Origin: Elusimicrobiota bacterium
GTDB lineage: Bacteria > Elusimicrobiota > Elusimicrobia > UBA1565 > UBA9628
Length of the DNA stretch: 64,000 bases
NCBI GenBank assembly: GCA_023213235.1
Contig: CP096137.1
Coordinates: forward strand, 2,350,723-2,414,722
Direction of reading: 5' to 3'
Part shown: one piece after another, positions 1 to 64,000 of the stretch
How the letters are laid out: every line of letters begins with the position of its first letter
Position numbering within the stretch: the first letter of the stretch is position 1
Program-made: the position numbers and the translations under genes
The notes under the pieces: model-generated
Database searches by the model: none
The model's input: the letters and a program-made list of their open reading frames with translations, nothing else
Told to the model about the DNA's origin: nothing

Positions 1-852
1 AGCCGTAGCGGGAGCTCGGGAATTCCGTGGGCCCGGAGCGCGTGCGGCTGTAGGACGCCGACAAGGTCGGCCAGAAGACGGCGTTGGCCGCGTCGAGCGA
101 GGCCTTCGACGAGCGCACGGACGCCTCGGCGATGGCGACGTCGGTGCGCAGGGGAAGCAGCGCGCGGAAGTCGTCCGGGCGCGGGGCGGCGGCGCCGAGG
201 CGAAGGCCCCGGTCGCGGCGAACGCCTCGAACTCCTCGCGGCCGAGCCGGCCGGCCATGTCGCGCTGGGAGGTGCGCACGTCGCGCTCGCCGGCGATCAC
301 CGCGTATTCCGCCTGCATGAGCTGGGCGCGGGCGCGCAGCATGTTGCCCTTCGACTCGCGGCCGGCGTCGTAGCGCAGGCCGACGAGCTCCGAGCCCCGG
401 CGGCGGATTTCGACGATGCGCCGCGAGGCCTCGAGCGAGACCTGGACGAACAGCAGCTCCGAGAACGACTGGCGCAGGCTCGAGCGCAGCGCGGCCGACT
501 GCGCGCGCAGGGACGCTTCCGCGGCGTTCAGCGAGGCCGAGGCGGAGCGGATCGACGCCGCCGTGCCGGCGCTGAACAAAGTCACGCCCGCCGACGCCGA
601 GGCGGAGTACGCGGGCTTGCGCGCCGTGTTCGACTCCGACACCGAGTTCGACAGCGACAGGGAGGGAAGGAACCCGTTGAAGGAGGAGTAATAGGAGGCG
701 CGGCTCGCGTCCACGCTGAGGCGGCTGGACGCCAGCGAGGGATTTCGGGAGGCCGCGCGCGCGACGGCATCGTCCCAGGTCAAGGCCGGCTCGGAAGCGC
801 GCGCGGCGGCTCCCGCGAGGAGCAGCGCGGCGGCGCTAAGGCTTCTTCGCAT
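1..852 (-). CDS. TolC-family outer membrane efflux protein, runs off the window's left edge
   Basis: Manual translation from ATG 852: MRRSLSAAALLLAG signal peptide, then LTWDDAVARAASRNPSL...FLPSLSL...LRYDAGRESKGNMLRARAQL, typical OEP motifs; 3' part looks error-prone. Confidence 0.8.
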   Translation of the reverse strand, partial: MRRSLSAAALLLAGAAARASEPALTWDDAVARAASRNPSLASSRLSVDASRASYYSSFNGFLPSLSLSNSVSESNTARKPAYSASASAGVTLFSAGTAASIRSASASLNAAEASLRAQSAALRSSLRQSFSELLFVQVSLEASRRIVEIRRRGSELVGLRYDAGRESKGNMLRARAQLMQAEYAVIAGERDVRTSQRDMAGRLGREEFEAFAATGAFASAPPPRARTTSARCFPCAPTSPSPRRPCARRRPRSTRPTPSSGRPCRRPTAARAPGPRNSRAPATA

Positions 853-1225
853 CCGGCGGCCCTTCCTCCCGCATGCGCCGGTCCCAGCGCTCGCGCAAGG
901 CGGTGAACTTCGCCTTCTGCGCGTCGTCGAGCAGGGGCTCGATCTCCTTGTCGATGCCGGCGCGCAGGAGGCGGACTCGTTCCGCTCCCTCGCGCCTCGC
1001 CGCGGCGAACTGATCTTTGCGCGAGGCCATGATCGCGCGGATCGCGGAAGTCTGGGCGTCGGTCAGCTTGAGCTCTCGGCGCAGCTTCTTGAGCGCCTTC
1101 TCGGGGTTCGGCCCTTCGCGGCGCATGCGCCGCTGGCCCGCGCGCTCGAGCCGCGAGCCGGCGAATACGCCGAGGAGCAGGCCGCCGAGCAGGGCGGGCA
1201 GGACGAGCCTCCAGCCCCGCGTCAC
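836..1225 (-). CDS. Spy/CpxP-like or heavy-metal-sensor-like membrane-anchored periplasmic protein
   Basis: N-terminal TM, then LRRELKLTDAQ and LLDDAQKAKF (LTxxQ-like motifs); follows the anti-sigma gene. Confidence 0.65.
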   Translation of the reverse strand: MTRGWRLVLPALLGGLLLGVFAGSRLERAGQRRMRREGPNPEKALKKLRRELKLTDAQTSAIRAIMASRKDQFAAARREGAERVRLLRAGIDKEIEPLLDDAQKAKFTALRERWDRRMREEGPPDAKKP

Positions 1226-1641
1226 GGCGCCACCTCGAAGACCCCTTCATACGAGGGGAGGGCGCCGCGCCCGTCGGCGACGAGCTGAGCGTCGAGCGGG
1301 AGGTCGAAGCGGTCCGCGGACGGGAGCCACACCGCGGCGACCAGGCCCGCCAGCGCGAGCGCGAAGCCGGGCGCCAGCCAGCGGCCGGCGAAGCGCTCCC
1401 ACGGGCTGACGGCGTCGGCCTCGACGCGGCCCATCACGCGGGCGACGAAGGCCTCGGTCGCGCGGGGGTCGGCGGGGGCGGCGGCCCGGAAAAGGACGGC
1501 TCCCAGGCGTCGCAGGCGCGCGGCGTCGGCTCCGCAGTCCGCGCAGGAGGCGGCATGGGCTGAGACGGCGGCGGCCTCGGCCGCGCCGAGCTCGCCGTCG
1601 ACCCATTCTCCCAGCAACGTCCTGACTTCCTCGTGTTTCAT
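1222..1641 (-). CDS. Zinc-binding anti-sigma factor (zf-HC2/ZAS)
   Basis: WVDGEL...HAASCADC (HxxxCxxC) followed by one TM helix; adjacent to an ECF sigma. Confidence 0.85.
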   Translation of the reverse strand: MKHEEVRTLLGEWVDGELGAAEAAAVSAHAASCADCGADAARLRRLGAVLFRAAAPADPRATEAFVARVMGRVEADAVSPWERFAGRWLAPGFALALAGLVAAVWLPSADRFDLPLDAQLVADGRGALPSYEGVFEVAP

Positions 1642-1653
1642 GGCTCTCCCTGA

Positions 1654-2226
1654 TTAGACGTCCCGGACGTCCGAAAAGTGTCGCGCCGCTTCCAGCAGCT
1701 CGGCGCGGGCGCGCCTCAACCGCGCCTTGACCGAATCGAGCGAGCAGGACATCGCGTCGGCGATCTCCTCGTAGCTGAGCCCCTCGGTCTCGCGCAAGGT
1801 CAGCGCGAGGCGCTGCTCGGGGTTCAGGCGCGCGAGCAGGCGTTCGGCCGTGTCTCTCGCCTCGAGCGCCTTGGCGGGGGACTCCTCCGAGAGGGCGAGC
1901 CCGAGGGCCGCCCCGTCGGCCTCGAGCAGGGCGTCGAGCGACTCGGAGCGCCGGCGCGACGCCGCGCGAAGGACGTCGAGGCAGTGGTTGACGGCGATCC
2001 GGTGCAGCCAGGTGGCGAAGGCCGACCGGCCGTCGAAGCGCCCGAGGGACCGGTGGGCCTTCAGAAAGGTCTCCTGCGCCGCGTCGTCGGCCTCGGCGGG
2101 CCCGCCGAGCGTCGCCTCGCACAGCGCGCGCACGCGCGGCGCGTGCCGCCGCACGAGTTCGGCGAAGGCGGCGTCGTCGCCGCCCGCCGCGCGACGGGCG
2201 AGATCCTCGTCCCTCGGCTCGCCCAT
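1654..2226 (-). CDS. ECF RNA polymerase sigma-70 factor
   Basis: Region 2 ADDAAQETFLKA...FATWLHRIAVN; region 4 EGLSYEEIADAM...VKARLRRAR. Confidence 0.95.
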   Translation of the reverse strand: MGEPRDEDLARRAAGGDDAAFAELVRRHAPRVRALCEATLGGPAEADDAAQETFLKAHRSLGRFDGRSAFATWLHRIAVNHCLDVLRAASRRRSESLDALLEADGAALGLALSEESPAKALEARDTAERLLARLNPEQRLALTLRETEGLSYEEIADAMSCSLDSVKARLRRARAELLEAARHFSDVRDV

Positions 2227-2227
2227 C

Positions 2228-5200
2228 CTAGCGCGCGGCGGCCCCGAACTTCTCGTCCTTGAGCCGCTCGGCCTCGCGCACGGCGCGCATGACGGCGGCC
2301 GTCGTCTCGGTCGCCCGTCCGCTCTCGACGCGGACGAGCAGGCTGTAGGCGGCGGGCACGACGAACAAGGTCAGCAAGGTCGACACCGACACGCCGCCGA
2401 TCAGCGAGAGCGCCATCGGCACCGTCGTCTCCGAGCCGGCGCCGCGCGAGAGCGCGGTCGGGACCGCGGCCGCGATCGTCGCGACCGAGGTCATCAGGAT
2501 CGGCCGCAGGCGCACCGGGCAGGCGTCGAGCAGGGCCGCGCGGGGCTCGAGGCCCTCCTCGCGCCGCTGGTTCGTGAAGTCGACGAGCATGATCGAGTTC
2601 TTTTTGACAAGGCCCATGAGGAGCAGCAGGCCGATCATCGAATTGATGTTCAGGCTGCGGTCGAACGCGAGCAAGGTCAGGAACGCGCCCGACATGCTGA
2701 ACGGGAGGGCTAAGAGGACCGTGAACGGGTGCACGAAGCTGTTGAACTGCGAGCCGAGCACCATGTAGGCCACCAGGATTCCCAGGACCAGCGCGAACAG
2801 CAGGCTCTGGAACGACTCCTTGAACGTCTGCGAAGAGCCGGAGAGGACGACGTGGTAGCCGTCGGGCAGCGTCTCCTTGGCCAGCTTCTCGACGTCGGCG
2901 AGCACCTGCGCTTGGGATTTCCCGGGCGCCACGTTGGCGAACACGCCGATCGCGCGCTCCCGGTCCTTGCGCGTGATCGCGAGCAAGGTCGGCTCCTCGT
3001 CGATGTCCACGACGTCCGACATGCGGATCATCTCGCCCCGCTGGTTGCGCACGTAGAGGCGGCGGATCGCGTCGGCCGACAGGCGGTCGCCCGTCTCGGC
3101 GCGCACGCGCACGTCGTAGCGGCGGCCGTTGTCGGTGAAGAGGCCCGAGCGCACGCCGCCGATCATCGCGTTGATGGTCGTCCCGATCGACTGGATGCTG
3201 ACGCCGCGGGCGTACGCCTTCTGCCGGTTCGGGTGGACCCGGATCTCCGGGAGGCCGGTCTTGTAGTCGGTGTCGACGTCCACGACGGAACCGGACTTCT
3301 CCAATTTCTCCTTCAGCTCGACCGCGGACTTGGTGAGGATGTCCCAGTTGGGGCCGCGGACGGTGAATTCGATCGGGAAGCCGCGCGAGGACGAGAAGCC
3401 GCCCTGCGAGAGGTCCATGATGAACGCGCGCATCGACGGGATCGCGTTGAGGTCCTTGCGCGCGGCGGCCATCATCGTGCCCTGCGTGATCTTCTTGCCG
3501 TCGGGGCCGAGCGGGCGCTCGGAAATCGGCTTCATCGTCAGGAACATCATGCCCGCGTTGACCTCGCCGCCGCCGAAGCCTCCGACGGCCGCGTAATAGC
3601 GGTCGAGAGCCGGCTGCTTCAGCAGCCACGCCTCGACCTCCTTGAACTTGGCGTCGGTGAACTCCATCGAAGAGCCGACGGGGGTCTCGAGGCGCATCAT
3701 GAACATCGACTGGTCCTGCGCGGGGACGAACTCCTTGCGGATGTACTTCACCGAGATCATCGAGAGCGCGAAGAACAGCGCGGCGGCGCCGACCGTCTTC
3801 CAGCGGCGGTCGAGCGTCCAGGCGAGGCCCCGGCGATAGCGCTCGGTCAGCGAGGCGAACGTGCGGTCGACGGCCTGGATGATCCGGTTGCCGTGCGTCG
3901 CGGTCTCGAGGAACTGCGACGTGCGCATCGGAGCGAGCGTGAGCGCCTCGAGCAGCGAGAAGCTGACGGCCGCCGAGATCGTCACGCCGAACTGGAAGAA
4001 GAACTTGCCGATGATGCCCTTCATGAACACGACGGGCAGGAAGATCGCGAGGATGGCGAGCGTGGCCGCCAGCGCGGCGAACGCGATCTCGCGCGCCCCG
4101 AACACCGACGCGTCGAGGCGGTTCTTGCCGAGCTCGTGGTGCCGCACGATGTTCTCGAGCACCATGATCGCGTCGTCGACGACGATGCCGATGGACAAGG
4201 TGAGGCCGAGCAGGGTGAACGAGTTCAGCGTGAAGCCGAGGAAGTAGGTCACGATGAACGTCCCGAGAACCGACGTCGGGATCGCGAGCAGCACGTTCAG
4301 GGTGGAGGACCACGAGCCCAGGAACAGCCAGCACACGAGCGACGTCAGCACGGCCGCGAGAATCAGATGGTGCGTCAACTCGGCGACGGACTGCTTGATG
4401 AACTGCGTGGAGTCGAAGTTGACGCCGAGCTTCATGCCCTTGGGCAGGCCGGGCTTGATCTCCTCCATGCGCTTCTTGACGCGGTCGGCGATCTCGACGG
4501 CGTTGGCGCCGCGCTGCTTGCGGATGCCGATGCCGACGGCACGTGATCCGTTTACTCGAGAAATGCGGCGCTGATCGGCGAGGCCGTCCTCGATGCGCGC
4601 GACGCGCTTGAGCGGGATCGGCACGTGGATCGCCTGGCCGCCGCGCTGGGTGATCAGCAGCTCGCCGAACTTCGCGGGATCGGAGAACTCGCCGAGCGTG
4701 CGGACGTTGAACTCTTTGGTCGGCGTCTCGATCTGGCCGGCCGGGACCTCGGCGTGCTCGCGGCGGATGGCGGCGAGGACGTCCTCGACCGTGATCTGCT
4801 CGGCCGCCATCTTCTCGGCGTCGAGCCAGACGCGCAGGTTGCGGTTGATCAGCCCGCCGAGGAAGATGTCGCCGACGCCGGGAACGGTCTGGAACTTGTT
4901 CTTGAGCACGTCCTGCGTGTACACCATCAGGTCTTTGACGGGGACGTCGTCGCCGGAAACCGCGAGCCACATGATCGGCTGGTCCTCGGGGTTGACCTTC
5001 ATGACGATGGGGGGATCGATGTCGCGCGGCAGGCGCTGCTGGGCCTGCGCGATCTTCGTCTGGATCTCCTGCAGCGCGAAGTCGACGGGCCGGTCGAGCT
5101 CGAGCTCGACGGTGATCGCGGCCTGGCCGAGCTTGGAGGAGGAGCTGATCTGCTTGACGCCTTGGACGGAGGTCACCGCGTCCTCGATGACGTCGACGAC

Positions 5201-5386
5201 CTCGGCCTCCATGATCTCCGGCGCGGCGCCGTCCCAGGTCACGGTGATGTTGACGACGGGGAAGTCGACGTCCGGCATCTGCGAAACGCCCATGCGGCTG
5301 TAGCCGACCCAGCCGAAGAGCATCAGCCCGAACATGAGCATCCAGGCGAAGACGGGGTTCTTGATGGAAAGGTCGGAAATCGTCAC
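2228..5386 (-). CDS. RND efflux permease, AcrB/AcrD/AcrF family
   Basis: GTG 5386 overlaps the TolC stop (GTGA); SIKNPVFA, GIVVDDAIMVLENI and RLRPILMTS motifs. Confidence 0.95.
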   Translation of the reverse strand: MTISDLSIKNPVFAWMLMFGLMLFGWVGYSRMGVSQMPDVDFPVVNITVTWDGAAPEIMEAEVVDVIEDAVTSVQGVKQISSSSKLGQAAITVELELDRPVDFALQEIQTKIAQAQQRLPRDIDPPIVMKVNPEDQPIMWLAVSGDDVPVKDLMVYTQDVLKNKFQTVPGVGDIFLGGLINRNLRVWLDAEKMAAEQITVEDVLAAIRREHAEVPAGQIETPTKEFNVRTLGEFSDPAKFGELLITQRGGQAIHVPIPLKRVARIEDGLADQRRISRVNGSRAVGIGIRKQRGANAVEIADRVKKRMEEIKPGLPKGMKLGVNFDSTQFIKQSVAELTHHLILAAVLTSLVCWLFLGSWSSTLNVLLAIPTSVLGTFIVTYFLGFTLNSFTLLGLTLSIGIVVDDAIMVLENIVRHHELGKNRLDASVFGAREIAFAALAATLAILAIFLPVVFMKGIIGKFFFQFGVTISAAVSFSLLEALTLAPMRTSQFLETATHGNRIIQAVDRTFASLTERYRRGLAWTLDRRWKTVGAAALFFALSMISVKYIRKEFVPAQDQSMFMMRLETPVGSSMEFTDAKFKEVEAWLLKQPALDRYYAAVGGFGGGEVNAGMMFLTMKPISERPLGPDGKKITQGTMMAAARKDLNAIPSMRAFIMDLSQGGFSSSRGFPIEFTVRGPNWDILTKSAVELKEKLEKSGSVVDVDTDYKTGLPEIRVHPNRQKAYARGVSIQSIGTTINAMIGGVRSGLFTDNGRRYDVRVRAETGDRLSADAIRRLYVRNQRGEMIRMSDVVDIDEEPTLLAITRKDRERAIGVFANVAPGKSQAQVLADVEKLAKETLPDGYHVVLSGSSQTFKESFQSLLFALVLGILVAYMVLGSQFNSFVHPFTVLLALPFSMSGAFLTLLAFDRSLNINSMIGLLLLMGLVKKNSIMLVDFTNQRREEGLEPRAALLDACPVRLRPILMTSVATIAAAVPTALSRGAGSETTVPMALSLIGGVSVSTLLTLFVVPAAYSLLVRVESGRATETTAAVMRAVREAERLKDEKFGAAAR

Positions 5387-6659
5387 AGGGAGCCTCCGGG
5401 AACGCCCGCCGCGACCTCGAGCCGCACGCGGGACCAGTACGAGTCGACGCGCGCGGCGTTGAGCGCGAGGCGCGTCTGCTGCAGGACGTTGAGGCCGCCG
5501 AGCACGTCGAGGTTCGTGACCTGCCCGAGCCGGTAGTCGTCGCTCTGGGCCTTCGCGTTCTGCTCGGCCAGCTTCTCCGCCGCGTCGAGCGCCGCGACGA
5601 CCGAGTACGAGGCCGTCAGGTCCTGGTACGCCGAGCGCGTCTCGAGCTCCGCCGTGCGCACGGCCTGCGACAGCGCGGCGTCCTGGGCCTTCGCGCGCGC
5701 CTTCGCCTGCCGCGACTGCGCGCTGATCTCGCCGCCCGCCCACAGCGGGAGGGAGCCGGTGATCGTCGCGTCCCACTTCACGTCCTGCGTGAAGGACGGC
5801 GGGCGCTTCAGGTAATAGTTCGCGTCGGCCGAGATGGAGGGCCAGCGCCGACGCGTGACGACCTTGATCGAGTCCTCGGCGGCGTTCTTCTCGGCGCGGG
5901 CCGACTCGACGTCGGCGCGGCCGCGCGCGCGCGACAGCGCCGCGTCGAGCGCGGGGGAGCCGCCGGCACGGGAACGGGGGCGGGCGCCAGGCGCTCGTCG
6001 AGGCCGGTCAGGAAGCCGAGGCGGAATTGCGCGACCTGCTCGGCCGCCCGCGCGCTCTCGAGTTGGGCGACGAGCTGGGCGGCCTGCGACTCGGCGGCGA
6101 GGTGCTCGCTCGGGCGGGCGCGTCCGAGGCGGCGGAACTCCTTGAGGTCCTTCACGCGGTCGCGGGTGATGTCGAGCAGGGCCGACCGGATGCGGATGTC
6201 CTCCTGGGCGGCCGACAGGTCCAGATAGGACCGCGCGACGTCCCTGTAGAGGAGGTGCTTGGCGCGGGCCAGGCGCAGCTCGGCGGCGCGTCCCTGGTCC
6301 TTGGACGCGCGGTAGGCGAGGAACTCGCGGAAGCCCGAGAACAGGGGCTGCTGCAGGTTCACCCAGGCCTGCTCGCGCTGGCGCTGAAGGAAGAGGCCGC
6401 TCTGGCCGCGCGGCACGTCCTGGAACGTCTCGGTGCCGAACACGGTCAGCCGCGGCATCACGCGCGAGAAGATCTCCTCGGCGCGGGCCACGGTCTCCTC
6501 GTACGTCGCGCCGGAGATCGCGATCTCCTCGCTGCGCGCCAGCGCGAGCTCGTAGGCCTCGGGCAGGGCGATCGGGCGGCCGGAGACGGGGGCCGTCGAC
6601 GCGGCCTGGGCCGCGGCGAGGGAGGGCAGCAGCAGGAGCGCGGCGAGGAACGCCCTCAC
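5383..6659 (-). CDS. TolC-family outer membrane efflux protein (frameshift ~5950-5985, likely sequencing error)
   Basis: Signal peptide and OEP repeats split across track ORFs 5808..6767 and 5383..5781; GTGA overlaps at both ends. Confidence 0.85.
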
Positions 6660-7261
6660 AGGGCGACTCCGCTGCCCTCGAGGAAGAAGGTGACGATCTT
6701 CTCCGCTTCCTTCTCGAGCGGCCGGTCGTGCTTCTCGAAGAGCTTGCGCATCGTCGCCGTGCGGCACAGCACGAAGAACGCGCCCGTCGCGAAGTCGAGG
6801 TCGGCGGACTTGCCGCCGTCCTTCGCGGCGAGGACGAGGATCGCGCGCATGCGCGCGTGGTTGGCCTTGAACTTGTCCATGAGCTTGTCGCAGGACTTGT
6901 CGCCGCAGCCCGGGAAGCGGCCCGTCGCGACCTGGGCCATGAAGTCGCGGTTGTGGTCGAAATGGTTCAGGACGACCTTCGCGGTCGCGAGAAGGAGGTC
7001 CTTGCCCGCGAGGCCGGTTTTGGGGAGGGTCTCGAGCTCGAGTCCCAGGCCGTCGACGAGGTCGGCGAACACCGCGGTGAAGAGCTCGTCCTTGCTCTTG
7101 TAGTGGAGAAACAGCGTGCCCTTCGCGACGCCCGCGTCGCGCGCGATGTCGTCGAGGACGAGGTCCTGGAACCCGCGCTTGACGAGGAGGCGGCGCGCCG
7201 AGGCGAGGATCAGGCGCTTCTTGGAATCGGGATCGCGGACGACGGTTTTCACGGTGGGCAT
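6656..7261 (-). CDS. TetR/AcrR family transcriptional regulator
   Basis: RLILASARRLLVKRGF...DDIARDAGVAKGTLFLHYKSKDEL HTH; ATG at 7261. Confidence 0.95.
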   Translation of the reverse strand: MPTVKTVVRDPDSKKRLILASARRLLVKRGFQDLVLDDIARDAGVAKGTLFLHYKSKDELFTAVFADLVDGLGLELETLPKTGLAGKDLLLATAKVVLNHFDHNRDFMAQVATGRFPGCGDKSCDKLMDKFKANHARMRAILVLAAKDGGKSADLDFATGAFFVLCRTATMRKLFEKHDRPLEKEAEKIVTFFLEGSGVAL

Positions 7262-7270
7262 ATGAATTCC

Positions 7271-7298
7271 TATAATGACTGACTGGTTAGTCATTATA
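7271..7298. promoter_or_regulatory. Probable TetR operator (inverted repeat)
   Basis: TATAATGACT-gactggtt-AGTCATTATA with perfect 10-bp arms, directly upstream of tetR and overlapping its -10. Confidence 0.8.
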
Positions 7299-7324
7299 TT
7301 ACCACCGGCTCGGCGATCTGTCAA
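7296..7324 (-). promoter_or_regulatory. Sigma-70 promoter of the tetR-tolC-RND operon
   Basis: Minus strand TTGACA (7324-7319), 17 nt spacer, TAATAT (7301-7296). Confidence 0.7.
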
Positions 7325-7370
7325 GCGGCGTCAATACGCTATGACCCGGAGGTCATGATAAAATCACCCC

Positions 7371-8075
7371 ATGAAAACCCTCGCGCCGCTCTGCCTCCTC
7401 GTCCTCGCCGTCCCGGCCGCCGCCAAGCCGTGGAAGAACGCCCTCGAACTGTCGTTCGTCTCCGCGAACGGAAACTCGAAGACGCAGACGACCTCGGCCA
7501 AGGACTCGTTCTCGTACGACTTCGACGCGCTGACCAGGCTCGAGCTCGAGGGCGGCGGACTCGGAGCGCGCAGCGACGGCCGCGTCACGGCCGAGCAGTA
7601 TTTCGCGCAGGAGAAGCTCTCGCGCAAGGTCACGGACCGGAACTACGTCTTCGAGAAGTACCGCTGGGACCGGAACCTGTTCGCCGGCATCCTGCACCGC
7701 CACGACTTCTCCGTCGGCTTCGGCCGCGAGCTGTGGAAGACCCCGAAGGACCTGCTCATCGGGGAGCTGGCTCCCGGCTACCTCAACGAGGAGCGCCTCG
7801 GCGACAAGCGCCTGAGCTTCGCGTCGGCCCGCGCGTACGCGAAGTACGAGCGGTCGCTCAGCGAGACGGCCAAGTTCTCGCAGGACGCCGAGTACGTGCT
7901 GAGCCTGGCCGACGCGCGCGACGCGCGCATGAACACCGAGACCGCCCTCGTCGCCGCGCTGACGACCTCGCTGTCGGTCAAGAACTCCTTCGTCTGGCGG
8001 CACATGTCGCGCCCGCCGGCCGGCAAGCGCAAGGACGACACGATCCTGTCGGTCGCGCTGATCGCCTCCTTCTAA
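7371..8075 (+). CDS. DUF481/YdiY-like outer membrane beta-barrel
   Basis: Signal peptide; SANGNSKT, alternating beta strands, C-terminal Phe (KKDDT-like end ...ALIASF). Confidence 0.8.
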   Translation: MKTLAPLCLLVLAVPAAAKPWKNALELSFVSANGNSKTQTTSAKDSFSYDFDALTRLELEGGGLGARSDGRVTAEQYFAQEKLSRKVTDRNYVFEKYRWDRNLFAGILHRHDFSVGFGRELWKTPKDLLIGELAPGYLNEERLGDKRLSFASARAYAKYERSLSETAKFSQDAEYVLSLADARDARMNTETALVAALTTSLSVKNSFVWRHMSRPPAGKRKDDTILSVALIASF

Positions 8076-8081
8076 AGGAAG

Positions 8082-8444
8082 CTAGAGCCCCGCGCGCAGC
8101 AGCGCGAGGGCGAGCAGGGCCGGAACGCCCTGCAAGAGGAAGATCGTCCCGCGCGCCGTGAGGCCGCCGGCGGCGCCGGCGACGGCGACGCAGCCGAGGA
8201 AGAACGTCTTGAGCTGGGGCGCGAGAGCCGGGTCCGCCGTGAGCGCCCAGCCGAGCCCGGCGGCGAGGAACAGGTTGTAGACGCCCTGATTCTTCGCGAA
8301 CACGGCCGCCGCTCCCGCCTGCTCCGCCGCGGTCAGACCGAAGACGCGGCGGCCGAGCGGCGTCTCGAACAGCAACGTCTCGAGCGCGAAGAAGGCCGCG
8401 TGCTGGGCGGCGACGAACCCGATCAGGGCGGAGGAAGCCGTCAC
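8082..8444 (-). CDS. DUF1304 family membrane protein
   Basis: VAAQHAAFFALE...AKNQGVYNLFLAAGL...LQGVPA motifs. Confidence 0.85.
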   Translation of the reverse strand: MTASSALIGFVAAQHAAFFALETLLFETPLGRRVFGLTAAEQAGAAAVFAKNQGVYNLFLAAGLGWALTADPALAPQLKTFFLGCVAVAGAAGGLTARGTIFLLQGVPALLALALLRAGL

Positions 8445-8458
8445 GCCCGGATTCTATC

Positions 8459-8980
8459 CTATTGAGGCTTCGGCGTCAGCGAGAGCGCGTGAGCCCGGAC
8501 GAAGCGCACCGACACGAGATCTCCCTCGCGCGTCCCGTCGAACCCCGGGACGGACGGCTCGACACCGAGCCTGAGCGGGGCGCCGCCGTCGGGGAGGAGG
8601 ACGAGCTCGCGCCTCGCGCGGTCCACGGACACGACGCGTCCGGAGGCCGCGACGGTGCTCGGAGTCGACGCGTCGGCCGCCGCGAGCGCGCGCTCCTCGG
8701 CCGCGGACGGCGCCCCGGGGCGCGAAATCGAAGACGCGGAGGCCGGCACGTACTGGACCTCGACGACGGACCCCGGCGCCAGGCGCGACACGTCGAAGAC
8801 CTCCTCGGGCACGAGGATCTCGACGCCGCGGCCGGAGCGGTCGCGAAGCGTCACGACGCGGGTCGTCCGGTCGACGGCGCCCACCTCGCCGCGCGCGGAG
8901 ACGATTTCGGTCGGATAGAGCGGAGGAAGAGCCGCGGCCGGGCCGCAGGCCAGCAGGACGGCGATCAAGAAGCGTTTCAT
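8459..8980 (-). CDS. Exported hypothetical protein with two similar beta-rich repeats
   Basis: AAGGAGG RBS; signal peptide; repeats VGAVDRTTRVVTL..LAPGSVVEV and VVSVDRARRELVL..TREGDLVSV. Confidence 0.7.
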   Translation of the reverse strand: MKRFLIAVLLACGPAAALPPLYPTEIVSARGEVGAVDRTTRVVTLRDRSGRGVEILVPEEVFDVSRLAPGSVVEVQYVPASASSISRPGAPSAAEERALAAADASTPSTVAASGRVVSVDRARRELVLLPDGGAPLRLGVEPSVPGFDGTREGDLVSVRFVRAHALSLTPKPQ

Positions 8981-9053
8981 GGGGGAGTCCTCCTTCGCCC
9001 AGTGTACGGCCGCCGCGCGCGGGGCGCGATGGCGGCCGGGCAACGCTTTCGTG

Positions 9054-10103
9054 CTAGGCCGGCGTCTTGAGCCGCGCGACTTCGGCCTCGAGCTCGCGGA
9101 ACTTCACGAGGAGCTCGGGCAGCTTCGCGAGCGAGGCGTTCATCTTGTGCATCTCGCGCGCGGGACGAGCCGGGGAGCCGAAGTAGGCCGTCTTGGCCTC
9201 GGTGTCCTGCGCGATCGCCGAGAAGCCCATGACGACGGTGCCCGCCTTGAGCAAAGTCTGCGGCTTGATGATGCACATGCCGGAGATCATGACCCCGTCC
9301 TCGGCCGTGACCGAACCGCCGAGCGCGGAGTTGCCCACGATGTAGATGTAGCGGCCGATGCGGCAGTTGTGGCCGACGTGCACCTGGTCGTCGAACTTCG
9401 TGTGGTCGCCGATCGTCGTGCTCTCGATCGTCGCGCGGTCGACCGTGCAGGAGGCGCCGATCTCGACGTGGTCGCCGATCACGACGTTGCCGATCTGCGG
9501 GACCTTGTGGCGGCCCGTCGGGCCGTCGTAAAAGCCGAAGCCGTCGGCGCCGATAACGGTGCAGCCGTGGATCACGCACTCCCGGCCGATCACGCAGCGA
9601 TGGCCGAGGACCGAGTTCGGGCCGAGGGCGCTGCCCTCGCCGAGGACCGCGAACTGCTCGACGACCGCGCCCGCGTGCACGACGGCGCGCTCGCCGATCA
9701 CGGCGCCTTCGAGGATCACGGCGCCCGGCAGGATCGAGGCGGAGGCCGCGACCTTGGCCGTCGGATGAACGAACGCCGCCGGCGAGACGCCGGGGGCGGG
9801 GCGCGGCGCCGTGTCGAAGCGCTTGAGGAGCGCGATGAGCGCCGGGCGCGCGGCCGCGTCGGGGGCGACGATCGCGTTGGCGAACTTCGGCGCCAACGAG
9901 GCGATCGTCAGCACGGGCGCGCCCTCGACGAGGCGGGGGCGGCGCTTCAGGAAGGCGGGGGTCTCGACGAAGTAGATCCGGCCCTTGTCGGGCGCGTCGC
10001 CCTCTGCGAGAGCCTCGGCGTCCGCCGGCCCGGAGATCGGCAGGGCGGGGTCGCCGGTGAAGGGCAGGCCGAGCGTCGCGGCGAGGTCTTTGAGGGTGAT
10101 CAT
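9054..10103 (-). CDS. lpxD: UDP-3-O-(3-hydroxyacyl)glucosamine N-acyltransferase
   Basis: Hexapeptide repeats, IGADGFGF, KVPQIGNVVIGDHVEIGA, TKFDDQVHVGHN; ATG at 10103. Confidence 0.95.
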   Translation of the reverse strand: MITLKDLAATLGLPFTGDPALPISGPADAEALAEGDAPDKGRIYFVETPAFLKRRPRLVEGAPVLTIASLAPKFANAIVAPDAAARPALIALLKRFDTAPRPAPGVSPAAFVHPTAKVAASASILPGAVILEGAVIGERAVVHAGAVVEQFAVLGEGSALGPNSVLGHRCVIGRECVIHGCTVIGADGFGFYDGPTGRHKVPQIGNVVIGDHVEIGASCTVDRATIESTTIGDHTKFDDQVHVGHNCRIGRYIYIVGNSALGGSVTAEDGVMISGMCIIKPQTLLKAGTVVMGFSAIAQDTEAKTAYFGSPARPAREMHKMNASLAKLPELLVKFRELEAEVARLKTPA

Positions 10104-10243
10104 GCCTTTCGCCTCTCTTCCATGCTCTTGTGGTGGGCGCACAGCCGGCGCTTGCCGGATTTCTTCAGGCCGCTCTTCTTCAGGCATCGGTGAGCCTCGG
10201 TGTACGTCGAGGCGGGGGTGACGGCGTCGCACTGCTTCTTCAA
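10100..10243 (-). CDS. 47-aa basic Cys/His protein (putative CCCH zinc finger) coupled to lpxD
   Basis: TGcTATCCT-6 nt-TTG start; MKKQCDA...HRCLKK...RRLCAHHK; stop overlaps lpxD start (ATGA). Confidence 0.6.
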   Translation of the reverse strand: MKKQCDAVTPASTYTEAHRCLKKSGLKKSGKRRLCAHHKSMEERRKA

Positions 10244-10335
10244 GAGTCCAGGATAGCATTTAGCCGGCGGCGGGCGGGGAAGGCGGCGCGCGAGAGCAAC
10301 TGGACGCACGCCGGATGAATTGATATTCTCGGCCC

Positions 10336-10854
10336 ATGTTCGACCTGCTTCTCGCCGCGGAAGGCCCACGCGATCCGAAGCGGACGCCCCTGCCCCGCGA
10401 GGACAGGCGCGCGCGGGGAGCCGCCGCCGCGCGGTGCGTGCTCATCATCGACGACAGCGAGGAGGACTACACCCTCCTGCGCGCGGCGTTCGCCGTCAAC
10501 GGCTTCGACAACCTGCGCTGGGCGCGCGACGCCGCGCAGGCGCGCGACTATTTCATGGGCCGGCCGCCTTTCTCCGACCGGGCCGCCAACCCGGTCCCCG
10601 ACGTCGTGCTGCTCGACATCCAGCTCACGACGGCCGACGGCTTCTCCGTCCTCACCTGGCTGCGGGAACAGGCGCCGGCCGTGCGCCGCGTGCCCGTCGT
10701 CATGCTGACCACCTCCACCGATCCCTCGGAGCGCGCTCGCGCCTACGACATGGGAGCGAACTCCTTCTTGTCCAAGCCGACCGGGTTCGACGAGCTGAGC
10801 GCGACGGTCGGGGACCTCATCGGCTACTGGCTCAAGCGCAACCGCCCGGCCTAG
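10336..10854 (+). CDS. Single-domain response regulator (CheY/Rcp1-like)
   Basis: LIIDDS, PDVVLLDIQL, PVVMLTTS, GANSFLSKP. Confidence 0.9.
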   Translation: MFDLLLAAEGPRDPKRTPLPREDRRARGAAAARCVLIIDDSEEDYTLLRAAFAVNGFDNLRWARDAAQARDYFMGRPPFSDRAANPVPDVVLLDIQLTTADGFSVLTWLREQAPAVRRVPVVMLTTSTDPSERARAYDMGANSFLSKPTGFDELSATVGDLIGYWLKRNRPA

Positions 10855-11414
10855 TCCTCGAACAGCTCGGGCGTGAGGATCGGCTGGCGATTGAGCAGGT
10901 ACTCGATCGTGCCGAGCCGGTCCTCATGATAGAACTCGACCTGCTCCAGGCCGATCTCCGCCTTGCCGATCTTCTCTCCGCCGGAGTCGGCGCCGCCGCG
11001 CCGGACCTTCACGTACTCGTAGCCGGAGACGAGCAAGGTCTTCTCGTCCTTCCATGCGAGCTTCGCGCCCTTGCCCCAGGAAAGGACGCGCACCGCGGCG
11101 AACTTGCCTTTGCGCCAGAACACGATCCCGTTGGACAGCGCGACCGCGGCGTGGACGGAGTCCGGCGACCACGCGCACGGGTCGTTCTCGGCCGCGACGC
11201 GCCAGCCGAACTCGCGGACGCCGTGGTTCTTGTCGTCCAGGATTGCGAAGCGCGAGCGCCAGATGCCGTGCCCCTGGGAGACGTCCATCTGGCCGAAGAA
11301 GACGAGCTTGAGCCGGCCGTCGGGCGACGGCTCCTGCGCGGCCCAGCCGTCCTTCACGTGGACCGCCTTGAGCACGGCCTTCTTCACCGCCGCGTCCTTG
11401 ATCTCCTTGGGCAT
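10851..11414 (-). CDS. Hypothetical protein
   Basis: Coding-like composition, Lys-rich, AWSPD motif; no family recognised. Confidence 0.6.
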   Translation of the reverse strand: MPKEIKDAAVKKAVLKAVHVKDGWAAQEPSPDGRLKLVFFGQMDVSQGHGIWRSRFAILDDKNHGVREFGWRVAAENDPCAWSPDSVHAAVALSNGIVFWRKGKFAAVRVLSWGKGAKLAWKDEKTLLVSGYEYVKVRRGGADSGGEKIGKAEIGLEQVEFYHEDRLGTIEYLLNRQPILTPELFED

Positions 11415-11466
11415 GGCATGATTTAACCAGAAAGAGGCGCGGACGAGAACCCGTCCGACGGGCGGG

Positions 11467-12716
11467 CTAACGCCCCAGCAACGCGAGAAGCCCGGTCTTC
11501 GTGAGCTGGTAGTCCCGCCGGCGGTCCGCGTAGAGCATCTTGTAGCTCAAGGCTCTTTGCGCGGCCCCGAGGGCGTCGGGGGAATTCTTGACCCCGCGCT
11601 CGTACTCGTCGAGGGTCCGGGCGAGGTACTTCGAACCCTGCGCGATGCGCTCCTCGGCGTAGTGGACGAGTTCGTGATCGTGCTTGAGGTCTTCCTTGGC
11701 GACGCGCACCTCGGCGTCGAGCGCGAGCTCGCGCTGGACCCGCTGGCGCCCGACGCCCTCCTCCCGCAGGCGCAGCGCGGCCGCTTCCGACGTCGACCGG
11801 AGGCCGTCGAACAGGAAGAAGTTCAGCCTGGCTCCGACCGCCTTGTCGAGGCGGTCCCGCCGGGTCTGATACTCGCGCTCGCGCAAGGTATAGAGGTAAT
11901 AGCCGCCGTAGAGATCGAGCTCCGGCTGCCACCACCGGCCGGCGCGCAGGCGCTCCACGCCGAGAGCTTTTCCGCGAGCCGCCATGTCGCTCGCGTCCGG
12001 GTGGGAGCCGGGCTCGAACGGAGCCGACAGGAGGGATTCGTCGTGCTCGTGGCCCACGGTTTCCGGGGTTCTGAATTTCGACTCGAGCGGCATGCCCAGC
12101 GCGGCGGAGAGCTCGATCTCGAGCAGGAGGGCGGCGTGCGTCAGGCTCTCGCGCTCCTCGCGCAGCTGCGACCGGTGAATCTCGAACTCGAGGCGGTCCG
12201 TGTCGGTGGCGAGCCCCCGGCTGACCCGCCGCGCGGCGACCGCGAGCGTCTTCTCGTTCTGCTCCAGCGCCTCGACGACGATCCGGACCTTCTCCCGCGT
12301 CGAGACGAGCCGCCAATACGCGCTTCGCGCTCCCGCGAGCTCGGCGGCGGCCGTCCTGCGCGCGTCGGCCCCCGCGGCTTGGATCTGAAGCTCGCGTCCC
12401 GATTCCTCCAGCCGGTCTCGTCCGCCGCGGAAGACGTTGACCTTGGCCTCCAGGTGCCCGTAGGGCTGGCTCTTCGGGTCGTGCGTGCCCGTCTTGAAGC
12501 GCTCCGCCCCGGCCTCGCCCGACAAGGTCGGCAGGAACGAGCGGCCCAGCGACCCGGTCCGAGCCCGGGCCGAGTCGACGAGGCGCTCCGCCCCGGAGAC
12601 CGCGCGGTTCTTCTCCGCGACGAGCCGCGGCAGATCCTCGAACGTCACCTCGACCTCCGTTTGAGCGCGGGCGGGGAGGCGCCCGTCAAGAGGAGCACGG
12701 CCAGCAGGCGGCGCAT
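11467..12716 (-). CDS. TolC/CzcC-family outer membrane protein (frameshift in G-run ~12675)
   Basis: ATG 12716 MRRLLAVLLL; restoring one base gives SPARAQTEVEVTFEDL into the 393-aa OEP ORF. Confidence 0.85.
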
Positions 12717-12717
12717 G

Positions 12718-13164
12718 CTAATCCAGGTTGTCGAAGGCGGCCAGCAGTTCCCGGTCGCCTTCCTTGAAGACCGCGTCGATGTTGAACGGCTTGGTCCCGG
12801 CCTTGGGAGCCTTGCCCTTGAACGCGCCGTCCTCGAGGGCGAGCGTGAACGGCGTCTTGCTCGTCTTCTTTTTCTTGTGCGTTTCCAGCACGGCCTTGGC
12901 GGTCTTCGCGAAGCGCGCCGGGTCGAGCGGCTTCATGTCCTTGTCGTAGAGATACACGCGGACGACGCCGTCCTCGGTGCGCGTGAGCTCGGCCTTGTAG
13001 ATCAGCGCGGCCTTCGGGCCGAGCTTGGCCTCCTTGGCCAGCACGACCGCGGTCATGACGCCGCCCATCCTGCCGGCGTCGGTCGTCTTCGGGCCGTGGC
13101 CCTCGTCGTGGGCGAAGGCGGGCAAGGACAGCGACGCGGCGAGCAGAACTCCGAGGTATCTCAT
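12718..13164 (-). CDS. Periplasmic protein with N-terminal His motif (possible metallochaperone)
   Basis: Signal peptide ending PAFA, then HDEGHGPK...GRMGGV; lies between the CusA-like gene and TolC. Confidence 0.75.
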   Translation of the reverse strand: MRYLGVLLAASLSLPAFAHDEGHGPKTTDAGRMGGVMTAVVLAKEAKLGPKAALIYKAELTRTEDGVVRVYLYDKDMKPLDPARFAKTAKAVLETHKKKKTSKTPFTLALEDGAFKGKAPKAGTKPFNIDAVFKEGDRELLAAFDNLD

Positions 13165-16100
13165 AGCATGTCTCCTTTCGCGGCTTTTTCGGCTTCTTCC
13201 TTCTCCAGAGCGATGAGCGCTTCCGCGGGCCCCCGCCCGTAGCGCAGGAACACGGCGGGGGTCACGAAGATGTCGAGCAAGGTGGACGAGAACAGGCCGC
13301 CCACGATGACGACGGCGACCGGGTAGAGAATCTCCTTGCCGGGGTCGCCCTTCGAGAGCAGCAGCGGCACGAGCGCCAGCGCCGCGGTGAGCGCCGTCAT
13401 CAGTACGGGCACGAGCCGCTCGAGGGAGCCGCGCACGATCATCTTCTCGCCGAACTCCTCGCCTTCCTCCTTCATCAGGTGGATGTAGTGGCTGATCATC
13501 ATGATGCCGTTGCGGCTGGCGATGCCGCACAGCGTGATGAAGGCGATCAAGGTCGCCACCGAGAGCGTGCGCTCCGTCAGCCAGATCGCCCAGAGGCTGC
13601 CGATCAGCGCGAGCGGAACGTTGAGCATGATCTGGAGCGCCAGGATCGACGACTTGAAATGGGCGTACAGCACGACGAATATCCCGGCCAGCGACGCGAG
13701 CCCGAGCAGGAGCAGCAGCCGCGACGCCTTCTGCTGACTTTCGAACTGCCCGCCGTATGAGATGAAGTAGCCCTCCGGCAGGCGGACCTTCGCCGCGACC
13801 TTCTCCTGGATCTCCTCGATGAGGCCGCCGAGGTCGCGCCCGTGGGAGTTGGCCGAGACCACGATGCGCCGCTGCATGCTCTCGCGGTTGATCATGTTGG
13901 GCCCGGTTCCCGCGTACACCTCGGCCAGGTCGCCGACCGTCGCGAGGCGCCCGTTCGGCAAAGTCTTGACCACGGTCGCCTCGATGGCCTCGGGGTCGGC
14001 GCGCGACTTGTCGTCGAGGCGCATGAAGATGTCGTAGATGCGCTGGCGCTCGAGCACCGTGCCCACGGCCTCGCCGTTGAGCGCCATCTCGAGGTCCGCC
14101 GCGAGCGCGCCCGGGCGCATCGCCAGGCTCGCCGCCGCCTCCCGGTCCACCGCGATCTTGAGCTGGGGGATCAGCACGAGAGGCTCGAGCGACAGATCGA
14201 CGACGCCCGGAACCTCCCGGAGCACGGCCTCGACCTCCGCGCCGAGGCGGCGGAGCTCGCTGAGCTCCGGCCCCGACACCTTGATCGCGATCTGCGCGCG
14301 CACGCCGGACAGAAGATGGTCGAGGCGGTGGCTGATGGGCTGGCCGATGTTGACCGAGACGTCGCCGGCCTTTTCCACGCTCGCGCGGATGTCCTGGAGA
14401 ACCTGGTCGCGGGGGCGACCGCCTTCCTTGAAGTCGACGTCGATCTCGCTCCAATGCACGCCCTCGGCGTGCTCGTCGAGCTCGGCGCGGCCGGTGCGGC
14501 GGATGGTGGACTTGACCTCGGGCACCGACAGCATGGCCGCCTCGATGCGCAGGCCGAGCGAGTCGGAGGCCGCGAGCGAAATCCCCGGCGCGGCCGCGAT
14601 GCCGATCGTGGCCGTGCCCTCGTTGAAGGCCGGCAGGAAATTGCGCCCCATGAACGGCAGCAGCGCCAGCGACGCCAGGAGCAGCGCCGCGCAGCCCCCG
14701 AGCAGTGCGTTCGGCCTGCGGATCGTGGCGGCCAGAAGCCTCCGGTCCCAGCTCTTGAGCTTGCGGACGACCGCGCCGTCCTCGTGCCGCGCGATCGACT
14801 TGGCGTTGGGGAGAAGGTAGGAGCAGAGAGCGGGCGTCACGGTCAGGGAAACGACCAGCGAGGCGAGCAACGACACGATGTAGGCCACGCCGAGCGGCGC
14901 GAAGAGCCTGCCCTCGATGCCGCCGAGCGCGAAGAGCGGGAGGAAGACGAGCACGACGATGATCGTCGAGAACACGATCGAGTTGCGGACCTCGGAGGAG
15001 GCCTCGTAGACGACGCGCAGCGAGCTCTTCGGCTCCCCGGCCGCCTTGTTCTCGCGCAGGCGGCGGAAGACGTTCTCGACGTCGACGATCGCGTCGTCGA
15101 CGAGCTCGCCGATCGCGACGGCCAGGCCGCCGAGGGTCATGGTGTTGATGCCGAGGCCCATCAGCTTGAAGATGATGGCGCTGATCAGCAGGGAGAGCGG
15201 GATGGCGACCAAGGTGATCGCCGTCGTGCGCAGGTTGACGAGGAACAGGAAGAGAATCACGGCGACCATGATCGCGCCGTCTCGCAAGGCCTCCTCGACG
15301 TTCGAGACGGCGGACTCGATGAACCGGGACTGCTTGAACAGGTCGCCCTCGAGCTTCGCTCCGGGCGGCAGGCCCTTCCGCAGCTCGAGGATCATCGCGT
15401 CGATCCGGCGCGTGAGCTCGATCGTGCCCGCCCCGGGCTGCTTCTGGATCGTCATGACGACCGCGTGCTTGCCGTTGACGCTGGCCTCGCCGCGCTTGAG
15501 CTTCGCGCCGACGCGGACCTCGGCGACGTCCTTGACGAGCACCGGGCGGCCCAGGTGCATGCCGACCGGCGACTCCTCGATCTCCTCCGCCGACTCGGCT
15601 CGGGCCAGCGGGCGGATCAGGAACTCCTTGTCGCCGACGTCGATGAAGCCGCCGGTCGTGTTCTCGCTGATCTCGGAGAGCGAGCGCTTGAGGTCCTCGA
15701 GCGAGATGCCTTTGCGCTGGAGACGGTCACCGGAGACGAGGATTTGGTACTGCTTGACCTGTCCGCCCATCACGACCACCTGGCTGATCCCCGGGATGGT
15801 CATGAGCCGCGGGCGCACCACCCAGTCCGCCAGCGTGCGCAGCTCCATCGGGCTGACGGCGCCGTCCGGGCTCGTGAGCCCGACGAACTGGATCTCGCCC
15901 ATGATCGAGCTGACGGGCCCCATGATCGGGACCATGCCCGCGGGCAGGGAATCCTTGACGAGTTGCAGGCGCTCGGAGACGAGCTGACGGTTGCGGAAGA
16001 TCTCGGTGCCCCAGTCGAACTCGACATGGACGATCGAGATGCCGATGCCGCTCGAGGAGCGCACGCGGACCACGCCGGGAGTGCCGTTGAGCGCCGCCTC

Positions 16101-16307
16101 GATCGGGTACGTGACGAGGGTCTCGACCTCTTCGGGCGCCAGGCCGTGGGCCTCCGTCAAAATGGCCACGGTCGGCCGGTTGAGGTCCGGGAACACGTCG
16201 ACCGGCAGCCGCGAGGCGACCCACGCCCCGTAGGCCGAGAGAACGGCGGCCAGGGCGAGGACGGCGAAGCGGCGGTTCAGCGAGAAACGAATGATGGCGT
16301 CGAGCAT
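13161..16307 (-). CDS. CusA/CzcA family heavy-metal RND efflux transporter
   Basis: MLDAIIRFSL, LPVDVFPDL, GLAPEEVE, GELVDDAIVDVEN, GRAELDEHAEGVH; AAGGGAG RBS. Confidence 0.95.
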   Translation of the reverse strand: MLDAIIRFSLNRRFAVLALAAVLSAYGAWVASRLPVDVFPDLNRPTVAILTEAHGLAPEEVETLVTYPIEAALNGTPGVVRVRSSSGIGISIVHVEFDWGTEIFRNRQLVSERLQLVKDSLPAGMVPIMGPVSSIMGEIQFVGLTSPDGAVSPMELRTLADWVVRPRLMTIPGISQVVVMGGQVKQYQILVSGDRLQRKGISLEDLKRSLSEISENTTGGFIDVGDKEFLIRPLARAESAEEIEESPVGMHLGRPVLVKDVAEVRVGAKLKRGEASVNGKHAVVMTIQKQPGAGTIELTRRIDAMILELRKGLPPGAKLEGDLFKQSRFIESAVSNVEEALRDGAIMVAVILFLFLVNLRTTAITLVAIPLSLLISAIIFKLMGLGINTMTLGGLAVAIGELVDDAIVDVENVFRRLRENKAAGEPKSSLRVVYEASSEVRNSIVFSTIIVVLVFLPLFALGGIEGRLFAPLGVAYIVSLLASLVVSLTVTPALCSYLLPNAKSIARHEDGAVVRKLKSWDRRLLAATIRRPNALLGGCAALLLASLALLPFMGRNFLPAFNEGTATIGIAAAPGISLAASDSLGLRIEAAMLSVPEVKSTIRRTGRAELDEHAEGVHWSEIDVDFKEGGRPRDQVLQDIRASVEKAGDVSVNIGQPISHRLDHLLSGVRAQIAIKVSGPELSELRRLGAEVEAVLREVPGVVDLSLEPLVLIPQLKIAVDREAAASLAMRPGALAADLEMALNGEAVGTVLERQRIYDIFMRLDDKSRADPEAIEATVVKTLPNGRLATVGDLAEVYAGTGPNMINRESMQRRIVVSANSHGRDLGGLIEEIQEKVAAKVRLPEGYFISYGGQFESQQKASRLLLLLGLASLAGIFVVLYAHFKSSILALQIMLNVPLALIGSLWAIWLTERTLSVATLIAFITLCGIASRNGIMMISHYIHLMKEEGEEFGEKMIVRGSLERLVPVLMTALTAALALVPLLLSKGDPGKEILYPVAVVIVGGLFSSTLLDIFVTPAVFLRYGRGPAEALIALEKEEAEKAAKGDML

Positions 16308-16340
16308 CGGGCTCCCTTGCGGCGCGCGCAAGACCGGCGG

Positions 16341-16766
16341 TCAGCGAGTTTCGGGACGAGGCGGGGACGACCGTCCGAGGCGGGAGTTAGGCGGGGGAGC
16401 GCGCCCGGCGGAGGAAGACGAGACGAAACACGTCGATCGAAGCGGCGGCGGATCGAGGGCCGCCGAGGCCGGAGGGCGAGGCAGGGTCGCGTCCGCGGAC
16501 GCCGGCGCCTCGGCGGCGGGACGCTCGAGGCGCGGGCCCGGGGCGAACGTCACGCCGGGCGCGGCGATGCGCGCGACGTCGTCGGTGTGGCGAAGAGCGT
16601 CCTCGTCGTGATGGTCCGCGGCCTCGTGCTCGTGCGCGTGGACGGTCCCGTCGTCGTGGCCGTGGACATGCGCCGAGTCGACCGCGTGGACGAGCGCGAG
16701 CGTCCCGACGGGGCAGAAGGCCGCGATGAAGACGGCGACGCTCATGAACGTCCGGGCGAGGCTCAC
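16341..16766 (-). CDS. His-rich exported leader protein with RAPP motif (probably ends GRAPPA* at 16387 after G-run correction)
   Basis: TGgTATAAC-6 nt-GTG; hydrophobic N-terminus; HVHGHDDGTVHAHEHEAADHHDED; GRAPP near the end; first gene of the metal-efflux operon. Confidence 0.7.
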   Translation of the reverse strand: MSLARTFMSVAVFIAAFCPVGTLALVHAVDSAHVHGHDDGTVHAHEHEAADHHDEDALRHTDDVARIAAPGVTFAPGPRLERPAAEAPASADATLPRPPASAALDPPPLRSTCFVSSSSAGRAPPPNSRLGRSSPPRPETR

Positions 16767-16876
16767 GACACCGTTATACCAGAAGAGTCCCATTACGGCA
16801 AGTGGCGGCCCTCACCGGCTCGTCCTCAACCAACTTTTAATTGGCGCGCCCCGCGTCCCGGCGCTATACTGGCCGG

Positions 16877-17647
16877 ATGAAACGAGCCCTCCCGCTTGCC
16901 GCCGTCCTCGCCGTCTCGACGGCCTGCTCGCACCACCGGCCGGCGTCCGCGCCTTCGAATGAGGGCGCGCTGCGCCCGCCCGTCGCCGACGAGGCGCACG
17001 GGATGCGCGGCGCGGATCGCGAGGCCGCCCTGCTGGTCCAGCGGTCCCATTATCAGAACGTGCTCGACGCCTACGGCCCGCTCGTGCTCGAGGGCGTCGA
17101 CTGGAAGGATCCGAAGAAGCCGGCGCGCTGCGAGATCACGGTGACCTTGCCGGAGACCGGCTACCGCGAGGGCTCCTTCGTCGACGGCCTCCCGGTGCGC
17201 CGCGCCCAGCCGGTCGTGTTCAACCGTTTCCAGCAGCAGGTCGTCGAAGGGCTCACTCGCTGCGGAAGCGAGATGGCCTTCACGTCGCGGACTTGGACGG
17301 GGCTCCAAGACTCGGCGCGCGCGCTCGTCCTGAAAAATTCCGGGACGACGTTCTGCCTGAAGGACGAGGACTGCTACGGCGTCGAGATCCTCGACCCGTG
17401 CGGCGGGCGTCCGGCGCAGAAGGTCTTCGGCTCCGACTCGACGGACCCCGTCTTCTTCATCGCCTACCGGAAGTTCATGCCGGTGCTGCTCGTCAACGTC
17501 GCCCAGCAGGCCCACGGCGCGGCCGCCCGCTTGGGGAAGACGCACCCCGATCACGGCGCCCCGCGCGGCTGTCCGATGAGGCACTGGGAGGAGCGCCCGC
17601 TCGAGGCGGCGTGCGTGCGGAACTCCTGCCGCGCGAAGACGCCTTAG
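16877..17647 (+). CDS. Hypothetical lipoprotein
   Basis: TATACT-6 nt-ATG; MKRALPLAAVLAVSTAC lipobox; several Cys. Confidence 0.7.
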   Translation: MKRALPLAAVLAVSTACSHHRPASAPSNEGALRPPVADEAHGMRGADREAALLVQRSHYQNVLDAYGPLVLEGVDWKDPKKPARCEITVTLPETGYREGSFVDGLPVRRAQPVVFNRFQQQVVEGLTRCGSEMAFTSRTWTGLQDSARALVLKNSGTTFCLKDEDCYGVEILDPCGGRPAQKVFGSDSTDPVFFIAYRKFMPVLLVNVAQQAHGAAARLGKTHPDHGAPRGCPMRHWEERPLEAACVRNSCRAKTP

Positions 17648-17651
17648 CGGC

Positions 17652-18323
17652 TCATTTCCGGGTCAGGGCCGGCTGGTCCAGCCCCTCGATGATCAGCTGC
17701 GCCTGCATCGCCCGGAGCGGGGAGCGGGGGTCCGACGGATCGTCGAAGTTCTTCCCGGGGCACAGCGTGTATTTGTACTGCTGATGCCCCCGGATATCCT
17801 TGGGCGAGATCTTATGGACGGAGATGAGCCAGCGCAGCAGGGTCTTCAGGCTGGCGACCTGTTCGAGCGGCGGCCGCTGCCGCGAGAAGTCCCCGAGAAG
17901 CACGACGCCGATGCTGCCGCGGTTGTTGCCCTCGGTGTGCGCGCCGAGGCGGTCGACCGGGCGCCCCTGGAAGATGCGCCCCTTCCAATCGATCATGTAG
18001 TGATAGCCGACGTCGCTCCAGCCGCGGACGCGCTTGTGCAGGTCCTGGGCCTTGTGGACGTGGTCGACGGCGGCCTTCCAGCTCGCCTTGTTCGTCTTGA
18101 TCGTCTTGACGCCGTCGGTCACGAAATTCGCCGTGTGGTGGACGACGATCCGGGTCTTTTCCTTGTCGAGCGGGATCCGGGCCGCGTTTTCCGCCTTCCA
18201 CTCCGTGCGGGAGTGGATGAACGGCTTCAGCGCGTCCTTCGGGCCGATGCCGGCCGCCGGCGGCGGGAACGCGACCGCGAGAAGGACCAACGACGTCGCG
18301 CCTCGCGGCGTACGGCGGATCAT
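17652..18323 (-). CDS. N-acetylmuramoyl-L-alanine amidase type 2 (PGRP-like)
   Basis: IVVHHTA, RGWSDVGYHYMI, GAHT, IRGH...TLCPG zinc-ligand motifs. Confidence 0.9.
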   Translation of the reverse strand: MIRRTPRGATSLVLLAVAFPPPAAGIGPKDALKPFIHSRTEWKAENAARIPLDKEKTRIVVHHTANFVTDGVKTIKTNKASWKAAVDHVHKAQDLHKRVRGWSDVGYHYMIDWKGRIFQGRPVDRLGAHTEGNNRGSIGVVLLGDFSRQRPPLEQVASLKTLLRWLISVHKISPKDIRGHQQYKYTLCPGKNFDDPSDPRSPLRAMQAQLIIEGLDQPALTRK

Positions 18324-18332
18324 GGGGGAAAG

Positions 18333-18410
18333 TGGGGTGACCGAGGGGACTTGAACCCCCGACCTCAGCGTTCACAGCGCTGCGCTCTAACCAGCTGAGC
18401 TACGGCCACC
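18333..18410 (-). tRNA. tRNA-His(GUG)
   Basis: GGTGGCCGTAGCTCAGCTGGTTAGAGCG CAGCG-CT-GTG-AA-CGCTG AGGTCGGGGGTTCAAGTCCCCTCGGTCACCCCA; G-1:C73 and encoded CCA. Confidence 0.97.
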
Positions 18411-18420
18411 GAAGGCCGAC

Positions 18421-18429
18421 ATTATAGCA
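18421..18429 (-). promoter_or_regulatory. Extended -10 promoter of tRNA-His
   Basis: Minus strand TGCTATAAT, 10 nt upstream of the tRNA 5' end. Confidence 0.75.
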
Positions 18430-18533
18430 CTCCCCGGCGCGTCCGGGCACCGCGCCGATATAGGCCCTTGGGCCTAGGCCCTGCCGGGCCCCCGCCCCAT
18501 GTAGGGGTATCCCGGCGCCGATATACTGAAGTC

Positions 18534-19771
18534 ATGAAGGGAAACAACTCGACGAAGACGACCGCCAGCGTCCTCATCCTCGCCATGGCCGCCCTTCTGT
18601 GCACCCCTCCGGCCGAGGCGAAGACCAAGAAGAAGGCGCCGAAGATGAACCAGGAGGCCCAGGCCCTGATGTCGGCCGGCCTCGCCAACCTCGAGAACGG
18701 GGAAACCTCGGCCGCCGTCTCCAACTTCAACAAGGCCGTGCGCAAGGAAGGGTCGGTTTCCAGCTACTTCCTGCTCGGCTGGGCCCACTACCAGCGCGGC
18801 TTCAAGCTCGGCTCGACCGAGGCCGCCGACCGCGACGACGCCCAGTCCGCGATCGACGCGTACGCGATGGCCCTCGGACTCGACCCCAGCTCAAGGCTCT
18901 GCCGGACGCCTCCCGCCTGTATTTCTCGATGGCGCTGTGCTACGAGGCCGTGAACTCCTACGACCGGGCGCTGGACGCTTATAAGATGGCTTTCCGGGCC
19001 GCCCCCGACAAGCCCCTGATTCCGATGAACGCGGCCCGCCTGCGCCTGAAGATGGGCGACGCGGCCAAGGCCGTCTCCAACATCGATCTCGCGATGGAAA
19101 AGGCCATGAAGAACGGCCAGGGCGAGGAAGTGCGCAAGGCCGTGCGCCGCGACCCGGCGTTCGCCCCGCTCATCGCCGACAACAACACCCGCAAGGCCCT
19201 CGGCATCGGCTCGGCCGAGGACGGGGAGATGGTCGCCGACCTCGGCGCCCGCGGCGAGGAGCTGCGCGACGCGGTCCGCGACACGGCCCCCAAGCCCGTC
19301 GCCCCGGCCCAGGATCCCGCGGTCCTCGAGAAGATCGCGCAGGGCAACGTCGAGTTCAAGTTCCGCCGCTACCTGTCCGCGGTGCAGGCCTACAACGAGG
19401 CCCTCGCCATCGACCAGGAGCGCATGACGCTCGGCGCGCCGCAGACCTCTCAGGTCTATGAGAAGATCGGCATGGCCTACAACAAGCTCGGGTCCTCCGA
19501 CGTGGCCATCCGCTCCCTGCAGAAGTCCCTGCAGCAGAACCCGATGAACCCGTCGGCGCACTACCAGATCGCGATCGCCTACGCGATGTCCGGCAAGACC
19601 GCGGTGGCGCTCAACGCCCTCGGCGAGGCCTTCAAGTCCTGCGCCGGGCCCAACGACATCCGCCGCTTCGTGATGCAGGCGAAGACGGACGTCGAGTTCG
19701 AGGCGGTCCGCGACCTCCCGGGCTTCCGCTCGACGATCGCCCAGTACTCCGATCGCGTCGCCCTGAAGTAG
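18534..19771 (+). CDS. Exported tetratricopeptide repeat protein (frameshift ~18885-18890)
   Basis: TATACT-6 nt-ATG; signal peptide; multiple TPR helices across track ORFs 18468 and 18599. Confidence 0.85.
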
Positions 19772-19800
19772 CCGCCGCCGAAGCCGTCCGCGGAGGATTC

Positions 19801-20693
19801 ATGCTCCCGACCTTGCTTCTCCTGCCGGTCCTCGCCGTCTCCGCCGGAGAGTTCGAGGACGCCGCGGCCAAGCTGCGCGCCCTCGTCGAATCCGCCAGGC
19901 CCCGATACGTCATCGACCCCGCGCGCGGCGCGTGGTACCGCAAGGTGACCGGCGCGAAGGGCTACGTCGGGCTCGAGGCCTGGGGCGTCCTGCCCCGTCC
20001 GAGCTTCGACCCGGCGCGCGCGAAGCACGTGCCCGTCGCCGGCGAGCCGGCTCACGCCGCGGGCCCGCTCGACCGCCCCGACGTCTACCTCGGCCTTCAC
20101 GCCGAAAGCGCCGAGGTCGACTGCGGGCTGATCTGGGACCAGGTCCACGACGCCGCCGGCCGCGGCACCGGCCGCTATGCGTACCGCGTCTACTGGAGGA
20201 CGAGCAAGGGAGGATGGGGAAATCCCGCGCCCGGCGCAGCCGACGACCTGTACCTGGAGCCGGGCGAGCGCTTCGCCCTGACCCTGACCGCCGAGCCGGC
20301 GGGCCGCGCGCGCCTGGCGGTGCGCCGGGCCGGGCGCCGCGCGGCCGCCGCCTACGTGTTCGACGTCCCCGGCCTGCTCGCCTCGGACGGGACGCTCAAG
20401 CCTCTTTCCTTTAAGAGGGTCCATTCCATCGACCAGTTCCGCCTGGACGCCCGCGGCGCCCGCCGCGGCAACGAGGGCCGCCCGGCCCTGCCCACCCGCA
20501 CGCGCCTCGAGGGCGGGCGCTGGGAGGGGCGCACCTGCTCGCGGCCGACGGCTCGCGCCGGGCGCTGGCCGGCGGCCTCGCGACGGTCGCGAGAGGGGCC
20601 GACGCGGCCGGGCGCTACGACGCGGTCTTCCCGGAGGCCGGCGTCGGGGCCGGCGGCGCCGAGGAGATGGTGGTTCTGCCTCCTCGATCCTAA
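19801..20693 (+). CDS. Exported hypothetical protein (frameshift ~20525)
   Basis: GGAGG RBS; signal peptide; DRPDVYLG...EVDCGLIW...YRVYWR; the corrected frame ends at TAA 20693. Confidence 0.65.
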
Positions 20694-20709
20694 ATTGCTA
20701 TAGTTAGGC

Positions 20710-21417
20710 GTGCCTTATTCGAAACGTGACGCGCCGAACTGCGACTGGTGCCCGTTTAAGAAGAACTGCTTCTACGAGCTGCTCGGCACCAAAGAGTCCA
20801 AGCGCGCCTGGCGCGACATCCGGCTGGCCAACCCTTTCAAGCGCGGCGAGGTCGTCTTCCACGAGGGCGCGATGCCCCACGGCCTCTACGTCGTCTGCAC
20901 GGGAAAGGTGAAGGTCTACAAGTCGAGCCGCACCGGCCAGCAGCTGACGACGCGCGTCGAGAGCCCCGGCGACCTGCTCGGCCACGTCACCTTGCTCGCC
21001 GACGAGGGTCCTTATACCGGCACCGGCGAGGCCCTCGAGCCCAGCGTCGTCTCGATGATCGACAAGCCGACGTTCCAGAGCTTCCTCGCGAAGTATCCGC
21101 ACGCCTCCGCCGCGCTGCTGCGCGAACTGGCGCGCGACGTGCGCCGCGGCGAGAACAAGGCGCGCGACATCGCCTTCAAGCCCGCGCGCGGACGCCTGGC
21201 CGACACGTTGATCCGCATGATGCAGCCGAAGAAGCCGTACGCGATCGTCGCCGGCATCAAGCGCCGCGACTTGGCCGAGATGGCGGGCCTCACGATCGAG
21301 ACGACCGTGCGCCTCCTGAAGGACTTCGAGGAGCGCGACGTCCTGCGCAAGAAGGACAAGGATCTCCTGATCCTCAGCGAAGAGCGCCTGCGCGCCCTCG
21401 CCGGCTCCGCGTCCTAA
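20710..21417 (+). CDS. Crp/Fnr family regulator with N-terminal Cys cluster
   Basis: CDWCPFKKNC, cNMP-type FKRGEVVFHEG, HTH RRDLAEMAGLTIETTVR. Confidence 0.92.
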   Translation: MPYSKRDAPNCDWCPFKKNCFYELLGTKESKRAWRDIRLANPFKRGEVVFHEGAMPHGLYVVCTGKVKVYKSSRTGQQLTTRVESPGDLLGHVTLLADEGPYTGTGEALEPSVVSMIDKPTFQSFLAKYPHASAALLRELARDVRRGENKARDIAFKPARGRLADTLIRMMQPKKPYAIVAGIKRRDLAEMAGLTIETTVRLLKDFEERDVLRKKDKDLLILSEERLRALAGSAS

Positions 21418-21550
21418 GAAGCCGCAAAACCCTCGCCGTGTGACATCGCCCCGTCCTTGCGCGCGCCCTCTCGCGCGAGCCCGTCGACGGAGGACCCAGC
21501 CTCGAGGACCCGCCCGTTCATAGGTCCACAGCGCCATGGTCATAGGCCCT

Positions 21551-21600
21551 TTGACCCAGATCAATGAGAGGCATCAAGGGGGTCGGTTGACCGTTCTCAT
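21551..21600. promoter_or_regulatory. Cluster of FNR/Crp-like boxes
   Basis: TTGAC-ccag-ATCAA (21551-64), ATGAG-aggc-ATCAA (21564-77), TTGAC-cgtt-CTCAT (21587-600); compare FNR consensus TTGAT-N4-ATCAA. Confidence 0.55.
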
Positions 21601-21633
21601 CGGAGATTTTTCGAAGAGGTCTATACTGTCTTC

Positions 21634-21888
21634 ATGATCAACCTGATTCTGATGTCCCTGTCGCTCGCGAACCCCCAGCCCATCCAGACGGCCCAGTTCA
21701 AGCCCTGCGTGTGGCCCAACGTCTGCAACGAAGTCTCGGCGCCCGCCGCCGCCCCGGCCGAGGTCGCCCAGTTCAAGCCCTGCGTGTGGCCCAACGTCTG
21801 CAAGAACGAGACGCCCGCCCCGGTCATCGAGGTCGCGCAGTTCACGACCTGCCAGTGGCCGAACAAGTGCGGCAAGAAGGCCGCCTAA
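21634..21888 (+). CDS. 84-aa secreted peptide with three AQFxxCxWPNxC repeats
   Basis: TATACT-6 nt-ATG; short hydrophobic N-terminus; three cores; own terminator. Confidence 0.85.
   Translation: MINLILMSLSLANPQPIQTAQFKPCVWPNVCNEVSAPAAAPAEVAQFKPCVWPNVCKNETPAPVIEVAQFTTCQWPNKCGKKAA
21691..21870 (+). repeat. Intragenic direct repeats encoding CxWPNxC cores
   Basis: Identical 38-bp copies at 21691-21728 and 21766-21803; diverged copy at 21835-21870. Confidence 0.95.
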
Positions 21889-21919
21889 GACTTAACAGCC
21901 GACTCGAACCGGCGCCGTG

Positions 21920-21950
21920 AGAAGACCCCGACCCCTCGGGGTCTTCTTTT
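21920..21950 (+). terminator. Rho-independent terminator
   Basis: AGAAGACCCCGA-cccc-TCGGGGTCTTCT followed by a T-run. Confidence 0.85.
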
Positions 21951-21964
21951 GTATCTTGGCGCCG

Positions 21965-22804
21965 ATGAAGCCTCGCCGCCCGCTGTCGATCGCCTTGCTC
22001 ACCGTTTGCTGGGCGGGGCTTTTCTGGGGATTCTATCTCGAGCCGCGGCGCGAGCCGGTCGAGACGCGCGCGGAGATCGTCCTTTCAGGCTGGCCGCGGG
22101 AGCTCGAGGGCGTCCGCATCGCGGCGATCTCCGACATCCACGCGGGAGCCCCTTATGTCGGAGCGGACAAGCTCCGCGGGCTGGTGCGGCGCGTCAACGC
22201 GGCGGAGGCCGACGCGATCGTCCTGCTCGGGGACTACGTGATCGACAGCGTCGTGGGGGGAACGTTCATGACCCCGGAGGACCTCGCGGAGATTCTCGCG
22301 GACCTCAAGGCGCCGCTCGGCGTCTACGCGGTGCTCGGCAACCACGACTGGTGGCTCGACGGGCCGCGCGTGCGCACGGCGCTCGAGGCGCGCGGCATCA
22401 AAGTGCTCGAGAACGAGGGCGTCTCGCTCAAGACCAACGGCCGCGCCTTCCGGCTCGCGGGCCTGGCCGACCACCTCGAGCGCAGCCCGAACCCCGAGGC
22501 CGCGCTCCAGGGAGCGGCCAGGGAAGAGCCCGCGATCGCCCTGATCCACGAGCCGGATTATTTCCCGGAGATCCCGGAGCGCATCGCGCTGACCTTGGCC
22601 GGGCACACGCACGGCGGCCAGGTGCGTCTGCCGTGGATCGGCGCGCCCGTCGTGCCGTCGGCGTACGGCCAGCGCTACGCGCGCGGGCTCGTGAAAGAGG
22701 GGACCAGGCAGCTGTTCGTCACGAGCGGGGTCGGAACGAGCATCATCCCCGTGCGCTTCGGCGTCCCGCCGGAGTACGCCGTCCTGACCCTTCGGGCGCT
22801 CTAA
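21965..22804 (+). CDS. Metallophosphoesterase (YkuE/YaeI-like)
   Basis: SDIH, LGDY, LGNHD, LIHEPD, GHTHGGQ motifs. Confidence 0.92.
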   Translation: MKPRRPLSIALLTVCWAGLFWGFYLEPRREPVETRAEIVLSGWPRELEGVRIAAISDIHAGAPYVGADKLRGLVRRVNAAEADAIVLLGDYVIDSVVGGTFMTPEDLAEILADLKAPLGVYAVLGNHDWWLDGPRVRTALEARGIKVLENEGVSLKTNGRAFRLAGLADHLERSPNPEAALQGAAREEPAIALIHEPDYFPEIPERIALTLAGHTHGGQVRLPWIGAPVVPSAYGQRYARGLVKEGTRQLFVTSGVGTSIIPVRFGVPPEYAVLTLRAL

Positions 22805-23424
22805 GTATTGAAGAGCCGGTCGCCCGCGTCTCCGAGCCCGGGGACGATGTAGCCCTTCGAGTTGAGCACCGCGTCGACGGCCGCCGTGTAGACCGGGACG
22901 TCGGGGTGATCCTTGTGGATGCGGGCCACGCCCCGCTTCGAGGCGAGCAAGGTCAGCAAGGCGATGTTCTTCGCCCCGTCGGTCTTGAGGATGTGGATCG
23001 ACTCGGACGCCGAGCCGCCGGTGGCGAGCATCGGGTCGCAGAGCACGACGAAGTGGTCCTTGAGCTTGCGCGGCAAACGGACGTAGTAGCGCACGGGGTT
23101 GAGCGTTTCCTCGTTGCGGTACAGGCCGATATGGCCGATCGACGCCTTCGGCGCGAGTTCGAGCAGGCCCGGCGTCATCCCGAGCCCGGCGCGAAGCACG
23201 GCGACGAACGCCAGCGGCTGGTCGAGCGCGACGGCGTCGGCGGTCGTCAGCGGCGTCTTCACCTTCGTCTTGCGCGTGCGCACGCCCTTGAGCACCTCGC
23301 AGCCGATCAGCATCGCGACCTCGGCCATGAGCCGGCGGAAATCCTGCGGGTTCGTGCCCTTGTCGCGCAGCCGCGCGAGCTTGTCCTGAACGAGCGGGTG
23401 ATCACTGACGATGAGTTTCGGCAT
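22801..23424 (-). CDS. upp: Uracil phosphoribosyltransferase
   Basis: VLRAGLGM, GHIGLYRNE, DPMLATGGS, YIVPGLGDAGDRLF. Confidence 0.97.
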   Translation of the reverse strand: MPKLIVSDHPLVQDKLARLRDKGTNPQDFRRLMAEVAMLIGCEVLKGVRTRKTKVKTPLTTADAVALDQPLAFVAVLRAGLGMTPGLLELAPKASIGHIGLYRNEETLNPVRYYVRLPRKLKDHFVVLCDPMLATGGSASESIHILKTDGAKNIALLTLLASKRGVARIHKDHPDVPVYTAAVDAVLNSKGYIVPGLGDAGDRLFNT

Positions 23425-23434
23425 ATCGCTCCTG

Positions 23435-23496
23435 GGGCCAGGCACGTACATTCAGTAAATTCTCCGGAGAATTTACTGAATGTACGTGCCTGGCCC
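23435..23496. repeat. 62-bp perfect palindrome (REP/MITE-like)
   Basis: GGGCCAGGCACGTACATTCAGTAAATTCTCC|GGAGAATTTACTGAATGTACGTGCCTGGCCC, 31-bp arms, between pdp and upp. Confidence 0.95.
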
Positions 23497-24802
23497 TACT
23501 TGATTACCTCTAGGATGACGGATTTCGGCTTCGGGGCGCGGGGGAAATCTTGAGGGCGTCGCGGTACTCGCGCTCGCCGAGGCCGAGCTTGACCTCGTCG
23601 GCGGCGTGCAGGATCGCGAGCGTGTCGCCTTTGGCGACGCGGTCGCCGACCTTCTTGAGCAGCTCGAGGCCGGCGCCGTAGTCGAGTTCCTGGTCTTTGA
23701 AGGCCCGGCCCGCTCCTAGCAGGACGGCGGCGTGGCCGACCTTGCGCGCGTCGAGCGCGGAGACGACGCCGGAGGACGTGGCCTTCACCGAGCGAGAGGC
23801 CTTCGCCTTGGGCAGGAGGGAGAGGTCGTCGATCGCGGCGACGCTTCCGGCCTGGGCCTTCACGCACTCGCGGAAGAGGGCGAGGCCCGAGCCGTCCTTG
23901 ATCTTGGAGCGCATGAGCTCGGCGCCCGCCTTCGGCGTCTTCGAGATTCCGCCCAACTTGAGCATCCAGCCGCCGAGGGCGAGCAGGCACTCGAGGTAGT
24001 CGGAGGCGGTCTCGTCGCCGCGCAGGATTTCCACCGCCTGGCGGACCTCCAAGGCGTTGCCGACGTAGCGGCCGAGCGGCTGCTCCATCGCGGTCAGCAC
24101 GGCGACCGTCGGGATGCCGAGGCCCTTGGCGGTCTTCACGAGCGCCTTCGCCAGCGAGCGCGCGGACGCCGCGTCGCGGAAGATGGCGCCGGAACCGACC
24201 TTCACGTCGAGCACGAGCGCGTCGAGCTCCTCGGCGGCCTTCTTCGAGAGGATGCTCGCGACGATCAGCGGACGCGCGGGCACGGTGGCCGTCGCGTCGC
24301 GCAGCGCGTACAACGTGCGGTCGGCGGGGGCGAGGGTGCCCGTCTGGCCGAAGAGCGAGAAGCCGAGCTTGGCGACCTGCGCCCGGATTTCAGGAAGCTC
24401 GAGCCGTACTTTGAAGCCCTCGATGGCCTCGAGCTTGTCGAGCGTGCCGCCGGTGTGGCCGAGGCCGCGGCCCGACATCATCGGCACGGCGAGGCCGCAC
24501 GCGGCCGCCAAGGGAGCGAGCGCCAGCGAGATCCCGTCGCCGACGCCGCCCGTCGAGTGCTTGTCGGCCTTGGGCCGCTTGACGGCGCCGAGGCCGAGCT
24601 TCTCGCCGGAGGCCGCCATCGCCTTGGTCAGCGCGACGGTCTCGCCCTCGTCCATGCCCCGGCACAGCGCGGCCATGAGCCAGGCGGAGAGCTGGTAGTC
24701 GGGGACGGTCCCCTTCGCGGCGCCGCGCGCGACGAGCTCGAGCTCCGCCGGCGTGTGCCGGCCCCCGTCGCGCTTCTTCGCGATGAGGTCGAGGAACAGC
24801 AT
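23496..24802 (-). CDS. pdp: Pyrimidine-nucleoside (thymidine) phosphorylase (frameshift in G-run ~23542)
   Basis: DKHSTGGVGD, MSGRGLGHTGGTLDKLE, YALRDATAT, SILSKK, DVKVGSGA. Confidence 0.93.
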
Positions 24803-24805
24803 CGT

Positions 24806-25636
24806 CTAGATGGCCTTGATCAGGTCGCCGAGCACGCCGCGCAGGTCGTCGGACACGCGGGCGCCGAGCGCCAGCACGTCGCCGTGGTTCTGGATGGAAC
24901 CGGGAAGGCCGGCCGCCATGTTCGACGTCCAGACCAGGCCCGCCGTCGTGATGCCCATCTGGCGCGCGGGCACGACCTCGGGGACGACCGACATGCCGAC
25001 GACGTCGCCGCCGAGGGCGCGGAAGGCTCGGATCTCGGCCGGCGTCTCGTAGGAGGGGCCGCCGACCGCGACGTAAACGCCGGAGTGGACCCCGACCTTG
25101 CGCTTGCGGCACACCGAGAGGATCGTCTTCGAGAGGCGCGCGTCGTACGCCTGCGTCATATCGGGGAACATCGTGCCGAACTCCTCCTCGTGGAAGGCGC
25201 GCAGCGGATTGCGCCCCATGAGGTTGATGTGGTCGGTGAGCACGGTGAAGTGGCCCGGCTTGTTCTGCGCGCGCATGGAGCCGACGGCGGCGGTCACGAT
25301 CATCGTCTTGAGGCCCATGTACTCGAGGGCGCGCACGGGGAGCGCGATCGACTCCATCGCGTGGCCCTCGTAATAGTGGAAGCGGCCCTGCATGACGGCG
25401 ACGGACTTGCCGTGCGCGCGGCCGAGGATCAGCTTGCCCTCGTGGCCGGGGACGGTCGTGCGGGGGAAGCCGGGAATGTCCCGGTAGGGGATCGTGATCG
25501 CCTTCTCGAGAGCGGGGACGGCCTTCGCGAGTCCGGAGCCGAGGACGAAGCCCACGTCGGGGCGGAAGCCCGGGGCCTTCGACTTGATGTAGGCCGCGGC
25601 CTTGCGGATGGCGCCGATGTAAAGATTGATCTTCAT
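24806..25636 (-). CDS. punA: Purine-nucleoside phosphorylase (trimeric type)
   Basis: VLGSGL, QGRFHYYEG, GPSYETPAE, VGMSVVPE. Confidence 0.9.
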   Translation of the reverse strand: MKINLYIGAIRKAAAYIKSKAPGFRPDVGFVLGSGLAKAVPALEKAITIPYRDIPGFPRTTVPGHEGKLILGRAHGKSVAVMQGRFHYYEGHAMESIALPVRALEYMGLKTMIVTAAVGSMRAQNKPGHFTVLTDHINLMGRNPLRAFHEEEFGTMFPDMTQAYDARLSKTILSVCRKRKVGVHSGVYVAVGGPSYETPAEIRAFRALGGDVVGMSVVPEVVPARQMGITTAGLVWTSNMAAGLPGSIQNHGDVLALGARVSDDLRGVLGDLIKAI

Positions 25637-25643
25637 GACGAGG

Positions 25644-25677
25644 ATTTTACTTTTTTATAGGCCCAAAAATATAAAAT
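25644..25677. promoter_or_regulatory. Back-to-back -10 elements for leaderless PNP and transketolase transcripts
   Basis: Minus TAAAAT (25649-44), 7 nt before ATG 25636; plus TAAAAT (25672-77), 6 nt before ATG 25684. Confidence 0.7.
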
Positions 25678-25683
25678 ACGGCC

Positions 25684-26520
25684 ATGCCCACCGCGACCAC
25701 TTCCCCGACCGATCTCAAGACCCTGACGAAGCAGATGCGCCTCGACATCATCCGCATGATCGAGGCCGCCGGCAACGGCCACCCCGGCGGCTCGCTGTCG
25801 GTCATCGACATCCTGACCGTGCTGTACTGGAAGTTCCTCAAGCACGACCCGAAGAAGCCCGACTGGGACGGCCGCGACCGCCTGATCCTCTCGAAGGGCC
25901 ACGCGTGCCCGGCGCTTTACACGGCGATGGCCTATCGCGGCTACTTCCCGAAGTCCGAACTCATGAACCTGCGCAAGCTCGGCTCGCCTCTCCAGGGCCA
26001 CCCCGACCGCCTGCGCATGCCGGGCATCGAGTTCTCGACGGGCTCGCTCGGCCAGGGCCTGTCGGTCGGCGTGGGCATGGCCTGCGCGGCCAAGCTCGAC
26101 GAGAAGGACTTCAAGACGGTCGTCATCTTGGGCGACGGCGAGACGCAGGAAGGCCAGTGCTGGGAGGCCTTCATGTCGGCTCCCAAGTGGAAGCTCGACA
26201 ACCTGATCGCGATCGTCGACCACAACAACGGCCAGATCGACGGGCCCGTCAACGAGGTCATGGACATCGAGCCGCTCGGCGACAAGCTGCGCGCGTTCAA
26301 CTGGGACGTGCAGGCCGTCGACGGCCACGACCTGGCCGCCCTCGAGGCGGCGCTCGCCAAGGCCTGGTCCGCGAAGAACGGCAAGCCTCAGGCGATCGTC
26401 GCCAAGACGGTCAAGGGCAAGGGTGTGAGCTTCATGGAGCACAACATCGCGTGGCACGGCAACGCGCCCAAGAAGGACGACGCGGACAAGGCGTGCAAGG
26501 AGATCGAGCATGGCTGCTAA
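25684..26520 (+). CDS. Transketolase, N-terminal subunit
   Basis: GHPGGSLS, RDRLILSKGH, TGSLGQG, GDGETQEG (TPP motif). Confidence 0.95.
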   Translation: MPTATTSPTDLKTLTKQMRLDIIRMIEAAGNGHPGGSLSVIDILTVLYWKFLKHDPKKPDWDGRDRLILSKGHACPALYTAMAYRGYFPKSELMNLRKLGSPLQGHPDRLRMPGIEFSTGSLGQGLSVGVGMACAAKLDEKDFKTVVILGDGETQEGQCWEAFMSAPKWKLDNLIAIVDHNNGQIDGPVNEVMDIEPLGDKLRAFNWDVQAVDGHDLAALEAALAKAWSAKNGKPQAIVAKTVKGKGVSFMEHNIAWHGNAPKKDDADKACKEIEHGC

Positions 26521-27451
26521 AGCGACCCGCGAATCTTTCGGCGAGACGATCCTCGAGCTGGCCGAGAAGATCCCCAACCTCGTCGTCCTCGACGCCGACC
26601 TCTCCAAGTCGACGATGACGCAGAACTTCATGAAGAAGTACCCGAAGCGCCACTTCGAGGTCGGCATCGCCGAGCAGAACATGGTCGGCATGGCCGCGGG
26701 CCTGGCGCTCTCCGGCAAGATCCCGGTCCTGACGTCCTTCGCGTGCTTCCTGATCGGCCGCGTCGAGTCCATCCGCGTCTCCGCCGCCTACAACCAGACC
26801 AACATGAAGCTCGTCGGCACGCACGCCGGCATCGGCATCGGCGAGGACGGCACCTCCCAGATGGGCTTGGAAGACGTCGCCGCGATGCGCGCGCTTCCGC
26901 ACATGACCATCCTCCAGCCCGCCGACCACGAGGAGACCAAGCAGGCGGTCGCCTGGATGCTCGAGCACAAGGGGCCCGTCTACATCCGCCTGACGCGCCA
27001 GAAGATGCCCGACGTCCATGCGCCCGGCTACAAGTGGCAGCCGAACAAGATCGACGTGATTTTCGAGCCCGCCAAGAAGGCGGCCAAGCTTCAGGCGACG
27101 ATCATCGCCTCCGGCGGCCCCGTTCCGCACGCCGTCGAGGCCGCTAAGGCGCTCGAGGCCAAAGGGTTCGCCGTGCGCGTCGCCAACGCGTCGACGCTCC
27201 TGCCCTTCGACGGCGAGACCGTCGCCAAGCTCGCGTCCGATTCCCAGCGCATCGTCACCGTCGAGGACCACAATGTCCACGGCGGTCTCGGCTCCGCGGT
27301 CTGCGAAGCCGTCGCGGAGCGGGGAATTTCCTGCCCCGTCGTGCGCGTCGGCCTGCGCTCCTTCGGCGAGTCGGCCACGCCCGAGCAGCTCTACGAGAAG
27401 TACGGCCTGACGGCCCCGTCGATCGCCGAGGCCTGCCTCAAGAACCCGTGA
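26510..27451 (+). CDS. Transketolase, C-terminal subunit
   Basis: ATRESFG, DADL, GIAEQNMV, GEDGTSQ, EDH...GGLG. Confidence 0.95.
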   Translation: MAAKATRESFGETILELAEKIPNLVVLDADLSKSTMTQNFMKKYPKRHFEVGIAEQNMVGMAAGLALSGKIPVLTSFACFLIGRVESIRVSAAYNQTNMKLVGTHAGIGIGEDGTSQMGLEDVAAMRALPHMTILQPADHEETKQAVAWMLEHKGPVYIRLTRQKMPDVHAPGYKWQPNKIDVIFEPAKKAAKLQATIIASGGPVPHAVEAAKALEAKGFAVRVANASTLLPFDGETVAKLASDSQRIVTVEDHNVHGGLGSAVCEAVAERGISCPVVRVGLRSFGESATPEQLYEKYGLTAPSIAEACLKNP

Positions 27452-28161
27452 GGCTCGCGGCGGCCGTGACGGCGTTGGCCGCGCTCGCGGCCTTCGCCCC
27501 GGCCGCCGAGCCGGCGAGGAAGCGCAAGCCGACGATCGAAAGCTCGGCGCTGCCGCCGGAGCCGGGAGCGCCCTCCGCCGCGAAGAAGGCGGCGGCGCCC
27601 GAAGCGTCCGCTGAGCCCGTCCCGCCGCGACCCGCCGGAAAAGGCTGCCTGTGGCGCACGCTCAGCGCGCCGCAGATCGGCCTCGAGGCCCTCGTCCAGC
27701 GCTGCAACTTCGGCTACCGCACGATCGACTTCGCCGCCGGCAAGCGCGCGCTGATCCAGATCATGCAGGACGCGGGCAAGGACGAGGACCTCTACCCCGT
27801 CGTCGTGATGTACGAGAAGAAAGAGGACGAGGCGCCCGACGACGCGATCCGGCGCGCGGCCTTCGGCAAGCTCTCGCGCTACCAGCGCAAACACTGCCGC
27901 GTCGTCGCCAAGCACGTTCCGCACCTCGGCCTGAGCAAGGCGGCCTTCACGATCGAGCCCGACGAAGTCTACGCGGAGAAGATCGCCAAGGAGAACGGCA
28001 CCGACATCCCTCCGCCGCCGTGCGGCGACATGGGCATCTCCTTCGACGGCGTCAGCTACTGGGAGTTCCACGCGATGGAGAACCCGCGCCGCTTCGCCTT
28101 CGTCAACGCGGGCCAGGACTCGCCGCTGTTCGACGAGACCGGCTTGAAGTTCCTGCCGTGA
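27448..28161 (+). CDS. Exported hypothetical protein
   Basis: Signal peptide, Pro/Ala linker, Cys-containing domain; GTGA overlap with tkt. Confidence 0.7.
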   Translation: MRLAAAVTALAALAAFAPAAEPARKRKPTIESSALPPEPGAPSAAKKAAAPEASAEPVPPRPAGKGCLWRTLSAPQIGLEALVQRCNFGYRTIDFAAGKRALIQIMQDAGKDEDLYPVVVMYEKKEDEAPDDAIRRAAFGKLSRYQRKHCRVVAKHVPHLGLSKAAFTIEPDEVYAEKIAKENGTDIPPPPCGDMGISFDGVSYWEFHAMENPRRFAFVNAGQDSPLFDETGLKFLP

Positions 28162-28517
28162 ACGCCCGCGAGCGCGCGGTCATCGACGCGCTGCTGCCGC
28201 CGGGCGGCCCCGAGGGCCTGCCGGGCGCCTTCGAGGCCGGGTTCGAGGCGTTCGAGGAAGGTTTCCGCCGCGACGCGCCCTTCACGATGCGCCTCGGCTG
28301 GCGCGCGGCGCTGTTCGTCGCGGCCTGGATCTCGCCGCTGCTGATCCGGCGCCTGCCGCCGCTCGACAACCTGGCCGAAGAGGAGCAGACCGAGGCGCTC
28401 GAGGCTCTGGGCAAGTCGCGCTTCTACCTCGTGCGCCAGTCTTCGCTGCTCCTCAAGGCCGTGACGAGCTTCGGCTACGGATCGACGCCCGCGGTGCGGC
28501 GCGTCGTCGGTTACTGA
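28158..28517 (+). CDS. Small hypothetical protein, possible GMC oxidoreductase accessory subunit
   Basis: GTG 28158; ...LLLKAVTSFGYGSTPAVRRVVGY; resembles helical partners that precede GMC enzymes. Confidence 0.6.
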   Translation: MNARERAVIDALLPPGGPEGLPGAFEAGFEAFEEGFRRDAPFTMRLGWRAALFVAAWISPLLIRRLPPLDNLAEEEQTEALEALGKSRFYLVRQSSLLLKAVTSFGYGSTPAVRRVVGY

Positions 28518-28518
28518 G

Positions 28519-30014
28519 ATGCGCGTCGACGGGGCGGAGATCGAGGCGTTCGAGGAGACCTTCGACTACGTCGTGGTCGGCTCCGGCGCCGCGGGAGCGA
28601 CGGCCGCCCGGGCCTTGGCGGAGACGGGCCGATCCGTCTGCGTGCTGGAAGAGGGGCGGACAACAAGCCCGAGAACTTCGGCGACGACGCCTGGTCGGCG
28701 TTCAAGACGATGTTCCGCGACATGAACGGGCAGGTCGCGCGCGGACGCGCCTTCATCCCGGTGATCCAGGGCCGCACGCTCGGCGGCTCGACGGTGATCA
28801 ATTCCGCGATCGTCTGGCGAGTCCCCGACGACGTGCTCGCCGAGTGGGCGGCGCTGGGGCTCGGCGACGCCCTGCCCGCGACCGAGCTGCACCGGCACTG
28901 GGACGCCATCGAGAAGGACCTCGACGTCGCCTCCACGCCTCCCGAGGCCTGGGGCGGCTTCAACCGGCTCATGCACGAGGCCGCGCTCAAGCTCGGCGTG
29001 CGCGGGGAGCCCACGCGCCGCTACGCCAAGGACTGCGGCGGGACGGCGCGCTGCCTGACGGGCTGCCCCTCGGGCGCCAAGCGCAGCATGCTGACGACGT
29101 ACCTGCCCGACGCGGAGGCCAAGGGTGCTTTGATCGTCACCGGCGCGGAGGCGCGCCGCGTCGTGCTCAAGGACGGACGCGCCGTCGCCGTCGAAGGACG
29201 CCTGGCCGGACGGGAGGGACGCTTCGTCGCGGCCGCGCGCCGCGCCGTCGTCGTGGCCGCCTCCGCGATCCAGACGCCGCAGCTGCTCGCGCGCAGCGGC
29301 GTGGTCTCCGCGCATCTGGGCGAGCACTTCATGGGCCATCCCGGCACGCCGATCTCCGGACTCTTCGACGGGCCCGGCAGCCTGTGGCGCGGCGCGACGC
29401 AGGGCTACGACGTCACGCACCGCCGCCGCGACGGGCGGGTCAAGATCGAGACGATCGGCCTGCCGCCCGAGGTCGTCTTCGCGCGCCTGCCCGGCGCGGG
29501 CGCGCGCTGGAAGGCGCGCATGGCCGAGGCCGCGCGCACGGCCGTGTTCGCCGTGCAGACGCGCGCGTGGGCGGAAGGCTCGGTCCGGGAGGGCGCCTTC
29601 GGCGCTAATATCCATTACGATCTCACGAAGCGCGACATGATGCAGATCCGCCGCGGCCTGCGCTTCGCCGCCGAGCTGCTCTTCGCCGCGGGCGCGCGCG
29701 AGGTGTGGCCCGGCGTGCACGGCCTGCCGGAGCGCCTGCTGCCCGGCCAGGAGGCGCGCCTCGAGTACGGCCCCGACGATCCCGCCTGCTACTCCTGGAT
29801 CCTGTCTCACCTGTTCGGCACGGCGCGCATGGCCGCTCACCGGGGACACGGGGTCGTCGGAACGGACTTCGCCGTGCACGGGGTCTCGAACCTCGTCGTC
29901 GCCGACTCCTCGGTGTTCCCGACGAACCTCGGCGTCAACCCGCAGCACGCGATCATGGCCGTCGCGCGGCTGTGCGCCGAGCGGCTGGCCGAACGGAGGA
30001 ACGGTGGAGCATAA
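28519..30014 (+). CDS. GMC family oxidoreductase (frameshift ~28655)
   Basis: FDYVVVGSGAAG FAD motif, GRTLGGSTVIN, CGGTARCLTGC, HLFGTARM, DSSVFPTNLGVNP. Confidence 0.9.
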
Positions 30015-30519
30015 GCCTCTGTACCGCCGGATGAAGGAGATGAACGGCGCCGAGCTCGGCGCGCTCATGGAGAGGGGGAAGGCCCCGGCCGAGGAGTCGC
30101 TCGCCGGCTGGGAGTTCCGCGGCTGGAACCACCCGCCGGTCCTCGCCTTGCTCGGCATCCGCAAGTTCGTGAAAGGCTTCTTCCGCGCCGGAGCGGGCCT
30201 CGAGGGCTACAACCGCCCGCCGCGCCAGGACGGCTTCGAGAACGAATGGACGGGCGCGGGCAGGCCGTTCGGCTTCTACGACGTCGTCGCCCCGCGCGCG
30301 CCCGACCTGCGCCTGCCGGGCGCGCTTCTGCTCGATTACGGAGCGAACGGACGCAACCCCGCGTGGAAGCCCGAACGCTTTCTGCGCGACTACCTCGTTC
30401 AGCCCGATCCCGCGGAGCCCGACGTCCTGCTCGGACTCGCGACGTTGGCCCTTCCCGGCCGTCCGGCGACCAACTATTTCCTGCTCGAGCGCCTTGGCCG
30501 GTCCGAATGGCGCCCTTAA
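30004..30519 (+). CDS. Hypothetical protein
   Basis: GGAGG RBS; KFVKGFF, LLDYG, LRDYLV; coupled to the GMC gene. Confidence 0.7.
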   Translation: MEHKPLYRRMKEMNGAELGALMERGKAPAEESLAGWEFRGWNHPPVLALLGIRKFVKGFFRAGAGLEGYNRPPRQDGFENEWTGAGRPFGFYDVVAPRAPDLRLPGALLLDYGANGRNPAWKPERFLRDYLVQPDPAEPDVLLGLATLALPGRPATNYFLLERLGRSEWRP

Positions 30520-31497
30520 AGATCCTCGTTCTGACGCTCAATACGGCGGCGCTGCCGCTCGTGCACCCGGCCGTGACCGAGCGCGTCGCCGCGCAGGCGG
30601 AGGCGATCGCCGCCGGAGGCTACGACGTCGTCGGGCTGCAGGAGGTATGGCTCAAGCGCGACGAGAACGTTTTCCGGCGGAAGGCCGGGCTCGCGCATGC
30701 CTATGCCGGCTCGTCCGGCTTTCCCGTGAGCGCGGGCCTGATGATCCTCTCGCGCTGGCCGTTCGCGCAGACCGAGGAGCGGGTCTTCTCCGTCCTGCGC
30801 CCGTCGTGGCTCAAGATCTCCAACGGGGAGCCGCTCGCGCGCAAGGGCGTCCTGCGCGCGCGCGTCGCGACGCCGGGGGGACCGCTCGACGTCTACGCGT
30901 CGCATCTGCTGTCCAACTACGGGGAAGGGACGTCCTACATGGGCCTGCGCACGGCCGAGCTCTTCGAGCTCGCCGAGTTCGTCCTCGAGCGCTCGTCGAC
31001 GACGCCCTACGTGATCCTCGCCGACCTCAACGCCGGGCGGGGCACGCGCGATTTCGACTTGTTCATGGACCTGCTCGGCGCGCGCGACGCCTGCCGGAAA
31101 GGGGACGCGGAGCTCTGCGGCGACCGCCGCCGGGGCGGCGAGCGCATCGACTTCGTCCTCCTGCCGCCGGGGGCCCCGCACGCCGTCGCGCGGAGTCTTC
31201 GACGGCCCCATTCCCGAGAGGACTCCGCCGCTGCCCTGGTCCGACCATAGCGGCTACGCCGCTTTGCTTAATAGCGCGCACCTTCGCGCGCCCGCCGCGC
31301 CGGACCGCCGCCGGCGCGAGGCCGCGCTCGCGGAGTTCGCGGAGCGCATGACGCGGATGATCGCCCTGCTCGACGCGGAGGGCCGCCGCGCGGCGCGGTT
31401 CCCGCTGTACGGGGCGCTCGCGAAGGCCCGCTACGCCCGGCAGTCGGCCGTCTTGTCCGCGCTGCGGGAGCGCGCGCTGTCGGCTAGTCGGCGTTGA
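30507..31497 (+). CDS. Endonuclease/exonuclease/phosphatase family protein, neutral-sphingomyelinase-like (frameshift ~31190)
   Basis: LTLN, DVVGLQEVW, GLMILSRWP, KG, ADLN, RIDFV, and SDH in the shifted frame. Confidence 0.8.
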
Positions 31498-32644
31498 CGA
31501 CGCGCGTGTCGGCGAGCAGGTCGTGCCAGCCGCGGCGCTGCGGCTCCCAGAACGCCCACAGGTAGCCGAGCCCGGCCGCGTAGCCGGACAGCAGGGACGC
31601 CGCCGCGCGCGTCATGCGCTGCTTGTTGTCGAGCGGCTTGCCGTCCATCGAGACGACCTTGAGCTTCATCAGCTTTTTGCCGGGCGTCGTGCCCCAGCGC
31701 TTGAGGAACACGAGGCTGTAGACGAACCAGGCCCCGGCGAAGAACCAGTCGCGGCCGCGCTTCGAGCCGCGCTTCGCGTCCTCGTCTACTTCCACCTGAA
31801 GTCCCTGCTTGTTGTCGTAGACGACCTTCGTGCCGTCGTCGTTCTTGACGTCGAGATTGAGTCCCTTCACGTTGATCGAGACCTTGCCGCCGCCCTCGAG
31901 CTTCTTGGTCGCGCGGACCCCCGGCCCGCCGTTGTCGCCGAACACCGCCGAGGTCAGCAGCGCGACGAGGATCCCGTCGATGATCAGGGCGCCGAAGCGC
32001 TTCCACGTGGACGGGACCGGGGCGGCGCCCGCGCCGGCGGGAACGGCCGTCGCGGCGGGCATGAGGCCGAACAGGCGCCGCGCGCCGGCGTCGGCCGCCG
32101 ACGCGGACGCGGCGCCGAGAGGCTCCTCGCGGCGCACCTTGTAGACGCGGATCTTCTCGGGGATGCCCTTGAGCTGCATGAGGCCGATCTCGCTCGAGGG
32201 GACCTCGGTCTTGTTCATCGCGAGGTAAACGGCCTCGGTGAACCACACCTGGCCGGCCTCGGCGATGCCCTCGATGCGCGCCGTGATGTTGACGGCTTCG
32301 CCGAACACGTCGCCGTCGACGAGGTTGATCTCGCCGGCGTTGATCGCGATGCGAATCTCGAGCCGGTCGCCGGAGTCGCGGCCCTCGTTGCGCTTGGCCA
32401 GCGCCTCCTGGACGGCGACGCCCGCGAGAACGGCGTTCGTCGGGCTCTCGAACGTCATCAGGAACGCGTCGCCGATCGTCTTCACGAGATGGCCGCCGCG
32501 TTCCTCGAGGATCGGCAGGACGAGCGAGCGGTGCTCGTCGAGCATGGTCTGGATATCGGCGCGCGTCTTCGCCGAGGTCTTGTCGGTGAAGCCCTTGATG
32601 TCCGTGAGGAGGATCGTCAGGTGTCGCGTGGTCGGGGCGGCCAT
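31484..32644 (-). CDS. Class III adenylate cyclase fused to an RDD membrane domain
   Basis: TDIKGFT, KTIGDA, DVFGEAVNITARIE; C-terminal WKRFGALIIDG...TPGKKLMKLKVV...RRGWHDLLADTRVV. Confidence 0.9.
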   Translation of the reverse strand: MAAPTTRHLTILLTDIKGFTDKTSAKTRADIQTMLDEHRSLVLPILEERGGHLVKTIGDAFLMTFESPTNAVLAGVAVQEALAKRNEGRDSGDRLEIRIAINAGEINLVDGDVFGEAVNITARIEGIAEAGQVWFTEAVYLAMNKTEVPSSEIGLMQLKGIPEKIRVYKVRREEPLGAASASAADAGARRLFGLMPAATAVPAGAGAAPVPSTWKRFGALIIDGILVALLTSAVFGDNGGPGVRATKKLEGGGKVSINVKGLNLDVKNDDGTKVVYDNKQGLQVEVDEDAKRGSKRGRDWFFAGAWFVYSLVFLKRWGTTPGKKLMKLKVVSMDGKPLDNKQRMTRAAASLLSGYAAGLGYLWAFWEPQRRGWHDLLADTRVVNAD

Positions 32645-32656
32645 GCGCTTATGATA

Positions 32657-34247
32657 TCACAGGCTCGACGCGTAGGGGGCGCCGAGCGCGGACAGGACGT
32701 CCTGCGCCGCGCGCACGCCGCGGTCGACGGCCTCCTCGAAGATCGACGCGCCCGACAGGTCGGAGTGCGCGAAGTGGATCGGGCCGAGCGGACGCGCGGC
32801 CTCGCGGCGCTCCGCGCCCGTGATGAAGCCCGGCCTCGGCAGGATCATGCCGTGGCCCCAGACCCAGCCGTCGAGGAGCGTCACCGAACCCCGAAGGCCC
32901 GGCAGGCCGCGCTCGAGGTCGGCGAGACACTCCTCGCGCCAGTCGGCGAGCGGGCGGCGGTAGGCGGCCATGCGCCTGCCGTCGGGATCGCCCGTCAGCG
33001 GCCGGTAGTAGGTCCACACCGAGTTCCGGCGGTTCGTCGCGAAGCTTTGGTGTCCCGCGTCCACGTAGCCGAGGCCCTCGCCTCCGTAGATCACGTTGTC
33101 CCACGCCGGCGCGGCGCCGAGGCCGGCGGGGGATTCTCGACCGTGAGGTTCGCGACGAACCACGGGGCGTACACGAAGCCCGACGGGCGCTTGTCCTCGC
33201 GCAGCGGCGCGACGATCCGGCGCGCGGCGAAGCGCGGCGCGCACACGATCGCGCGCTTGGCGCGGATGCGCCGCGTACGCCCGGCCTCGGCGTCGTACCA
33301 CAGCACCCGGGCGCCCCCGTTTTCGATTTCGACGTCGTAGGCGAGCGCGCGCGTGCGCACGCGCGCTCCCAGCGCGTCGGCGAGCCCGCGCACGAGAAAG
33401 CCGTTTCCCTCCGGCCAGACCAGAAACTGATCGTCTTCGCCTTCGCCGCGCGCGGCGTAGTAATGGAGTCCCGCCCACGCCGAAACCTCGGCGAGGCCGC
33501 CGCCGAAGTCGTCGCGGCACGCGTACTCCACGTACCAGCGCAGCCGCTTGGAGCGGAAGCCCTCGCGCGAGAGCCACGCGTCCATCGTCAGCGCGTCGAG
33601 CGCGAGCAGTTCGGGGTCGCGCGACGAGAGCTCCATCGGGATCGCGAACGCGGGCTTGCCGTCCGCCCCGGTCCGGCGGCGCAGCCGCGCGATCAGAGCG
33701 TGGAAGCGGTCGAGCTCGGCGAGGTCCGAGGGCTCCGCGCCGAGGCGGGGAACAGCCCGTCCTGCCAGCGCCCCGCGACATAGAGCCGCTCGGCCGGCGC
33801 GTGGCAGCGCATCGACTCGTCGTACACGGGCCGGCCGCCCTTCTCGCCGACGATGACCTTGAGGTCTCGCAGTATCTCGCGCACCGCGCGCGCTCGCGGC
33901 CCGGGAACCGGGAGGTAGTGCGCGCCCCACGGGTAGCGCGACACCGCGTTCTCGCCCCAGGCCGCGTTGCCGCCCGCGCGGCGCTCGAGGTCGAGCACGA
34001 CGAAGTCCTTGAAGCCCGAGCGCAGCAGCTTCCAGCCCGCCGCGAGGCCCGCGGCGCCGCCGCCGACGATCACGACGGGGACCGTTTCCTCGGAGGACGG
34101 CGCGTCGAACTTCCCGGCGCGCAGGCGGTGGCCGAGCTCGTGGTCGGGACCCAGCAGCTCGCCCGGGATCGCGCGCTCCGTGCGGCACGCGCCGAGCAAA
34201 GCGGACGCGATCGCCCCGCCGATGAACTCCCTACGCGTGAGGCCCAA
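32657..34247 (-). CDS. Tat-exported FAD-dependent amine-oxidase-like lipoprotein (frameshifts ~33745, ~33130)
   Basis: TRREF twin-Arg and LLGAC lipobox; VIVGGGAAG; WGAHYLP; WGHGM; HSDLSGASIFEEA. Confidence 0.85.
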
Positions 34248-35749
34248 TTATCCGCCGTGGTGGATGCGGGCCCACTCGCGCTCGTAGTTCTGGACGAGGA
34301 CCTGGGTGTCGAGGCGGTTGGGCTCGGCGGGGACGCGCGCCATGTCGGCGGGGAAGTCGAACATCCCCCGCGCGATGGCGGGCGTCAGGTAGCGCAGGCC
34401 GGGCGGGAAGCGCTCGGGGACGCGGTACGGGCCGCGCGAGCCGATGACGAAGCCCCACTCGCCGAAGGACGGAACGTAGGCGTGGTACGGGCTCGACGCG
34501 AGGCCGGCGGCCTCCATCGTCGCGACGACGGTCCAGAACGTCTTCCGCGCGAACAGGGGAGAGGTCGATTGGACGGAGACGAGTCCGTCCGGCGCGAGCC
34601 GCCGCGTCAGCAGGCGATAGAACGCCGTCGTGTACAGCTTGCCGACGGCGTAGTTCGAGGGGTCCGGGAAGTCGATGATCACGACGTCGAAGGAACGAGC
34701 GGAATTCTGCAGCCATTTGTAGGCGTCGGCGTTGACGACCTCCATGCGCGGGTCGCGCAGCGCGCCGCCGTTGAGGCGCGAGAGCTCGGCGTGCTCGGAG
34801 AAAAGCTTCGTCATGAGCGGGTCGAGGTCGACGAGCGTGACGCGCTCGACGCGGCCGTCGCGCAGGACCTCGCGCGCCGCGAGGCCGTCGCCGCCGCCGA
34901 GGATCAAGACCTGGCGCGGAGCGCCGTGCGCCGAGAGCGCGGGGTGGACGAGAGCCTCGTGATAGCGGTACTCGTCCATCGTCGAGAACTGCAGGCTGCC
35001 GTTGAGGAACAGCCGCCAGTCGTCCTTCCAGCGCGTCAGCACGATGCGCTGATAGGGGAGGACCTCGAGAAGATCACCTCGTCGGCGTACATGTCGCCCT
35101 CCGCGCGCGAGGCGATGCGCCCGGAGAAGACGAGGCCGAGCACCAGCGCGCACGCGGCCGCCGCGCAGCTCGCCCGCAATCCCGCGCGCTCGGGGATCGC
35201 GTCTCGGAACAGGTGCAAGGTCGCCGCGGCGACGCCGACGTTGAGCAGGCCGAAGAGCAGCGCCGTGTTCAGCAGGCCGAGCTTCGGCACGAGCACGAGC
35301 GGGAACAGCACGGAGGCGAACAGCGCGCCCAGGTAGTCCATCGTGAGGACCTGGGAGACGAGGTCCTTGAAATCGAGGCGATCGCGCAGGATGCGCATGA
35401 GCAGCGGGATCTCGAGCCCGACGAGCGCGCCGACGACGAAGACGACGAGGTAGAGCAGGACGCGGAAGCCCGTCGCGTGCGCGAACGAGAGGAAGAGCAG
35501 CGTCGATGAGAAGCCGCCGACGACGCCGACGAGCAGCTCGACCTGCACGAAGCGGGCCGCCAGCCCCTTCCCGACGAACCGCGACAGCCACGAGCCGACG
35601 CCCATCGCGAACAGGTACGCCCCGATGACGGTCGAGAACTGCAGGACCGTGTCGCCGAGCAGGTAGCTCGCGAGCGCTCCCGCCACGAGCTCGTAGACGA
35701 GCCCGCAGGTCGCGACCAGGAACAGCGAGGCGAACAGCGCGACGGTCAC
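34248..35749 (-). CDS. speE: Membrane-bound polyamine aminopropyltransferase, spermidine-synthase-like (frameshift ~35060)
   Basis: About 7 TM N-domain (CGLVYEL, GLEIPL, DYLGAL); LFLNGSLQF, YHEALVHP, ILGGGDGLAAREV, IDFPDP. Confidence 0.9.
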
Positions 35750-35750
35750 G

Positions 35751-35969
35751 TCAGCCCAGCATCGACGCGGCGATGATCAGGCCCATCGCGACCGAGAGGC
35801 CCGCCATGACGGTGGCCAGCGCGCGGTTCTGCTTGGCGATGATCTCGTTCCAGAGGTCGTAGGGCGTCAGCTTGTCGAAGATCACGAACCAGGCGAAGAA
35901 TACGGCGGCCCCGAGGCCCGAGTACACGACCGCGCCGAGCAGGTGCTGCGCGTCCAGTATGGTCTTCAT
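35751..35969 (-). CDS. DUF350 family membrane protein
   Basis: FDKLTPYDLWNEIIAKQNRALA between two TM helices. Confidence 0.85.
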   Translation of the reverse strand: MKTILDAQHLLGAVVYSGLGAAVFFAWFVIFDKLTPYDLWNEIIAKQNRALATVMAGLSVAMGLIIAASMLG

Positions 35970-36151
35970 CACTTCCCTCCGTAGTATCGATGGTAGCCGG
36001 AATAATGCGAGCGGTAGGAACCGGGATTGTCGCGCACGGACTTCGGGACGCCGGGCACGCGCTCGACGGGCGTGAACCACCAGCCCGTCCACAGCGCCCA
36101 GGCGCCGAAGGCCGCGACCGCGGCCGCGTACAGGCGGTACCAGCGGTTCAT
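35969..36151 (-). CDS. 60-aa membrane-anchored peptide ending in GGK
   Basis: TM segment, then VPKSVRDNPGSYRSHYSGYHRYYGGK; start/stop overlaps on both sides. Confidence 0.8.
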   Translation of the reverse strand: MNRWYRLYAAAVAAFGAWALWTGWWFTPVERVPGVPKSVRDNPGSYRSHYSGYHRYYGGK

Positions 36152-37526
36152 TCGTCGTCCTCCCATTCCTCGGAGACGCGCGGGTGGTCGCTTTCCATCC
36201 AGCGCGAGGTCTCGAACACCGAGGAGCGGAGCGCGGCGAACAGCGGGGGCAGAAGCAGGAGGATCACGCAGATGAACGGCCAGCGCGCCAGCGGCGTGCC
36301 CCGCTTGACGGCCACGCGCAGTCCTAATCGAGCCGAGTCGGTCTCCGGCTCGACGCGCAGGTAGTAGCGGCCGGGGGAACGCTCGGCACCTGCACGGTCG
36401 CGTAGCGGGAGCCCTCGCTCCACGATTCCCCGCCGTCGTACCCGTGGTAGTACGAGAGCTCCCGGCCGAAGTCGAGGGCCTGATCGGTGTCGGCGTTGAT
36501 GAGCGCCAGCGACACGTACGCCCACTGCTGGTCGAGATTGGAATCGAGCAGGACCTCGACGTTCGTCGCCCGGCCGCCCGGCAGTTCGAAGACTTCGGTC
36601 ACGCGCGAGCGCTCGGCCTCGCCGGCGGCGACGTCGAACTCGCCGCGATAGGACTCGGGCGGGTTGCCGGCGGCGGCGGCGAGCCACAGGTAGGCGCCGA
36701 TGCAGACGGCCGAGGCGACGGTGAAGACGCCCCACATGCCGAGCAGCTGGGAGCCCCACGGATTCGGCTGCGCGGGGCCGACGCCGATCTTGGACGGCGG
36801 GGAGCCGGGCAGCGCGAAGGCGGCCCAGATCTCCTCGGGCTCGACGTACTCGCCGGCGCTCCAGACCGTTTCGGCCGCCGTGATCTCCTGAGAGAGCAGA
36901 TACGGAGGGTCGATGAAGTCGCGCATGCGCGCCGCGTCGCCGACGGTCGCGATCCACGGAAACTCGCCGTAGACGGCGGTCGTGACCGGCACGCTCGTCT
37001 GGAAGTGCTGGTAGACGCGGCCGTCGAGCGTCGCCGTCGGCGCGCGGCCGGCGTCGGGGTTCTGTGCGTTCGACATCTCGGGCGGCACGATGTCCTTGTC
37101 GGCCTTCGCGGGAAGATCGGGGTGGAGCTTCTTCGCCTTGGCCGGGACGGCGGCCGCGGGCGCCGCGGGCGCCGCCGGCGCCTCTGCGTCGTCCTCCGCC
37201 GGGCGGCCCGCGACGTTCTCGACTCCCGTCAGGCGGCGCAGGACGAGGATCTCTCCGGCGTCGAACCAGATCGAGCCGCAGGCGCCGCAGCGGTCGGCCT
37301 CGATGCCGCCGTCGTAAGCCTTGCCCGTCTCCATCGGCCGCCGGCAGCGCGGACAGTCGAACCGCGCCGGCGTCGCCCCGACGAGCTTCAACGGCACGGC
37401 CAGACCGTCCTTCGGGTACAGCACCCCGGAGCAGCCGGTGCAATGCTGGACGATCACGCCGGGCGCGGGCTCGTGCGCCTCGAGAGGGGCCTTGCACTTG
37501 GGACAGTCGAAGCGCTCGGCCATCAT
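36148..37526 (-). CDS. Double TFIIB-type zinc ribbon + C-terminal half of DUF4178 + TM/periplasmic domain (frameshift ~36375)
   Basis: CPKC..CTGC, CPRC..CGACGSIWFDAGE; YQHFQTS..YGEFPW..VWSAGEY; ends FETSRWMESD. Confidence 0.75.
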
Positions 37527-37897
37527 CGCTCCTTGACCTTCGTCTCGACGGTCTTGAGCAGGTTCCAGTGGCCGTTCGACTCGACGAGCCAGCGGAAGCC
37601 CTTGTAGGGGTTCCACAGCAGGTACTCGTTCCACTGGTAGATCACGCCGGAGTAGCGCACCGCCCGCGTCTGCCGGCCGATGACCTCGAGCTTCTCGCCG
37701 CGCAAGGTCCCGCGCGCGCCGATCGGAAGCCACGGCGCACGGCCGAGTTTGGCCCGGTAGCGGGCGAGAATCTGATGGCGGGGGTCGCGCGCGTCGAGCA
37801 CCGCGCCGCAGTGCTCGCAGGCGAGGCTGTCGCTGACGCCCTCGGCGCGCAGGACGAGCGGAGCGCCGCACGACGTGCAGTCGAAGCGCGCGCTCAC
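37523..37897 (-). CDS. Zinc ribbon + N-terminal half of DUF4178
   Basis: CTSCGAPL..CEHCGAVLD; IGARGTLRG..WNEYLLWNPYKGFRWLVESNGHW. Confidence 0.75.
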   Translation of the reverse strand: MSARFDCTSCGAPLVLRAEGVSDSLACEHCGAVLDARDPRHQILARYRAKLGRAPWLPIGARGTLRGEKLEVIGRQTRAVRYSGVIYQWNEYLLWNPYKGFRWLVESNGHWNLLKTVETKVKER

Positions 37898-38518
37898 GTC
37901 CAGCCCTCGAACGTCTTGAGCCCGGTCAACGACAGGGCGTCGAAGCCCTGGTACTCGCCGGCGAACACGACGGCCGGCGTCTCGGAGTAGTCGAACGTCG
38001 CGAAGGCGCCCTTCTCTCCGATGAGGTCGGCCGACCGAGCCTTCTCGCCGAGCGGGGGCGAAACGGCAGTTCGCCCTGCGCCGCGAGGTAGGCCGCCTCG
38101 ATGATCTCGCGGACCTCGTAGACCGTCCCCTCGACGTCGACCTTCGCGCCGAGCTTGAGAGCGCGGAGGTCCGGCGCCTTCTGCTCGACCTTGAAGCTCA
38201 CCGCGTAGGTGCCCTGCGCCTCGCCGAGCCAGCCCTGGCGGCCGTCGGCGAAGACGAGGCACCATTCGTTCCAGAAGCCGCGCGGGGTCTTGAGCTGGAC
38301 GCGCCCGACGACGTCGAACGGGGCGGCCCGGTAGACGCCGCGCGCGCCGACCTGAAGGGGGAGCCGTCGGGCTGAAGCTGGGCCGATTCGCCGAGCTTCT
38401 CGACGTCGAGATCCGATCTGCGCACGAGCGCGCGGCAGAACGGGCACACGGCCAGGAGCATGATCGACGTCCGGAAGGGAACCTGCGCGCCGCACGACGG
38501 GCACTTGCGCTCGATCAT
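37894..38518 (-). CDS. Zinc ribbon + DUF4178 protein (frameshifts ~38360, ~38055)
   Basis: CPSCGA..CPFC; VVGRVQ..WNEW..GWLGEAQG; AQGELPF; FATFDYS. Confidence 0.8.
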
Positions 38519-39617
38519 GAAGTTCCAGAGATTATCGGACTTGCCTTGGGCGAAAGCAAGCCGAGATTCTCGGAAAGTCCGGGGTTGCTGCCGTCGAAGC
38601 GCCACAGCCAGGCGTCGAGCAGGTAGTGCGTCGCCTGCGGCAGGGCGAGCAGCGGGATGAGCACGGCCGCCATGCCGCCCGCCGGCGCCCAGGACGCCGT
38701 CGTTCCGAAGAAGATCGCCCCGTGCTCCTTCCAGACGAGGGAGTCCCACACGCCTTCCTCGAGATACGCGAGCGCCAGCAGAAAGCCCGCGAAGGCGAGC
38801 ACGCCGGAGACGGTGGCCTCGTGCCAGCGTTCGCGCCAGCTCCCGTCCTTCCAGGCGCGCCGGCCGTACAGCCAGACCAGGGCATAATAAGGAATCCCGT
38901 GCGCCGCGATGTTGGTGACAGTGAACGCGAAGTCCGAGTTCGTCGCGACGATGCCGACGTACCACGCCGCGGCCGTCGTCCCGATCACGGCGAGCTTGCC
39001 GGGATGGACCTCGAGGCCGTATTTGCGCCGCCAGAGCTGGCGCCCGGCGAACGCCCCGAGCACCGCGGCGTACGCGCCGCCCGCCCACGCGCCCGCCGCG
39101 CGGTTGAGCGCCAGGAAGTCGCCCTGCACGAACCACCAGAATTTGCGCGCGGGATCGGCATGCCAGTAGACGAGAGGATAGAGCATCGTGGCGTAGATCG
39201 CCGCGGCCTCGAGCCGTTGCTCCCACGCAGGCTTCGGACCCTCGAGGTGGGCGTACGCGCGCATGAAGCCGTACTGCTGGCGCACGAAGTGGAACACCGC
39301 GAGATAGGCGAGCGCTCGCCAGAACGCCAGCGGGGAGACGCGGTACAGAAGCGCGCCCACGAGCCAGGCCGCGACCGGGAGATAGGTGTACAGAGCGCGG
39401 CGGCGCGGGAACTCGACTGGATCGAGGTACGTCCTATAAAGCGTGGCGTACACGTGCCCGACGTCGATGAACACGACGAAGATCAGCCAGCCCCACGGCG
39501 GCGTGTCCGGCGCGCGCAGCGCGGGGATCAGGAGCACCGCCAAGGCGGCGAACAGCGGAGGCCCGGCGAACCAGCCGAGGTCGAAGGCGGGGAGTGCAGC
39601 CAGCGGCGCTCCGTCAC
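38515..39617 (-). CDS. Polytopic membrane protein with conserved His motifs (frameshift ~39590)
   Basis: TATGAT-6 nt-GTG 39617; DVGHVYAT, FHFVRQQYG, AHGIPY, THYLLDAWLW; stop overlaps the DUF4178 start. Confidence 0.75.
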
Positions 39618-39670
39618 GGCGTCATCATATCAGTCTTGCGCGAATCCGGCGCGCCCGTTATCCTACGGCC

Positions 39671-41097
39671 ATGGCCTGGCGTGACCACGTCGAGCCGGAC
39701 TGGTTCCACGAGGCGCCGTTCTACCTCGCGGCGACGATCGCCCACGGGGCCCTGCTGACCTTGAACCCGATGATCAACTGGGGCTCGCTCGCCGCGCCGG
39801 AGAAGGTCGTCCCGATCGAGTTCGTCGCCGAGGTCCCGCTGCCCGCCGTCGTCGCGCCGGCCCCGCCGCTGCCCGCGCCGCTGCCGGCGCTGGCGCCCGG
39901 CGGCGACGGCACGAAGGGCGCGCCCAAGCACGGCCCCGGCAAGCTCGAGGCGGAGAAGGTCAAGCGCGGCGCCGTCGACCCGCCGCCTAAGCCCAAGCCG
40001 GTCCCGAAGCCCGCGGCCGTCAAGTCGAAGTCCGACAAGGCCGGAACCACGGTGAAGAAGGCCGCGGCGAAGCCCAAGCCTCTCGCCCGGCCCGTCGACG
40101 ACCGCGCCGCCAAATTCGCGCGCGAGGCGCAGGCCGAGTCGCGCCGCGTGCGCGCCGAGAAGGACCGCGCCGCGCGCGCCGTCGTCGCCGAGCGGGCGGC
40201 CGCCGCCCGCGCCGACAAGGAGCGCCGCGCCGCCGAGCTGCGCGCCGTCGAGGCCGAGCGCGCCGAGGCCGAGCGCGCCGAGAAATCGCGCCTGGCCGCC
40301 GAGGCGCGCCTGGAGAGGAGCGCCGCGCGGCGCAGGCCCGCGCCGAGGCCGAGCGGCTCGCCGAGGCGCGCCGTCAGGAAGCCGCGCGCAAGGCGGCCGC
40401 GCTCGCCGAGCAGAAGCGCCTGGCCGCCGAGGCCAAGGCCGCGAAGGCCGCCAAGCGCGCGGCCCTGACCTCCGCGCTCGCGACGATGGCCGACCCCGAC
40501 GAGGCGCTCGAGGCCTCCGAGGCCGCGCCCGCGAGCGGCCGCGGCTCCGCGCGCAGGGGCAAGCCCGCGCGCGGCGGCCCCGCGGGCCAGGGCGCCGCCG
40601 GCCCCGGCGCCTCGGGCGACGACGTCGCCGGCGACGCCGGCGGCCTCGGCGGAGGAGCCGCCGAGCTCGCGGGCGCGCGCCGCGCGGGCGCCGCCGCCGC
40701 GCTCGCCGAGTCCACCGACCCCGGCGACGACGCCGGCTCCGGCGGCGCCGACCTCATCGACGCGCCCGCCAAGGGCGGGGGCGACGGCCCCGACGGCGGG
40801 GGCGTCTCCTACTCCCTCGACGGCCCCGTCGGCAACCGCCGGATCGTCTCGCGCGTCGCGCCGTCGAGCCCGGACTGGGTCGCGGTGCGCAATCTCGACC
40901 TGACCGTCATCGTCCGCTTCCAGGTCCTGCCCGACGGCTCGGTCAAACAGGGCGCCGTGATCCAGAAGACCTCCGGCTTCCCCGAGATCGACGCGCGCGC
41001 CCTCAAGGCCCTCTCCAAGTGGCGCTTCCAGCCCGTACCCGCCAAATCCGGCGCCGCGGAAGTGTGGGGACGCGTCTCCTTCCGCTTCACGTCCTGA
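39671..41097 (+). CDS. TonB/TolA-like energy transducer (frameshift ~40315-40340)
   Basis: TM with ATIAHG, Pro-rich and Ala/Lys/Glu helical linker, TonB_C VRFQVLPDG..KTSGFPEIDARALKALSKWRF. Confidence 0.85.
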
Positions 41098-41185
41098 ACG
41101 TTGACGGGGCTCGTTGATCATGGTCAAGCCGGGGTCTTGACCGGTGTCCTCGGACCGGGCCTGCCCGTCGCGATATCATGTGGGC

Positions 41186-41674
41186 ATGAAGAAATTCGCT
41201 CCCCTTTTCCTCGCCCTCGCCACTTCCGCCGCCGCGCAGCAGGTCACCCGCGTGCCGATGGTCCTGCCCTCCGTCAACGCGTACGCCGTGTACTTCCCGG
41301 CCCCGTCGCCCGCGCTCATCCCGATGAGCATGCCCGGCTCGGTGTCCGTCGAGATCGCCGTTCCGCTCTCGCTCCCGGCGCCGCGCCCGGTCCCGAACGC
41401 GATCACGCCCCTTTCGTTTCCGGGCGCGAAGAACCCTTTCCCTCTGCCGACGCCGCTGATCGTGGCGCAGGCCGAGGTCGTCCCGGCCCTGCCCGTCGTC
41501 GACGCGGTCCAGGCCGTGGTCCCCGCCCGCCCCGCGCTCAACGAGCTGCGCGACACCGTCATCGGCCGGGAGCCGATCCGGGTCCAGGCGAACAAGGCCT
41601 TCGACGGCCGCCGCGAGACGGTTCGCGAGGCCGCGCTGCCCTCCGGCCGGATTTTTAAGTCCGCCCGCCGGTAA
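41186..41674 (+). CDS. Exported Pro-rich hypothetical protein
   Basis: TATCAT-6 nt-ATG; signal peptide MKKFAPLFLALATSAAA; ends KAFDG. Confidence 0.7.
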   Translation: MKKFAPLFLALATSAAAQQVTRVPMVLPSVNAYAVYFPAPSPALIPMSMPGSVSVEIAVPLSLPAPRPVPNAITPLSFPGAKNPFPLPTPLIVAQAEVVPALPVVDAVQAVVPARPALNELRDTVIGREPIRVQANKAFDGRRETVREAALPSGRIFKSARR

Positions 41675-41677
41675 ATC

Positions 41678-41706
41678 ATCGCCCGCCGCGTTCATCGGCG
41701 GGCGAT
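41678..41706. terminator. Hairpin, probable terminator
   Basis: ATCGCCCGCCG-cgttcat-CGGCGGGCGAT just after the stop at 41674. Confidence 0.6.
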
Positions 41707-41738
41707 TGACTTTACGGGGGCGACTCTACACTTCGGGC

Positions 41739-44128
41739 ATGAGGCGCGCCCTCGGCGTGTTCTTCCTCTATTGCCTCGCCGCGTCCGCGGCGCAGGCCGC
41801 GCGTTCTCCCAAGGTCAAGAACGAGGACGCGCCCTCGCGCGACGGCTGGAACTCGATGAACATGGAGGCCCAGGCCGTCATGGGCGAGCTCCAGCTCCAG
41901 TCCGGCGACCCGCGCGCCGCGCAGCGCACGTTCCAGCGCACGCTCGACATCGGCACCAAGGTCACCGGACCGCGCGCCGAGGTCGCCGCGCAGAGCCACT
42001 TCCGCAGCGCCGAGATCGCGCTCGCCAAGGGCGAGTACTCCGACGCGCGGCGCAACCTCGAGATCCTGATCCAGCGCTACCCGGAGACCGACTGGGCGGA
42101 GAAGGCCAAGCGCCTGCTGACCTCGGTTCCCGGCGGGGAATCGACGTACAAGGCCGAGGCCGACGAGCCGTTCGTGCCCGCGATGCCGTCCTCGTCGGCC
42201 GAGGAGGCGCTCGCGCGCCTGCGCGCGGCGATCGATGAGTCCCGGACCGAGGCCGCGCTGGCCGAGGCCTACGACTTCATCCGGCGCTACCCGTCGCGCG
42301 CCGAGCGGCCCGAGGTCGACCTCGCGGCCGGCGCCCTGCATCTGCGCCGCGGCGAGGCCGCGCGCGCGGTGCGCTTCCTCAAGCCGCTCGCCGCCGGCGC
42401 CGACCCCGCGCTCAAGAGCAAGGCGATCCACCTGATCGGCGCCGCGCTCGCGAGCCTCGGCCTCGACGAGGCCTCGCTCAAGGTCGTGCCGGCGGCCGAC
42501 CCGGGCGCCACGCCCGACCGCTGGCTCGCGCTGGCGCAGGTGTGGCGCGCCGCGGCCGAGGAGCGCATGGGCCGGCGCGAGGACGCCGCCGAGCTGTACC
42601 GCGCGATCTCCGCGTCGGGCCAGGACTCGCCGGTCAAGGCGTACGCGCTCGGCGCGATCGCCGCGGACTGGGACCGCCGCGGCAAGCCCGACCGCGCGCG
42701 CGACGCGCTCAAGCGGACGCAGGAGGCCGCGGCCAAGTACGGCCTCGTCGAGCTGCGCGAGTCGGCCGCGCTGTCGGAGGCGCACCTGCTCCTGCGCGGG
42801 CGCCGGCTCGAGGACGCGCAGAAATCCTACGCCGACTTCGCGACGCGCTACCCCGAGAGCCCGTTGCGCGCGCAGGCGCTGTACCAGCGCGGACTGGCGC
42901 TCAAGCGCCTCGAGCGTCCCGAGGACGCCGCCTCCGTCTTCGAGGACCTCTCCGTCCGGCATCCGGCCTCGGCGTACGCCGCCGACGCGCACCTGCAGCT
43001 CGGCCAGCTCTACACGGACCTCGGCCGCTCCGAGAAGGCGCTGACGCACTACCGCCTGATGGGCCGCGCCTCGGAGGCCGAGGACGGCGACCGCGAGGCG
43101 CTCCTGCTGATGGCGCAGGTCCACTACAACAAGAAGCGCTGGGCCGAGGCGGTCCCGCTTTATAAGCAATGGCTCCAAGGCGCGGCCCCGGGCGACGTGA
43201 AGTCCAAGGAGGTCGAGCGCCTGCTGCTCGTCGCGATGTGGCAGAACGACAAGGAGGACCCCGAGCTCCCCGCGCTCGTCGCGAAATACCCGAACCACGA
43301 GCTCGCCGGAAGGATCCGCTGGGACCTCGCCGCGAAGACCTACCGCTCCGGCGACTTCGACTCCGCCGAGCAGCTGTTCCGCCGCCACATCGAGAACAAC
43401 CCGCACGCCTCGAACGTCGGTGACGCGCGCTACTACCGCGCCGAGGCCCTGCGCCAGCTGCGCCGCGTCGACGAGGCCGCCGGCGCCTACCGCAAGTTCA
43501 TGGCCGTGCACCCGAAGCATGCGCGGCACAAGGACGCCGCGATGGCGCTCGGCCAGATGCTCTACGACGCAGGCGACGCGGCCGGCGCGGCCGCCGCGTT
43601 CGGGAAGGTCGGGGGAACGGGGAGGACGCCGCCGACGCCGCGTACAACCGGGCGCTCGCGCTCTCGAAGACCGGCGAGGGCCGCGGCGCGGAGAAGGCCT
43701 GGTCCGGCTTCGCCGCCAAGTTCCCGCGGCACGAGAAGGCCTCGTGGGCCTGGGGCCAGGCCGCGCGCTTGCGCGAGGAGAACGGAGACCTCGCCGGCGC
43801 CGCCGCCGCGTACGAGAAGGCGGCCGGCAAGGACGAGCGCATGAAGGCGCTGTACGCGCTCGGCCGCCTGCAGGAGCGCCGCAAGAAAGTCCGCGAGGCG
43901 AAGAACGCCTACGAGCGGCTCGGCGCGCTGCTGCCCAAGGACGACGCCTCGCGCCTGGCCGGCCAGCTGCGCCTGGCGCTCATGCTCGAGCTCGAGGACA
44001 AGCCGCAATCCGCGGCGCCGCTGTACATGGACGTCCTGCGCCACGCCGAGCGGGGAAGCCAGACCTTCGAGACCGCGCGCAAGCGCCTCGAGGCGCTCTC
44101 CGGCGACAAGTCCCTGATCCGGAAGTGA
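41739..44128 (+). CDS. Large exported TPR protein (CpoB/BamD-like repeats; frameshift ~43615)
   Basis: TACACT-6 nt-ATG; repeats YPETDWA, YPESPLRAQALY, HPASAYAADAHLQLG. Confidence 0.85.
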
Positions 44129-44154
44129 ATGTCGGGGCCTGGCCCGGACATTCA
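44126..44154. repeat. Short palindrome related to the 23435 element
   Basis: TGAATGTCGGGGCCTGGCCCGGACATTCA shares TGAATGT..G.GCCTGGCCC with the 23435 right arm; between convergent genes. Confidence 0.6.
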
Positions 44155-44162
44155 GGACATTC

Positions 44163-44585
44163 TTACTTCTCGATCACGTAGTCGACGCCCTTCACGAGCT
44201 TGATCTCGATGTCGCCGTCGAGGTCGTCGCCTCGGACGATCAGGGCGCCGGCCGCCTCGGCCCGGCTCTTCGCGGCCCACATCTCGCGCCTCGCGGCGTC
44301 GTAGCCTTCCGTCGCCTCGCGCATCGTGTTCGGGTTCTGAGACAAGAGCGAGAAGATCGCCCCGAAGCCGCCGACGACGGCCGAGATCTTGGTCTTGCGC
44401 CGCGCCTGCCAGTACTCGGCGACCGCGACCGCGCCGGGGGTGATCGGCTTGAAGCCCGGCTGATCGCACACGCACTTGGGCGACGGCTTTTCGGCCGGGG
44501 CCGCCGGAGCGGGCTGGACGGCGACTTGGGCGCGGACCGGGAGCGCGAACGTCGCGACGGCGAGCACGAGGGCGGTGATCTTCAT
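44163..44585 (-). CDS. Exported hypothetical protein
   Basis: TATTCT-6 nt-ATG; signal peptide; KCVCD; one internal hydrophobic segment. Confidence 0.7.
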   Translation of the reverse strand: MKITALVLAVATFALPVRAQVAVQPAPAAPAEKPSPKCVCDQPGFKPITPGAVAVAEYWQARRKTKISAVVGGFGAIFSLLSQNPNTMREATEGYDAARREMWAAKSRAEAAGALIVRGDDLDGDIEIKLVKGVDYVIEK

Positions 44586-44715
44586 GCCCTAAGAATAGGG
44601 GAAAACCGGATCCGGCGCGGGGGTCTTCCGACCCCGAAAAGCGGGTCCGATGGGCCCACCTTCCTTAACAGCTTCGACCTTGCGGGGTTTCCGTCCCTCC
44701 GCTATACTGGCCCGC

Positions 44716-45351
44716 ATGCCCGGAATGACATTCGTCGACATGCTGAAGATCAGCATCGCGATGCCGATCCTGCTCGTGCTGTCTTTGGCGATCTTCGCTC
44801 AGGCGCTCGAGCGGCTGTACTCCTATTGGGTGGCCCAGAAGATGCCGACGTCGATGTGGGAGCGCGTGCGCGACCGCCTCGAGGCGGGGGACAAGGCCGG
44901 CGCGCTCGCGATCGCGCGCCGCGACACGTCCTTGATGGGCGAGGCGATCGCGCGCCTGCTCTCGCTCGACACGGCGAACCCGGAGAAGCTCGTCGAGGCG
45001 TTCCAGGTCTACCGCGCGCGCCTCTCGATGGGCCTCAACCGCCGCGTGGGCCTGTTCGGCACGGCCTCGTTCGTCTCGCCGCTGATCGGCCTCATGGGCA
45101 CGGTGCTCGGCATCATGCGCGCCTTCCACGACCTCTCGGCCGCCGGCGCCGGCGGACCCGCCGTCGTCGCGGCCGGCATCTCGGAGGCGCTCGTCGCGAC
45201 GGCCTTCGGCATCGGCCTCGCCGTCTTCGCCGCTTTGCTCTACAACTACTTCACGCTCACCGCGCGCCACCGCCTGCAGACGGCGGACCTGTGGGTGCTC
45301 GAGATGGCCCAGCTGTTGGAGATCACCCATGGCGGGCAGCCCGTTTCATAG
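44716..45351 (+). CDS. MotA/TolQ/ExbB proton channel protein
   Basis: SPLIGLMGTVLGIMRAF, GISEALVATAFG. Confidence 0.92.
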   Translation: MPGMTFVDMLKISIAMPILLVLSLAIFAQALERLYSYWVAQKMPTSMWERVRDRLEAGDKAGALAIARRDTSLMGEAIARLLSLDTANPEKLVEAFQVYRARLSMGLNRRVGLFGTASFVSPLIGLMGTVLGIMRAFHDLSAAGAGGPAVVAAGISEALVATAFGIGLAVFAALLYNYFTLTARHRLQTADLWVLEMAQLLEITHGGQPVS

Positions 45352-45787
45352 AGACGACGAGGCCGCGGCGATCTCCGACGTCAACGTCGTGCCCCTGGCC
45401 GACGTGTCGCTCGTCCTGCTGATCATCCTGCTCGTGCTCTCGCCGATGGCCGCGCAGTCGATGCTGAAGGTCTCGGCCGCCGCCGCGAGGGCGAGCTCGC
45501 CCGTCCCGCTGCAGACCGAGCTGATCACCTTGCGCGAGCCGGAGAAGGCGCTCGTGATCGCCGTCGCGGCCGACCTGTACTCGATCGACGGCCGCCCGTT
45601 CGCCGACGCGCGCGAGCTGGCGGCCTTCCTGAAGCCGGCGCTCTCCGGACGAGACGACCGCAAGGTGTTCGTCTCGCCGGAGCTCGACGTCGAGCACGGG
45701 CGCGTCGTCTCGGCGCTCGAGGCCGTGCAGGAGTCCGGCGGCGCGGCCGCGCTCGTGCAGATCGCCGACCCCGAGGCGGTGCCCTGA
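45329..45787 (+). CDS. ExbD/TolR family protein
   Basis: DVNVVPLADVSLVLLII with the conserved TM Asp. Confidence 0.9.
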   Translation: MAGSPFHRDDEAAAISDVNVVPLADVSLVLLIILLVLSPMAAQSMLKVSAAAARASSPVPLQTELITLREPEKALVIAVAADLYSIDGRPFADARELAAFLKPALSGRDDRKVFVSPELDVEHGRVVSALEAVQESGGAAALVQIADPEAVP

Positions 45788-46215
45788 TGGCGAAGTACGC
45801 GATGATGCGCCTGCGCGCGCCCGAGGCCGAGCCCGTCACCGAGGTCAACATCATCCCGGTGATCGACATCTCGCTGGTGCTGCTCGTCATCCTCTTCGTG
45901 ACCGCGCCGCTCCTCGCCTACCCGACCTTGCCGGTCAGCCTCCCGCCGGCCTCGGCGCTGCCGAACCAGGAACTGACGATCGCGATCACGTGCGCCGCCG
46001 ACGGCTCGCTGTCGGTGCGCGCCGCGCCGACGACGTGGGCGACGCTCGAGTCCGACCTCCGGCACGAGGTGGAGAAGAAGAAGGGCGCGATCGTGCTGAT
46101 CCGCGCCGACAAGACCGTGAAGTACCGCGTGATCCAGCGCATGATCGCCGCCGCGAAGGGGGCGGGCGCGGGCCAGATCGCGCTCGCGACCGAGCCGCCG
46201 AAGGCCGCGCGATGA
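45787..46215 (+). CDS. ExbD/TolR family protein
   Basis: EVNIIPVIDISLVLLVI; IRADKTVKY. Confidence 0.92.
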   Translation: MAKYAMMRLRAPEAEPVTEVNIIPVIDISLVLLVILFVTAPLLAYPTLPVSLPPASALPNQELTIAITCAADGSLSVRAAPTTWATLESDLRHEVEKKKGAIVLIRADKTVKYRVIQRMIAAAKGAGAGQIALATEPPKAAR

Positions 46216-47073
46216 GAATCCTGCTCTTTCTCGCTTTATACGCGCACGCCGCCCCGAAGCCGAAGGAACTGTCGGAGGACATCACGGTCAAGGCCCGCGC
46301 CGCCGGCGCCGCCGGCGTCCAGGTCGCCCCGCCGACCGCCTCGAAACCCGTCATCGACGAGGTCCTGCGCTCCCTCTCGCTCGGGCGCGGGCGCCTGGCG
46401 CCCGCCGCCGAGCGCATCCGCGTCGGCGGCGACGTCGCCCGCTACCTGCGCCCGTATCCTGAAGCCCCGTTCCTCGCCCTTTCGCCCGCCAACATCGTCG
46501 CGCTCTACGACGAGTGGAGCTTCGAGGTCCTCGACAACGAGGGGGAGATCGTCATGAAGTCCGACGGCGTCGGCATGCTCAACGAGAAGATCGACTGGGA
46601 CGGCGCCGGCCCCGACGGCCGCCTGGCCGTCGTCGCGGGCCGCTCCTACCGCTACCGCTTCACCGGCCGCCGCGCGGGCCGCGCCTTCGTCGTCGAGAGC
46701 GACCCCGTGCCGCTGAGGTCCTTCACCTGGCGCGAGTACGCGGGGAGACGCGACTCGAGGCCGAATCATCCCTGTTCTTCGAGGACGGCAAGGCCGAGTC
46801 GGCCAAGGGCGCCGACGAGTGGATCGACGCGCTCTCGCGCCGCCTGCGCTCCGGAGAGTCGCGCGCCGACGGCAACTACAAGCTCGAGCTCGCCGCGAAG
46901 GACCTGCGCTCGCCGCTCGCCAAGAACCGCGCGCGCCTGCTCGCGCGCAAGCTGGCCAAGGCGCTCGTCGTGTCCCCGGAACGGGTCGTGGTCTCCTTGA
47001 TGCCCGCCCTGCGGGGGAGGCCGTCTCCGGCTTCCTGCCGCCGTCCAAGGGCGCGACGCTCCGAATCGAGTAG
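46212..47073 (+). CDS. Exported protein with FlgD-Ig-like and degenerate OmpA-like regions (frameshifts ~46745, ~47015)
   Basis: WSFEVLDNEGEIV..IDWDG..G.SYRY; SLFFEDGKA..LAKNRA. Confidence 0.55.
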
Positions 47074-47085
47074 AATATACGCTCG

Positions 47086-48552
47086 ATGTCCGCGAAAAAA
47101 CCCTCCCGCCATGAAATTACCGTAATTCCCGGAGACGGGATCGGCCCCGAGGTCATGAACGCCGTCCGCTCGGTGCTTCAGGCCGCCGAGGTGGCGATCG
47201 ACTGGGACGAGCAGCTGGCGGGCGCCGAGGTGTTCAAGAAGGGCGTCGGCTCCGGCGTCCTGCCCGAGACCATCGCCTCGATCCGCCGGACCAAGTGCGC
47301 GCTGAAGGGCCCGCTCGAGACCCCGGTCGGCTTCGGCGAAAAGAGCGCCAACGTCACGCTGCGCAAGTTCTTCGAGACCTACGGCAATATACGGCCGGTG
47401 CGCGAACTGCCTGGAATCCGCACGCCGTACTCCGGCCGCGGCATCGACTTCATCGTCGTGCGGGAGAACGTCGAGGACCTGTACGCGGGCATCGAGTACC
47501 TCCAGACGCCCGGCGTCGCGCAGGCCCTGAAGCTGGTCACCCGCAAGGGCTCCGAGAAGATCTGCCGGCTCGCCTTCGAAATCGCCCGCGCCGAGGGCCG
47601 CAAGAAGGTCACCTGCGCCACCAAGGCGAACATCCTCAAGTTCACCGAGGGCCTGTTCAAGCGCGTCTTCGAGGAGGTCTCCAAGGACTACCCCGAGATC
47701 GTCGCCGAGCACCAGATCGTCGACAACTGCGCGCACCAGATGGTCATGCGCCCCGAGCAGTTCGACGTGCTCGTGATGACGAACATGAACGGCGACATCC
47801 TCTCCGACCTGGCCTCCGCCTTGATCGGCGGCCTCGGCTTCGCCCCGTCGGCGAACCTGGGCGACGGAGCCTCCATCTTCGAGGCGGTCCACGGCTCCGC
47901 GCCGCAGATCGCCGGCAAGGACATGGCCAACCCGACCGCGCTGCTGCACAGCTCGGTGCTCATGCTGCGCCACCTGGGCGAGATGAAGGCCGCCGACTCC
48001 GTCGAGAACGCGCTCCTCGTCACGTTGGAGGAGGGAAAGATCCTCACTCCCGACATGGCCGGCGGCGGCCGCGAGCCCTCGGGCACGAAGGCCTTCGCCA
48101 AGGAAGTGATCAAGAACCTCGGCTCGGCGCCCAAGGCCTACCCCAAGCGCGAGTACAAGAAGGTGATCATGCCCAAGGTCTCGCACGACGCGGTGATGGT
48201 CGTGGCCAAGGAGACGCGCCCGATGGGCGTCGACATCTTCGTGGCGACCGCGATCGACCCCGCGGTGCTCGGCCCTTCGGTCGAGCAGATGATCGCCGAC
48301 CTGCCGGTGCGCCTGACCCAGATCAGCAACCGCGGCGCCAAAGTGTACCCGAACGACCTCGGCGTCGAGGCCGACCCCGTCGACTGCGCGCGCCTGCGCT
48401 TCAAGGTCGCCCACCACGGCGACACGCTCTCCGACAAGGACATCGCGCAGATCCTCCTGCGCGTCGGCGCCCAGGCGCCCTGGGTGCACGTCGAGAAGCT
48501 CTACAAGTACGACGGCGTGGCCGGCTTCACCAAGGACCAGGGCGAAGACTGA
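47086..48552 (+). CDS. icd: Isocitrate dehydrogenase (NADP, long type)
   Basis: GDGIGPE, KSANVTLRK, RENVEDLY, KANILK, NMNGDILSD, EAVHGSAP; C-terminal GFTKDQGE. Confidence 0.92.
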   Translation: MSAKKPSRHEITVIPGDGIGPEVMNAVRSVLQAAEVAIDWDEQLAGAEVFKKGVGSGVLPETIASIRRTKCALKGPLETPVGFGEKSANVTLRKFFETYGNIRPVRELPGIRTPYSGRGIDFIVVRENVEDLYAGIEYLQTPGVAQALKLVTRKGSEKICRLAFEIARAEGRKKVTCATKANILKFTEGLFKRVFEEVSKDYPEIVAEHQIVDNCAHQMVMRPEQFDVLVMTNMNGDILSDLASALIGGLGFAPSANLGDGASIFEAVHGSAPQIAGKDMANPTALLHSSVLMLRHLGEMKAADSVENALLVTLEEGKILTPDMAGGGREPSGTKAFAKEVIKNLGSAPKAYPKREYKKVIMPKVSHDAVMVVAKETRPMGVDIFVATAIDPAVLGPSVEQMIADLPVRLTQISNRGAKVYPNDLGVEADPVDCARLRFKVAHHGDTLSDKDIAQILLRVGAQAPWVHVEKLYKYDGVAGFTKDQGED

Positions 48553-48615
48553 GGACGCTCTAAGGCTTTCCGCAGCCGCGTCCCCGCCGGGCGTCTCGCG
48601 CCCGGTGAGCCGGAC

Positions 48616-49401
48616 TTAGATCTCGCTCGCTTCGGCGGGACGGCGCTCGACGAGAGCGACGACGCCGGCGCTGACGAAGTAGAGCGCAAGCAGAACGGTC
48701 CCGAACAGCACCGTCGTGGCCAGCACGTCGCCGGGCGTCAGGAAGGCGGCGGCCGCGAGGATCGCGACCGAGGACTCGCGCCAGTACTTGAGCATCGCGC
48801 GCGAGGACACGAGCCCGAAGCGTCCCAGGAAGTAGAAGAGCACCGGCGCCTCGAACGACAGGCCCGTGCCGAGCACCGTGTAGAGCAGGATGTCGAGGTA
48901 CTCGTTCGGGCGCAGGTTCGGGCGCAGGCCGGCGGCGAAGGCCTCCTCGAGCAGGATGCCGGCCAGGACCGGGAAGGCGACGAAATACGCGAACAGCGCC
49001 CCGGCGGCGAAGCAGGCGCTCGTCGTCAGGACGAAGACGGTCGCGAGCTTCTTCTCCTTGGCGTGCAGCGCGGGCTCGACGAAGGCCCAGACCTGGTAGA
49101 ACAGGAAGGGGGAGATCGCGACCACCGAGGTCCAGAACGAGAGCCGCAGCAGCGAGAAGAACGGCTCGGCCAGGTCGGTGTAGGCGAACGGCTCGGCCGC
49201 CTCGAGGCCCGGAATCGATAGGAGCGGGCGCTTGGCGAGCTCCCACAGCTTGAAGCGCGCGAAGTAGCCGAGCGCGGTCGCCGCGGCGAGCGCGAGCGCG
49301 GAGTGGATCAGGCGGTCGCGCAACTCGCCGATGTGCGACCAGAACGGCAGGCGCCGTTCCTCGTCCTCGGGCAGCGCCTCGGGGATCAGCTCGACGCTCA
49401 C
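48616..49401 (-). CDS. tatC: Twin-arginine translocase subunit TatC
   Basis: FWSHIGELRDRL, YQVWAFVEPAL..EKK, GLSFEAP, FLTPGD. Confidence 0.93.
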   Translation of the reverse strand: MSVELIPEALPEDEERRLPFWSHIGELRDRLIHSALALAAATALGYFARFKLWELAKRPLLSIPGLEAAEPFAYTDLAEPFFSLLRLSFWTSVVAISPFLFYQVWAFVEPALHAKEKKLATVFVLTTSACFAAGALFAYFVAFPVLAGILLEEAFAAGLRPNLRPNEYLDILLYTVLGTGLSFEAPVLFYFLGRFGLVSSRAMLKYWRESSVAILAAAAFLTPGDVLATTVLFGTVLLALYFVSAGVVALVERRPAEASEI

Positions 49402-49748
49402 CGGCCGCTCCCGTCGAAGGCGGCGGGGATGTGCTCGGCGCGGCCGGCGTCGATCGCGACGACGTCGAAGCGGCAGGGACCGTCCCAGCGGCGCGCCTGC
49501 AGCCACACCTTGGCGGCCAGGATCAGCTTGCGGCGCTTGGCGCCGCCGACCGAGGCCGCGGCGCCGCCGAACGCGGAGGACGCGCGCGCGCGGACTTCCA
49601 CAAAGACGATTTCATCCCCATGGCGCGCGACGAGGTCGAGCTCGCCGACCTTGGCCCGGAAGTTCCGCTCGAGGATCGTCATGCCCTTGGCCGACAAGAG
49701 GGCGGCGGCGGCGTCCTCGGCGGCGCGGCCGGTCTCGGCGCGGCTCAC
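49398..49748 (-). CDS. yraN: YraN family putative nuclease
   Basis: GRAAED, ERNFR..GELDLVA, VFVEVRAR, CRFDVV. Confidence 0.9.
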   Translation of the reverse strand: MSRAETGRAAEDAAAALLSAKGMTILERNFRAKVGELDLVARHGDEIVFVEVRARASSAFGGAAASVGGAKRRKLILAAKVWLQARRWDGPCRFDVVAIDAGRAEHIPAAFDGSGR

Positions 49749-50383
49749 GGGCGGGCTCCCGCGCTGGCGGCCACCGGCGCGTAGGTCATGCGGTGCGCCT
49801 TGCACGGACCGAGCTTGGCGAGCGCGCTCAGGTGCACGGCGGTGCCGTAGCCCTTGTGCGCGTCGAAGCCGTAGCCCGGGTGCATGCGCGCCAGGCGCCG
49901 CATCCAGCGATCGCGCACGACCTTGGCGATCACGCTCGCGGCCGCGACGCACAGCGACTTGGCGTCGCCGTCGATCACCGGCTTCTGTGGGAGCGCGTCG
50001 CCGGTCATCCTTTTCGGCCCGTCGACGAGGACGAGCACCGGATTCTTGACGCCCTTCGCGGCCGCGCGCCGGGCGGCGCGCGCCATCGCGTCCAGCGTGG
50101 CGCGCAGGATGTTGTCGCGCTCGATGACGCGCGGGTGCGCCCACGCCACCGACACCGCGAGCGCCTCGGAACGGACGACCCCGAAGAGCCGTTCCCGGCC
50201 CTTCGGGGTCATCTGCTTCGAGTCCTTCAGGAGGCGCAGCTTCGCCGAAGGGACCTCCGGCAAAGCCACGGCGGCGACCACCACGGGCCCCGCGAGGGGG
50301 CCCCGGCCGGCTTCGTCGACGCCGATCAAGAGCGCGCAGCGCGCGTCCGCTCGAGCGGCGTCGTCGAAGGCCCGGCCGTCCAA
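49745..50383 (-). CDS. rnhB: Ribonuclease HII
   Basis: GVDEAGRGPLAGPV, DSK, AAASVIAKV, HKGYGT. Confidence 0.96.
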   Translation of the reverse strand: MDGRAFDDAARADARCALLIGVDEAGRGPLAGPVVVAAVALPEVPSAKLRLLKDSKQMTPKGRERLFGVVRSEALAVSVAWAHPRVIERDNILRATLDAMARAARRAAAKGVKNPVLVLVDGPKRMTGDALPQKPVIDGDAKSLCVAAASVIAKVVRDRWMRRLARMHPGYGFDAHKGYGTAVHLSALAKLGPCKAHRMTYAPVAASAGARP

Positions 50384-50384
50384 G

Positions 50385-50837
50385 TTACTTGGCGACGGCG
50401 GGAGCGTCTTTCTTGGCGGCCTTGGGAGCCTCGGCCTTGGGGGCCTCGGCCTTCTTGGTCTCGGCCTTGTGGGCCTCGGCCTTGGTGGACGCCTGCTCGG
50501 CCGCGGTCTGGCGGTCGTCGATGCGGGCGGACTTGCCGGTCAGGTCGCGGAGGTAGTAGAGGCGCGCGCGGCGGACCTTGCCCTCGCGCACGAGCTCGAT
50601 CTTCTCGATGTGGGGCGACGAGATCAGGAACGTGCGCTCGACGCCGACGCCGAAGGAGATCTTCCGGACGGTGAAGTTCTCGCTCGCGCCGCGGCCGCGG
50701 CGGACGATGACGGCGCCCTCGAACACCTGGACGCGCTCGCTCTCGCCTTCCTTGACCTTCATGTGCACCTTGACGGTGTCGCCGGGCCGGAACTCCGGCG
50801 CCTTCGACGTCTTCTTCTCTTCCATTGCAGCCATCAT
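50385..50837 (-). CDS. rplS: 50S ribosomal protein L19 with Ala/Lys/Glu tail
   Basis: [37 protein letters not shown]. Confidence 0.97.
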
Positions 50838-50861
50838 ACGCTTCTCTCCTGACGTCTCTTG

Positions 50862-51532
50862 TTACGCCCGTTTGAGCAGATCGGGACGCTTGCGCTTGGT
50901 CGCGGTCTTGGCGGCGTCATGCCGCCATTCGGCGATTTTCGCGTGGTCGCCCGAGAACAGCACCTCGGGAACCTCGCGGCCGCGCCAAACTCGCGGCCGG
51001 GTGTACTGGGGAAATCGAGCAGGCCGGAAGCGAACGACTCCGATCCGGCCGCGTCTTCCTTCTTGAGCACGCCGGGAACGCGGCGCGCCACTGCATCCGC
51101 CACGAGCATAGCCGGGAGTTCGCCTCCCGTCAAGACGAAGTCACCGATCGATATCTCCTCGTCCATGAGAGGCGCCAGCCGTTCGTCGATGCCCTCATAA
51201 TGTCCGCACACGAGGATCAGGTGCTCTTCCTTCGCGAGTCTCGCCGCCGTCTTGTCGTTGAAGGTCTTCCCTTGCGGAGACAGGAGGATCGTCTTCGACT
51301 TTTTCTTCTTGATGCTCTCGATCGCCTTGCCCAGGGGCTCGGCCATCATCAGCATGCCGGGGCCGCCGCCGAACGGGCGGTCGTCCACCTTCTTGTGCTT
51401 GTCCAAGGCGTAGTCGCGCGGATTGACGCAGCCCCACGACACGAGCCCCTTCTCCTGGGCGCGCGCCATCATGCTCGCGTCCATGACGGACGGGAACATG
51501 CCGGGGAACAGCGTCACGAAGTCGATCCGCAT
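50862..51532 (-). CDS. trmD: tRNA (guanine-N1)-methyltransferase (frameshift in G-run ~51010)
   Basis: [33 protein letters not shown]; corrected PQYTRP..LFSGDH..RPDLL. Confidence 0.95.
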
Positions 51533-51765
51533 CAGTCGATGTCCACCTCGGCGCGGGTGCCGGCCTTCTGGTTCGCCACGCCGACGAGCGCGCGGATCGC
51601 CTTGATGACCTTGCCCTGCTTGCCGATGACCTTGCCCTTATCGTTCTCGTCGACGACGAGGTTCAGGAAGGTGGTATTGCCTTCCAGCTCCTCGTCGATC
51701 GACACCGCGTCCGGCTTGTCGGCCAGGCGCTTGGCGATGAAGAGAGTGAGGTCTTTCGCGAGCAT
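51532..51765 (-). CDS. khpA: KH-domain RNA-binding protein
   Basis: LADKPDAV, DKGKVIGKQG; directly after rpsP. Confidence 0.9.
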   Translation of the reverse strand: MLAKDLTLFIAKRLADKPDAVSIDEELEGNTTFLNLVVDENDKGKVIGKQGKVIKAIRALVGVANQKAGTRAEVDID

Positions 51766-51766
51766 G

Positions 51767-52024
51767 TTACTTGGCGGCGGCGGACTTGAACGCGGCCTTC
51801 ACGAGCGTCGCGACCGTGTCGGACGGCTGGGCGCCGACCTTGATCCAATACTCGTAGCGGTCCTTGTTGACCTCGACCTTCTTGCCCGCGATCTCGACGC
51901 GAGGGTTGTAGGAGCCGAGGACTTCGATCGGCTTGCCCGTCGCGCCGCGAGCCTTCTCGATGGCGACGACGCGGTAGTAGGGCTGGTGCGGCTTGCCTTT
52001 GCGCTGCAGTCTGATCACGACCAT
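51767..52024 (-). CDS. rpsP: 30S ribosomal protein S16
   Basis: MVVIRLQRKG..PYYRVV..GSYNP..GAQPSDTV. Confidence 0.97.
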   Translation of the reverse strand: MVVIRLQRKGKPHQPYYRVVAIEKARGATGKPIEVLGSYNPRVEIAGKKVEVNKDRYEYWIKVGAQPSDTVATLVKAAFKSAAAK

Positions 52025-52048
52025 TTCATTTCTCCGTTGCGACTGTGA

Positions 52049-52729
52049 CTACGATTGAACAGCGGCCCGAGCGTTCTTCTCGAGCTCCCGGAAAGCGGCG
52101 GCGGGGTCCTTGGCGGCGAACACGGCCGAGCCGGCGACGAGGCTGTCGGCCCCGGCGGCGGCGCACGTCGCGATGTTGGAGGCATTGACTCCACCATCGA
52201 CCTGAATCCAGCAGTCGAGCCGTTCGGCGTCGATTTTTCGACGAAGGGCTTCCACCTTCGGCATCTGATCGGCCATGAACTTCTGGCCCCCGAAGCCGGG
52301 TTCTACGGTCATCACGAGGGCCAGGTCGACATTTTCGATGGCGCCCAGAAGACCCTCCACATTCGTTTTCGGCTTCACCGCGAGGCCCGACTTAACGCCC
52401 ATCTTGCGGATCTGCTTCATGGCCTCCGCCGGGTTCTCCAAAACCTCTATGTGCGCCGTTAAAATATCCGTGCCCGCTTCCACGAACCACGGCGCGACCT
52501 GAAGGGGATTGGTCACCATCAGGTGGGTATCGACGTAGAAGCCCTTCTTTTTCGCAAGGCGAACGAAATCGGGACCGAAGCTGAGATTCGGAACGAAATG
52601 GCCGTCCATGACATCGACGGAAATCCAATGACAGCCCGCGGATTTGACGACCTCGAGTTGCTCGCCGAGGCGGGCGAGATCGCCGGCCAGCAACGACGGA
52701 ACAACGGCCAAGGTTTTAGCCACGATCAC
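52049..52729 (-). CDS. rpe: Ribulose-phosphate 3-epimerase
   Basis: DVMDGHFVPN, DTHLMV, MTVEPGFGGQKF, VDGG. Confidence 0.96.
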   Translation of the reverse strand: MIVAKTLAVVPSLLAGDLARLGEQLEVVKSAGCHWISVDVMDGHFVPNLSFGPDFVRLAKKKGFYVDTHLMVTNPLQVAPWFVEAGTDILTAHIEVLENPAEAMKQIRKMGVKSGLAVKPKTNVEGLLGAIENVDLALVMTVEPGFGGQKFMADQMPKVEALRRKIDAERLDCWIQVDGGVNASNIATCAAAGADSLVAGSAVFAAKDPAAAFRELEKNARAAVQS

Positions 52730-53681
52730 AAATCCCTTTCCTCGACCAATATTCCATTCATATAGATCTTCACGCGCGCGCCGCCCGTCTCCTGGACCGG
52801 CACCTCGATCTTGGTGCCCGGCTTTCGCACGCCGTTGAACAGCTCGCGCTCGCCGTACTTGTCGACGACGACGATGCGCACCTGGCTCTCGGAGCCGCTC
52901 TGCGGCAGCTCGTACTTGAAGGTCTTGGCGGCGACGGTCGGGGCGGCGCCCTTGCGGCCGGAGACGAGCAGGTGGACCTTGGCGCCGGGGGAGAGCACGG
53001 AGTCGGCGGCGGGCGTCTGCGTCAGCACGGTGCCGGCCGGGAACAGCGAGGTCGCGTCGGTCTTGATCTCGAGGCGGGCCTCGGCGCCGGCGGCCCAGGC
53101 CTGGGCCTCGTCGACGGTCTTGCGCAGGAAGTCCGGCATCAGCGCGACGCCCGCGGGCGGCGCGCCGCCGGAGACGACGAGGTTGACGAGCGCGTCGCGC
53201 TCGACGCTGGCCTCGGCCTTCGGGTCCTGCGAGAGCACCATGCCCTTGTCCTGCTTGAGCGAGTAGGACTCGCTGACCTCGCCGAGCGAAAGCTGCGACT
53301 GGCGCAGCATCATTTCGGCGTTGCGCAGCGGCAGGCCGACGACGGCCGGAGCGAGGACGGTCTGGCCGCCCTGGCTGACGACGACGCGCACGGTCTTGCC
53401 CTCGCGCACGACGGTGCCGGCGGGCGGATCCTGGCGCAGCACCGAGGAGATCGGCACGGCCGCGTCGAACTCGACGCCCGTCTTGCGCAGGCCGATGTTC
53501 AGGGGGCGAGCTGATCCAGGGCGGCCGCGATCGACCGGCCCTTGAGGTCGGGCACGGTCTGCAGCTTGCGCGAGTGGATGACGCCCTCCAACGCCCAGTT
53601 CATGATGAAATAGGCGAAGACGAGGAAGGCCGCGGCGACGGCGGCGTACTCGAGCGTGCGGGTTTCGGTTCTGGCGGTCAA
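52726..53681 (-). CDS. Membrane-anchored triple PASTA-domain protein (frameshift ~53504)
   Basis: TM, then VPDLKG, VLRQDPPAG, VLSQDPKA, MPDF..VLTQTPAA. Confidence 0.85.
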
Positions 53682-53702
53682 AATGATTAAAGGCGCCCGT
53701 CT

Positions 53703-54638
53703 TTACAACGGCAAAAAGCCGCCGACGGCCAGGCGCAGGCCGTTGACGAATTCAGCAGCGTTGAGCGGCTTTTTCCCTCGGGCTGTACTTCGAGGAACCA
53801 CAGACGACTGCAGGACCCACATTGTACCAAAACACCCCTGCCCCGTTCAACGGCCAGGAGGGCTCCGGGAGCGTCTTTCGTCGTCGGGTCGGACGGCCCG
53901 GGGAGGGCCGATTTGAGGACCAAAACGGAGCCGTTGGCCAGCTTCAGGGTGGCGCGCGGCCAAGACCGGAATCCGCGGATCAGATTGTGGATCTCGGCCG
54001 CGTCTTTCGACAGGTCGATGGCCGCGTCCTCGCGCTTGATGAGCGGAGCCATGGAGGGGCGCCTTCCTGGGGAGGCGGACGACCTTGCCGACCGAGAGGT
54101 CGCCGATCACGGCCTCCAGCCGGCCGACGCCGAACGCGGTCAGGCGGGCGAGCAGGGCCGGAGCGTCCTCGTCGGGGCCGACGGAGGTCTCGGTCATGTC
54201 CTGGACGGGCCCGGTGTCCATGCCCTCGTCGAGCCAGAACAGGGAGACGCCGGTCTTCGTCTCGCCTTTGACCAGCGCCCACTGCACGGGCGCGGCGCCG
54301 CGGTACTTGGGCAGGAGGGAGAAGTGGGCGTTGAGCAGGCCGAGGCGGGTCGAGGTCAGGACGTCGGCCTTGAGGATGCGCCCGTACGCGACCACCACGC
54401 CGAAGTCCGCGCCGAGCGCCTTGAGCTCGGCGGCGATCTCCGACGGCCTGGCCGGCTGGAGGACCTTCAGGCCGAGCTCGAGCGCGGCCTTCTTGACCGG
54501 CGTCGACGAGACCTCGAGCCCGCGGCCGGAGGGCTTGTCGGGCTGGGAGACGACGGCCAGGACCTCGGTCCGCTTCGCCAACAGGCGCAAGAACGGCACG
54601 GCGGTCTCGGGCGTCCCGAAGAAGATCGTTTTGAGCAC
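53703..54638 (-). CDS. fmt: Methionyl-tRNA formyltransferase (frameshifts ~54065, ~53772)
   Basis: FFGTPE, QPDKPSGRG, VAYGRIL, NAHFSLLPKYRGAAP, MDTGP; corrected end VQPEGKK. Confidence 0.93.
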
Positions 54639-54641
54639 GCG

Positions 54642-55154
54642 CTAGTCCCAGTTCGGCCGCGCCGTCTTGATCGCGTCGAGGACCTTGAGCTTGTCCTCGA
54701 ACTCGAGACGGTCGACGAAGAGCTTGCCGTCGAGGTGGTCGATCTCGTGCTGGAAGGCGCGCGCGAGCAGGCCCTCGCCGGACAACTCGCGCGAGACGCC
54801 GTTCTCGTCGAGCGCGCGAACGCGGGCGCGCGCGCGGCGGCGCAGCTTGTGGTAGACGCCGGGCAAGGACAGGCAGCCCTCCTCGTCGTTGAGCTCGCCG
54901 TCGAGCGAGACGATCTCCGGGTTGATGAGCACGAGGCGCTGGGACTTTCCGTCGGGGCGCACGTCGATGACGCACAGGCGCATCGACAGCCCGATCTGCG
55001 GCGCCGCGAGGCCGACGCCGCGCGCGGCCTGCATCGTCGCCCACATGTCTTTGAGCAGGGCCGGCAGCTCGCCCTTGATCGCCTCGTAGTCGAGCGGCGG
55101 GCAGGCGGTCTTCAAGACCTTTTCGCCGTGCTTCGTGACGCGCCGGACGGGCAT
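54642..55154 (-). CDS. def: Peptide deformylase
   Basis: GVGLAAPQIG, EGCLS, QHEIDHLDG. Confidence 0.97.
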   Translation of the reverse strand: MPVRRVTKHGEKVLKTACPPLDYEAIKGELPALLKDMWATMQAARGVGLAAPQIGLSMRLCVIDVRPDGKSQRLVLINPEIVSLDGELNDEEGCLSLPGVYHKLRRRARARVRALDENGVSRELSGEGLLARAFQHEIDHLDGKLFVDRLEFEDKLKVLDAIKTARPNWD

Positions 55155-55155
55155 G

Positions 55156-57138
55156 CTACAAATCGACGGCGTGCTCGACGCCGGGGCCGAGGATGCGGAA
55201 GCGCACGCTCTGCTTGTTGGTCTGCATCGAGCCCCACGTCATCGCGAGGCGCTCGAGCTGGGCGTCGGTGGAGAGCTTGGCGGAGACGCCGAAGACGACC
55301 TCGGTCGCGCCGACGGCCTGCGCGGCCTGGGAGATCGCGTAGAAGGGCTCGTTCGACACGACGAGCATCGGCGTGACGGTCTTGCCGTGCTTCTCGGCGG
55401 CCTCGATGACCTTGGTGAACAGCCGCTCCTCCTCGGCGTCCATCGAGACGGTCTCCTCGACGAGGCCGAGGCCCTTTCGGATGCGCGAGGTGAAGACGAC
55501 GAGGTCGGTCGTCTCGGAATCGTGGGACTCGAGCGCCTTGTTGAGGTGGTAGAGGTTCCCGGGGTCGCGCACGGCCACCAGCACGCGGTTCGGGCGCTCG
55601 ATCTCGTCCTTGACGATCGCCAGGTCGGTCGCGCTGCGCAGGTTGAACTTCTCCGTGTGCTCGCCGTGCGCGCGCTCCCGCTTGTTGAGGCGCTCGCTGA
55701 TCATGAACAGCGCGAAGAAGAAGCCCGTGAACGCGGCGCCGGAGATCGTGGCGACCTTCTTCGTGAGCAGGTTCACGATGCCGACGGAGAGCAGCAGCAG
55801 GAACAGCAGGGCCAGGCCGACGGGCAGCTCGCGGCCGCCGCCGAGAGGGACGTTGAAGGGAACCTTCCAGTCGCGCTTGATCTTCTGGAAGCGCAGGACG
55901 AGCACCGCGCCCGCGTTGAACACGAAGCTCCAGATCACGCCGAACGCGTACGCCTCGCCGAGCAGGTACACGTCGCCGCGGCACAGGACGATCGTCAGCG
56001 CCTGCATGAGCACGACGAGGTTGATCATGCGGTAGGTCGTGCCGAACTTGGGGTGCAGGTGGCGCAGGCGCTCCGGCATGATCCCGTCTTCGGCGAGGCG
56101 GTTCAAGACGCCGTTGGCGCCGAGGATGGACGTGTTGACCGCGCCGGAGAGGATCACGACGCCGACGAGCACGACGCAGGCCTGCAGGATCAGTTGCGCC
56201 CAGTGCGGGCCCGCCATCGACATCGCCAGGCCGGAGAGGAGGTTGTCGGCGTACGTCTTGCGCACGTCGTCGGGGATCAGACCGACGGCGAGGAAGGACA
56301 CGGTGCCCGTCAGCGCGAGCGCGGAGAAGAAGATGACCGCGGAGGCCCGCTTGAGGTTCTTGAGCTTGGGCGCCTCCATCTCGCGGTACACCTGCGCGAG
56401 CGTCTCGAGGCCGCTCATCCCGAGGAAGGCGTGGCCGAGCGCGACGAGCAGGCCGAGCTTCCCGAGAGACAGCCCCTCCGGGAACCACCCCAGCGACTCG
56501 TGCGTGAAGGTCAGCTGCGTCGTCGGCCAGCGGAAGCCGCGCAGCCAGATCGTGTACCCGGCCCAGGCGAAGGTGACGGCGGCCATGACGCCGACGAGCG
56601 TCATGATCTTGATCGCCTTGTCGGAGGACTCCTCGATGCCGCGGATGTTCTCGCGCCAGAAGTAGGCGACGACCAGCAGCGCGAAGACGACCGCGAAATG
56701 GTGAGGGTCGACGGTCCAGTGGATGTGCAGGCGCGGCAGGGCGGAGTTGAGCAGGCCCGCGAGGTACTGGCCGCCGGACACCGCGCTGATCGCGCCGGTG
56801 AGCACGTAGTCGAACATCAGCGCCGAGACGGAGATCTTGGCGAGCGTGCCGCCCATCGCCTCGCGCACGACCTTGTAGACGCCGCCGCGCACGAACATCG
56901 CCGAGCCCTCGACGTAGAGCATCAGCACGGGCGCCGCGCAGAGCAGCACGCCCAGGATGAACCACGGGGCCGCCGGCCCGATCGCGGTCTCGGCGATGCC
57001 GCCGATGTACCAGGCGGTCGAGGCCATGTCGCACAGCACGATCGCGGCGGCGCGGCCGAAGGAGATGAACGACAGCATGGCCGTCGTCAGGACCACGACC
57101 TCGGTGACGCGGCGCCCGGGGCGCGGCTCAGGCTTCAA
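55156..57138 (-). CDS. APC family transporter with C-terminal USP-like domain (KimA/YdaO-like architecture)
   Basis: About 12 TMs; GGVY, DYVLTGAISAV, SGLETLAQ, YAFGV; cytosolic VLVAVRDP..EVVFG. Confidence 0.85.
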   Translation of the reverse strand: MKPEPRPGRRVTEVVVLTTAMLSFISFGRAAAIVLCDMASTAWYIGGIAETAIGPAAPWFILGVLLCAAPVLMLYVEGSAMFVRGGVYKVVREAMGGTLAKISVSALMFDYVLTGAISAVSGGQYLAGLLNSALPRLHIHWTVDPHHFAVVFALLVVAYFWRENIRGIEESSDKAIKIMTLVGVMAAVTFAWAGYTIWLRGFRWPTTQLTFTHESLGWFPEGLSLGKLGLLVALGHAFLGMSGLETLAQVYREMEAPKLKNLKRASAVIFFSALALTGTVSFLAVGLIPDDVRKTYADNLLSGLAMSMAGPHWAQLILQACVVLVGVVILSGAVNTSILGANGVLNRLAEDGIMPERLRHLHPKFGTTYRMINLVVLMQALTIVLCRGDVYLLGEAYAFGVIWSFVFNAGAVLVLRFQKIKRDWKVPFNVPLGGGRELPVGLALLFLLLLSVGIVNLLTKKVATISGAAFTGFFFALFMISERLNKRERAHGEHTEKFNLRSATDLAIVKDEIERPNRVLVAVRDPGNLYHLNKALESHDSETTDLVVFTSRIRKGLGLVEETVSMDAEEERLFTKVIEAAEKHGKTVTPMLVVSNEPFYAISQAAQAVGATEVVFGVSAKLSTDAQLERLAMTWGSMQTNKQSVRFRILGPGVEHAVDL

Positions 57139-57663
57139 GCTTTTGACCAGCTCGAGGGCGGCGGCGGGGAGGAGGCCGCGGCGAGCTGGTCGATGAGGGC
57201 CGGCTGGAACAGCGACGAGACTCCGCGCAGGAGCTGGAGATGCAGGGCGAACGCCTCCTGCTTGTTCGGCGAGAAGAAGAGGAACATCACGCGGATCGAG
57301 AGATCGGCCTGCTTGGGGTCGGGGATCGGCTTCTTGAGGATCGCCATGCCGGCCAGAATGTTCGAGATGCCGTCCATGCGCGCGTGCGGGAGCGACAAAC
57401 CGGTGTCGAGCGTCGTCGAGATGCCCGTCTCACGCTCCTGGACCTTCGCGAGGAAGGGGCGCTGTCGCCGATGCCGGCCTTCGCGCAGACGGCGGCGGCC
57501 AGCGCCTGCAGGACGGCGGCCTTGTCGAGGCCCTCGGCCGGGAAGACGATCGTGTCGGGGAGAGCAACGAGGACACCTTCAGGCCCTTTGCCGCGCGGGA
57601 CGGAGGCGTGGTCTTGGGCGCGTCAGCGGAGGCGTCGGGGGTCTTTTTCTGGAACCAGGACAT
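57135..57663 (-). CDS. PTS EIIA (Ntr/Fru-type) domain, probably fused to the downstream APC transporter (several frameshifts)
   Basis: DKAAVLQAL, VQERETGISTTLDTGLSLPHAR (phospho-His motif), FLFFSP..HLQLL; TACCCT-6 nt-ATG. Confidence 0.8.
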
Positions 57664-57729
57664 AAAAGGAGGGTAAGGCGTATTAAAGCACGAAACCTGG
57701 TGGGTGTCAAATGGGGTAGAATCGGGCCC

Positions 57730-59576
57730 GTGATCGCCGCCGCGGCCGTCTTTTTCGCCCTGCTTTTCATCCAGTGCCGGGGGTTCCTCGGCGCTTTGGC
57801 CGCGCGCCCGTCCTCCGTCGACAAAACGTCGGTTTTCCTGTGGCTGACGGCCGGTTTTCTGCCCCTCGCCGGAGCCGCCGCCCTCTGGCTCGCCGGCTGG
57901 GGCCTCGGCCGCCGCCTCAAGTCCTCCGGAATCGAGGCCGCCTCCCTGGGCCTCGGCCTCCTCGCCCAGGCCGTCTTCCTTCTAGCCTGGGCCGGCGCCC
58001 TGAATCCGGTCGTCCTGGGTCTCCTGGCTTTGGCGTCCGTCCTCCCGTTGCGGCATTATCGAGGCGACCTCATCCCCGAGAACAACGCAACAACGGGAGG
58101 GCAGGCGCCAATTTTCGGCGTCGCCGCGGGGCTGCTCGCGTGGGCGGGGTTCACGGCGCTGATCACGGCGCTGGCGCCGCCCGTGGGGTGGGACGAGCGG
58201 GCGTATCATCTGGCGCTGCCGGAGATCTACCTGAAGGCCGGGCGGCTCGTCGACCTGCCGTGGATGATCCACTCGCATTGGCCGCGGCTGATGGAGGTGT
58301 TTTACTCCGTCCCGTTGGCGGCCGGATCGGACTCGGGGGCGGCGCTGATCTCGCTCGGCGCGGCCGGGCTCCTGGTCGCCGCGACCGCGTCGGCGGCGGG
58401 GGAGGGGCCGCGTCGTGGGCGGCGGCGCTCGCGCTCGCCGGCCAGCCGGCGCTGCGGCGCATCGCCTCGGGCGCGCACGCCGACGCGGCGGCGGCCCTGT
58501 TCGTGTTCTGCGCCGCCGCGGCGCTGGCGCGCCACGAGGAGAAGAAGGACGACGGCGCCCTCGCCGTCGCCGGCATCCTCGCGGGACTCTCGGCGTCGGC
58601 CAAGATGCTGGGCGTGGCCGCCGTGGGCGCCTGGGGCCTCGTTCTTCTCTACCGGACGCGCCGCGCCCGCGAGGCGCTGATCTTCGGCGCCTGCGCGGCG
58701 GCGATGGTCGGGCCGTGGCTGCTCTCGACCTGGATCGCGACGGGCGATCCCGTGTGGCCGTTCCTGCGTCTCGACGCCGAGTCCGGCGCGCTCGCCGCGC
58801 GCTACCTGCGCTCGAACCGATGGGACTTTCCGCCCAAGCCCGGCTTCTTTCTGCACGACGGACCCGGCTTTCTCCTGATTCCCGTCCTCGCCTTGCTCGC
58901 GCTCACGCGACCGGGAAAACCCGGTCGCGTCGAGCGCTGGCTGTGGTGGACGGCGCCCGCGTACGCGGTCCTCGCGTGGCGGCACAACGAGGGCTGGCGT
59001 TTCTTCATGCCGGTGTGGCCCGCCTTCGCGCTCGCCGCCGGGCGCGGCGCGCGCGCGGCCTTCGCCGCCGGCGGCGCGCGGCGCTGGGCTGCGGGCGCGC
59101 TGATCCTCGCGGCGGCCTCGCCGCTCGCCGCCGACGGGCCCAACAACGCCCTGTTCGCCGTCGTCGCGCCGCGCCCGTCGTCGGCGCCGGCCGCCGACCG
59201 GCGCGCGCTCTTCGAGGAGCGGTCGGTCGACGTCGCCGCCTTCTACCGCGAGGCGCGAGGCGTCCTGCCGCCGGGCGCCAAGGTCCTCCTGTTCCGCGAG
59301 ACGCGCGGTTACGGCGCGGGATTCGACTACGCCTGGGGCGACCCGGTCAACCAGATCCGGGTCGACTACCGCCGCCTCTCGAGCCCCGACGAGCTGCTCG
59401 CGCGCCTGAAGGCGCTCGGGTTCACCCACGTGCTCGACCACCCGTCCTCGCACCTGTATCAGGAAGACCCAGGCTACTACGACGCGCGCACGATCGGCCT
59501 GATGGGCGCCGCGCTCATGCGCGGAGCGCGCTCCGCGCACGCGCGCGCGGGCATCGCCTTGTATGAGCTCGAATAG
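57730..59576 (+). CDS. GT-C (ArnT/PMT-like) membrane glycosyltransferase (frameshift ~58400)
   Basis: TAGAAT-7 nt-GTG; PPVGWDERAYHLALP, AGLSASAKM, TGDPVWP, RFFMP. Confidence 0.8.
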
Positions 59577-61194
59577 GATCGCGGCCGTCCTGCTCGCGCT
59601 GTTCGCGTTTCTGCTCTGGGGCCTGAGCGTGCGCGTCGGCGTCACCTACGACGAGCCGCCGTACGCGGCCGTCTCGTCGCTGTACCGCGCGGGAAATCCG
59701 GGAAGTCTCGCCCGCGAGTACCCGCCGCTGCCGTCGTACGCGCGCGCGCTGGCGCTGTCGCCGCTCACGCCCGTCCTGCCGTCCGCGCCCGCGGGGCAGG
59801 AGAAGACGAGCTTCAGCCCGCACCAGTGGGGCCAGCTGTTCCTTTTCCGAAACTCGGCGCCGGCGCGCGACTTGATCCGAGCCGCGCGCTTGCCGTCCGT
59901 CCTCGCGTCTTTGCTGCTCGGCCTGCTCGTCTTCCTGTGGGGCGGAGCGGCCGCGCTCGCGTTCTTGATCCTCGAGCCGAACACGCTCGCGCACGGCGCG
60001 CTGGCCACCGTGGACGTCTTCGCCGTCGCGTTCTCCGTCGCCGCGCTGTGGTTCTGGTCGCGCTTTCTCGAAAAGGGAAGCAGCGCGACGCCTGGCTCGC
60101 CGGCGCCGCCGCCGGCGCCGCGATCGCGAGCAAGGCGACGGGCGTCGGCCTCTTGCCCGCGCTCGCGCTGGCGCTCGTCTGGTCGAGGGGGAGAATCTCT
60201 CCGCGAAGGACGCACCCGGCCTCGCCCGCGCCGTCCTGGCCGCGCTCGCCGTCGCCGTCGCCTTCTACGCGCCGACCGGCGCCGGCGGCTTCCTCGCCAT
60301 GCTCGCCTTCCGCTCGCGCCAGATGAGCGAGCCCAGCCCCGCCTGGTTCTTCGGCGCGGCTTACCCGCAGGGCCATCCTCTTTATTATCCGGGTCTCCTG
60401 CTCGTGAAGACATCCCTGCCCCTGCTCGCGCTGGCCCTGTACGGCGCCCGGCGCCTCGCGAAGGAGCGTCCCGCCGCGCTCAAGACCGCCGCCTCCGCGC
60501 TGATCGTCCTGCTCGGGGCCGCGTTGCTCGGCAAGCGCCAGATGGGCGTACGCCACGTCCTGCTCGTCTATCCGTTGCTGTGCCTCGCCGCCGGGACGGC
60601 CGCCATGGCGTTATGGAAGCGCGGAGGACGGGCCCGCCTCGCGGCGGCGGGATTGTTCCTCTGGCACGGAGCGTCGTCGCTGAACGCGTACCCGCATTCG
60701 CTCGCCTACATGAACGAATTGGCGGGGGGCCTTCAAAAACGGTCGGCGTGCTGGGAGATTCGAATCTCGACTGGGGCCAGGCCCTCCCCGATCTCGCGGA
60801 TTTTTTGAAAGAGAATCCGGGCGGGCTCATCCTGTCGTACTTCGGACAGGACTGCGCCTCGGCATACGGCATTAATTTCCAGGATGCGTTTTCGACGCCG
60901 GCGCCGTGCCCGGGCATTTCGAGCCGGCTGGCGCCGGACGAGAAACGCGAATGGCTCGCGGTCGGAGCGACGAAATGGCAAGGGTTCTACGAGAGCGGTC
61001 CTCCTTCCTGGGGCTGGCTCCGCGGCCGAAGGCCGCAAGCCGTTTTGGCGCATTCGATGTTGGTGTACGACATCACGAACGACGTCGAGGCGCACGAGGA
61101 ACTGTCACGAATGTACGGGAAGGCCGGCTGGAACGTGGAAGAAGACCGCGAGCGAAAGCGAGCGAACTTGTTAAAGAGTAGAATGCCGAAATGA
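59563..61194 (+). CDS. GT-C (PMT_2-like) membrane glycosyltransferase (several frameshifts)
   Basis: TYDEP, EYPPL, EPNTLAHGALATVD, GVRHVL, YPHSLAYMNEL, DSNLDWGQ. Confidence 0.82.
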   Translation: MSSNRIAAVLLALFAFLLWGLSVRVGVTYDEPPYAAVSSLYRAGNPGSLAREYPPLPSYARALALSPLTPVLPSAPAGQEKTSFSPHQWGQLFLFRNSAPARDLIRAARLPSVLASLLLGLLVFLWGGAAALAFLILEPNTLAHGALATVDVFAVAFSVAALWFWSRFLEKGSSATPGSPAPPPAPRSRARRRASASCPRSRWRSSGRGGESLREGRTRPRPRRPGRARRRRRLLRADRRRRLPRHARLPLAPDERAQPRLVLRRGLPAGPSSLLSGSPAREDIPAPARAGPVRRPAPREGASRRAQDRRLRADRPARGRVARQAPDGRTPRPARLSVAVPRRRDGRHGVMEARRTGPPRGGGIVPLARSVVAERVPAFARLHERIGGGPSKTVGVLGDSNLDWGQALPDLADFLKENPGGLILSYFGQDCASAYGINFQDAFSTPAPCPGISSRLAPDEKREWLAVGATKWQGFYESGPPSWGWLRGRRPQAVLAHSMLVYDITNDVEAHEELSRMYGKAGWNVEEDRERKRANLLKSRMPK

Positions 61195-61952
61195 GCAAGC
61201 CGTTAAAAGGCCGCACCGTGCTGATCACTCGGCCCAAATCCGTTTCCGGCGCCGTCGTCGTCGCATTGCGGCGACGAGGCGCCACAGTGATCGTCAGCCC
61301 GCTCATTAAAATCGCCGCGCCCAGCTCTCACGCCGCCGTCGACCGGTCCCTCAATTCGTTCAGTCGTTATCATGCCGTCGTCTTCACGAGTTCCAACGCC
61401 GTCGAGTCGTTTTTCGCCCGCGCGAGAAAGATTCTCGGACATATCCCCAAAACCTCGGCCATGATCTACGCCGTCGGGAGAAGCACCGCCGCGGCCGTCG
61501 CCGTTCGCTCCAAAGGCCGTTGGCGTTGCTCGACCTTCCCCGAAGACGCGCGGTCGGCGGGTCTCGCTAAAATCCTGCGCGTCCCGCGCGCCGCGAACGT
61601 TCTCATCCCGAGGGCCGAGCGCGGCTTGAGTCTTCTGCCGCAGGCCCTGAGAAAGCGCGGCGCCCGCGTCGACGTCGTCTCCGTTTATAAGACCGTCCCC
61701 GACACGGACGGATTGAAGAAATTCAGAAGCGCTCTCGCCTTCGGCGCCGACATCGCCGTCTTCGCCTCCGGCTCCGCCGCGAGAGCGGGGGCATCCGATC
61801 TCAAATTATCCGGCGCCAAAGCCGTGGCCATCGGCCCGACCACGGCGTCCGTTCTCCGTTCGCTGAAGATCGAGCCCGTCGTGTCGAAAGCCCCGACGCC
61901 GGACGCCCTCGCGAAGGCCGTCATCCTCGCGTCCAAGGACCTCGTCCCATGA
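61191..61952 (+). CDS. hemD: Uroporphyrinogen-III synthase
   Basis: LKGRTVLITRP, VFTSSNAV, AVG, VYKT, FASGS, AIGPTT. Confidence 0.88.
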   Translation: MSKPLKGRTVLITRPKSVSGAVVVALRRRGATVIVSPLIKIAAPSSHAAVDRSLNSFSRYHAVVFTSSNAVESFFARARKILGHIPKTSAMIYAVGRSTAAAVAVRSKGRWRCSTFPEDARSAGLAKILRVPRAANVLIPRAERGLSLLPQALRKRGARVDVVSVYKTVPDTDGLKKFRSALAFGADIAVFASGSAARAGASDLKLSGAKAVAIGPTTASVLRSLKIEPVVSKAPTPDALAKAVILASKDLVP

Positions 61953-62727
61953 CCCGGTTCTCTCTCCTGAAGTCGGTCCTCCTCCGCTCCGGCTCCATCC
62001 TCCGAAAACGCTTCGGCAAGGTCGGCTACAAGCAGAAGCGCCGCGCCGATCTTCTCACCATCGCCGATCTCGAGAGCCAGAAAGCCATCTTGTCGGCCAT
62101 CAAGAAGAACTTCCCGCAGGACGACTTCAAAGCGGAAGAGAACTCGGAGAAGCTGACCGGCGCGGAATACAACTGGGTGATCGACCCGCTCGACGGCACG
62201 ACGAACTTCGCGCACGGCTACCCGGTCTCGTGCGTGTCGGTGGGCGTCCTTCGCGGGGAGAACCCGCGCTCGGCGGGGTTTACGATCCTTTCAGGGACGA
62301 GCTCTACCTCGCTGTGAAGGGGAAGGGAACGACGCTTAACGGCAAACGGATTGAGGTTACGCGGGAGAACCGCGTCTCACGATCTCTGTTGATCACCGGC
62401 TTCGCCTACGACCGGGCCGAAAGAGCCGACTTTTATCTGCGCCGGTTCAAAGCTTTCATCACCAAATGTCATGACGTACGCCGTTCCGGCTCGGCCGCCC
62501 TCGACATGGCGTGGGTGGCGGCCGGCCGCGCGGACGGGTTCTGGGAGTACGAGCTCAATCCATGGGACGTCGCCGCCGGCTGCCTGCTGATTCAAGAGGC
62601 CGGTGGGAAAGTGACGGACCTCGAGGGCCGGCCCTGGACGAACTGGCGGACGATGGGACGGCGAACCCTCGCGAGCAACGGACGCGTGCACCGCGAGATG
62701 GTGAACGTCTTACGGAGAATCAAGTGA
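61949..62727 (+). CDS. suhB: Inositol monophosphatase (frameshift ~62260)
   Basis: AEE, WVIDPLDGTTNF, RRSGSAALD, PWDVAAG. Confidence 0.9.
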
Positions 62728-63845
62728 GCGATATTTTAATTCTCGACGGAGCCCGCACGCCCTTCGCCGCCTGGGGCCGCGGCACGACGGGCGCGGGCGC
62801 GCCGGGCGGCGCGCTCAAGGACCTCGACGCCCACGACCTCGGCGCGGCCGCGCTCAAGGGCGCGCTGTCGCGCGCGGGTCTGAAGCCGAAAGACGTCGGC
62901 TACGTCGCGTTCGGCAACATGTATCAGGACGGGCCTCACGGGTGCTACGGCGCGCGCTACGTGACGATCCGCGCGGGCTGCCCGCCGGAGACGACGGGCA
63001 CGGCCGTGACCTTGGCCTGCGGCACCGGCCTCGTCGCGCTGACGTCGGCGGCCGACGCGGTCGCGCGCGGCGACGCCGCGGTCGCCGCCGCCGTCGGCGC
63101 CGACTGCCCGAGCCGCATCCCGCGCGGCATCTTCGTGCCGTCGTTCACCGACATCTCCTGCGGCAAGCACATCGCCAAGACCGCCGAGGAACTCGCCGCC
63201 GCCAAGGGCGTCACGCGAGCCGCGATGGACGACTGGGCGCGCCGCTCGCACGAGCGCGCGAACGCCGGCGCGAAGGCGCGCGCCGAGGAGATCGTCGCGA
63301 CCGCCGGGCTCGCGCAGGACGACGCGCCGCTCGCGGACCCGTCGCCCGAGCGCTTCGCGGCGGCCAAGCTCCTGTTCTCCGACGGCACCGAGGTCATGAC
63401 CCACGCCAACGTGCACGGCATCGTCGACGGCGGCGCGGCGCTGCTGCTGTCGTCGCCCAAGGCGGCGAAGACGCGCGCGCTCGGGCGCCTCGTCTCCCAC
63501 GCGCTCGTCGGCGTTCCCGCCGAGCGCATGGCCTACGCGGCCGTGCCCGCCGTGCGCCAGGCGCTCGAGAAGGCCCGCTGGCGGATTTCCGACGTCGACC
63601 TGTGGGAGATCAACGAGACCTTCGCCGCGCAGGTCCTGCTCGACCGCGCCGAACTCGGCCTCGACGCCGAGAGGATCAACGTCAACGGCGGCGCGATCGC
63701 TCTCGGCCATCCGTTCGGCGCCACGGGCGTGCGCCTCGTGCACACCTTGCTGCTCGAACTTCGCCGCCGCTCCCTCCGCCGCGGCGTCGCCGCGATCAGC
63801 GTCGGAGGCGGCCTCGGCGTCGCCGTCTGCGTGGAAACGATCTAG
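62724..63845 (+). CDS. Thiolase family protein (acetyl-CoA C-acyltransferase-like)
   Basis: GARTPF, LACGTG, EINETFA, NGGAIALGHPFGATG; C-terminal SVGGG instead of CxGGG. Confidence 0.88.
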   Translation: MSDILILDGARTPFAAWGRGTTGAGAPGGALKDLDAHDLGAAALKGALSRAGLKPKDVGYVAFGNMYQDGPHGCYGARYVTIRAGCPPETTGTAVTLACGTGLVALTSAADAVARGDAAVAAAVGADCPSRIPRGIFVPSFTDISCGKHIAKTAEELAAAKGVTRAAMDDWARRSHERANAGAKARAEEIVATAGLAQDDAPLADPSPERFAAAKLLFSDGTEVMTHANVHGIVDGGAALLLSSPKAAKTRALGRLVSHALVGVPAERMAYAAVPAVRQALEKARWRISDVDLWEINETFAAQVLLDRAELGLDAERINVNGGAIALGHPFGATGVRLVHTLLLELRRRSLRRGVAAISVGGGLGVAVCVETI

Positions 63846-63850
63846 TTTCC

Positions 63851-63927
63851 GGTGTCAGGCCTAACGATTAACGATTCTCTCCGGATGCGTTCCGCGGGGA
63901 GAATCGTTAATCGTTAGGCCTGACACC
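63851..63927. repeat. 77-bp hairpin element with perfect 29-bp arms (REP/MITE-like)
   Basis: GGTGTCAGGCCTAACGATTAACGATTCTC-19 nt-GAGAATCGTTAATCGTTAGGCCTGACACC, between convergent genes. Confidence 0.93.
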
Positions 63928-63935
63928 CTCTAACG

Positions 63936-64000
63936 TTAGAACCGGAACGCGATCGTGATGCGGTTCGTCGAACCGAGATCCCCGAAGGGGATCCAGGCGT
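63936..64000 (-). CDS. C-terminus of an outer membrane beta-barrel (PorV/PorQ-like), partial
   Basis: ...AWIPFGDLGSTNRITIAFRF* with terminal Phe. Confidence 0.6.
   Translation of the reverse strand, partial: AWIPFGDLGSTNRITIAFRF

Follow-up and report, generated by a model that had tools for sequence, protein, structure and literature searches.

Among the systems described so far, the CutF-like proteins are one of those closest to the gene analysed here. They include CutF of Rhodobacter capsulatus (Ozturk et al., 2023, PMC9973294, available in part; follow-up preprint 10.1101/2025.02.05.636593), and their genes are described as lying upstream of OEP, ACR_tran and HlyD/HlyD_D23 genes. CutF combines a CxxxC motif with an EF-P-sensitive PPP, which is not a strong arrest sequence alone, and the logic proposed for it is that metal prolongs stalling and that the downstream gene is thereby turned on. 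CutF-like proteins with histidine as the only ligand have also been described, in SSN clusters 14 and 17 of 29. In the available part of that paper, linkage to HupE/UreJ is given for the His-only clusters, and the clusters next to efflux genes are rich in Cys. CzcI of Cupriavidus metallidurans, a small protein whose gene immediately precedes czcCBA, is mentioned there as a suggested metal-sensing regulator.

A second close system is CruR (DUF2946, PF11162), represented by Bp2923 of Bordetella pertussis, in which RAPP and Rho take part (Roy et al., 2022, PMC9426467, available in part). The gene under CruR control encodes an importer, and the arrest is released by copper. According to the accessible text it is the sole characterised RAPP metal leader, and its signal peptide is dispensable.

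The arrest peptides of the RAPP/RGPP type (ApdA, ApdP, ApcA and a Streptomyces lividans set) have in common with the present gene a C-terminal RAPP, a localisation signal (predicted by eye in the present case), a small size and a position upstream of a regulated gene. The characterised members monitor Sec/YidC, whereas here the genes downstream encode efflux proteins. Such peptides have reportedly been studied by Sakiyama (2021), Fujiwara (2024) and Morici (2024).

In Fujiwara 2025 (PMC12992588, available in part), RAPP arrest is described as refractory to EF-P, and the metal-linked RAPP members studied, SLIV_16130 and SLIV_18480, are actinobacterial and have Cys/His or transmembrane sensors. 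In the source data of Fig. 4B of that paper, CusA/CzcA RND is among the 30 most enriched downstream classes, with 50 cases downstream of RAPP uORFs against 7 for AAPP, and one row of its RAPP uORF list (supplement file 6) is the leader ORF considered below. The words 'efflux' and 'RND' are absent from its main text, as far as this is available.

The leader ORF

The DNA analysed, here called the window, is a stretch of 64,000 nucleotides from an Elusimicrobiota bacterium, and all positions refer to it. The leader ORF (16341..16766) lies on the minus strand, as do all genes and motifs described below, and encodes 141 aa from a GTG at 16766. This start fits the homologue alignment; an in-frame upstream ATG at 16793 gives a longer reading (16341..16793) of 150 aa. 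The protein reads MSLARTFMSVAVFIAAFCPVGTLALVHA, then VDSAHVHGHDDGTVHAHEHEAADHHDED..., then a Pro/Ala-rich linker, and ends in ...SSSAGRAPPPNSRLGRSSPPRPETR and the stop codon. It is rich in Pro and Ala, contains 10 His and GRAPP, and is encoded directly upstream of a CusA/CzcA-family RND gene. A sequence-only reading of this DNA had noted an export signal, a His-rich tract, a Pro/Ala spacer and GRAPP in the first gene of the operon, and this observation is confirmed in the minus-strand ORF.

The export signal MSLARTFMSVAVFIAAFCPVGTLALVHA (16683..16766), predicted by eye from the sequence, consists of an n-region with an Arg, a hydrophobic core, and a cleavage site of VHA/AHA type. The His cluster H27-H60 (HAVDSAHVHGHDDGTVHAHEHEAADHHDEDALRH, 16587..16688) has no CxxC and is the presumed metal-binding sensor. 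The C-terminal arrest module contains a conserved DPP motif (16446..16454), whose PP is 16 residues ahead of the R of RAPP, and the presumed arrest site itself, the RAPP codons CGC GCT CCC CCG (16392..16403, with the R codon at 16403-16401). By analogy with the toeprints of CruR (PMC12992588), the P site would be at the first Pro codon of RAPP and the A site at the second. As sequenced, the 141-aa ORF extends 16 residues beyond RAPP.

The window ORF has no Pfam match at E≤0.1. The AlphaFold2 model of the homologue P0005 has a mean pLDDT of 60.7 and a pTM of 0.18, and its sole helical part is the signal, at residues 2-12 and 16-21. The leader peptide is predicted to be disordered.

The downstream genes and the metal

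The leader gene is followed by genes for a CusA/CzcA-family heavy-metal RND permease of 1048 aa (13161..16307; PF00873, 863 bits), a 148-aa periplasmic protein (12718..13164) and a TolC-like outer-membrane efflux protein, or OEP (11467..12648). The 148-aa protein belongs to no known family and has a His-rich N-terminus and an Ig-like β-sandwich fold, for which Foldseek against the PDB gave no match at E≤1e-3; its gene has a conserved place between those for RND and OEP. The operon had been described as a cusA operon. Membership of the CusA/CzcA family holds, with a TIGR00914 score of 801.9 bits against a cut-off of 701, but naming the gene cusA goes too far, since the residues aligned to the three-Met metal site of CusA are not Met. 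In a phmmer alignment to CusA chains, the positions of this site, which we take to be M573, M623 and M672 of E. coli CusA, are occupied by G/I, W beside H, and H.

The absence of the Met triad is also a hint on the metal. A further hint is that HDDGTVHAHEH, a motif of the leader His cluster, is also found at the N-terminus of mycobacterial HypB; His-rich matches to the RcnA and UreE models are sub-threshold. These sequence hints are weak. The earlier assignment to Zn, Co or Ni was a guess, and what the leader senses is probably a divalent metal, for instance Ni, Co or Zn.

In most accounts, heavy-metal RND pumps are regulated by two-component systems, ECF sigma factors or proteins of the MerR/ArsR type. 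A scan of neighbouring ORFs found no transcription factor of the metal-sensing kind.

Conservation of the leader

A profile search of 1.84 billion representatives at E≤1e-3 gave 16 matches, comprising 14 full-length proteins and 2 fragments, and all 14 full-length matches terminate in [RK]APP plus 1-2 residues. With 6 proteins from a separate search, 2 of them common to both, the family set comprises 18 distinct full-length proteins, of 28-82% mutual identity. All 18 end in [RK]APP, 1-2 residues and the stop, 16 having RAPP and 2 KAPP, as had been anticipated for homologues of the leader. RAPP by itself is not rare in the source genome, with 192 occurrences in 1.66 M residues (high-GC3 ORFs). 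In spite of this, the terminal motif in all of such divergent homologues argues that the leader feature is more than chance.

The family is based on histidine rather than on CxxC, as had also been proposed: each member has 8-13 His, and CxxC or CxxxC occurs in 0/18. The alignment has H22 and H42 invariant, H32 and H40 in at least 90% of members and P101 and P102 likewise in at least 90%, and the His cluster is the most conserved part after RAPP. By eye, the alignments show a positively charged n-region, a hydrophobic core of 14-16 residues and an AxA-like site. In 17 of the 18 members the distance to the R of RAPP is 90-103 residues from the first His and 58-69 residues from the last; of the 17 that carry the PP motif, 13 have a PP-to-R distance of exactly 16. 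The spacing from His and PP to RAPP is thus kept although the linker sequence is poorly conserved.

The homologues are 120-133 aa long and have PP within the last 6 residues. All of the features by which Ozturk et al. (2023) filtered for CutF-like proteins are present in them, namely fewer than 150 aa, PP in the last 15 residues, a signal peptide (here by eye) and a same-strand gene within 1000 nt.

The kinship with DUF2946/CruR that had been suggested is found in one part of the protein. When the His family was compared by hhalign with five Cys-type RAPP/RGPP leaders, the match had a probability of 78.8% (E 1.7e-5) and was confined to the last 36 columns. These columns include the DPP motif, and the common module is a C-terminal PP-x14-RAPP. 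Kinship over the whole domain is not borne out in the same way: the best member reaches 15.4 bits with PF11162 (E 0.032), a full-length but weak match below the gathering cut-off of 23.7 bits, 4/19 members match at E≤10, and the CxxC copper motif of CruR/DUF2946 is lacking in all 18. A search of the genome with PF11162 did not match the leader locus.

A pattern search for the His motif found 14 loci in metagenome contigs, one of them a family member (L033), and 14 loci in genome contigs, with no family member; the latter were His-loop membrane proteins and HypB. The His-loop membrane proteins were considered as RcnA, and this was rejected because they have no Pfam/NCBIfam match at E≤1e-3.

Linkage to efflux genes

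It had been proposed that the linkage to metal efflux genes would recur in homologues, and it does so at 16 loci in two gene orders. The order leader-RND-148-aa protein-OEP is found in the window, G025, G010, G015, G027 and the metagenome locus L033, and the order leader-RND in G471, G167, G254 and G424. The leader precedes the OEP gene in G034 (where MFP and RND genes follow), G031, G455, G466, G448 and G037. RAPP is present in 16/16 of these loci, the gap from leader to next gene is 24-364 nt, and the leader gene is first in every efflux operon, whichever the order.

This bears on whether the leader could be a free-standing periplasmic His-rich metal buffer or chaperone, as proposed for CzcI or CusF, with a RAPP that is non-regulatory. 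Such a protein would have a signal peptide (by eye) and 8-13 His, as here, and CzcI is encoded upstream of czcCBA and is described in the available part of PMC9973294 as lacking a C-terminal Pro motif, in which it differs, by that description, from the His-type leader. The operon already has a second small periplasmic His-bearing protein, which could be taken as precedent. A free protein, however, would give no reason for [RK]APP to stay at the extreme C-terminus in 18/18 while the remaining C-terminal half drifts, for the sensor-to-RAPP spacing to be conserved in a chain predicted to be disordered, or for the gene to come first regardless of how the pump genes are arranged, and RAPP is strongly avoided in proteomes outside such leaders (PMC12992588). 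We therefore regard this as an improbable account of the gene, while adding that a buffering role is compatible with that of an arrest leader.

Efflux genes of the RND, OEP and MFP classes lie downstream, with no Sec/YidC component among them. The architecture of ApdA/ApdP, a signal peptide, a disordered chain and a C-terminal RAPP, would fit a 'monitoring substrate' in the manner of ApdP or SecM, whose arrest reports export capacity and tunes pump synthesis to translocon availability. The next genes would then be expected to be sec or yidC rather than metal efflux, and the conservation of the His cluster, highest besides RAPP, is also against this, as is the Cys-rich twin ahead of copper genes in the same genome. 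It is very unlikely that the leader serves this purpose.

The twin just mentioned is a Cys-rich RAPP leader upstream of OEP and multicopper oxidase genes. It may be added that in the class sampled, [RK]APP occurs in 0/6 His leaders linked to HupE_UreJ_2 (which have TAPP, IPPP, MPPP and AAPP) against 16/16 of those linked to efflux genes. A rule pairing RAPP with efflux and non-R Pro motifs with HupE/UreJ is nevertheless not general, because the list of Fujiwara 2025 (PMC12992588) contains His-rich RAPP ORFs before HupE/UreJ in other taxa.

The spacer and its RNA

The spacer from the family-consistent stop to the RND start (16308..16386) is C-rich, G-poor and weakly structured, and is a candidate site for Rho to load. 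As the window is sequenced (stop 16343-16341), part of the spacer is translated. On the mRNA strand the skew (C-G)/(C+G) over 16340-16459 is about 0.36, which places the window at the 97th percentile of the operon, and the C-over-G skew from RAPP to +90 is at the 93rd-99th operon percentile in 7 of 8 loci. The C-richness comes in part from Pro, Ala and Ser codons. The window spacer forms a less stable fold than 196 of its 200 shuffled versions; its fold z-score of +2.04 compares with -0.81, +0.25, -0.35, +0.30 and +1.76 for the other RND-first spacers. The source genome has a rho gene.

RNAalifold, run on the 6 RND-first loci, found no shared spacer structure other than a 4-bp SD/start hairpin (consensus -3.85 kcal/mol), and the Rfam families, riboswitches included, had no match in 16100-17000 at E≤1. 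In the window a small hairpin, CUUGCG-CGCGC-CGCAAG (16332-16316), abuts the SD AAGGGAG (16318-16312) and the RND ATG (16307-16305), the element as a whole spanning 16305..16332.

We also considered the RAPP codons as a general anti-Shine-Dalgarno sequence. In MFE folds, GCUCC pairs with GGAGC in the window as well as in L023 and L028. As duplex partner of the SD, the RAPP codons rank 28-250 of about 370 windows, and placing a ribosome on RAPP leaves the modelled SD accessibility nearly unchanged in 7 of 8 loci. For these reasons the general role was dropped and is kept for G034 only. The short spacer of G034 contains a stem with a z-score of -2.90, and placing a ribosome on RAPP raises the modelled probability that the G034 SD is unpaired from 0.21 to 0.70.

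The reading frame at the C-run

The ORF of the window overruns the family end because its C-run is one base shorter than that of its relatives. The homopolymer at 16393..16397 is a G-run on the plus strand and a C-run on the mRNA strand (16397-16393), and has five bases. One extra C gives GCT CCC CCC GCC TAA (A-P-P-A-stop), and the same sequence is found in the DNA of the relatives L023 (GCTCCCCCCGCCTAA) and L028 (GCTCCTCCCGCCTAA). With a C-run of 6 bases the family-consistent stop TAA is at 16389-16387, 79 nt ahead of the RND ATG. The sequence-only reading had arrived at GRAPPA-stop about 80 nt before the RND start by the same added base, and the relatives bear it out.

Across the source genome (G000) the phase of coding changes at 401 of 1671 testable 5-nt G/C runs (24%) and at 62 of 93 6-nt runs (67%), against 632 of 10230 random control sites (6%). 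The excess over random sites makes an assembly indel likely. Longer runs are nearly absent from G000, with 7 of 7 nt and none of 8 nt or more, and the assembly, although a single contig, is 83.6% complete where same-genus genomes are 97-100% complete. Among the sequencing runs, at most 0.17 of the sampled words were shared, no RNA run was among those sharing them, and 4 runs gave no contig of this organism spanning 16393-16397. By comparison with relatives, the missing C, and with it the 17-codon extension, most likely stems from an assembly error of one base in the homopolymer.

The frame is broken at C-runs in 3 of the 16 efflux-linked leaders, those of G000 (C5), G010 (C5) and G037 (C9). 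This could be read as slipped-strand variation in real DNA, all the more as RAPP itself remains in frame in the window and as the G037 assembly, of 170 contigs, has a break not established as an assembly error. If the C5 were real, ribosomes would read 17 codons further, to 16341, and regulation would be altered or lost; translation would stop 34 nt short of the RND start, covering the spacer and opening the hairpin beside the SD. The genome-wide figures given above for phase changes, long runs and completeness all stand against this, and in G010 (3 contigs) the OEP gene is frame-split too, so that we give a genuine C5 a low probability. With hundreds of homopolymer frameshifts in the G000 assembly, its short regulatory ORFs should be compared against those of relatives.

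Discussion

On the basis of these observations, we consider it reasonably likely that the leader is a cis-acting metal-sensing arrest leader (an upstream ORF) of the CutF/CruR kind, the metal, the polarity and the RNA step being inferred. The leader resembles CutF in being small (below 150 aa), Sec-exported by prediction and first in a metal-detoxification operon, and in having a metal-ligand motif and a C-terminal Pro motif. It differs in having His only and RAPP, in place of CxxxC and PPP, and in being His-only before RND/OEP genes, where the published efflux-linked clusters are Cys-rich (PMC9973294). With CruR it shares predicted export, poor structure, a RAPP few residues before the stop, a conserved ligand-to-RAPP spacing, a C-rich spacer and the position as first gene of a metal operon, with RND or OEP directly downstream at the 16 loci. 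The distances differ: CruR has 45 ± 2 residues from ligand to RAPP, against 58-69 (last His) and 90-103 (first His) here, and the spacer from RAPP to the start is 162 nt in CruR against 47-96 nt.

In the model that we propose, the leader would be a short, disordered, Sec-exported peptide whose N-proximal His cluster binds metal while the chain is still attached to the ribosome, and whose C-terminal PP-x14-RAPP module stalls the ribosome one or two codons ahead of the stop. Since the His cluster is 58-69 residues from RAPP, we propose that at arrest it would be just past the translocon. When metal is absent, the pull of export on the chain would free the arrest and the ribosome would depart. 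The C-rich unstructured spacer would then be open to Rho; where relatives have short spacers, a stem masking the SD would re-form instead, and in either case the pump would be off. In excess metal, the metal-loaded His cluster would lessen the pull, as proposed for CutF with copper; the arrest would last longer, and transcription and translation would continue into the RND, periplasmic-protein and OEP genes. The leader would thus probably turn the pump on in the presence of metal. Our only grounds for inferring that metal prolongs the arrest are what an efflux pump would logically require and the case of CutF.

The opposite polarity is that of CruR. Arrest at RAPP would then be the default and keep the operon on, and the folding or pulling force of the metal-bound His cluster would free the ribosome, upon which Rho terminates. 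CruR works in this way (PMC9426467 and PMC12992588, each available in part) and, among RAPP metal leaders, it alone is backed by genetic and in vitro data. The same ingredients are present in the window, with RAPP near the stop, a C-rich unstructured spacer and a rho gene in the genome. It would, however, switch an efflux pump off at high metal, the opposite of what resistance needs. The target of CruR itself is an importer, whereas the His-type leaders precede efflux genes, and the last His is 58-69 residues from RAPP where CruR has 45. We think it unlikely that the leader follows CruR in this respect, and prefer induction by metal.

All of the points of the sequence-only reading that could be tested on sequence came out as it predicted, and its interpretation is partly supported by these comparisons. 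The novelty that it assumed is weakened: RAPP uORFs before CusA/CzcA pumps (PMC12992588) and His-only CutF-like proteins (PMC9973294) are already in print, which leaves the novelty modest.

More tentatively, and at somewhat less than an even chance, His-type RAPP leaders may be nascent-chain sensors of non-copper metals (Ni, Co or Zn) that are read at the translocon exit, the sensor being exchangeable on a common PP-x14-RAPP module. One genome would then use leaders of both types, a His-type one at a divalent-metal RND pump and a Cys-type one at a copper OEP/multicopper-oxidase system. To our knowledge, the metal-sensing leaders tested to date all sense copper, through cysteines, and we know of no His-type, non-copper or RND-linked RAPP leader tested so far. 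The conserved geometry, the simple operon and the Cys-type twin in the same genome make this a clean test system, both for extending the principle to Ni, Co or Zn and for the effect of bound metal on the force on an arrested chain. If the proposal is true, the leader would be the first RAPP leader that is metal-induced rather than metal-relieved. It would in that case also be the first example of a heavy-metal RND pump switched by a peptide, without a transcription factor. Sensing the metal on the ribosome would give the cell a faster switch, with no transcription factor required.

The leader and its operon

The leader ORF lies on the (-) strand, with its start at 16793 (ATG) or, more likely, at 16766 (GTG), and its stop at 16343-16341. 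The N-terminus, MSLARTFMSVAVFIAAFCPVGTLALVHA, resembles an export signal. It is followed by a dense His cluster (HAVDSAHVHGHDDGTVHAHEHEAADHHDEDALRH), a linker rich in Pro, Ala and Ser with a DPP within it, and the C-terminal stretch SSSAGRAPPPNSRLGRSSPPRPETR. As sequenced, the stop is about 33-34 nt ahead of the ATG, at 16307, of the gene for an RND permease of 1048 residues. This protein matches PF00873 at 863 bits and TIGR00914, the CusA/CzcA family model, at 801.9 bits (cut-off 701 bits), and among solved structures it is nearest to CusA (496 bits) and ZneA (447 bits). Downstream there is a gene for a periplasmic protein of 148 residues (12718-13164(-)), and then one for a TolC-like outer-membrane efflux protein (OEP).

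The 148-residue protein is kept in six loci, at 59-85% identity, and has no family in Pfam or NCBIfam. AlphaFold2 generates an Ig-like β-sandwich (pLDDT 80.4) with a disordered N-terminus, HDEGHGPK. Foldseek against the PDB gave no match at E<=1e-3, with CrdA of H. pylori at rank 41. The protein may be a periplasmic metal chaperone. A gene for a membrane-fusion protein (MFP) is absent from the RND/OEP operon in all six loci seen in full (window 11467-16793(-), L023, L024, L025, L028 and L033); the HlyD_D23 match nearest in the genome is ~17 kb off, just beyond the window start. An MFP is present in the relatives G034 and G020, where the OEP gene comes first.

A divergent ORF of 268 residues (16841-17647(+)), whose N-terminus is like that of a lipoprotein (…AVSTACSHH), matches nothing in Pfam or NCBIfam. 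The sole sigma-70-like promoter match of the region, 16841-16870(+), is at its start.

Conservation of the motif and its geometry

A word-indexed search identified six homologues of 121-131 residues, each ending GRAPP[A/V/P]-stop. A profile built from these six found 16 matches at E<=1e-3 among 1.84 billion representative proteins; two matches are fragments, and the 14 full-length ones all close with [RK]APP and then one or two residues. The combined family consists of 18 distinct full-length proteins with 28-82% identity to the reference. The sequence-only reading had proposed a leader with a terminal RAPP, based on His rather than CxxC, and the family bears this out: the motif is kept in 18/18 proteins (16 RAPP, 2 KAPP), CxxC and CxxxC are absent throughout, and the number of His per protein is 8-13.

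In the alignment of 19 rows, no column is invariant except those of two His and of the motif's A-P-P; two more His, one Pro of the signal region and a PP pair reach 90% conservation or more. The linker sequence drifts, yet the geometry of the leader is conserved. The distance to the R of the motif is 90-103 residues from the first His and 58-69 residues from the last His of the cluster (each in 17/18 proteins), and the PP pair is exactly 16 residues ahead of the R in 13 of the 17 proteins that have it. AlphaFold2, run on the same alignment, predicts the N-terminal helix alone (mean pLDDT 60.7, pTM 0.18), and the leader peptide is therefore probably disordered, as has been reported for the copper-linked leader CruR.

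The missing base

The sequence-only reading placed the leader and a G-run at 16393-16397 correctly. It also held that one base added to this run would give GRAPPA-stop, which falls 79 nt before the RND start, and the DNA of relatives supports it. At the motif, locus L023 reads GCT CCC CCC GCC TAA and L028 reads GCT CCT CCC GCC TAA; the window has GCTCCCCCGCCTAA, one C fewer than either.

The genome, G000, in which the window is C1:2350723-2414722, is a single contig of 3.80 Mb with a marker-gene completeness of only 83.6%, compared with 97-100% for genomes of the same genus. Homopolymer indels were sought by asking whether the GC3-rich codon phase shifts from one side of a G/C run to the other. 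The phase changes at 6.2% of random sites (632/10230), 9.5% of 4-nt runs (900/9481), 24% of 5-nt runs (401/1671) and 67% of 6-nt runs (62/93); there are seven 7-nt runs in all, and none longer. Homopolymer indels appear to be systematic in this assembly, which should be borne in mind when reading short ORFs or seeming pseudogenes of the window. In the three-contig assembly of G010 (locus L024) the leader is broken at a C5 run and the OEP gene is also frame-split, and in G037 (locus L068) the leader is broken at a C9 run; both breaks displace the RAPP module into another frame, and that of G037 may be an error of assembly or true slippage. We consider it highly probable that the missing C is an assembly error. 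Were the shorter run genuine, the RAPP codons would keep their frame, but released ribosomes would translate most of the spacer and stop about 33-34 nt ahead of the RND start, and regulation should change or vanish.

Linkage to efflux genes

The family profile (E<=1e-4) matches in 24 of 393 genomes of the class, in 14/106 genera. Gene neighbourhoods were compared in all 24, together with relatives from the earlier search and one metagenome contig. The order leader, RND, 148-residue protein, OEP is found in the window, G025, G010, G015, G027 and the metagenome locus L033, and leader then RND, with just 1.5 kb viewed, in G471, G167, G254 and G424. The leader precedes an OEP gene in G034 (followed by MFP and RND), G031, G455, G466, G448 and G037, where the OEP match is weak (20.1 bits). 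The proposed linkage of RAPP leaders to efflux genes is kept, with RAPP in 16/16 efflux-linked His leaders. Cys-type RAPP leaders are found upstream of OEP, MFP, RND or multicopper-oxidase genes in G009 and G020.

Other His-rich leaders that match this profile precede HupE_UreJ_2 genes, in G006, G007, G362, G370, G393 and G405. They carry TAPP, IPPP, MPPP or AAPP, with [RK]APP in 0/6; the endings (L027, L063, L065, L070, L071, L072) are TAPPAV, IPPPFPAS, IPPPSSVS, MPPPS... and AAPPF.... Ozturk et al. (2023; PMC9973294) described 29 clusters of proteins like the copper-linked leader CutF, of which two His-only clusters adjoin HupE/UreJ genes and Cys-rich ones adjoin OEP, ACR_tran and HlyD_D23; the HupE_UreJ_2-linked leaders probably correspond to the His-only clusters. 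A split in which RAPP marks efflux and other Pro motifs mark HupE is not universal, because some His-rich ORFs on the RAPP uORF list of Fujiwara et al. (2025; PMC12992588), from other taxa, stand before HupE/UreJ genes. Two of the 24 matches are not family members: that in G039 is a His-loop membrane protein, and that in G411 is confined to the His-rich N-terminus, lacks a Pro motif and is followed by a ferredoxin-like gene.

Relation to known leaders

The window ORF has no Pfam match at E<=0.1. DUF2946, the CruR family, gives a sub-threshold full-length match in 4/19 members (best 15.4 bits, E 0.032; cut-off 23.7), and is scarce in the phylum, above cut-off in 2/201 genomes. The NCBIfam matches are compositional only, to His-rich Ni proteins, among them RcnA, UreE and a HypB prefix (E at least 0.005). 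When the His family was compared using hhalign with a joint alignment of three CxxC DUF2946 leaders and two Cys-type RAPP leaders, the probability was 78.8% (E 1.7e-5), confined to the last 36 columns, which are the PP...R[AG]PP module. The His family would thus work as a leader of the CruR/CutF type, with which it has the arrest module in common. It lacks two features that define DUF2946, a model score above cut-off and CxxC.

The same genome has a second RAPP leader outside the window (G000:C1:1634052-1634378(-); L074:5053-5379), of 108 residues, nine of them Cys, with a signal peptide and, towards its end, ...SCCPRWRAPP.... Genes downstream encode an OEP and a multicopper oxidase that has a heavy-metal-binding domain. 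This leader is the Cys-type counterpart to the His-type one, and agrees with a scheme in which different sensor modules can be joined to a common arrest module.

Small secretory ORFs with RAPP or RGPP are enriched upstream of metal genes (PMC12992588); the window's own ORF is one row of the RAPP uORF list of that paper, and the words 'efflux' and 'RND' are absent from its main text. The open-access literature searched contained no paper that characterises a RAPP leader of the His type or for a metal other than copper, nor one on any leader of an RND pump. The leader is of a kind already known, a good candidate rather than a surprise.

Which metal might be sensed

The candidate metal ligands in the family are all His. 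Mycobacterial HypB, the nickel insertion protein, also has the motif HDDGTVHAHEH, at its N-terminus, and so do unclassified membrane proteins, in loops. The form H-x-DGTVHAHEH (loci L001, L003, L005, L006, L008, L009, L011-L014, L034-L040, L044 and L046; L002, L007, L010, L043 and L045) is present both at the HypB N-terminus and in multi-pass membrane proteins of planctomycetes, Kuenenia and Nitrosopumilaceae, where the stretch that holds it resembles a cytoplasmic loop; these membrane proteins have no Pfam or NCBIfam family. The RND permease has no Met at the three positions aligned to the CusA Met site, and two His are among the residues found there. The metal may be a divalent ion (Ni, Co or Zn), which is a fair guess but no more.

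Proposed mechanism

What is demonstrated here is anatomy, conservation and linkage, and the mechanism proposed from this point on is inferred. RAPP holds the ribosome at a point where Pro codons occupy its P and A sites, and the arrest resists EF-P (PMC12992588). In CruR, copper lifts the arrest, after which Rho terminates within a C-rich spacer (PMC9426467). In CutF, the chain is exported as it is translated, copper in the periplasm makes it stall for longer, and a stem masking the SD opens (PMC9973294; 10.1101/2025.02.05.636593). The two are therefore unlike both in polarity and in RNA step. Only the CutF polarity is physiologically sensible for an efflux pump, and it is adopted here: metal would prolong the arrest, and arrest would turn the pump genes on.

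Evidence on the RNA step is mixed. In the window (C-G)/(C+G) is ~0.36 at 16340-16459, the spacers of the six RND-first loci are C-rich and G-poor, and the C-over-G skew ranks between the 93rd and 99th percentiles of the operon in 7/8 loci. The six RND-first spacers have no more structure than shuffles (z-scores +2.04, -0.81, +0.25, -0.35, +0.30 and +1.76) and no conserved fold in common, and a rho gene is present. For these loci we therefore favour a Rho-type attenuator, which would be shielded by the stalled ribosome. Simple unmasking of the SD is unsupported for them, because a local hairpin beside the SD is modelled to keep it mostly paired, whether or not a ribosome is on RAPP. The short, 47-nt spacer of G034 folds into a significant stem (z -2.90) in which both the RAPP codons and the SD take part. 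The modelled unpaired probability of the SD goes from 0.21 to 0.70 in the stalled state; opening of this stem would be the same solution as in CutF and SecM. Read-outs may differ among members.

The ribosomal tunnel holds ~30-40 residues, and the translocon path is extra. The His cluster, at 58-69 residues from RAPP, is further away than both together, so that at arrest it would just have emerged on the periplasmic side. This makes periplasmic sensing by the leader possible, which would suit a pump drawing its substrate from the periplasm.

Follow-up and report, generated by a model that had tools for sequence, protein, structure and literature searches.

The window, a stretch of 64,000 nucleotides from an Elusimicrobiota genome (GCA_023213235.1, contig CP096137.1), contains a small monocistronic gene whose product carries three copies of a short cysteine cassette, preceded by a promoter with three palindromic boxes and by the gene of a CRP/FNR-family regulator (Table 1). 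A gene for an exported TPR protein also lies upstream of the peptide gene. A sequence-only reading of the region had described three AQFxxCxWPNxC cassettes in a short open reading frame, separated by spacers rich in E, P and A and furnished with their own -10 box and terminator, and all of these elements were recovered. Two of the cassettes lie in a 38-nt direct repeat (21691-21728 and 21766-21803) which is 100% identical in the repeat scan, in agreement with the identity over 38 bp claimed earlier, while the third copy, at 21835-21872, is 71% identical. A, P, E and V abound in the spacers between the cassettes, NEVSAPAAAPAEV and KNETPAPVIEV. Tandem Repeats Finder reported no array at the gene because the copies are too few and too far apart. 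Downstream, a perfect 12-nt inverted repeat (21920-21931 and 21936-21947) lies within a 13-pair hairpin at 21919-21948, which is followed by a T-rich tail and scored as terminator-like.

Table 1. Features of the peptide locus, in coordinates of the window
Feature	Position	Strand	Detail
CRP/FNR-family regulator gene, FNR type	20710..21417	+	Pfam cNMP_binding and HTH_Crp_2
Box 1, TTGACCCAGATCAA	21551..21564	.	Palindrome TTGAY-N4-RTCAA; conserved upstream of the peptide gene in related loci
Box 1b, ATGAGAGGCATCAA	21564..21577	.	Imperfect, abuts box 1; pattern scan
Box 2, TTGACCGTTCTCAT	21587..21600	.	Promoter-proximal, centre 41-42 nt before predicted +1; pattern scan
-10-like hexamer TATACT	21622..21627	+	6 nt before ATG, without Shine-Dalgarno sequence
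Peptide gene	21634..21888	+	84 aa and stop
Predicted signal peptide MINLILMSLSLANPQPIQTA	21634..21693	+	Inferred from relatives' canonical Sec signal peptides ending A|Q
Cassette 1, AQFKPCVWPNVC	21691..21726	+	aa 20-31
Cassette 2, AQFKPCVWPNVC	21766..21801	+	aa 45-56; DNA same as cassette 1
Cassette 3, subtype-B form AQFTTCQWPNKC	21835..21870	+	aa 68-79
Intrinsic terminator	21919..21953	+	GC-rich 13-bp hairpin and T-run; repeat and hairpin scans

The way in which the open reading frame varies among relatives indicates that it is a real, translated pre-peptide gene, and that strong purifying selection acts on the cassette. The frame has a GC3 of 0.98. Pairs of cassettes inside single genes, for example those of L002, L011 and L012, differ at 3-6 nt with no amino acid change, and in the aligned relatives third codon positions are the most variable. 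Two loci were left out of the cassette comparisons, L032 for a masked run of N and L035 for loss of the frame past the first cassette; two more, cut by contig ends (L030 and L037), were also left out of the comparison of codon-position variability. An 84-aa mirror frame on the minus strand, together with Rfam hits to 21300-22100 that amounted to sub-threshold noise, could be cited in favour of there being no gene at all, only a chance frame in DNA of high GC content or a non-coding RNA that repeats a motif. That explanation is ruled out by the substitution pattern and we give it practically no credence: besides the synonymous divergence of the cassette copies, the variable third positions and the high GC3, the replacements that do occur are conservative (K/R and W/Y/F), and the frame is maintained across 232 protein clusters. 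RNA support is thin and comes from two contigs of about 100 nt from a relative, found in one soil RNA library among four runs. Two of the other runs gave nothing, a third is probably DNA, and the two contigs could themselves reflect DNA carry-over.

The peptide belongs to a family of small, stand-alone Elusimicrobia proteins which is undescribed. A profile search with the cassette family retrieved 232 clusters at 50% identity (E<=1e-3), so the homologues that the sequence-only reading had proposed to look for do retain the CxWPNxC core; it was also right that the cassette is the conserved unit, that its copy number varies (from 1 to 5-6 in relatives) and that no named family applies. Pfam (E<=1) and NCBIfam (E<=10) gave no match to the window peptide, the ESM Atlas gave no usable match and has no model of it, and a literature search found nothing on an Elusimicrobia cysteine-loop peptide family or a CVWPN motif. 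Genuine members among the 187 clusters viewed are all 50-155 aa long. Three long profile matches (P0129, P0186 and P0182) proved to be unrelated repeat proteins and were dropped before all counts. The conserved unit spans 12-13 residues, (V/T)-A-Q-(F/V/I)-x-(P/T)-C-V-W-P-N-x-C, in which an invariant Trp stands beside strictly paired cysteines, spaced C-x5-C or, in a few members, C-x4-C. The A-Q dipeptide is conserved before the first cassette (75% and 73%) and before later ones (79% and 74%); conservation ceases past the second Cys, and the linkers, of 0-33 aa, are unconserved and rich in A, V, P and E. A pattern of this kind, conserved across the 232 clusters, lies far beyond chance. Of 401 sampled Elusimicrobiota genomes, 42 yielded the peptide, nearly all of them in one order, and genomes of the window's own genus have three paralogues in tandem, every copy with a separate promoter. 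An AF2 prediction from a 30-row alignment (pLDDT 55.4, pTM 0.15) suggests no confident fold beyond the loops.

The N-terminus had been called signal-like, a description which gains force from the relatives. Classical, K/R-rich signal peptides occupy the same place in around 13-15 of 183 members, and two of these members, P0109 (...APASA|QFQTC) and P0120 (...PSFA|QIKPC), the latter from an Elusimicrobia MAG, show textbook Sec signal peptides ending exactly at A|Q. Because some members possess Sec signal peptides ending at A|QF, the cassettes would work outside the cytoplasm. In the window peptide a hydrophobic core (INLILMSLSL) and a helix-breaking NPQP precede the predicted cleavage point between A20 and Q21, which has A at -1. 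The segment also has unusual properties: it lacks K and R, and hence a positively charged n-region, comprises only about ten hydrophobic residues, and has Q at -3 of the predicted site. An acidic residue (D or E) occurs within residues 2-4 in 58 of 183 members, which is atypical of Sec signal peptides. The N-terminus is furthermore better conserved than is usual for such sequences; in the A1 N-termini no variation occurs at M1 or L4, and conservation reaches at least 90% at I5, L6 and L9. For disulfide formation the genome encodes a single DsbB match flanked by DsbA-like Thioredoxin_4 genes, whilst searches of it, at an estimated completeness of 83.6%, recovered neither glutaminyl cyclase (PF05096) nor VKOR (PF07884). 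A complex prediction for the TPR protein ortholog (L001, residues 30-413) with a mature peptide (P0003, residues 20-80) returned no answer (0.00) and counts neither way.

Such conservation raises the question of whether the hydrophobic N-terminus (M-I-N/E-L-I-L-x-L-S-L) is itself a product, freed as a pheromone-like peptide by an intramembrane protease after the signal-peptidase cut, in the manner of the enterococcal sex pheromones. Genes for M50B-like peptidases adjoin the peptide gene in two related loci (L026 and L034), and in the genome of the window a Peptidase_M50 gene lies downstream of a perfect box. Yet the 13-15 or so members with an ordinary signal peptide have exchanged this segment while keeping the cassettes, which are conserved at least as well as the N-terminus. 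An N-terminal pheromone is very unlikely.

The regulator encoded upstream had escaped the sequence-only reading, as had the promoter boxes. An FNR-type regulator is recognised as a CRP-fold protein by a cysteine cluster, N-terminal C-x2-C-x5-C and a fourth Cys, and an E--SR-like recognition helix. The window protein has an N-terminal C11-x2-C14-x5-C20 cluster, a further Cys at position 63 and the helix-turn-helix motif TIETTVRLL; the four cysteines and the ETTVR of the helix are invariant in 25 of 25 sequences, from the window and 24 related loci. Its best full-length NCBIfam match is Fnr (NF008365), which it hits with 63.7 bits where the cut-off is 228; the FNR structure 5cvr in the PDB is also among its best full-length matches. 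C63 does not fall where we take the fourth ligand of E. coli FNR to be. The sole other CRP-family protein of this genome has what is presumably a CRP-like RE..R helix.

The association of this regulator with the peptide is close. The gene lies directly upstream of the peptide gene in 25 of 37 related loci, and in 32 of the 42 peptide-bearing genomes the two are within 1.5 kb of each other. Of the 401 sampled genomes, 63 have an ortholog of the regulator; they include every genome with the peptide (42/42), and the peptide occurs in none of the 338 that lack the regulator. These distributions mark the FNR-type regulator as a conserved partner of the peptide family.

The promoter tells a similar story. 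Sites of the form TTGA-N6-TCA were present upstream of the peptide gene at least once in 37 of 37 regions, at least twice in 35 and at least three times in 18, and they are also kept in the 11 loci where the regulator is not adjacent. In the 3.8-Mb genome, where about 1.7 sites of the box 1 type would be expected, there are 15, and of its 406 TTGA-N6-TCA sites only those at the peptide promoter form a cluster of three within 50 nt. The counterpart of the imperfect box 1b in relatives such as L004 is a perfect TTGATAAACATCAA. In all 17 regions with both strict patterns, the window included, the spacing from box to -10 hexamer is 41-43 nt. TAnAnT is found 5-7 nt before the ATG, with no Shine-Dalgarno sequence, in 20 of the 37 regions; the other 17 have a Shine-Dalgarno-like leader downstream of the same boxes, and no region has neither. 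A generic sigma-70 scan found no -35/-10 pair at the peptide promoter, which fits an activator-dependent promoter. The three boxes, the TATACT hexamer and the missing Shine-Dalgarno sequence together predict a class-II-like promoter and a leaderless transcript. Other perfect boxes in this genome adjoin genes for PEPCK, an Sdh/Frd cytochrome b subunit and 2-oxoacid:ferredoxin oxidoreductase, a set suggestive of an FNR-like theme.

The arrangement resembles the class II promoters of FNR and CRP, as in the E. coli FNR regulon, in its TTGA-N6-TCAA boxes, in a proximal box centred about 41.5 nt before the predicted start and in the missing -35 hexamer, and the N-terminal C-x2-C-x5-C of the regulator is shared with E. 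coli FNR. It differs in having three boxes and a predicted leaderless transcript, and the regulator itself scores under the Fnr family cut-off and has its fourth Cys at position 63.

From these observations we think it probable, with appreciable room for doubt, that the locus encodes an FNR-gated, Sec-exported chain of disulfide loops. The neighbouring regulator would activate the class-II-like promoter through a proximal box about 41.5 nt upstream, and FNR-type activation would place the peptide gene under low-oxygen or redox control. Transcription would begin at or beside the A of the ATG to yield a leaderless mRNA. The N-terminal 20 residues would act as a Sec signal peptide, cut at A20|Q21, leaving a mature chain of about 64 aa in the periplasm or outside the cell, where DsbA/DsbB would close each C-x5-C pair into a seven-residue disulfide loop. 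The cassette rather than the whole chain would be the functional element, a Trp-Pro-Asn loop, small and rigid, present in several copies. The loops might stay connected and serve as a polyvalent ligand, inhibitor or binder, or they might be cut apart at internal A|Q sites. Such a model calls for no dedicated modifying enzyme. The A-Q conserved before internal cassettes (74-79%) is unexplained by a simple model of loops on a string.

Multi-core RiPP families such as the cyanobactins and the microviridins or graspetides take their definition from the maturases encoded alongside and from recognition sequences. The window peptide had been likened to their precursors, and several copies of a core are indeed present, three here and one to six in relatives; what the comparison lacks is a linked maturase. 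Were the peptide a multi-core RiPP precursor in the strict sense, an enzyme from another locus, for instance of the radical-SAM or MNIO type, would modify the cassettes in the cytoplasm before export and cleavage, for example by cross-linking Cys to Asn or Trp or by forming a heterocycle from Cys. Repeated, hyper-conserved cores in variable number behind a very conserved, leader-like N-terminus would suit such a system. RiPP precursors with Sec signals do exist in the bufferins and oxazolins (PMC11626156 and PMC12452194), and the latter paper reports that sizeable proportions of bufferin precursors have no genetic link to an MNIO gene. One MNIO gene (PF05114), the only one, is present in the genome of the window; however, it lies about 1 Mb from the peptide gene and adjoins a small Cys-rich open reading frame of its own and a gene in the DUF2063 position. 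MNIO genes were found in just 14 of the 42 peptide-bearing genomes and not in the other 28, and 15 of 29 genomes with MNIO are without the peptide. The sequence-only reading had noted no adjacent modifying enzyme, which agrees with Pfam on the flanking and window genes; no maturase adjoins the peptide gene in the window or in the 37 related loci. No maturase-type family was found by Pfam among 48 flanking proteins of 11 non-syntenic loci or among the window genes tested, about 12 kb either way; specifically, the genes at 9-32.6 kb (19 proteins and four neighbours) include no radical-SAM, YcaO, lanthipeptide, RiPP ATP-grasp or MNIO protein. The sole ATP-grasp match among flanking and window genes is D-Ala-D-Ala ligase, and a SPASM search of the genome gave a single match, below the cut-off. 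A RiPP precursor is an unlikely explanation of the family.

The chain could instead be a pro-hormone-like precursor, cut at every A|Q once exported and with C-terminal linkers trimmed back to the disulfide ring, so that loops of about 11 aa serve as a cell-cell signal gated by low oxygen, possibly with re-uptake through an OPT transporter. This would account for an A-Q conserved before every cassette position and for the absence of conservation after the second Cys, and linkers that can be 0 aa long appear dispensable. The tandem arrays of three paralogues under their own promoters suit it too, and 3 of the 11 non-syntenic loci, though different in their other neighbours, have an OPT gene just upstream of that for the peptide. 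Against this, those three loci may share one ancestral arrangement, the OPT gene of the window's own genome is some 54 kb away, and no boxes were found upstream of the OPT genes in that genome or in L022, L027 and L036. The gene has neither a linked processing protease nor an identified receptor for its product, and the -3 residues of the internal A|Q sites are variable. We regard a diffusible signal of this sort as improbable. Much the same doubt attaches to its fullest form, an enzyme-free system of a diderm bacterium in which an FNR-type switch on a leaderless gene and cuts at A|Q would yield several copies of pGlu-F-x-P-C-V-W-P-N-x-C disulfide undecapeptides acting as a diffusible low-oxygen signal or as an inhibitor of an enzyme of a neighbour, perhaps re-imported through OPT; were it true, a bacterium would possess a counterpart of the yeast alpha-factor precursor, coupled to an oxygen sensor. 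If instead the Cys pairs stay reduced, in the anoxic conditions under which the gene would be expressed, they could form with the Trp a periplasmic thiol or metal buffer which binds a soft metal such as Cu(I) or traps reactive species. Strictly paired cysteines beside an invariant Trp, under FNR-type control, would be in keeping with this. The cassettes have no His or Met, however, unlike typical periplasmic copper sites, no metal-resistance or metal-sensing genes are linked, and with DsbA/DsbB present exported Cys pairs should be oxidised. Exported, cysteine-based copper-binding peptides are nevertheless known, namely the bufferins (PMC11626156). A buffering role is, on this evidence, improbable.

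The proposed chain of disulfide loops can be set beside several known systems. Cyanobactin PatE and the multi-core microviridins and graspetides likewise carry several short cores per gene in varying copy number. In the cyanobactins, however, the flanks are conserved and the cores vary, whereas in the present family conservation lies in the cores and variation in the linkers; compared with multi-core RiPPs in general, there is no linked maturase and the leader is a probable export signal. The yeast alpha-factor and plant proteinase-inhibitor precursors also combine a signal peptide with conserved tandem units and unconserved spacers, but the spacers of these eukaryotic pro-peptides contain dibasic or other processing sites with known enzymes, while here A-Q alone is conserved and no protease is known. 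Contryphans and the frog 'Rana box' offer a C-x5-C ring of seven residues with Pro, and with Trp in the contryphans; these come from animals, have a single loop and arise from unrelated precursors, and the likeness would be structural only. The MNIO-modified bufferins and oxazolins (PMC11626156 and PMC12452194), whose MNIO and DUF2063 partner genes normally adjoin, are also small exported Cys peptides with signal peptides and, in some cases, repeated Cys motifs. Unlike them, the window peptide has neither an adjoining MNIO or DUF2063 gene nor a match to DUF2282 or any other family in the Pfam and NCBIfam libraries compared here, which do not include the newer Buf_6/12Cys, EGKCG and CxxxxC precursor profiles of PMC12452194.

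The consequences differ with the fate of the loops. Should they be released, the family would be a rare bacterial tandem-copy pro-peptide without a dedicated maturase; should they stay joined, it would represent a new kind of minimal disulfide-loop repeat. To our knowledge hardly any Elusimicrobiota have been cultured, and their secreted peptides have gone undescribed. At 12 residues the cassette is small enough for direct synthesis and assay. A regulatory handle is provided by the FNR-type regulator, always co-present and usually adjacent, and by a peptide promoter which is the most box-rich in its genome. The set of promoters across the related loci offers, in addition, a clean comparison in which the same activator sites drive leaderless and leadered versions of one gene.

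The 84-residue product of the peptide gene has the layout MINLILMSLSLANPQPIQT-AQFKPCVWPNVC-NEVSAPAAAPAEV-AQFKPCVWPNVC-KNETPAPVIEV-AQFTTCQWPNKC-GKKAA, and the gene is present in single copy in its own genome. A direct-repeat search showed the DNA of the first two cassettes (the repeated AQFxxCxWPNxC-type units of 12-13 residues, each with a C-x5-C loop) to be identical over 38 nt, and that of the third to be 71% identical. The three-cassette, secreted-type ORF is as the sequence-only reading described it, with cassettes, 38-nt repeat, -10-like hexamer and terminator all present, and its view that no named family applies is borne out by the lack of any Pfam or NCBIfam match to the protein.

Coordinates of the peptide gene, its putative control elements and associated features (window positions unless a related locus, L, or the source genome, G000, is named)
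Feature	Position	Strand	Remark
TPR protein gene	18534-19771	+	exported; signal peptide MKGNNSTK...PPAEA
300-aa ORF	19801-20703	+	signal-like N-terminus
Regulator gene	20710-21417	+	CRP/FNR family
Box 1, TTGACCCAGATCAA	21551-21564		putative FNR-type site
Box 1b, ATGAGAGGCATCAA	21564-21577		putative FNR-type site
Box 2, TTGACCGTTCTCAT	21587-21600		putative FNR-type site
-10-like hexamer TATACT	21622-21627		6 nt before ATG; no Shine-Dalgarno
Peptide ORF, 84 aa	21634-21888	+	from ORF listing
Cassettes 1 and 2	21691-21728, 21766-21803		38-nt identity
Third cassette copy	21835-21872
Terminator	21920-21931 / 21936-21947		perfect 12+12-nt inverted repeat, then T-run; scored as terminator
Second perfect FNR-type box, TTGATCATGGTCAA	41114-41127		followed by TTGAC half-site
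ORF downstream of second box	41186-41674	+	exported 162-aa protein; no Pfam family
TAnAnT, no Shine-Dalgarno (examples)	18520-18536, 21952-21967, 41114-41190; G000 343912, 2858664, 2860629
Intact TPR orthologue	L001 2898-4136
OPT-family oligopeptide transporter genes	L022 7654-9516; L027 7101-8966; L036 3769-5670		just upstream of peptide gene
Bufferin-like cluster	L039 (G000:C1:3381000-3391000), ~3400-6050		outside window
Tandem peptide paralogues	L040 2244-3304
Tandem peptide paralogues	L041 2163-3352	-	script coordinates
Tandem peptide paralogues	L042
Peptide frame lost past first cassette	L035 10037-10294		frameshift or assembly error in repeat
Masked N run	L032 ~10060-10160		within peptide gene

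A word-indexed search returned 41 relatives, the few named ones being hypothetical proteins of Elusimicrobia MAGs. Scanning each species through one genome yielded 37 loci, 35 of them with Elusimicrobia or Elusimicrobiota in the title, one with Ca. Endomicrobium and one with simply 'bacterium'. An exhaustive profile search, run over 1.84 billion representatives, retrieved 232 clusters when the threshold was E<=1e-3 and 137 when it was E<=1e-10. Three long sequences among the 187 from the profile search proved to be unrelated repeat proteins and were removed; the remaining members are 50-155 aa long and carry no fusion to other domains. The search for distribution and copy number proposed earlier reveals that relatives keep the cassette core, the number of C-x5-C loops varying from one to five among 183 members (one loop in 6, two in 62, three in 89, four in 23 and five in 3). 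The cysteine count departs from twice the loop count in 18 of these, mostly through a C-x-W-P-K-C variant which is one residue shorter.

The logo of 183 first and 319 later cassettes reads (V/T)-A-Q-(F/V/I)-x-(P/T)-C-V-W-P-N-x-C, with no conserved residue downstream of the second cysteine, and the linkers are A/V/P/E-rich and 0-33 aa long (median 8). Two cassette subtypes can be recognized, though as counts from related sequences they are descriptive only: one has Pro before the first cysteine, paired with W and N/H in the loop, the other Thr/Ile, paired with most Y, Q and R/K variants. Selection acts on the peptide: numerous genes show 3-6 nt differences between their first two cassettes and not one amino acid change (5 nt in loci L002 and L011, 6 in L012, 4 in L009), and variation is greatest at third codon positions. 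Elsewhere, as in the window gene, the cassette copies share the same DNA sequence, which means that gene conversion or recent duplication occurs as well. The cassette ORF is a translated gene and founds a real, well-defined new family. This newness is relative to Pfam, NCBIfam and the literature, in which searches on the cassette motif and on Elusimicrobia peptides and RiPPs found nothing about the family; the 'CxxxxC' family of MNIO precursors in PMC12452194 stands outside the comparison. We rate the family as falling within an already known kind, the tandem-cassette secreted peptides.

Same-genus genomes carry tandem arrays of three peptide paralogues, each with its own promoter, two leaderless and one with a Shine-Dalgarno leader; the window genome retains only the first. 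A sister-family genome has two tandem genes of five loops each. Assembly of the repeats seems to be difficult, and MAGs may show fewer copies than are really there.

The N-terminus of the window peptide has no charged n-region and is unusually conserved (M1 and L4 invariant; I5, L6 and L9 at least 90%). Ordinary K/R-rich signal peptides take its place in some 13-15 of the 183 members, and in P0109 (...APASA|QFQTC) and P0120 (...PSFA|QIKPC, from an Elusimicrobia MAG) the A-x-A site directly abuts the first cassette. Because some relatives carry ordinary signal peptides ending at this point, the signal-like character noted previously can be read as probable Sec export, with cleavage at A20|Q21. 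The genome also encodes DsbB, flanked by genes for DsbA-like proteins, and exported cysteine pairs should therefore become disulfides. No fold for the peptide came out of an AlphaFold2 run on a 30-row alignment (pLDDT 55), which fits small loops on flexible linkers. As for expression, two contigs of about 100 nt in a soil metatranscriptome (X20) match cassettes of a relative, a weak hint that the family is expressed; two other RNA runs gave no peptide-gene match.

The conserved partner of the peptide is the regulator. In 25 of the 37 loci the peptide gene is immediately preceded, on its own strand, by a CRP/FNR-family gene with 59-95% identity to that of the window; one further locus ends at this position. 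Among 401 sampled Elusimicrobiota genomes the peptide occurs in 42 and a regulator orthologue (E<=1e-50) in 63, including all 42 peptide genomes; the 338 genomes without the regulator all lack the peptide. These figures are descriptive, since related genomes are not independent. The two genes lie within 1.5 kb in 32 of the 42, 1.6-2.8 kb apart in 4 and on separate contigs in 6. By family, the peptide is found in 30/47 (f1), 9/10 (f2), 1/2 (f3) and 1/1 (f11) genomes, whereas no genome with it was found among the 118, 47 and 89 that represent the three largest remaining families. Four cysteines of the regulator (C11-x2-C14-x5-C20 and C63) and its recognition helix, TIETTVRLL, are invariant in 25/25 sequences. 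Recognition helices of the form E--(S/V)R go with TTGA boxes. The regulator's best full-length matches are to the Fnr family, below cut-off, and to the solved FNR (PDB 5cvr); the only other CRP-family protein of the genome has a CRP-like helix, T-R-E-P-L-T-R.

TTGA-N6-TCA sites are present in all 37 upstream regions (the window and 36 loci), including those of all 11 loci without an adjacent regulator, with at least two in 35 and at least three in 18. The proximal box is centred 41-43 nt before a point 7 nt past the -10 in 17/17 regions with both strict patterns. In 20 of the 37, the window among them, the -10 hexamer lies 5-7 nt before the ATG with no Shine-Dalgarno; the other 17 have the same boxes and -10 plus a 35-45-nt leader with a Shine-Dalgarno, and no region has neither. 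The recurrence of this pattern predicts a class-II-type activated promoter at the peptide gene and leaderless mRNA in the window's clade. The genome has 15 perfect TTGAY-N4-RTCAA sites where about 1.7 would be expected, and nowhere but at the peptide promoter do three loose sites (406 in all) fall within 50 nt. Other perfect sites adjoin genes for PEPCK, an Sdh/Frd cytochrome b subunit, 2-oxoacid:ferredoxin oxidoreductase, an SBP_bac_5 protein, a nucleotide cyclase and several family-less exported proteins, an FNR-like metabolic theme. The ORF behind the second perfect box of the window is likely another member of the box-linked regulon. Many genes of this genome and of related ones have TAnAnT 5-7 nt before the ATG and no Shine-Dalgarno, among them the TPR gene, several box-linked genes and possibly the metallophosphoesterase (likely start ATG 21965); leaderless mRNAs may be common in the clade.

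The best-supported reading is that an FNR-type regulator would gate transcription of a peptide which is exported by Sec, cut at A20|Q21 and closed by its cysteine pairs into a chain of Trp-Pro-Asn disulfide loops, the single cassette being the putative working unit. The new family comes with a clear regulatory context. The earlier suggestion of a multi-core RiPP precursor is now less likely, because no enzyme travels with the peptide gene. As that reading had itself observed, no modifying enzyme is adjacent: known RiPP enzymes are absent from the window genes tested at ~9-32.6 kb (an RND efflux system, amidase, TPR protein, regulator, metallophosphoesterase, nucleoside-salvage enzymes and transketolase, interspersed with ORFs without family match) and from the neighbours in the 11 loci of other context. 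These neighbours differ, comprising an OPT transporter (L022, L027, L036), EamA and M50B-like peptidases (L026, L034), GGDEF and VTT (L029, L037), NUDIX (L020, L033) and cytochrome c/FixO (L021). A SPASM search of the genome gave nothing above cut-off. Its sole MNIO gene (PF05114, E 4e-98) follows a small Cys-rich ORF of its own (...ECWGVNACKGQGACGG...) and precedes DUF2063-position ORFs, an ECF sigma factor and an anti-sigma-like gene, a neighbourhood which is a bufferin-like cluster. MNIO occurs in 29/401 sampled genomes but, from comparison of the two genome lists, in only 14 of the 42 with the peptide. Two other ideas are kept alive beside the exported chain of loops: that single loops are released from it, as the A-Q conserved ahead of every internal cassette, together with linkers that are dispensable, would allow, and that the cassettes have a metal or redox role, to which the paired cysteines and Trp would be suited.

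The three OPT-linked loci have no adjacent regulator and otherwise differ in their neighbours; their OPT genes showed no upstream FNR-type box. Upstream of the regulator, the conserved TPR gene starts in one frame and its conserved continuation, from ~18890, lies in another, so there is a frameshift near 18885-18890; the window copy is either a pseudogene or carries an assembly indel, orthologues being intact. The 300-aa ORF between these two genes has no Pfam or NCBIfam match and by tblastn is found at the same position only in some loci (L004, L005, L006, L008, L009, L017, L019 and L035).

Follow-up and report, generated by a model that had tools for sequence, protein, structure and literature searches.

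What can a bacterium do with a membrane-embedded relative of spermidine synthase encoded next to an exported amine oxidase? The question is raised by an operon in the window, the 64,000-nucleotide stretch of an Elusimicrobiota genome analysed here. Open reading frames, their translations and domain searches delimited eight genes, A to H, on the minus strand (39617 to 32657), and a ninth, gene I, lies 12 nt 3' of H.

39624..39629, minus strand: candidate -10-like box TATGAT, 6 nt 5' of the GTG of A (seven-locus alignment)
38515..39617, minus strand: A, ten-helix membrane protein with invariant His/Asp, in no Pfam family; frame break near 39588
37894..38518, minus strand: B, zinc ribbon and DUF4178 (PF13785); breaks at about 38357 and 38060
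37523..37897, minus strand: C, zinc ribbon and first half of a DUF4178 (profile positions 2–59); intact
36148..37526, minus strand: D, two Zn_ribbon_TFIIB domains, linker, second half of DUF4178, TM, beta-rich domain, TM and acidic tail; break at about 36375
35969..36151, minus strand: E, single-TM microprotein of 60 aa with the C-terminus YYGGK (from translation); intact
35751..35972, minus strand: F, DUF350 (YjfL family) with two TM segments (PF03994, 50.5 bits); intact
34248..35749, minus strand: G, 7-TM domain (seven hydrophobic segments) and Spermine_synth domain of the PRK03612 type (PF01564, 124.4 bits); break at about 35054
32657..34247, minus strand: H, flavin amine-oxidase-like lipoprotein with Tat signal, lipobox and NAD_binding_8/FAD motifs; breaks at about 33746 and 33128
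31484..32644, minus strand: I, class III nucleotidyl cyclase with RDD membrane domain (PF00211, Guanylate_cyc, and PF06271)

The first-pass annotation had named the same eight genes, and all of them were found at these coordinates on the minus strand. Its account of gene content and place stands, but in the sequence as given frame breaks interrupt five of the eight. Six of the seven junctions overlap or abut (ATGA, GTGA, ATGA, ATGA, TGATG and TAATTG) and the F/G junction is a 1-nt gap; in an intact relative, L029, the same seven junctions measure -4, -10, -8, -4, -4, +4 and -4. The operon core occurs in the same order in 84 and 80 loci from several phyla, with G and H adjacent across phyla in 75/84 and 65–67/80 loci, an arrangement far beyond chance. 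These comparisons indicate that the operon is real and widely conserved. Gene I occupies the equivalent place in 5 of the 84 loci with a G homologue (L029 and four others) and is probably a ninth operon gene in the lineage of the window. The leaderless promoter suggested earlier fared less evenly: TAT[A/G]AT, exactly 6 nt and GTG are kept in all seven aligned Elusimicrobiota loci (TATGAT in the window, TATAAT in the six relatives), but a consensus scan found no full sigma-70 two-hexamer site, and the box is a possible promoter for leaderless transcription.

Neighbourhoods of DUF4178, DUF350 and spermidine synthase are indeed known computationally, as had been claimed, from Ravi et al. (2024, mSystems; PMC11237479), whereas our literature search found no biochemical study of this operon type. 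As described there, PSP-associated operons share with the window the 7TM and spermine/spermidine-synthase-like protein, YjfL/DUF350, DUF4178 and a polyamine-oxidase-like gene, and the closest variant is PspA-less, with a Band-7-SHOCT protein, AdoMetDC and polyamine oxidase. The same core in other phyla comes with Band_7_1 proteins that carry SHOCT or a zinc ribbon, and with class-1b AdoMetDC. In contrast, the window operon has no Band-7, PspA or AdoMetDC gene, carries A at its head and the cyclase-RDD gene at its end, and has C and D split; the main-text passages of the paper hold no mention of the A family or of the lysine-ended tail (PMC11237479). In the window, the second DUF4178 domain is divided between C and D (profile 68/71–136 in D), whereas their counterparts in other phyla are a single protein in which the domain is undivided. 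The Mycobacterium tuberculosis cluster of DUF4178, DUF4247, DUF2617, DUF350 and SpeE genes, which we take to be Rv2597–Rv2601, yielded no functional work in the literature search. By its description in the same passages, it has DUF4178, DUF350 and a PRK03612-type membrane SpeE in common with the window operon, while DUF4247 and DUF2617 replace the amine oxidase, A and the lysine tail (PMC11237479).

The reading that we tentatively prefer, with slightly less than even confidence, is that of an envelope-facing aminopropylation and oxidation module, with the lysine tail as the best candidate acceptor and the frame breaks as sequencing errors. dcAdoMet would be made in the cytoplasm by a housekeeping class-2 AdoMetDC, or by a class-1b operon SpeD in other lineages, and used by the aminopropyltransferase domain of G on the outer face of the cytoplasmic membrane. 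The 7-TM domain of G, lined with invariant acidic residues, could serve as a conduit for the cationic donor; such passage is speculative, and we know of no export route for dcAdoMet. G would aminopropylate an outer-face amine, the best candidate, also speculative, being the epsilon-amine of the lysine that invariably ends the membrane-anchored tail (E in the window), and the product would be a membrane-tethered polyamine. H, a Tat-exported lipoprotein, may oxidise or remove this product or related amines, while the cytoplasmic B, C and D, together with F and A, could constitute a membrane-spanning scaffold or control part. The chemistry is predicted to lie outside the cytoplasm on three sequence-based grounds, the twin-arginine signal of H, the charge bias of G and the lysine-ended membrane tail. 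What this retains of the original proposal of extracytoplasmic aminopropyl transfer and oxidation is the external site of action, as a prediction from the topology of G and the signals of H, and the idea of a peptide acceptor gains a concrete candidate in the GGK peptide: the TM-tail module of which it is an instance has a terminal lysine in 105/105 loci where the filter detected one.

This TM micro-ORF or tail adjoining DUF350 was found in 105 of 133 testable loci, ending in HK in 89 and in GK in 16, whereas only 792 of 19,430 control stop-to-stop segments (4.1%) end in K. The filter missed 28 of the 133 loci, some of which are accounted for by matches to an HMM of E; these matches, in 24/84 and 15/80 loci, all end in K (24/24 and 15/15). 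The tail is otherwise very variable, and the last residue alone is invariant. In split tail forms the N-terminal flank has a net charge of +1.13 versus -0.05 over the first 15 tail residues, from which we infer that the lysine tail lies on the outer face. About 43 Burkholderiales loci have the tail fused behind cytoplasmic zinc-ribbon/DUF4178 domains: the frame that holds TM and tail runs on for some 500 codons, and DUF4178 sequence in it was confirmed for four sequences and by two Pfam scans. There the lysine would be outside because a single TM follows the zinc-ribbon domains. The Elusimicrobiota tail form is rich in K/R, so the same charge rule could favour a cytoplasmic location for it. 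Protein lysines bearing aminoalkyl or polyamine chains exist in diatom silaffins (lysine-linked polyamines) and as hypusine; both are eukaryotic, hypusine is made by different enzymes, and the likeness to the tail is an analogy only. We know of no bacterial membrane example.

The same enzymes could serve another end. From a periplasmic di- or triamine, G might make spermidine, thermospermine or a longer polyamine in free form at the outer face and H might degrade the excess, the lysine tail being only a subunit with a structural role, or a pseudo-substrate through which one of the enzymes is regulated; we regard this surface homeostasis as doubtful but worth serious consideration. The evidence for topology and export fits it equally, and in the PDB the catalytic domain of G comes closest to thermospermine synthase and to the broad-range Thermus polyamine aminopropyltransferase. 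H (N-terminus MGLTRREFIGGAIASALLGAC) bears the twin-arginine motif and lipobox noted at the outset, which recur in 62/70 and 59/70 (as the lipobox Cys) of its unique full-length homologues. H did not reach the Pfam Amino_oxidase threshold; its family profile matches MAO and putrescine oxidase in the PDB at 1e-13, and the model of an orthologue (pLDDT 91.8) has a flavin amine-oxidase fold, with 8p84, 9h5p and 2yg3 as top Foldseek matches (E 4e-25) and a TM-score of 0.65/0.76 against putrescine-binding bacterial MAO. In its fold and its FAD-binding N-terminal part H thus matches bacterial MAO (8p84/9h5p), putrescine oxidase (2yg3), MAO A/B and spermidine dehydrogenase SpdH (7d9f), at 16–22% identity, but it adds the Tat signal and lipobox. 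Because these matches act on free putrescine or monoamines, free amines stay plausible substrates of H. However, surface homeostasis leaves the invariant last residue of a very variable tail unexplained, and the genome already encodes a soluble SpeE adjoining a class-2 AdoMetDC, a pair that appears to cover ordinary spermidine synthesis. That no speD lies in the cluster was stated correctly, but its absence is no argument against the ordinary donor, since this AdoMetDC is encoded elsewhere in the genome. AdoMetDC is present in 17 of 19 operon-bearing relatives (14 class 2, 3 class 1b); the congener G009 has no class 2 and a class-1b speD heads its operon, and speD also lies inside the operon in L070 and L055. 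Moreover, Li, Kurihara, Kim, Liang and Michael (2019, Biochem J) reportedly described clusters of AdoMetDC, a fusion of a membrane protein with a SpdSyn-like domain, and DUF350, in which related membrane fusions of the MFS type gave no spermidine and no complementation, and no acceptor was identified. These clusters resemble the window operon in combining a membrane-fused, AdoMetDC-dependent spermidine-synthase-like enzyme with DUF350, but G is of the PRK03612 type: its orthologue scores 678.9 bits against NF002956 (cut-off 472) and only 43.4 bits against NF037959 (MFS_SpdSyn).

If the topology were wrong, G would be an ordinary aminopropyltransferase localised to the membrane, with a cytoplasmic catalytic domain, and H would scavenge external polyamines independently. 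dcAdoMet is itself cytoplasmic, NCBIfam files G as a polyamine aminopropyltransferase equivalog, and its catalytic motifs are all canonical, with GGGDG, D310, D342, D360/D363 (DFPDP) and K371 invariant in 79/79 homologues. Nevertheless, we consider this unlikely. Hydropathy gives seven hydrophobic segments, and mean K+R is 10.1 in loops 2, 4 and 6 versus 3.7 in the odd loops (1, 3 and 5) taken together with the 16 residues that follow TM7; the excess in even loops holds in 79/79 homologues, and the stretch after TM7 is acidic (D+E 3.9 vs K+R 1.5). The positive-inside rule therefore favours an external SpeE-like domain throughout the family, a placement predicted from hydropathy and charge bias alone, in line with the earlier expectation of about seven TMs and an external catalytic domain. 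The conserved adjacency of G and H across phyla and the second, soluble SpeE also speak against a cytoplasmic G. Invariant residues of the TM domain are E20, D33, E71, E113, D138 and N170.

Alternatively, the main role of the module might be to sense stress or remodel the membrane, as in PSP/Band-7 systems; the enzymes would then control a polyamine signal locally, and in this lineage the cyclase-RDD protein would give a nucleotide output. In L048, L053, L070, L077 and L050 a Band_7_1 gene with SHOCT or zinc ribbon immediately precedes the DUF4178 genes, and L023 has one on the other strand; the cyclase-RDD gene follows H closely, and Ravi et al. (2024; PMC11237479) interpret such operons this way. 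We find this explanation quite improbable, as the window operon has no Band-7 gene and the only Band_7_1 match in the genome is about 0.65 Mb away, no PspA scored above cut-off in the genome, the cyclase is present in only 5/84 loci, and no chemistry is named. The preferred aminopropylation and oxidation module has its own gap in protein A, whose role is speculative. Profile searches matched A to no Pfam or NCBIfam family; it has 1117 representative relatives at E<=1e-3 and is linked to the G/H enzyme pair in 65–67/80 loci. Its model (pLDDT 94.2) has no clear fold match in the PDB, and the invariant residues (D53, H56, H111, Q115, H241, Y245, H330, D334 and W338 in L029 numbering) include His/Asp that sit toward the cytoplasmic half of the membrane, which the preferred mechanism does not explain.

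Frames assigned by tblastn place seven 1-base frame breaks in five genes (one each in A, D and G, two each in B and H), whereas C, E and F are free of them. B is read in frames -1/-3/-2, with a C5 run at each break and PF13785 on the middle piece (53.6 bits in an intact orthologue). The breaks are most likely sequencing errors of the long-read homopolymer type rather than decay, because all of them fall within C4 or C5 runs and the corresponding genes of relatives are intact. Genuine breaks in an operon undergoing decay in this strain, as the deposited sequence taken literally would have it, are very improbable, given that each of the seven lacks a single base within a C4/C5 run of the coding strand, that G/C runs of at least 6 are scarce across the whole window (0.06 per kb versus 0.36–0.46 in four relatives), that the soluble SpeE, unrelated to the operon, has the same type of break, that every piece between breaks keeps 56–90% protein identity to L029, and that a genome in a single 3.8-Mb contig shows a completeness of only 83.6%. 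At four of the seven break sites, contigs from a related population are one base longer.

Nine genes, all on the minus strand, occupy 31484-39629 of the window, and the features assigned to them are as follows.

Genes of the operon, from its head to its end
39617-38515, minus strand: A, polytopic membrane protein without a Pfam or NCBIfam family
38518-37894, minus strand: B, zinc ribbon and DUF4178 (PF13785, 32.2 bits in the window)
37897-37523, minus strand: C, zinc ribbon and first half of DUF4178 (PF13785, 31.9 bits, profile positions 2-59)
37526-36148, minus strand: D, two TFIIB-type zinc ribbons, second half of DUF4178, transmembrane (TM) segment, beta-rich domain, TM segment, acidic tail (PF13785, 29.0 bits in the window, profile positions 71-136 (68/71-136))
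36151-35969, minus strand: E, 60-residue single-TM protein with the C-terminus YYGGK
35972-35751, minus strand: F, DUF350/YjfL (PF03994, 50.5 bits, cut-off 26)
35749-34248, minus strand: G, seven hydrophobic segments, then a Spermine_synth domain (PF01564, 124.4 bits, C-terminal piece)
34247-32657, minus strand: H, N-terminus MGLTRREFIGGAIASALLGAC and an FAD-binding Rossmann motif
32644-31484, minus strand: I, nucleotidyl cyclase fused to an RDD domain, 12 nt past H

The first-pass annotation had described A-H as a translationally coupled eight-gene system. The eight genes and their coupling are real, because six of the seven A-H junctions in the window overlap or abut (the F/G gap is 1 nt), and the spacing in L029, an Elusimicrobia MAG contig with an intact relative of the operon, is -4, -10, -8, -4, -4, +4 and -4 nt. 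However, seven frame breaks and the ninth gene, I, had escaped that reading. The position of I, a class III nucleotidyl cyclase with an RDD domain, after the oxidase gene is kept only in the closest Elusimicrobiota loci. The DUF4178 matches of B, C and D in the window are all over the Pfam cut-off. C and D represent the second DUF4178 gene, which in Elusimicrobiota is divided within the domain, the D half lying behind two inserted TFIIB-type zinc ribbons; Gemmatimonadota, Acidobacteriota and delta-like loci encode the domain undivided in a single protein. Past its last TM segment D carries the motif F-E-x-x-R-W-x-E/N-S-D followed by the acidic tail (about residues 430-464 of the L029 protein, about 36148-36260 in the window), which is conserved from Elusimicrobiota to Bacteroidota.

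The proposal of a single leaderless promoter stood in part. A -10-like box (TATAAT) precedes the GTG start of A by exactly 6 bases in all seven Elusimicrobiota loci, in the window in the form TATGAT at 39629-39624, but a consensus scan found no full two-hexamer sigma-70 promoter; terminator-like sites in the same scan were at chance level (5 vs 3.4). Judged from these sequence features, a leaderless operon transcript is plausible. The box sits in the intergenic region, about 50 nt long, between the operon and a divergent plus-strand gene (39668-41094), which encodes a Pro/Lys/Ala-rich protein carrying a TonB_C domain (47.2 bits).

The window as written fails to encode five of the eight proteins. 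Searches with the intact L029 proteins (tblastn) located one frame change each in A, D and G and two each in B and H, all seven where the coding strand has four or five C in a row. These breaks very probably reflect homopolymer undercalling in a long-read assembly rather than gene decay. Runs of at least six G or C are about six-fold rarer in the window than in four relatives (0.06 vs 0.36-0.46 per kb), and near the start of A the window reads CCCC where all six relatives read CCCCC. Short-read contigs of a related groundwater population contain one extra base at 33746, 35054, 36375 and 39588, i.e., at four of the seven sites, the other three having no row in that comparison. Two groundwater DNA runs hold small shares of the sequence (0.07 and 0.05), which come from relatives and not from the organism itself, and no RNA sequencing runs holding it were listed. 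The soluble SpeE gene elsewhere in the genome (locus L117) has the same kind of break. One-base deletions are thus probably systematic across the assembly, which also fits the marker completeness of 83.6% for a genome in one 3.8-Mb contig. The apparent pseudogenes would then be assembly errors, and any gene calling on this genome has to allow for frameshifts. The divergent TonB-like gene is read in two frames and looks frame-shifted, as does the end of a TPR gene at 41706-43841. With these breaks in the window's proteins, the L029 orthologues served for the family scans, models and alignments; their identity to the window pieces is 78% for A, 56-83% for B, 78% for C, 58-62% for D, 82% for E, 86% for F, 82-90% for G (in two frames) and 74-80% for H.

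A G-like protein (E<=1e-50) was found in 19 of the 41 related genomes searched. Genome collections yielded 84 loci with a G homologue from Elusimicrobiota, Burkholderiales (Variovorax, Acidovorax, Delftia, Ramlibacter), Gemmatimonadota, Acidobacteriota and deltaproteobacteria-like MAGs. Among these loci, many of which are cut by contig ends, tblastn detected F and H in 75 each, C and B in 71 and 69, and D in 50; E (21), A (9) and I (5) were rarer. The core of DUF4178, DUF350, membrane SpeE-like enzyme and amine oxidase extends over many phyla, including the cultured soil and water genera Variovorax, Delftia and Pedobacter. A quick tree of G groups the sequences into one clade for each phylum, and therefore no recent transfer is claimed.

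An operon of this type, the Band-7 variant of a PSP-linked polyamine operon, has been described computationally by Ravi et al. 2024 (PMC11237479). This Band-7 variant and the window share a 7TM-SpeE-like protein, DUF350 and DUF4178 in one operon, and its polyamine-oxidase-like gene is matched by H. Unlike that variant, as described there, the window operon has no Band-7 gene in 31484-39617 and no AdoMetDC gene in cis; PspA is likewise missing from it, and it begins with A and finishes with the cyclase-RDD gene. The system is a lineage variant of an operon type described by computation, and no biochemical study of it was found in the literature searched. The sole Band_7_1 match in the window's genome lies at C1:3043271-3043891. 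In loci L048, L053, L070, L077 and L050 of other phyla, the gene directly upstream encodes Band_7_1 together with SHOCT or a zinc ribbon, and in the locus of a congener genome (L023, genome G009) a Band_7_1 and double zinc-ribbon gene that runs on the opposite strand (1182-2198, minus strand) separates A from B, with a class-1b speD before A. A class-1b AdoMetDC gene is found inside the operon in L070, L055 and G009. In the Acidovorax locus L050 an inserted TonB-dependent receptor gene (3835-6090) separates the DUF4178/DUF350 part from G, and wide spacing suggests similar insertions in other Comamonadaceae loci (L056, L059, L084, L097 and L099).

The first of the two enzymes is G. The L029 protein scores 678.9 bits against NCBIfam NF002956 (PRK03612, polyamine aminopropyltransferase; cut-off 472) over positions 19-520 of its 522, and its nearest solved relatives are thermospermine synthase (1.6e-33) and the Thermus polyamine aminopropyltransferase (3.5e-33). 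All 79 G homologues share GGGDG (G285-G289, with D288), D310, D342, DFPDP (D360 and D363), K371 and Q394; following SpeE structures, we take these to include the motifs for catalysis and for binding of dcAdoMet, the aminopropyl donor made by AdoMetDC (GGGDG, the ribose-binding acid and D-x-x-D-P). Given the family score and the invariance of the motifs, G is, by its sequence, most likely an active dcAdoMet-dependent transferase. Seven hydrophobic segments precede the catalytic domain, as had been noted, and their charge bias places that domain outside in the predicted topology: loops 2, 4 and 6 contain on average 10.1 Lys and Arg residues vs 3.7 for loops 1, 3 and 5 together with the 16 residues past TM7, the even loops are the richer ones in every one of the 79 sequences, and the residues that follow TM7 are acidic. 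The N-terminal extensions are neutral, their start positions being uncertain. The TM domain has the invariant residues E20, D33, E71, E113, D138 and N170, and the acidic ones are as expected of a putative path for a cation. The 7-TM profile of G gave no match among PDB sequences, and B and D gave zinc-ribbon noise only. No short, signal-peptide forms of the catalytic domain were recognised among the 120 listed of 4777 matches (E<=1e-20); those listed look like the same 7-TM family (59-86% identity) and are mostly on short contigs. Five apparent G-H fusions of ~1000 aa proved to be frameshift read-throughs, in which the C-terminus of G is garbled and the H signal peptide is kept, and are silent on topology.

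The second enzyme, H, is predicted to be exported as a lipoprotein. The twin-arginine motif and lipobox reported in the first-pass annotation are present in the window's H, and our own regular expressions, run on 70 unique full-length homologues, found the former in 62, the latter in 59 and both in 54. Pfam shows only the FAD-binding Rossmann motif (PF13450); Amino_oxidase (PF01593) was not listed at E<=0.01 for the window or L029 protein, and precomputed PF01593 matches are present on some read-through relatives. A profile of 62 homologues matched monoamine and putrescine oxidases in the PDB (1e-13, positions 50-353). The AlphaFold model (pLDDT 91.8) was made on L029 H, whose identity to the window pieces is 74-80%, and its structural matches are a putrescine-binding bacterial MAO, putrescine oxidase, MAO A/B and spermidine dehydrogenase (Foldseek best E 4.2e-25; TMq 0.65/TMt 0.76).

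The third element is a tail that ends in lysine. An HMM of E matched in 24 of the 84 loci and in 15 of 80 further ones, and all 39 proteins end in lysine, the weaker matches sharing almost nothing else. A filter based on hydropathy, which accepted an ORF or tail of 35-85 residues with a TM segment and its end beside the DUF350 gene, was positive in 105 of 133 testable loci, the 28 misses including Elusimicrobiota loci with E found by the HMM; all 105 end in K (89 HK, 16 GK), vs 4.1% of 19,430 control segments. In 43 Burkholderiales loci the frame with the TM segment and a Gly/Ser-rich tail is open for about 500 codons, and in the four sequences inspected DUF4178 continues into the tail in the same frame; two of these (L047 and L065) have no methionine shortly before the TM segment. 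Pfam scans of two more Burkholderiales loci revealed two DUF4178 stretches each. The lysine is placed outside, as a prediction from sequence, because a single TM segment follows zinc-ribbon domains, which Ravi et al. 2024 (PMC11237479) likewise infer to be cytoplasmic. In the split forms the net charge is +1.13 in the N-terminal flank vs -0.05 at the start of the tail.

Three independent arguments, the export signals of H, the charge bias of G and the lysine tail, thus point to chemistry outside the cytoplasm. The earlier proposal of extracytoplasmic aminopropyl transfer and oxidation is partly supported, in that its location agrees with these predictions. Our preferred reading, held tentatively, is an envelope-facing aminopropylation/oxidation module. 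If the enzyme domains do act outside, chemistry derived from S-adenosylmethionine would reach the bacterial envelope, and the lysine-ended tail would offer a concrete candidate acceptor testable by mass spectrometry. A more doubtful step is to take the lysine that invariably ends the membrane-anchored tail as the acceptor for G. The donor would pass through the acidic 7-TM domain of G itself, G would add one or more aminopropyl units to the lysine epsilon-amine at the outer face of the cytoplasmic membrane, the product would be a protein-tethered polyamine, and the Tat-exported oxidase H would trim it. Such a scheme, if true, would give the cell a reversible polycation, templated by the ribosome, with which to stabilise the envelope or to signal, and would be the first case of dcAdoMet used outside the cytoplasm.

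The two enzymes could instead synthesise and turn over free polyamines at the surface, which would agree with the oxidases that the H model resembles; we consider this rather unlikely, and the genome has another route to spermidine. As had been stated, there is no speD in the cluster, and no class-1 AdoMetDC (PF02675) was found anywhere in the genome. A class-2, eukaryote-type AdoMetDC (PF01536, 1.7e-63; locus L117, C1:3608598-3610111), with an LSESS sequence that is presumably its processing site, lies 1.2 Mb from the operon, directly upstream of the soluble SpeE gene. Of the 24 genomes searched within the genus, 22 have the class-2 gene, as do 30 of the 41 relatives. It is present in 14 of the 19 relatives that carry the operon, three others have the class-1b gene, and the two with neither are 70% and 79% complete; in G009, with no class-2 gene, the operon opens with speD. 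The donor is therefore available, and ordinary spermidine synthesis is covered elsewhere. We know of no route for dcAdoMet across the membrane, and G would be an ordinary cytoplasmic enzyme if the topology prediction, uniform over the 79 sequences, fails; such a failure seems to us improbable. A mainly sensory role of the PSP/Band-7 kind is the least likely of these readings, as the window version has neither a Band-7 nor a PspA gene in the operon and the cyclase I is present in only 5 of 84 loci.

The envelope-facing module would also include A, for which 1117 representative relatives were found (E<=1e-3), no Pfam family being recognised in any of 85 of them. Its model is all-helical (pLDDT 94.2); Foldseek against the PDB returned nothing at E<=0.001 (best E 0.12), and an Atlas search returned unnamed clusters only. 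In a wide VIA-align search the best Z, 7.1 to rhodopsins, was within the noise for helical bundles, so that the model resembles no solved fold convincingly. Two fusions of A, to Peptidase M1 and LptD, may be miscalls. A is a regular member of the system, because 65 of the 80 loci collected with its profile have a G homologue and 67 an H homologue, and because it directly follows H outside Elusimicrobiota, e.g., in Pedobacter, Chitinophaga, Obscuribacter-like and alphaproteobacterial genomes. Charge bias predicts ten TM helices, and the invariant residues (D53, H56, H111, Q115, H241, Y245, H330, D334 and W338) lie in helices running from outside to inside, toward the membrane's cytoplasmic half; our guess is that A may be a metal-dependent membrane enzyme.

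Follow-up and report, generated by a model that had tools for sequence, protein, structure and literature searches.

A Lys-tailed membrane microprotein encoded between DUF4178 and DUF350 genes in a SpeE-like operon of Elusimicrobiota

The microprotein gene and its neighbours

On the minus strand of the window (the whole 64,000-nucleotide stretch of DNA that was analysed), positions 35969..36151 are a genuine gene for a 60-amino-acid, single-pass membrane microprotein, as seen from the open reading frame, its orthologs, and a profile search. Translation of this interval gives MNRWYRLYAAAVAAFGAWALWTGWWFTPVERVPGVPKSVRDNPGSYRSHYSGYHRYYGGK followed by a stop codon, and the product has an N-terminal transmembrane (TM) helix at about residues 6–25, the segment VPKSVRDNPGSYRSHY at residues 35–50, and a C-terminal part that consists of a Tyr/His/Arg-rich tail ending in G-G-K. 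The first-pass annotation had noted a TM anchor, the segment VPKSVRDNPG, a Tyr/His/Ser/Gly-rich tail, and a terminal GGK, all of which are accurate for the minus-strand reading, and it had correctly placed the peptide upstream of DUF350 (PF03994) and of speE, which carries the Spermine_synth domain (PF01564) but is split in this assembly. Both borders of the gene overlap those of its neighbours: its ATG (36151–36149) shares bases with the TGA of the upstream gene (36150–36148; GAATGA), and its own TGA (35971–35969) shares bases with the ATG of DUF350 (TGATG). We also considered an upstream ATG at 36166, which would yield a protein of 65 amino acids, and rejected it, given that the matches in relatives begin at residue 1 of the 60-residue form. 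Unlike its frameshifted neighbours, the microprotein reading frame has no insertion or deletion relative to its orthologs.

All of the surrounding genes discussed here lie on the same strand. Downstream is the DUF350 gene (35751..35969), which encodes a YjfL-type protein of 72 amino acids with two TM helices (PF03994, E 7.5e-14, 52.4 bits against a cut-off of 26). Directly upstream, a gene at 36148..37532 (start approximate) encodes a protein with two Zn ribbons, a DUF4178 domain, a TM helix, a domain of ~120 amino acids, and a second TM helix (PF13453, PF13785), hereafter the DUF4178-TM protein. Its orthologs share a conserved end segment, FE..RW.ESD[HY], usually with an acidic tip, and the copy in the window ends RW.ESDHP...EEWEDDE, with a frameshift at ~36374. 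Farther upstream are a small Zn-ribbon and DUF4178 protein of 124 amino acids (37523..37897) and a further Zn-ribbon and DUF4178 protein (37894..38504) that has ~209 amino acids in orthologs and occupies two frames here. Next comes a multi-pass membrane protein that was assigned to no family and is syntenic with the operon (38515..39543, although its start may be further upstream); in a second subfamily of loci, described below, the gene for this protein is placed after the oxidase.

In the window, the coding sequences of speE, the flavoenzyme, and the DUF4178 proteins are broken up, each occupying two or three frames. In a 5.9-kb alignment of the operon to that of a same-genus ortholog, those uncompensated frame changes that were read fall at single-base losses in runs of C, located at ~35058 (in speE, with C4 here and C5 in the ortholog), ~36374, ~33751, and ~33126. 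The genome itself is a single contig of 3.8 Mb with a marker completeness of 83.6%. Since the orthologs of the split genes are intact and the losses fall at C runs, we read the split frames as probable long-read assembly errors and not as signs of a broken operon.

The gene that follows DUF350 (34248..35749, in two frames here) encodes a membrane-fused SpeE-like aminopropyltransferase of the PRK03612 type (PF01564, E 5.2e-36). Its intact same-genus ortholog scores 678.9 bits on the PRK03612 model, for which the curated cut-off is 472, but reaches no more than 43 bits on the model for a “fused MFS/spermidine synthase.” The two pieces in the window, separated by the C-run indel, score 386 and 253 bits on PRK03612. 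The invariant columns of the enzyme include GGGDG, D308, D342, and D360-F-P-D363-P, and its SpeE domain retains both Asp residues of the D-x-x-D-P acceptor motif that is typical of diamine users. An AF2 model (pLDDT 85.7) has helices at residues 2–31, 34–58, 63–88, 92–121, 127–180, and 188–207, followed by the catalytic fold, and the best PDB matches were 1uir/3anx (the Thermus triamine/agmatine aminopropyltransferase) and thermospermine synthase. Taken with these helices, the loop charges fit six membrane crossings with a cytoplasmic catalytic domain, and also seven. A supply of dcSAM can be traced in the genome, where a class-2 AdoMetDC (PF01536, E 1.7e-63) is encoded beside a canonical SpeE outside the window. 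A search of the same genome for an AdoMetDC of the PF02675 type returned none; in the related genome G009, a PF02675 gene is found ~5 kb from the microprotein on the same contig.

The gene after speE (32657..34247, in three frames here) encodes a flavin amine-oxidase-like enzyme with a match to an FAD/NAD-binding N-terminus. The protein starts with a twin-arginine signal and a lipobox (MGLTRREFIGG...LLGAC). R6 and R7 are invariant in 40 of 40 aligned orthologs, which were selected with a filter that itself required RR, and the lipobox Cys is often present in Elusimicrobiota and in the second subfamily. The top Foldseek hits for its AF2 model (pLDDT 89.7) were bacterial monoamine/putrescine oxidases and the spermidine dehydrogenase SpdH (E ~1e-23 to 1e-21). 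Because of the RR signal and these fold matches, the flavoenzyme is classified here as a predicted exported homolog of amine oxidases.

An uncurated family with a fixed place in the operon

A full-length match to the microprotein was found in 18 of 41 related genomes, its own included, with E-values of 1e-14 to 1e-39 and identities of 52–100%. The 17 other genomes are of the same order, and their full-length orthologs are 52–83% identical to the copy in the window, with G59 and K60 invariant. The invariant positions of the 18-row alignment are Y5, W18, G23, V35, P36, V39, R40, N42, P43, G44, Y46, R47, H49, Y50, G59, and K60. When the alignment is widened to 51 rows, only R40, N42, P43, G44, Y50, G59, and K60 stay invariant, and the His positions of the tail vary outside the order.

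The family extends well beyond these relatives. When a profile was run against 1.84 billion representatives, 115 matched at E ≤ 1e-3, of which four (P0003, P0060, P0085, and P0091) are long repetitive proteins whose scores are sums of weak repeat matches, and these were judged spurious. Most of the representatives matched by the profile end 16 residues after the motif. The motif [ST][VI]R[DN]NPG[SAV]YR was recovered from no fewer than 596 species genomes, which include Elusimicrobiota, Acidobacteriota, Verrucomicrobiia, Methylomirabilota, Wallbacteria, and Eremiobacterota-like MAGs, and a word-indexed search recovered 1675 clusters of the microprotein. All 120 of the cluster names listed from that search read “hypothetical protein,” and none of these has a Pfam domain. 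A Pfam scan of the 18 orthologs at E-values up to 10 gave a single chance YgaP-like match and nothing else, a search of NCBIfam with the microprotein gave no match, and a protein atlas search gave only “hypothetical” clusters without a name. The microprotein is thus the founder of a large uncurated family that has no Pfam or NCBIfam model.

Members of the family have 55–65 amino acids (60 in the window), with one N-terminal hydrophobic helix followed by the motif [VI]P.S[VI]R.[NS]PG.YR..Y, which in the window takes the form VPKSVRDNPGSYRSHY. The codons beneath the conserved residues differ synonymously among loci that were picked by that same motif. The second subfamily, drawn from metagenome loci, carries the motif SVR[QNA]SPGGY and a shorter tail. 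Some orthologs have a Cys at position 16, and we considered whether the microprotein might be a lipoprotein; this reading was rejected because the Cys is missing from the copy in the window and from several relatives.

The orientation of the microprotein in the membrane was judged from the charge of its flanks. Across 196 family members, the best 17-residue hydropathy window has a mean KD value of 1.67 and starts at about residue 6; the N-terminal flank (~4.7 residues) averages 1.35 K/R and 0.05 D/E, the first 15 residues of the tail have a net charge of ~0, and the whole tail averages 6.6 K/R and 2.7 D/E. Mean His and Tyr contents of the tail are 1.8 and 4.2. An N-in/C-out arrangement, which would place the tail outside the cytoplasm, is weakly favoured.

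The position of the gene hardly varies. Gene order is DUF4178 membrane protein, microprotein, DUF350, and membrane SpeE-like enzyme (PRK03612), usually followed by the Tat-exported flavin amine oxidase. In the 80 genome loci retained from the motif search, the DUF4178 membrane protein is directly upstream of the microprotein in every case (80/80), and DUF350 is directly 3′ of it in all loci where the sequence continues. The same order was seen in each of the 42 metagenome loci that are at least 4 kb long, which belong to the second subfamily (SPGGYR motif). Of the 41 related genomes, 20 carry a PRK03612-type gene, and all 20 also encode the microprotein, 18 of them as detected by search and two (G036 and G040) as detected by eye, in the form of a divergent TM peptide of 62 or 67 amino acids that is read between the DUF4178-TM gene and DUF350. 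Among the 21 relatives that lack a PRK03612-type gene, no credible microprotein match was found, only hits with E ≥ 0.01. The association of the peptide with the SpeE-like operon, as implied by its first description, is therefore borne out by this contrast, and the microprotein is an obligate member of the operon, encoded only between the DUF4178 membrane gene and DUF350. The related genomes also contain longer membrane-fused SpeE-like paralogs that are not accompanied by a microprotein. The operon is patchily distributed in the phylum, since a phylum-wide sample of 201 genomes had a PRK03612-type gene in only two, both from the same genus as the genome studied here.

The oxidase is a less regular partner. 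We considered a rule by which the NPG.YR motif is tied to the oxidase and rejected it; four loci that keep the full motif have no oxidase adjoining SpeE. Of the two variants that lack the motif, G036 has no oxidase either, and the G040 contig ends before the site that could show one. It had been proposed that the flavoenzyme oxidises an aminopropylated lysine to an aldehyde. Such a step cannot be general, because the enzyme is missing beside SpeE in the four full-motif loci and in G036, and because it is exported, away from the cytoplasm in which the dcSAM-using domain should reside.

The terminal Gly-Lys and the ribosome-binding site of DUF350

The proposal that the terminal Lys is a site of modification depended on its conservation in homologs, and the residue is effectively invariant, so that the proposal stands on this point. 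Among the 111 short proteins matched by the profile, the last residue is K in 100, preceded by G in 94 and by GG in 71; the 11 without a terminal K look frameshifted or truncated. All 160 fetched loci (80 genome loci and 80 loci of the second subfamily) end in GK, and in the second subfamily the final three residues are GGK in 77 loci and AGK in three. The carboxyl end is also always free: a search for the microprotein fused within longer proteins gave five matches, each the product of a frameshift or of read-through, whereas the clusters of the stand-alone form number 1675.

The Gly residues that precede the Lys have to be read with more care. The final codons of the microprotein in the window, GGA GGG AAG (G58, G59, and K60; 35972..35980, minus strand), contain GGAGG, a Shine-Dalgarno site that lies 6 nt before the ATG of DUF350. 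The first-pass annotation had interpreted the two Gly residues as a flexible linker for the Lys, an interpretation that is confounded with an RNA signal, because GGA-GGN spells the GGAGG of the DUF350 ribosome-binding site. Codon usage bears this out. The antepenultimate Gly codon is GGA in 141 of the 160 loci, and in the genome loci it is GGA in 66 of 80 and GGG in 13 of 80; for comparison, Gly is encoded by GGA in 13.5% and by GGC in 57% of cases in the adjacent SpeE genes. The second subfamily has GGA at this position in 75 of 80 loci, which produces the near-constant string GGAGGNAARTGATG. DUF350 starts between −4 and +6 nt from the microprotein stop in nearly all of the 80 genome loci. 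In three loci the antepenultimate Gly is replaced by Ala and the GK end is kept, and in L188 and L193 the DUF350 start lies farther downstream. We conclude that conservation of the Gly before Gly-Lys is due largely to the ribosome-binding site of DUF350, which GGA-GGN provides.

The last two residues behave differently. In the 80 genome loci, all four Gly codons are in use at the penultimate position (31/27/17/5), the Lys codon is AAA in 42 and AAG in 38, and the stop codon is TAA in 39, TGA in 32, and TAG in nine. Further, the variant operons of G036 and G040 have separate ribosome-binding sites in the spacer (GGGAGG and AAGGAGG), and their peptides have lost NPG.YR and kept the end RSGK. The terminal Gly-Lys with a free carboxyl end is therefore maintained by protein-level selection, given that it is kept where the ribosome-binding site is separate and that its Gly and Lys codons vary.

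A Gly-Gly pair that doubles as a ribosome-binding site is a caution for the interpretation of conserved C-termini in tightly packed operons, where the end of one protein may hold the start signal of the next gene. In the window, the codons for the acidic tip of the DUF4178-TM protein (TGG GAG GAC GAC GAA) hold GGGAGGA just before the ATG of the microprotein, and the dual-coding caveat thus covers this acidic tip too.

Possible roles of the microprotein

Our preferred reading, which we hold tentatively, is that the microprotein could be a stoichiometric small subunit that joins the DUF4178-TM protein, DUF350, and the SpeE-like enzyme in a membrane complex, with a tail that docks the terminal Lys into a charged pocket of a partner. 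Its Trp-rich helix would anchor it in the bilayer, its extended basic and aromatic tail would dock onto the partner, and the terminal Lys, which offers both an amine and a free carboxylate, would enter the pocket. Once docked, the Lys tail may stabilise, gate, or report on the complex, and the microprotein would not be consumed. The fixed gene position (80/80 genome loci and 42/42 metagenome loci of at least 4 kb) points to such a role, as do the co-occurrence with a PRK03612-type gene (20/20, with no credible match in the other 21 genomes), the spacers of mostly −4 to +6 nt between the microprotein stop and the DUF350 start, which suggest translational coupling, and the combination of a free C-terminus with protein-level selection on Gly-Lys. 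KdpF, CydX, and AcrZ exemplify operon-encoded single-TM proteins of 30–60 amino acids, which as a rule serve the neighbouring membrane machine as accessory subunits. The microprotein resembles these in size, in its single TM helix, and in having a gene that is embedded and translationally coupled within the operon of a membrane machine. It differs from them in its unrelated sequence (no Pfam or NCBIfam match) and in its long conserved soluble tail and invariant C-terminal residue, which KdpF, CydX, and AcrZ do not have.

However, a structural role alone gives no obvious need for an invariant Lys whose distance from the motif is nearly constant, a pattern that would fit a residue that enters an active site. 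The candidate binding is drawn from genomics, which cannot name the partner, because the ties to DUF350, to the DUF4178-TM protein, and to SpeE are equally strict. Topology is ambiguous as well, with the charge of the N-terminal flank set against a tail that is basic as a whole. A complex prediction with the SpeE-like enzyme, DUF350, and the microprotein, whose own fold was uncertain, scored 0.02 against a mark of 0.32 and is weighed neither for nor against this reading.

A rather unlikely reading is that the microprotein acts as an aminopropyl acceptor or carrier, such that the SpeE-like domain would move at least one aminopropyl group from dcSAM onto the epsilon-amine of the terminal Lys and the oxidase, where present, would trim or remove the chain. 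The first-pass annotation had advanced a reading of this kind, and its figure of +57 Da agrees with the mass that an aminopropyl group adds. An invariant terminal Lys with a free end, set at an almost constant distance from the motif, is what an acceptor would be expected to offer, and its strict co-occurrence with a PRK03612-type enzyme argues in the same direction. The enzyme retains its dcSAM and catalytic motifs (GGGDG, D308, D342, and D360-x-x-D363-P), and dcSAM could be supplied through PF01536 in the genome of the window and PF02675 in G009. The unsolved substrate of this enzyme family also counts in its favour, and operons of this type have been suggested to monitor “aminopropylation of other substrates” in the sections of the study drawn on here (Ravi et al. 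2024; PMC11237479). Against this, the Asp pair of D-x-x-D-P is kept, as in enzymes that use diamines or agmatine, and a distal anchor for a positive group is ill-suited to the carboxylate or the backbone of a terminal Lys. The weakly favoured C-out tail would put the Lys outside, whereas the dcSAM-using domain is expected inside, and the oxidase is exported and dispensable in some operons. Further, one-to-one translational coupling fits a subunit or a carrier better than a substrate that is consumed. Overall, the acceptor interpretation is partly supported.

In its carrier form, which we consider unlikely, the microprotein would remain tethered to the membrane while its terminal Lys is aminopropylated once or repeatedly by the SpeE-like enzyme with dcSAM, and the exported oxidase would trim or erase the chain. 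Chemistry of this kind has precedents. Hypusine on eIF5A is a lysine alkylated from a polyamine, diatom silaffins bear propylamine chains on lysines, and the flavin amine oxidase LSD1 works on N-alkyl-lysine within peptides. These cases show that a protein lysine can serve as the accepting amine and that an enzyme with a flavin amine-oxidase fold can process an alkyl-lysine bound in a peptide, though with other enzymes and in other organisms. The amino-group carrier proteins LysW/ArgW are tiny proteins, encoded within the operon of their pathway, whose C-terminal residue carries a pathway intermediate; LysW has a C-terminal Glu and a Zn ribbon and works with an ATP-grasp ligase. We considered the microprotein as a carrier of the LysW type and rejected this assignment: its end residue is Lys, it has no Cys4 and is anchored in the membrane, and the operon holds no ATP-grasp gene.

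It is improbable that the His/Tyr/Arg-rich tail is a sensor or binding element on the envelope side, where it would bind a metal, a polyamine-derived aldehyde, or the ~120-aa domain of the DUF4178-TM protein, or would meet the exported oxidase. The N-terminal flank does resemble a signal anchor, the oxidase carries a Tat signal and is often a lipoprotein, the tail is rich in His and Tyr as described above, and the ~120-aa domain lies between the two TM helices of the DUF4178-TM protein, on what is assumed to be the periplasmic side. An analogous DUF1190 lipoprotein in a related operon has been proposed to be a metal chelator, according to the sections of that study used here (Ravi et al. 2024; PMC11237479). 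This reading is difficult to reconcile with the lack of conservation of the His positions outside the order and with full-motif operons that have no oxidase.

A very improbable explanation is that the small open reading frame is mainly a translational device that couples or regulates translation of DUF350 and speE, as a relay frame or as a polyamine-sensing nascent peptide, and that its conserved end reflects RNA signals: the ATGA and TGATG overlaps, a GGAGG within the last codons at an ideal distance from the DUF350 start, and the placement of conserved residues right before the stop codon, as in known arrest peptides, all count in its favour, but the TM helix and the 16-residue motif are conserved as amino acids with synonymous codon change, Gly-Lys is kept where the ribosome-binding site is separate, and all three stop codons are in use. 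The remaining probability falls to readings other than a subunit, an acceptor, an envelope-side tail, or a translational device.

Whichever role applies, the microprotein belongs to an operon type that has been described before. In the sections drawn on here, Ravi et al. (mSystems 2024; PMC11237479) report operons with a 7TM-fused spermine/spermidine-synthase-like protein, DUF350 (YjfL), and DUF4178, as well as variants with AdoMetDC and a polyamine oxidase, the oxidase occurring in PspA-free ones, and they propose, citing Li et al. 2019, that these operons may monitor polyamines “or aminopropylation of other substrates.” The common core shared with the window is a membrane-fused SpeE-like protein, DUF350, and DUF4178, with an amine oxidase in one variant, as far as those sections describe it (PMC11237479). 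Unlike the operons described there, the window has no PspA/CesT pair (PMC11237479). The additional proteins named in those sections are DUF350, the “Ctha_1186” lipoprotein, and DUF4178; a small Lys-tailed TM protein is absent from them, and the supplementary tables of the paper might list one (PMC11237479).

A full-text search of the literature by operon terms, and not by the sequence of the microprotein, found no paper on such a peptide, and this is therefore weak evidence that the microprotein is unpublished. Clusters of AdoMetDC, a membrane-fused SpdSyn-like protein, and DUF350 were reportedly studied by Li, Kurihara, Kim, Liang and Michael in the Biochem J in 2019; the fusion proteins are said to make no spermidine, and the study reportedly names no aminopropyl acceptor. 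Those clusters and the operon described here have in common a membrane-fused SpdSyn-like protein beside DUF350 and an AdoMetDC in the genome; what differs is that a candidate acceptor is pointed out here and that the enzyme scores far higher on PRK03612 than on the “fused MFS/spermidine synthase” model.

The microprotein represents a new family, and the operon that houses it is known but unsolved; the case is interesting but unproven. If the carrier reading is true, the Lys tail would amount to a protein-bound polyamine at the membrane, with a bacterial write/erase cycle of lysine aminopropylation, and it would supply the long-missing substrate of DUF350-linked SpdSyn-like enzymes. The operon of membrane-fused SpdSyn-like protein, DUF350, and DUF4178 is widespread, and what gets aminopropylated is an open question in the account of Ravi et al., as given in the sections used here (PMC11237479). 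An obligate microprotein with an invariant free C-terminal Lys is a concrete candidate for the partner or the target of the SpeE-like enzyme, whichever model holds.

Reading-frame breaks in the operon

Most genes of the operon (window 32657-38510) are interrupted by frameshifts, for example near 35058, 36374, 33751 and 33126, and, when set against a same-genus ortholog, those uncompensated shifts that were inspected are single-base losses in C homopolymers. This pattern fits uncorrected long-read assembly errors, which would also account for the 83.6% completeness of the one-contig genome.

Genes flanking or accompanying the operon

Directly 3' of the oxidase gene lies a gene whose product joins an RDD membrane domain to an adenylate/guanylate cyclase domain (window 31484-32644, minus strand), and this synteny is kept in same-genus loci (RDD_cyc matches). 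The operon is also accompanied by a gene whose multi-pass membrane product matches no family (window 38515-39543, minus strand). The position of this gene varies: in Elusimicrobiota it precedes the DUF4178 genes, but in the second, metagenomic peptide subfamily it comes after the oxidase gene (loci L148, L153, L160 and L199). At window 40000-41000, GC content reaches 80% over a plus-strand, low-complexity coding stretch rich in Ala, Pro, Arg and Glu; it terminates in ...WRFQPV...GRVSFRFTS, an ending that we take to resemble a TonB-type C-terminus.

AdoMetDC and SpeE genes elsewhere

Outside the window, the genome under study encodes a class-2 ("eukaryote-type") AdoMetDC (PF01536, E 1.7e-63) immediately 5' of a canonical SpeE gene (G000:C1:3608598-3610111; sequences L116 and L109), whereas a search of this genome for a class-1 AdoMetDC (PF02675) gave no match. 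Five related genomes (G026, G028, G029, G030 and G039) carry other long ORFs, of 666-1224 aa, that combine SpeE-associated TM domain repeats with a SpeE-like domain; the microprotein is absent alongside them.

Variant operons and the acidic tip of the DUF4178-TM protein

Variant operons in genomes G036 and G040, which belong to the same taxonomic order, encode divergent TM peptides of 62 aa (L117 7886-8074) and 67 aa (L118 1068-1271), respectively, both of which end in RSGK and lack the NPG.YR motif; each operon has its own ribosome-binding site within the spacer, and the speE gene of G036 is not followed by an amine oxidase gene. At window 36148-36170, the codons TGG GAG GAC GAC GAA encode the acidic tip (...EEWEDDE) of the upstream DUF4178-TM protein and contain GGGAGGA immediately 5' of the microprotein ATG, so that conservation of this tip may in part also be that of a ribosome-binding site.
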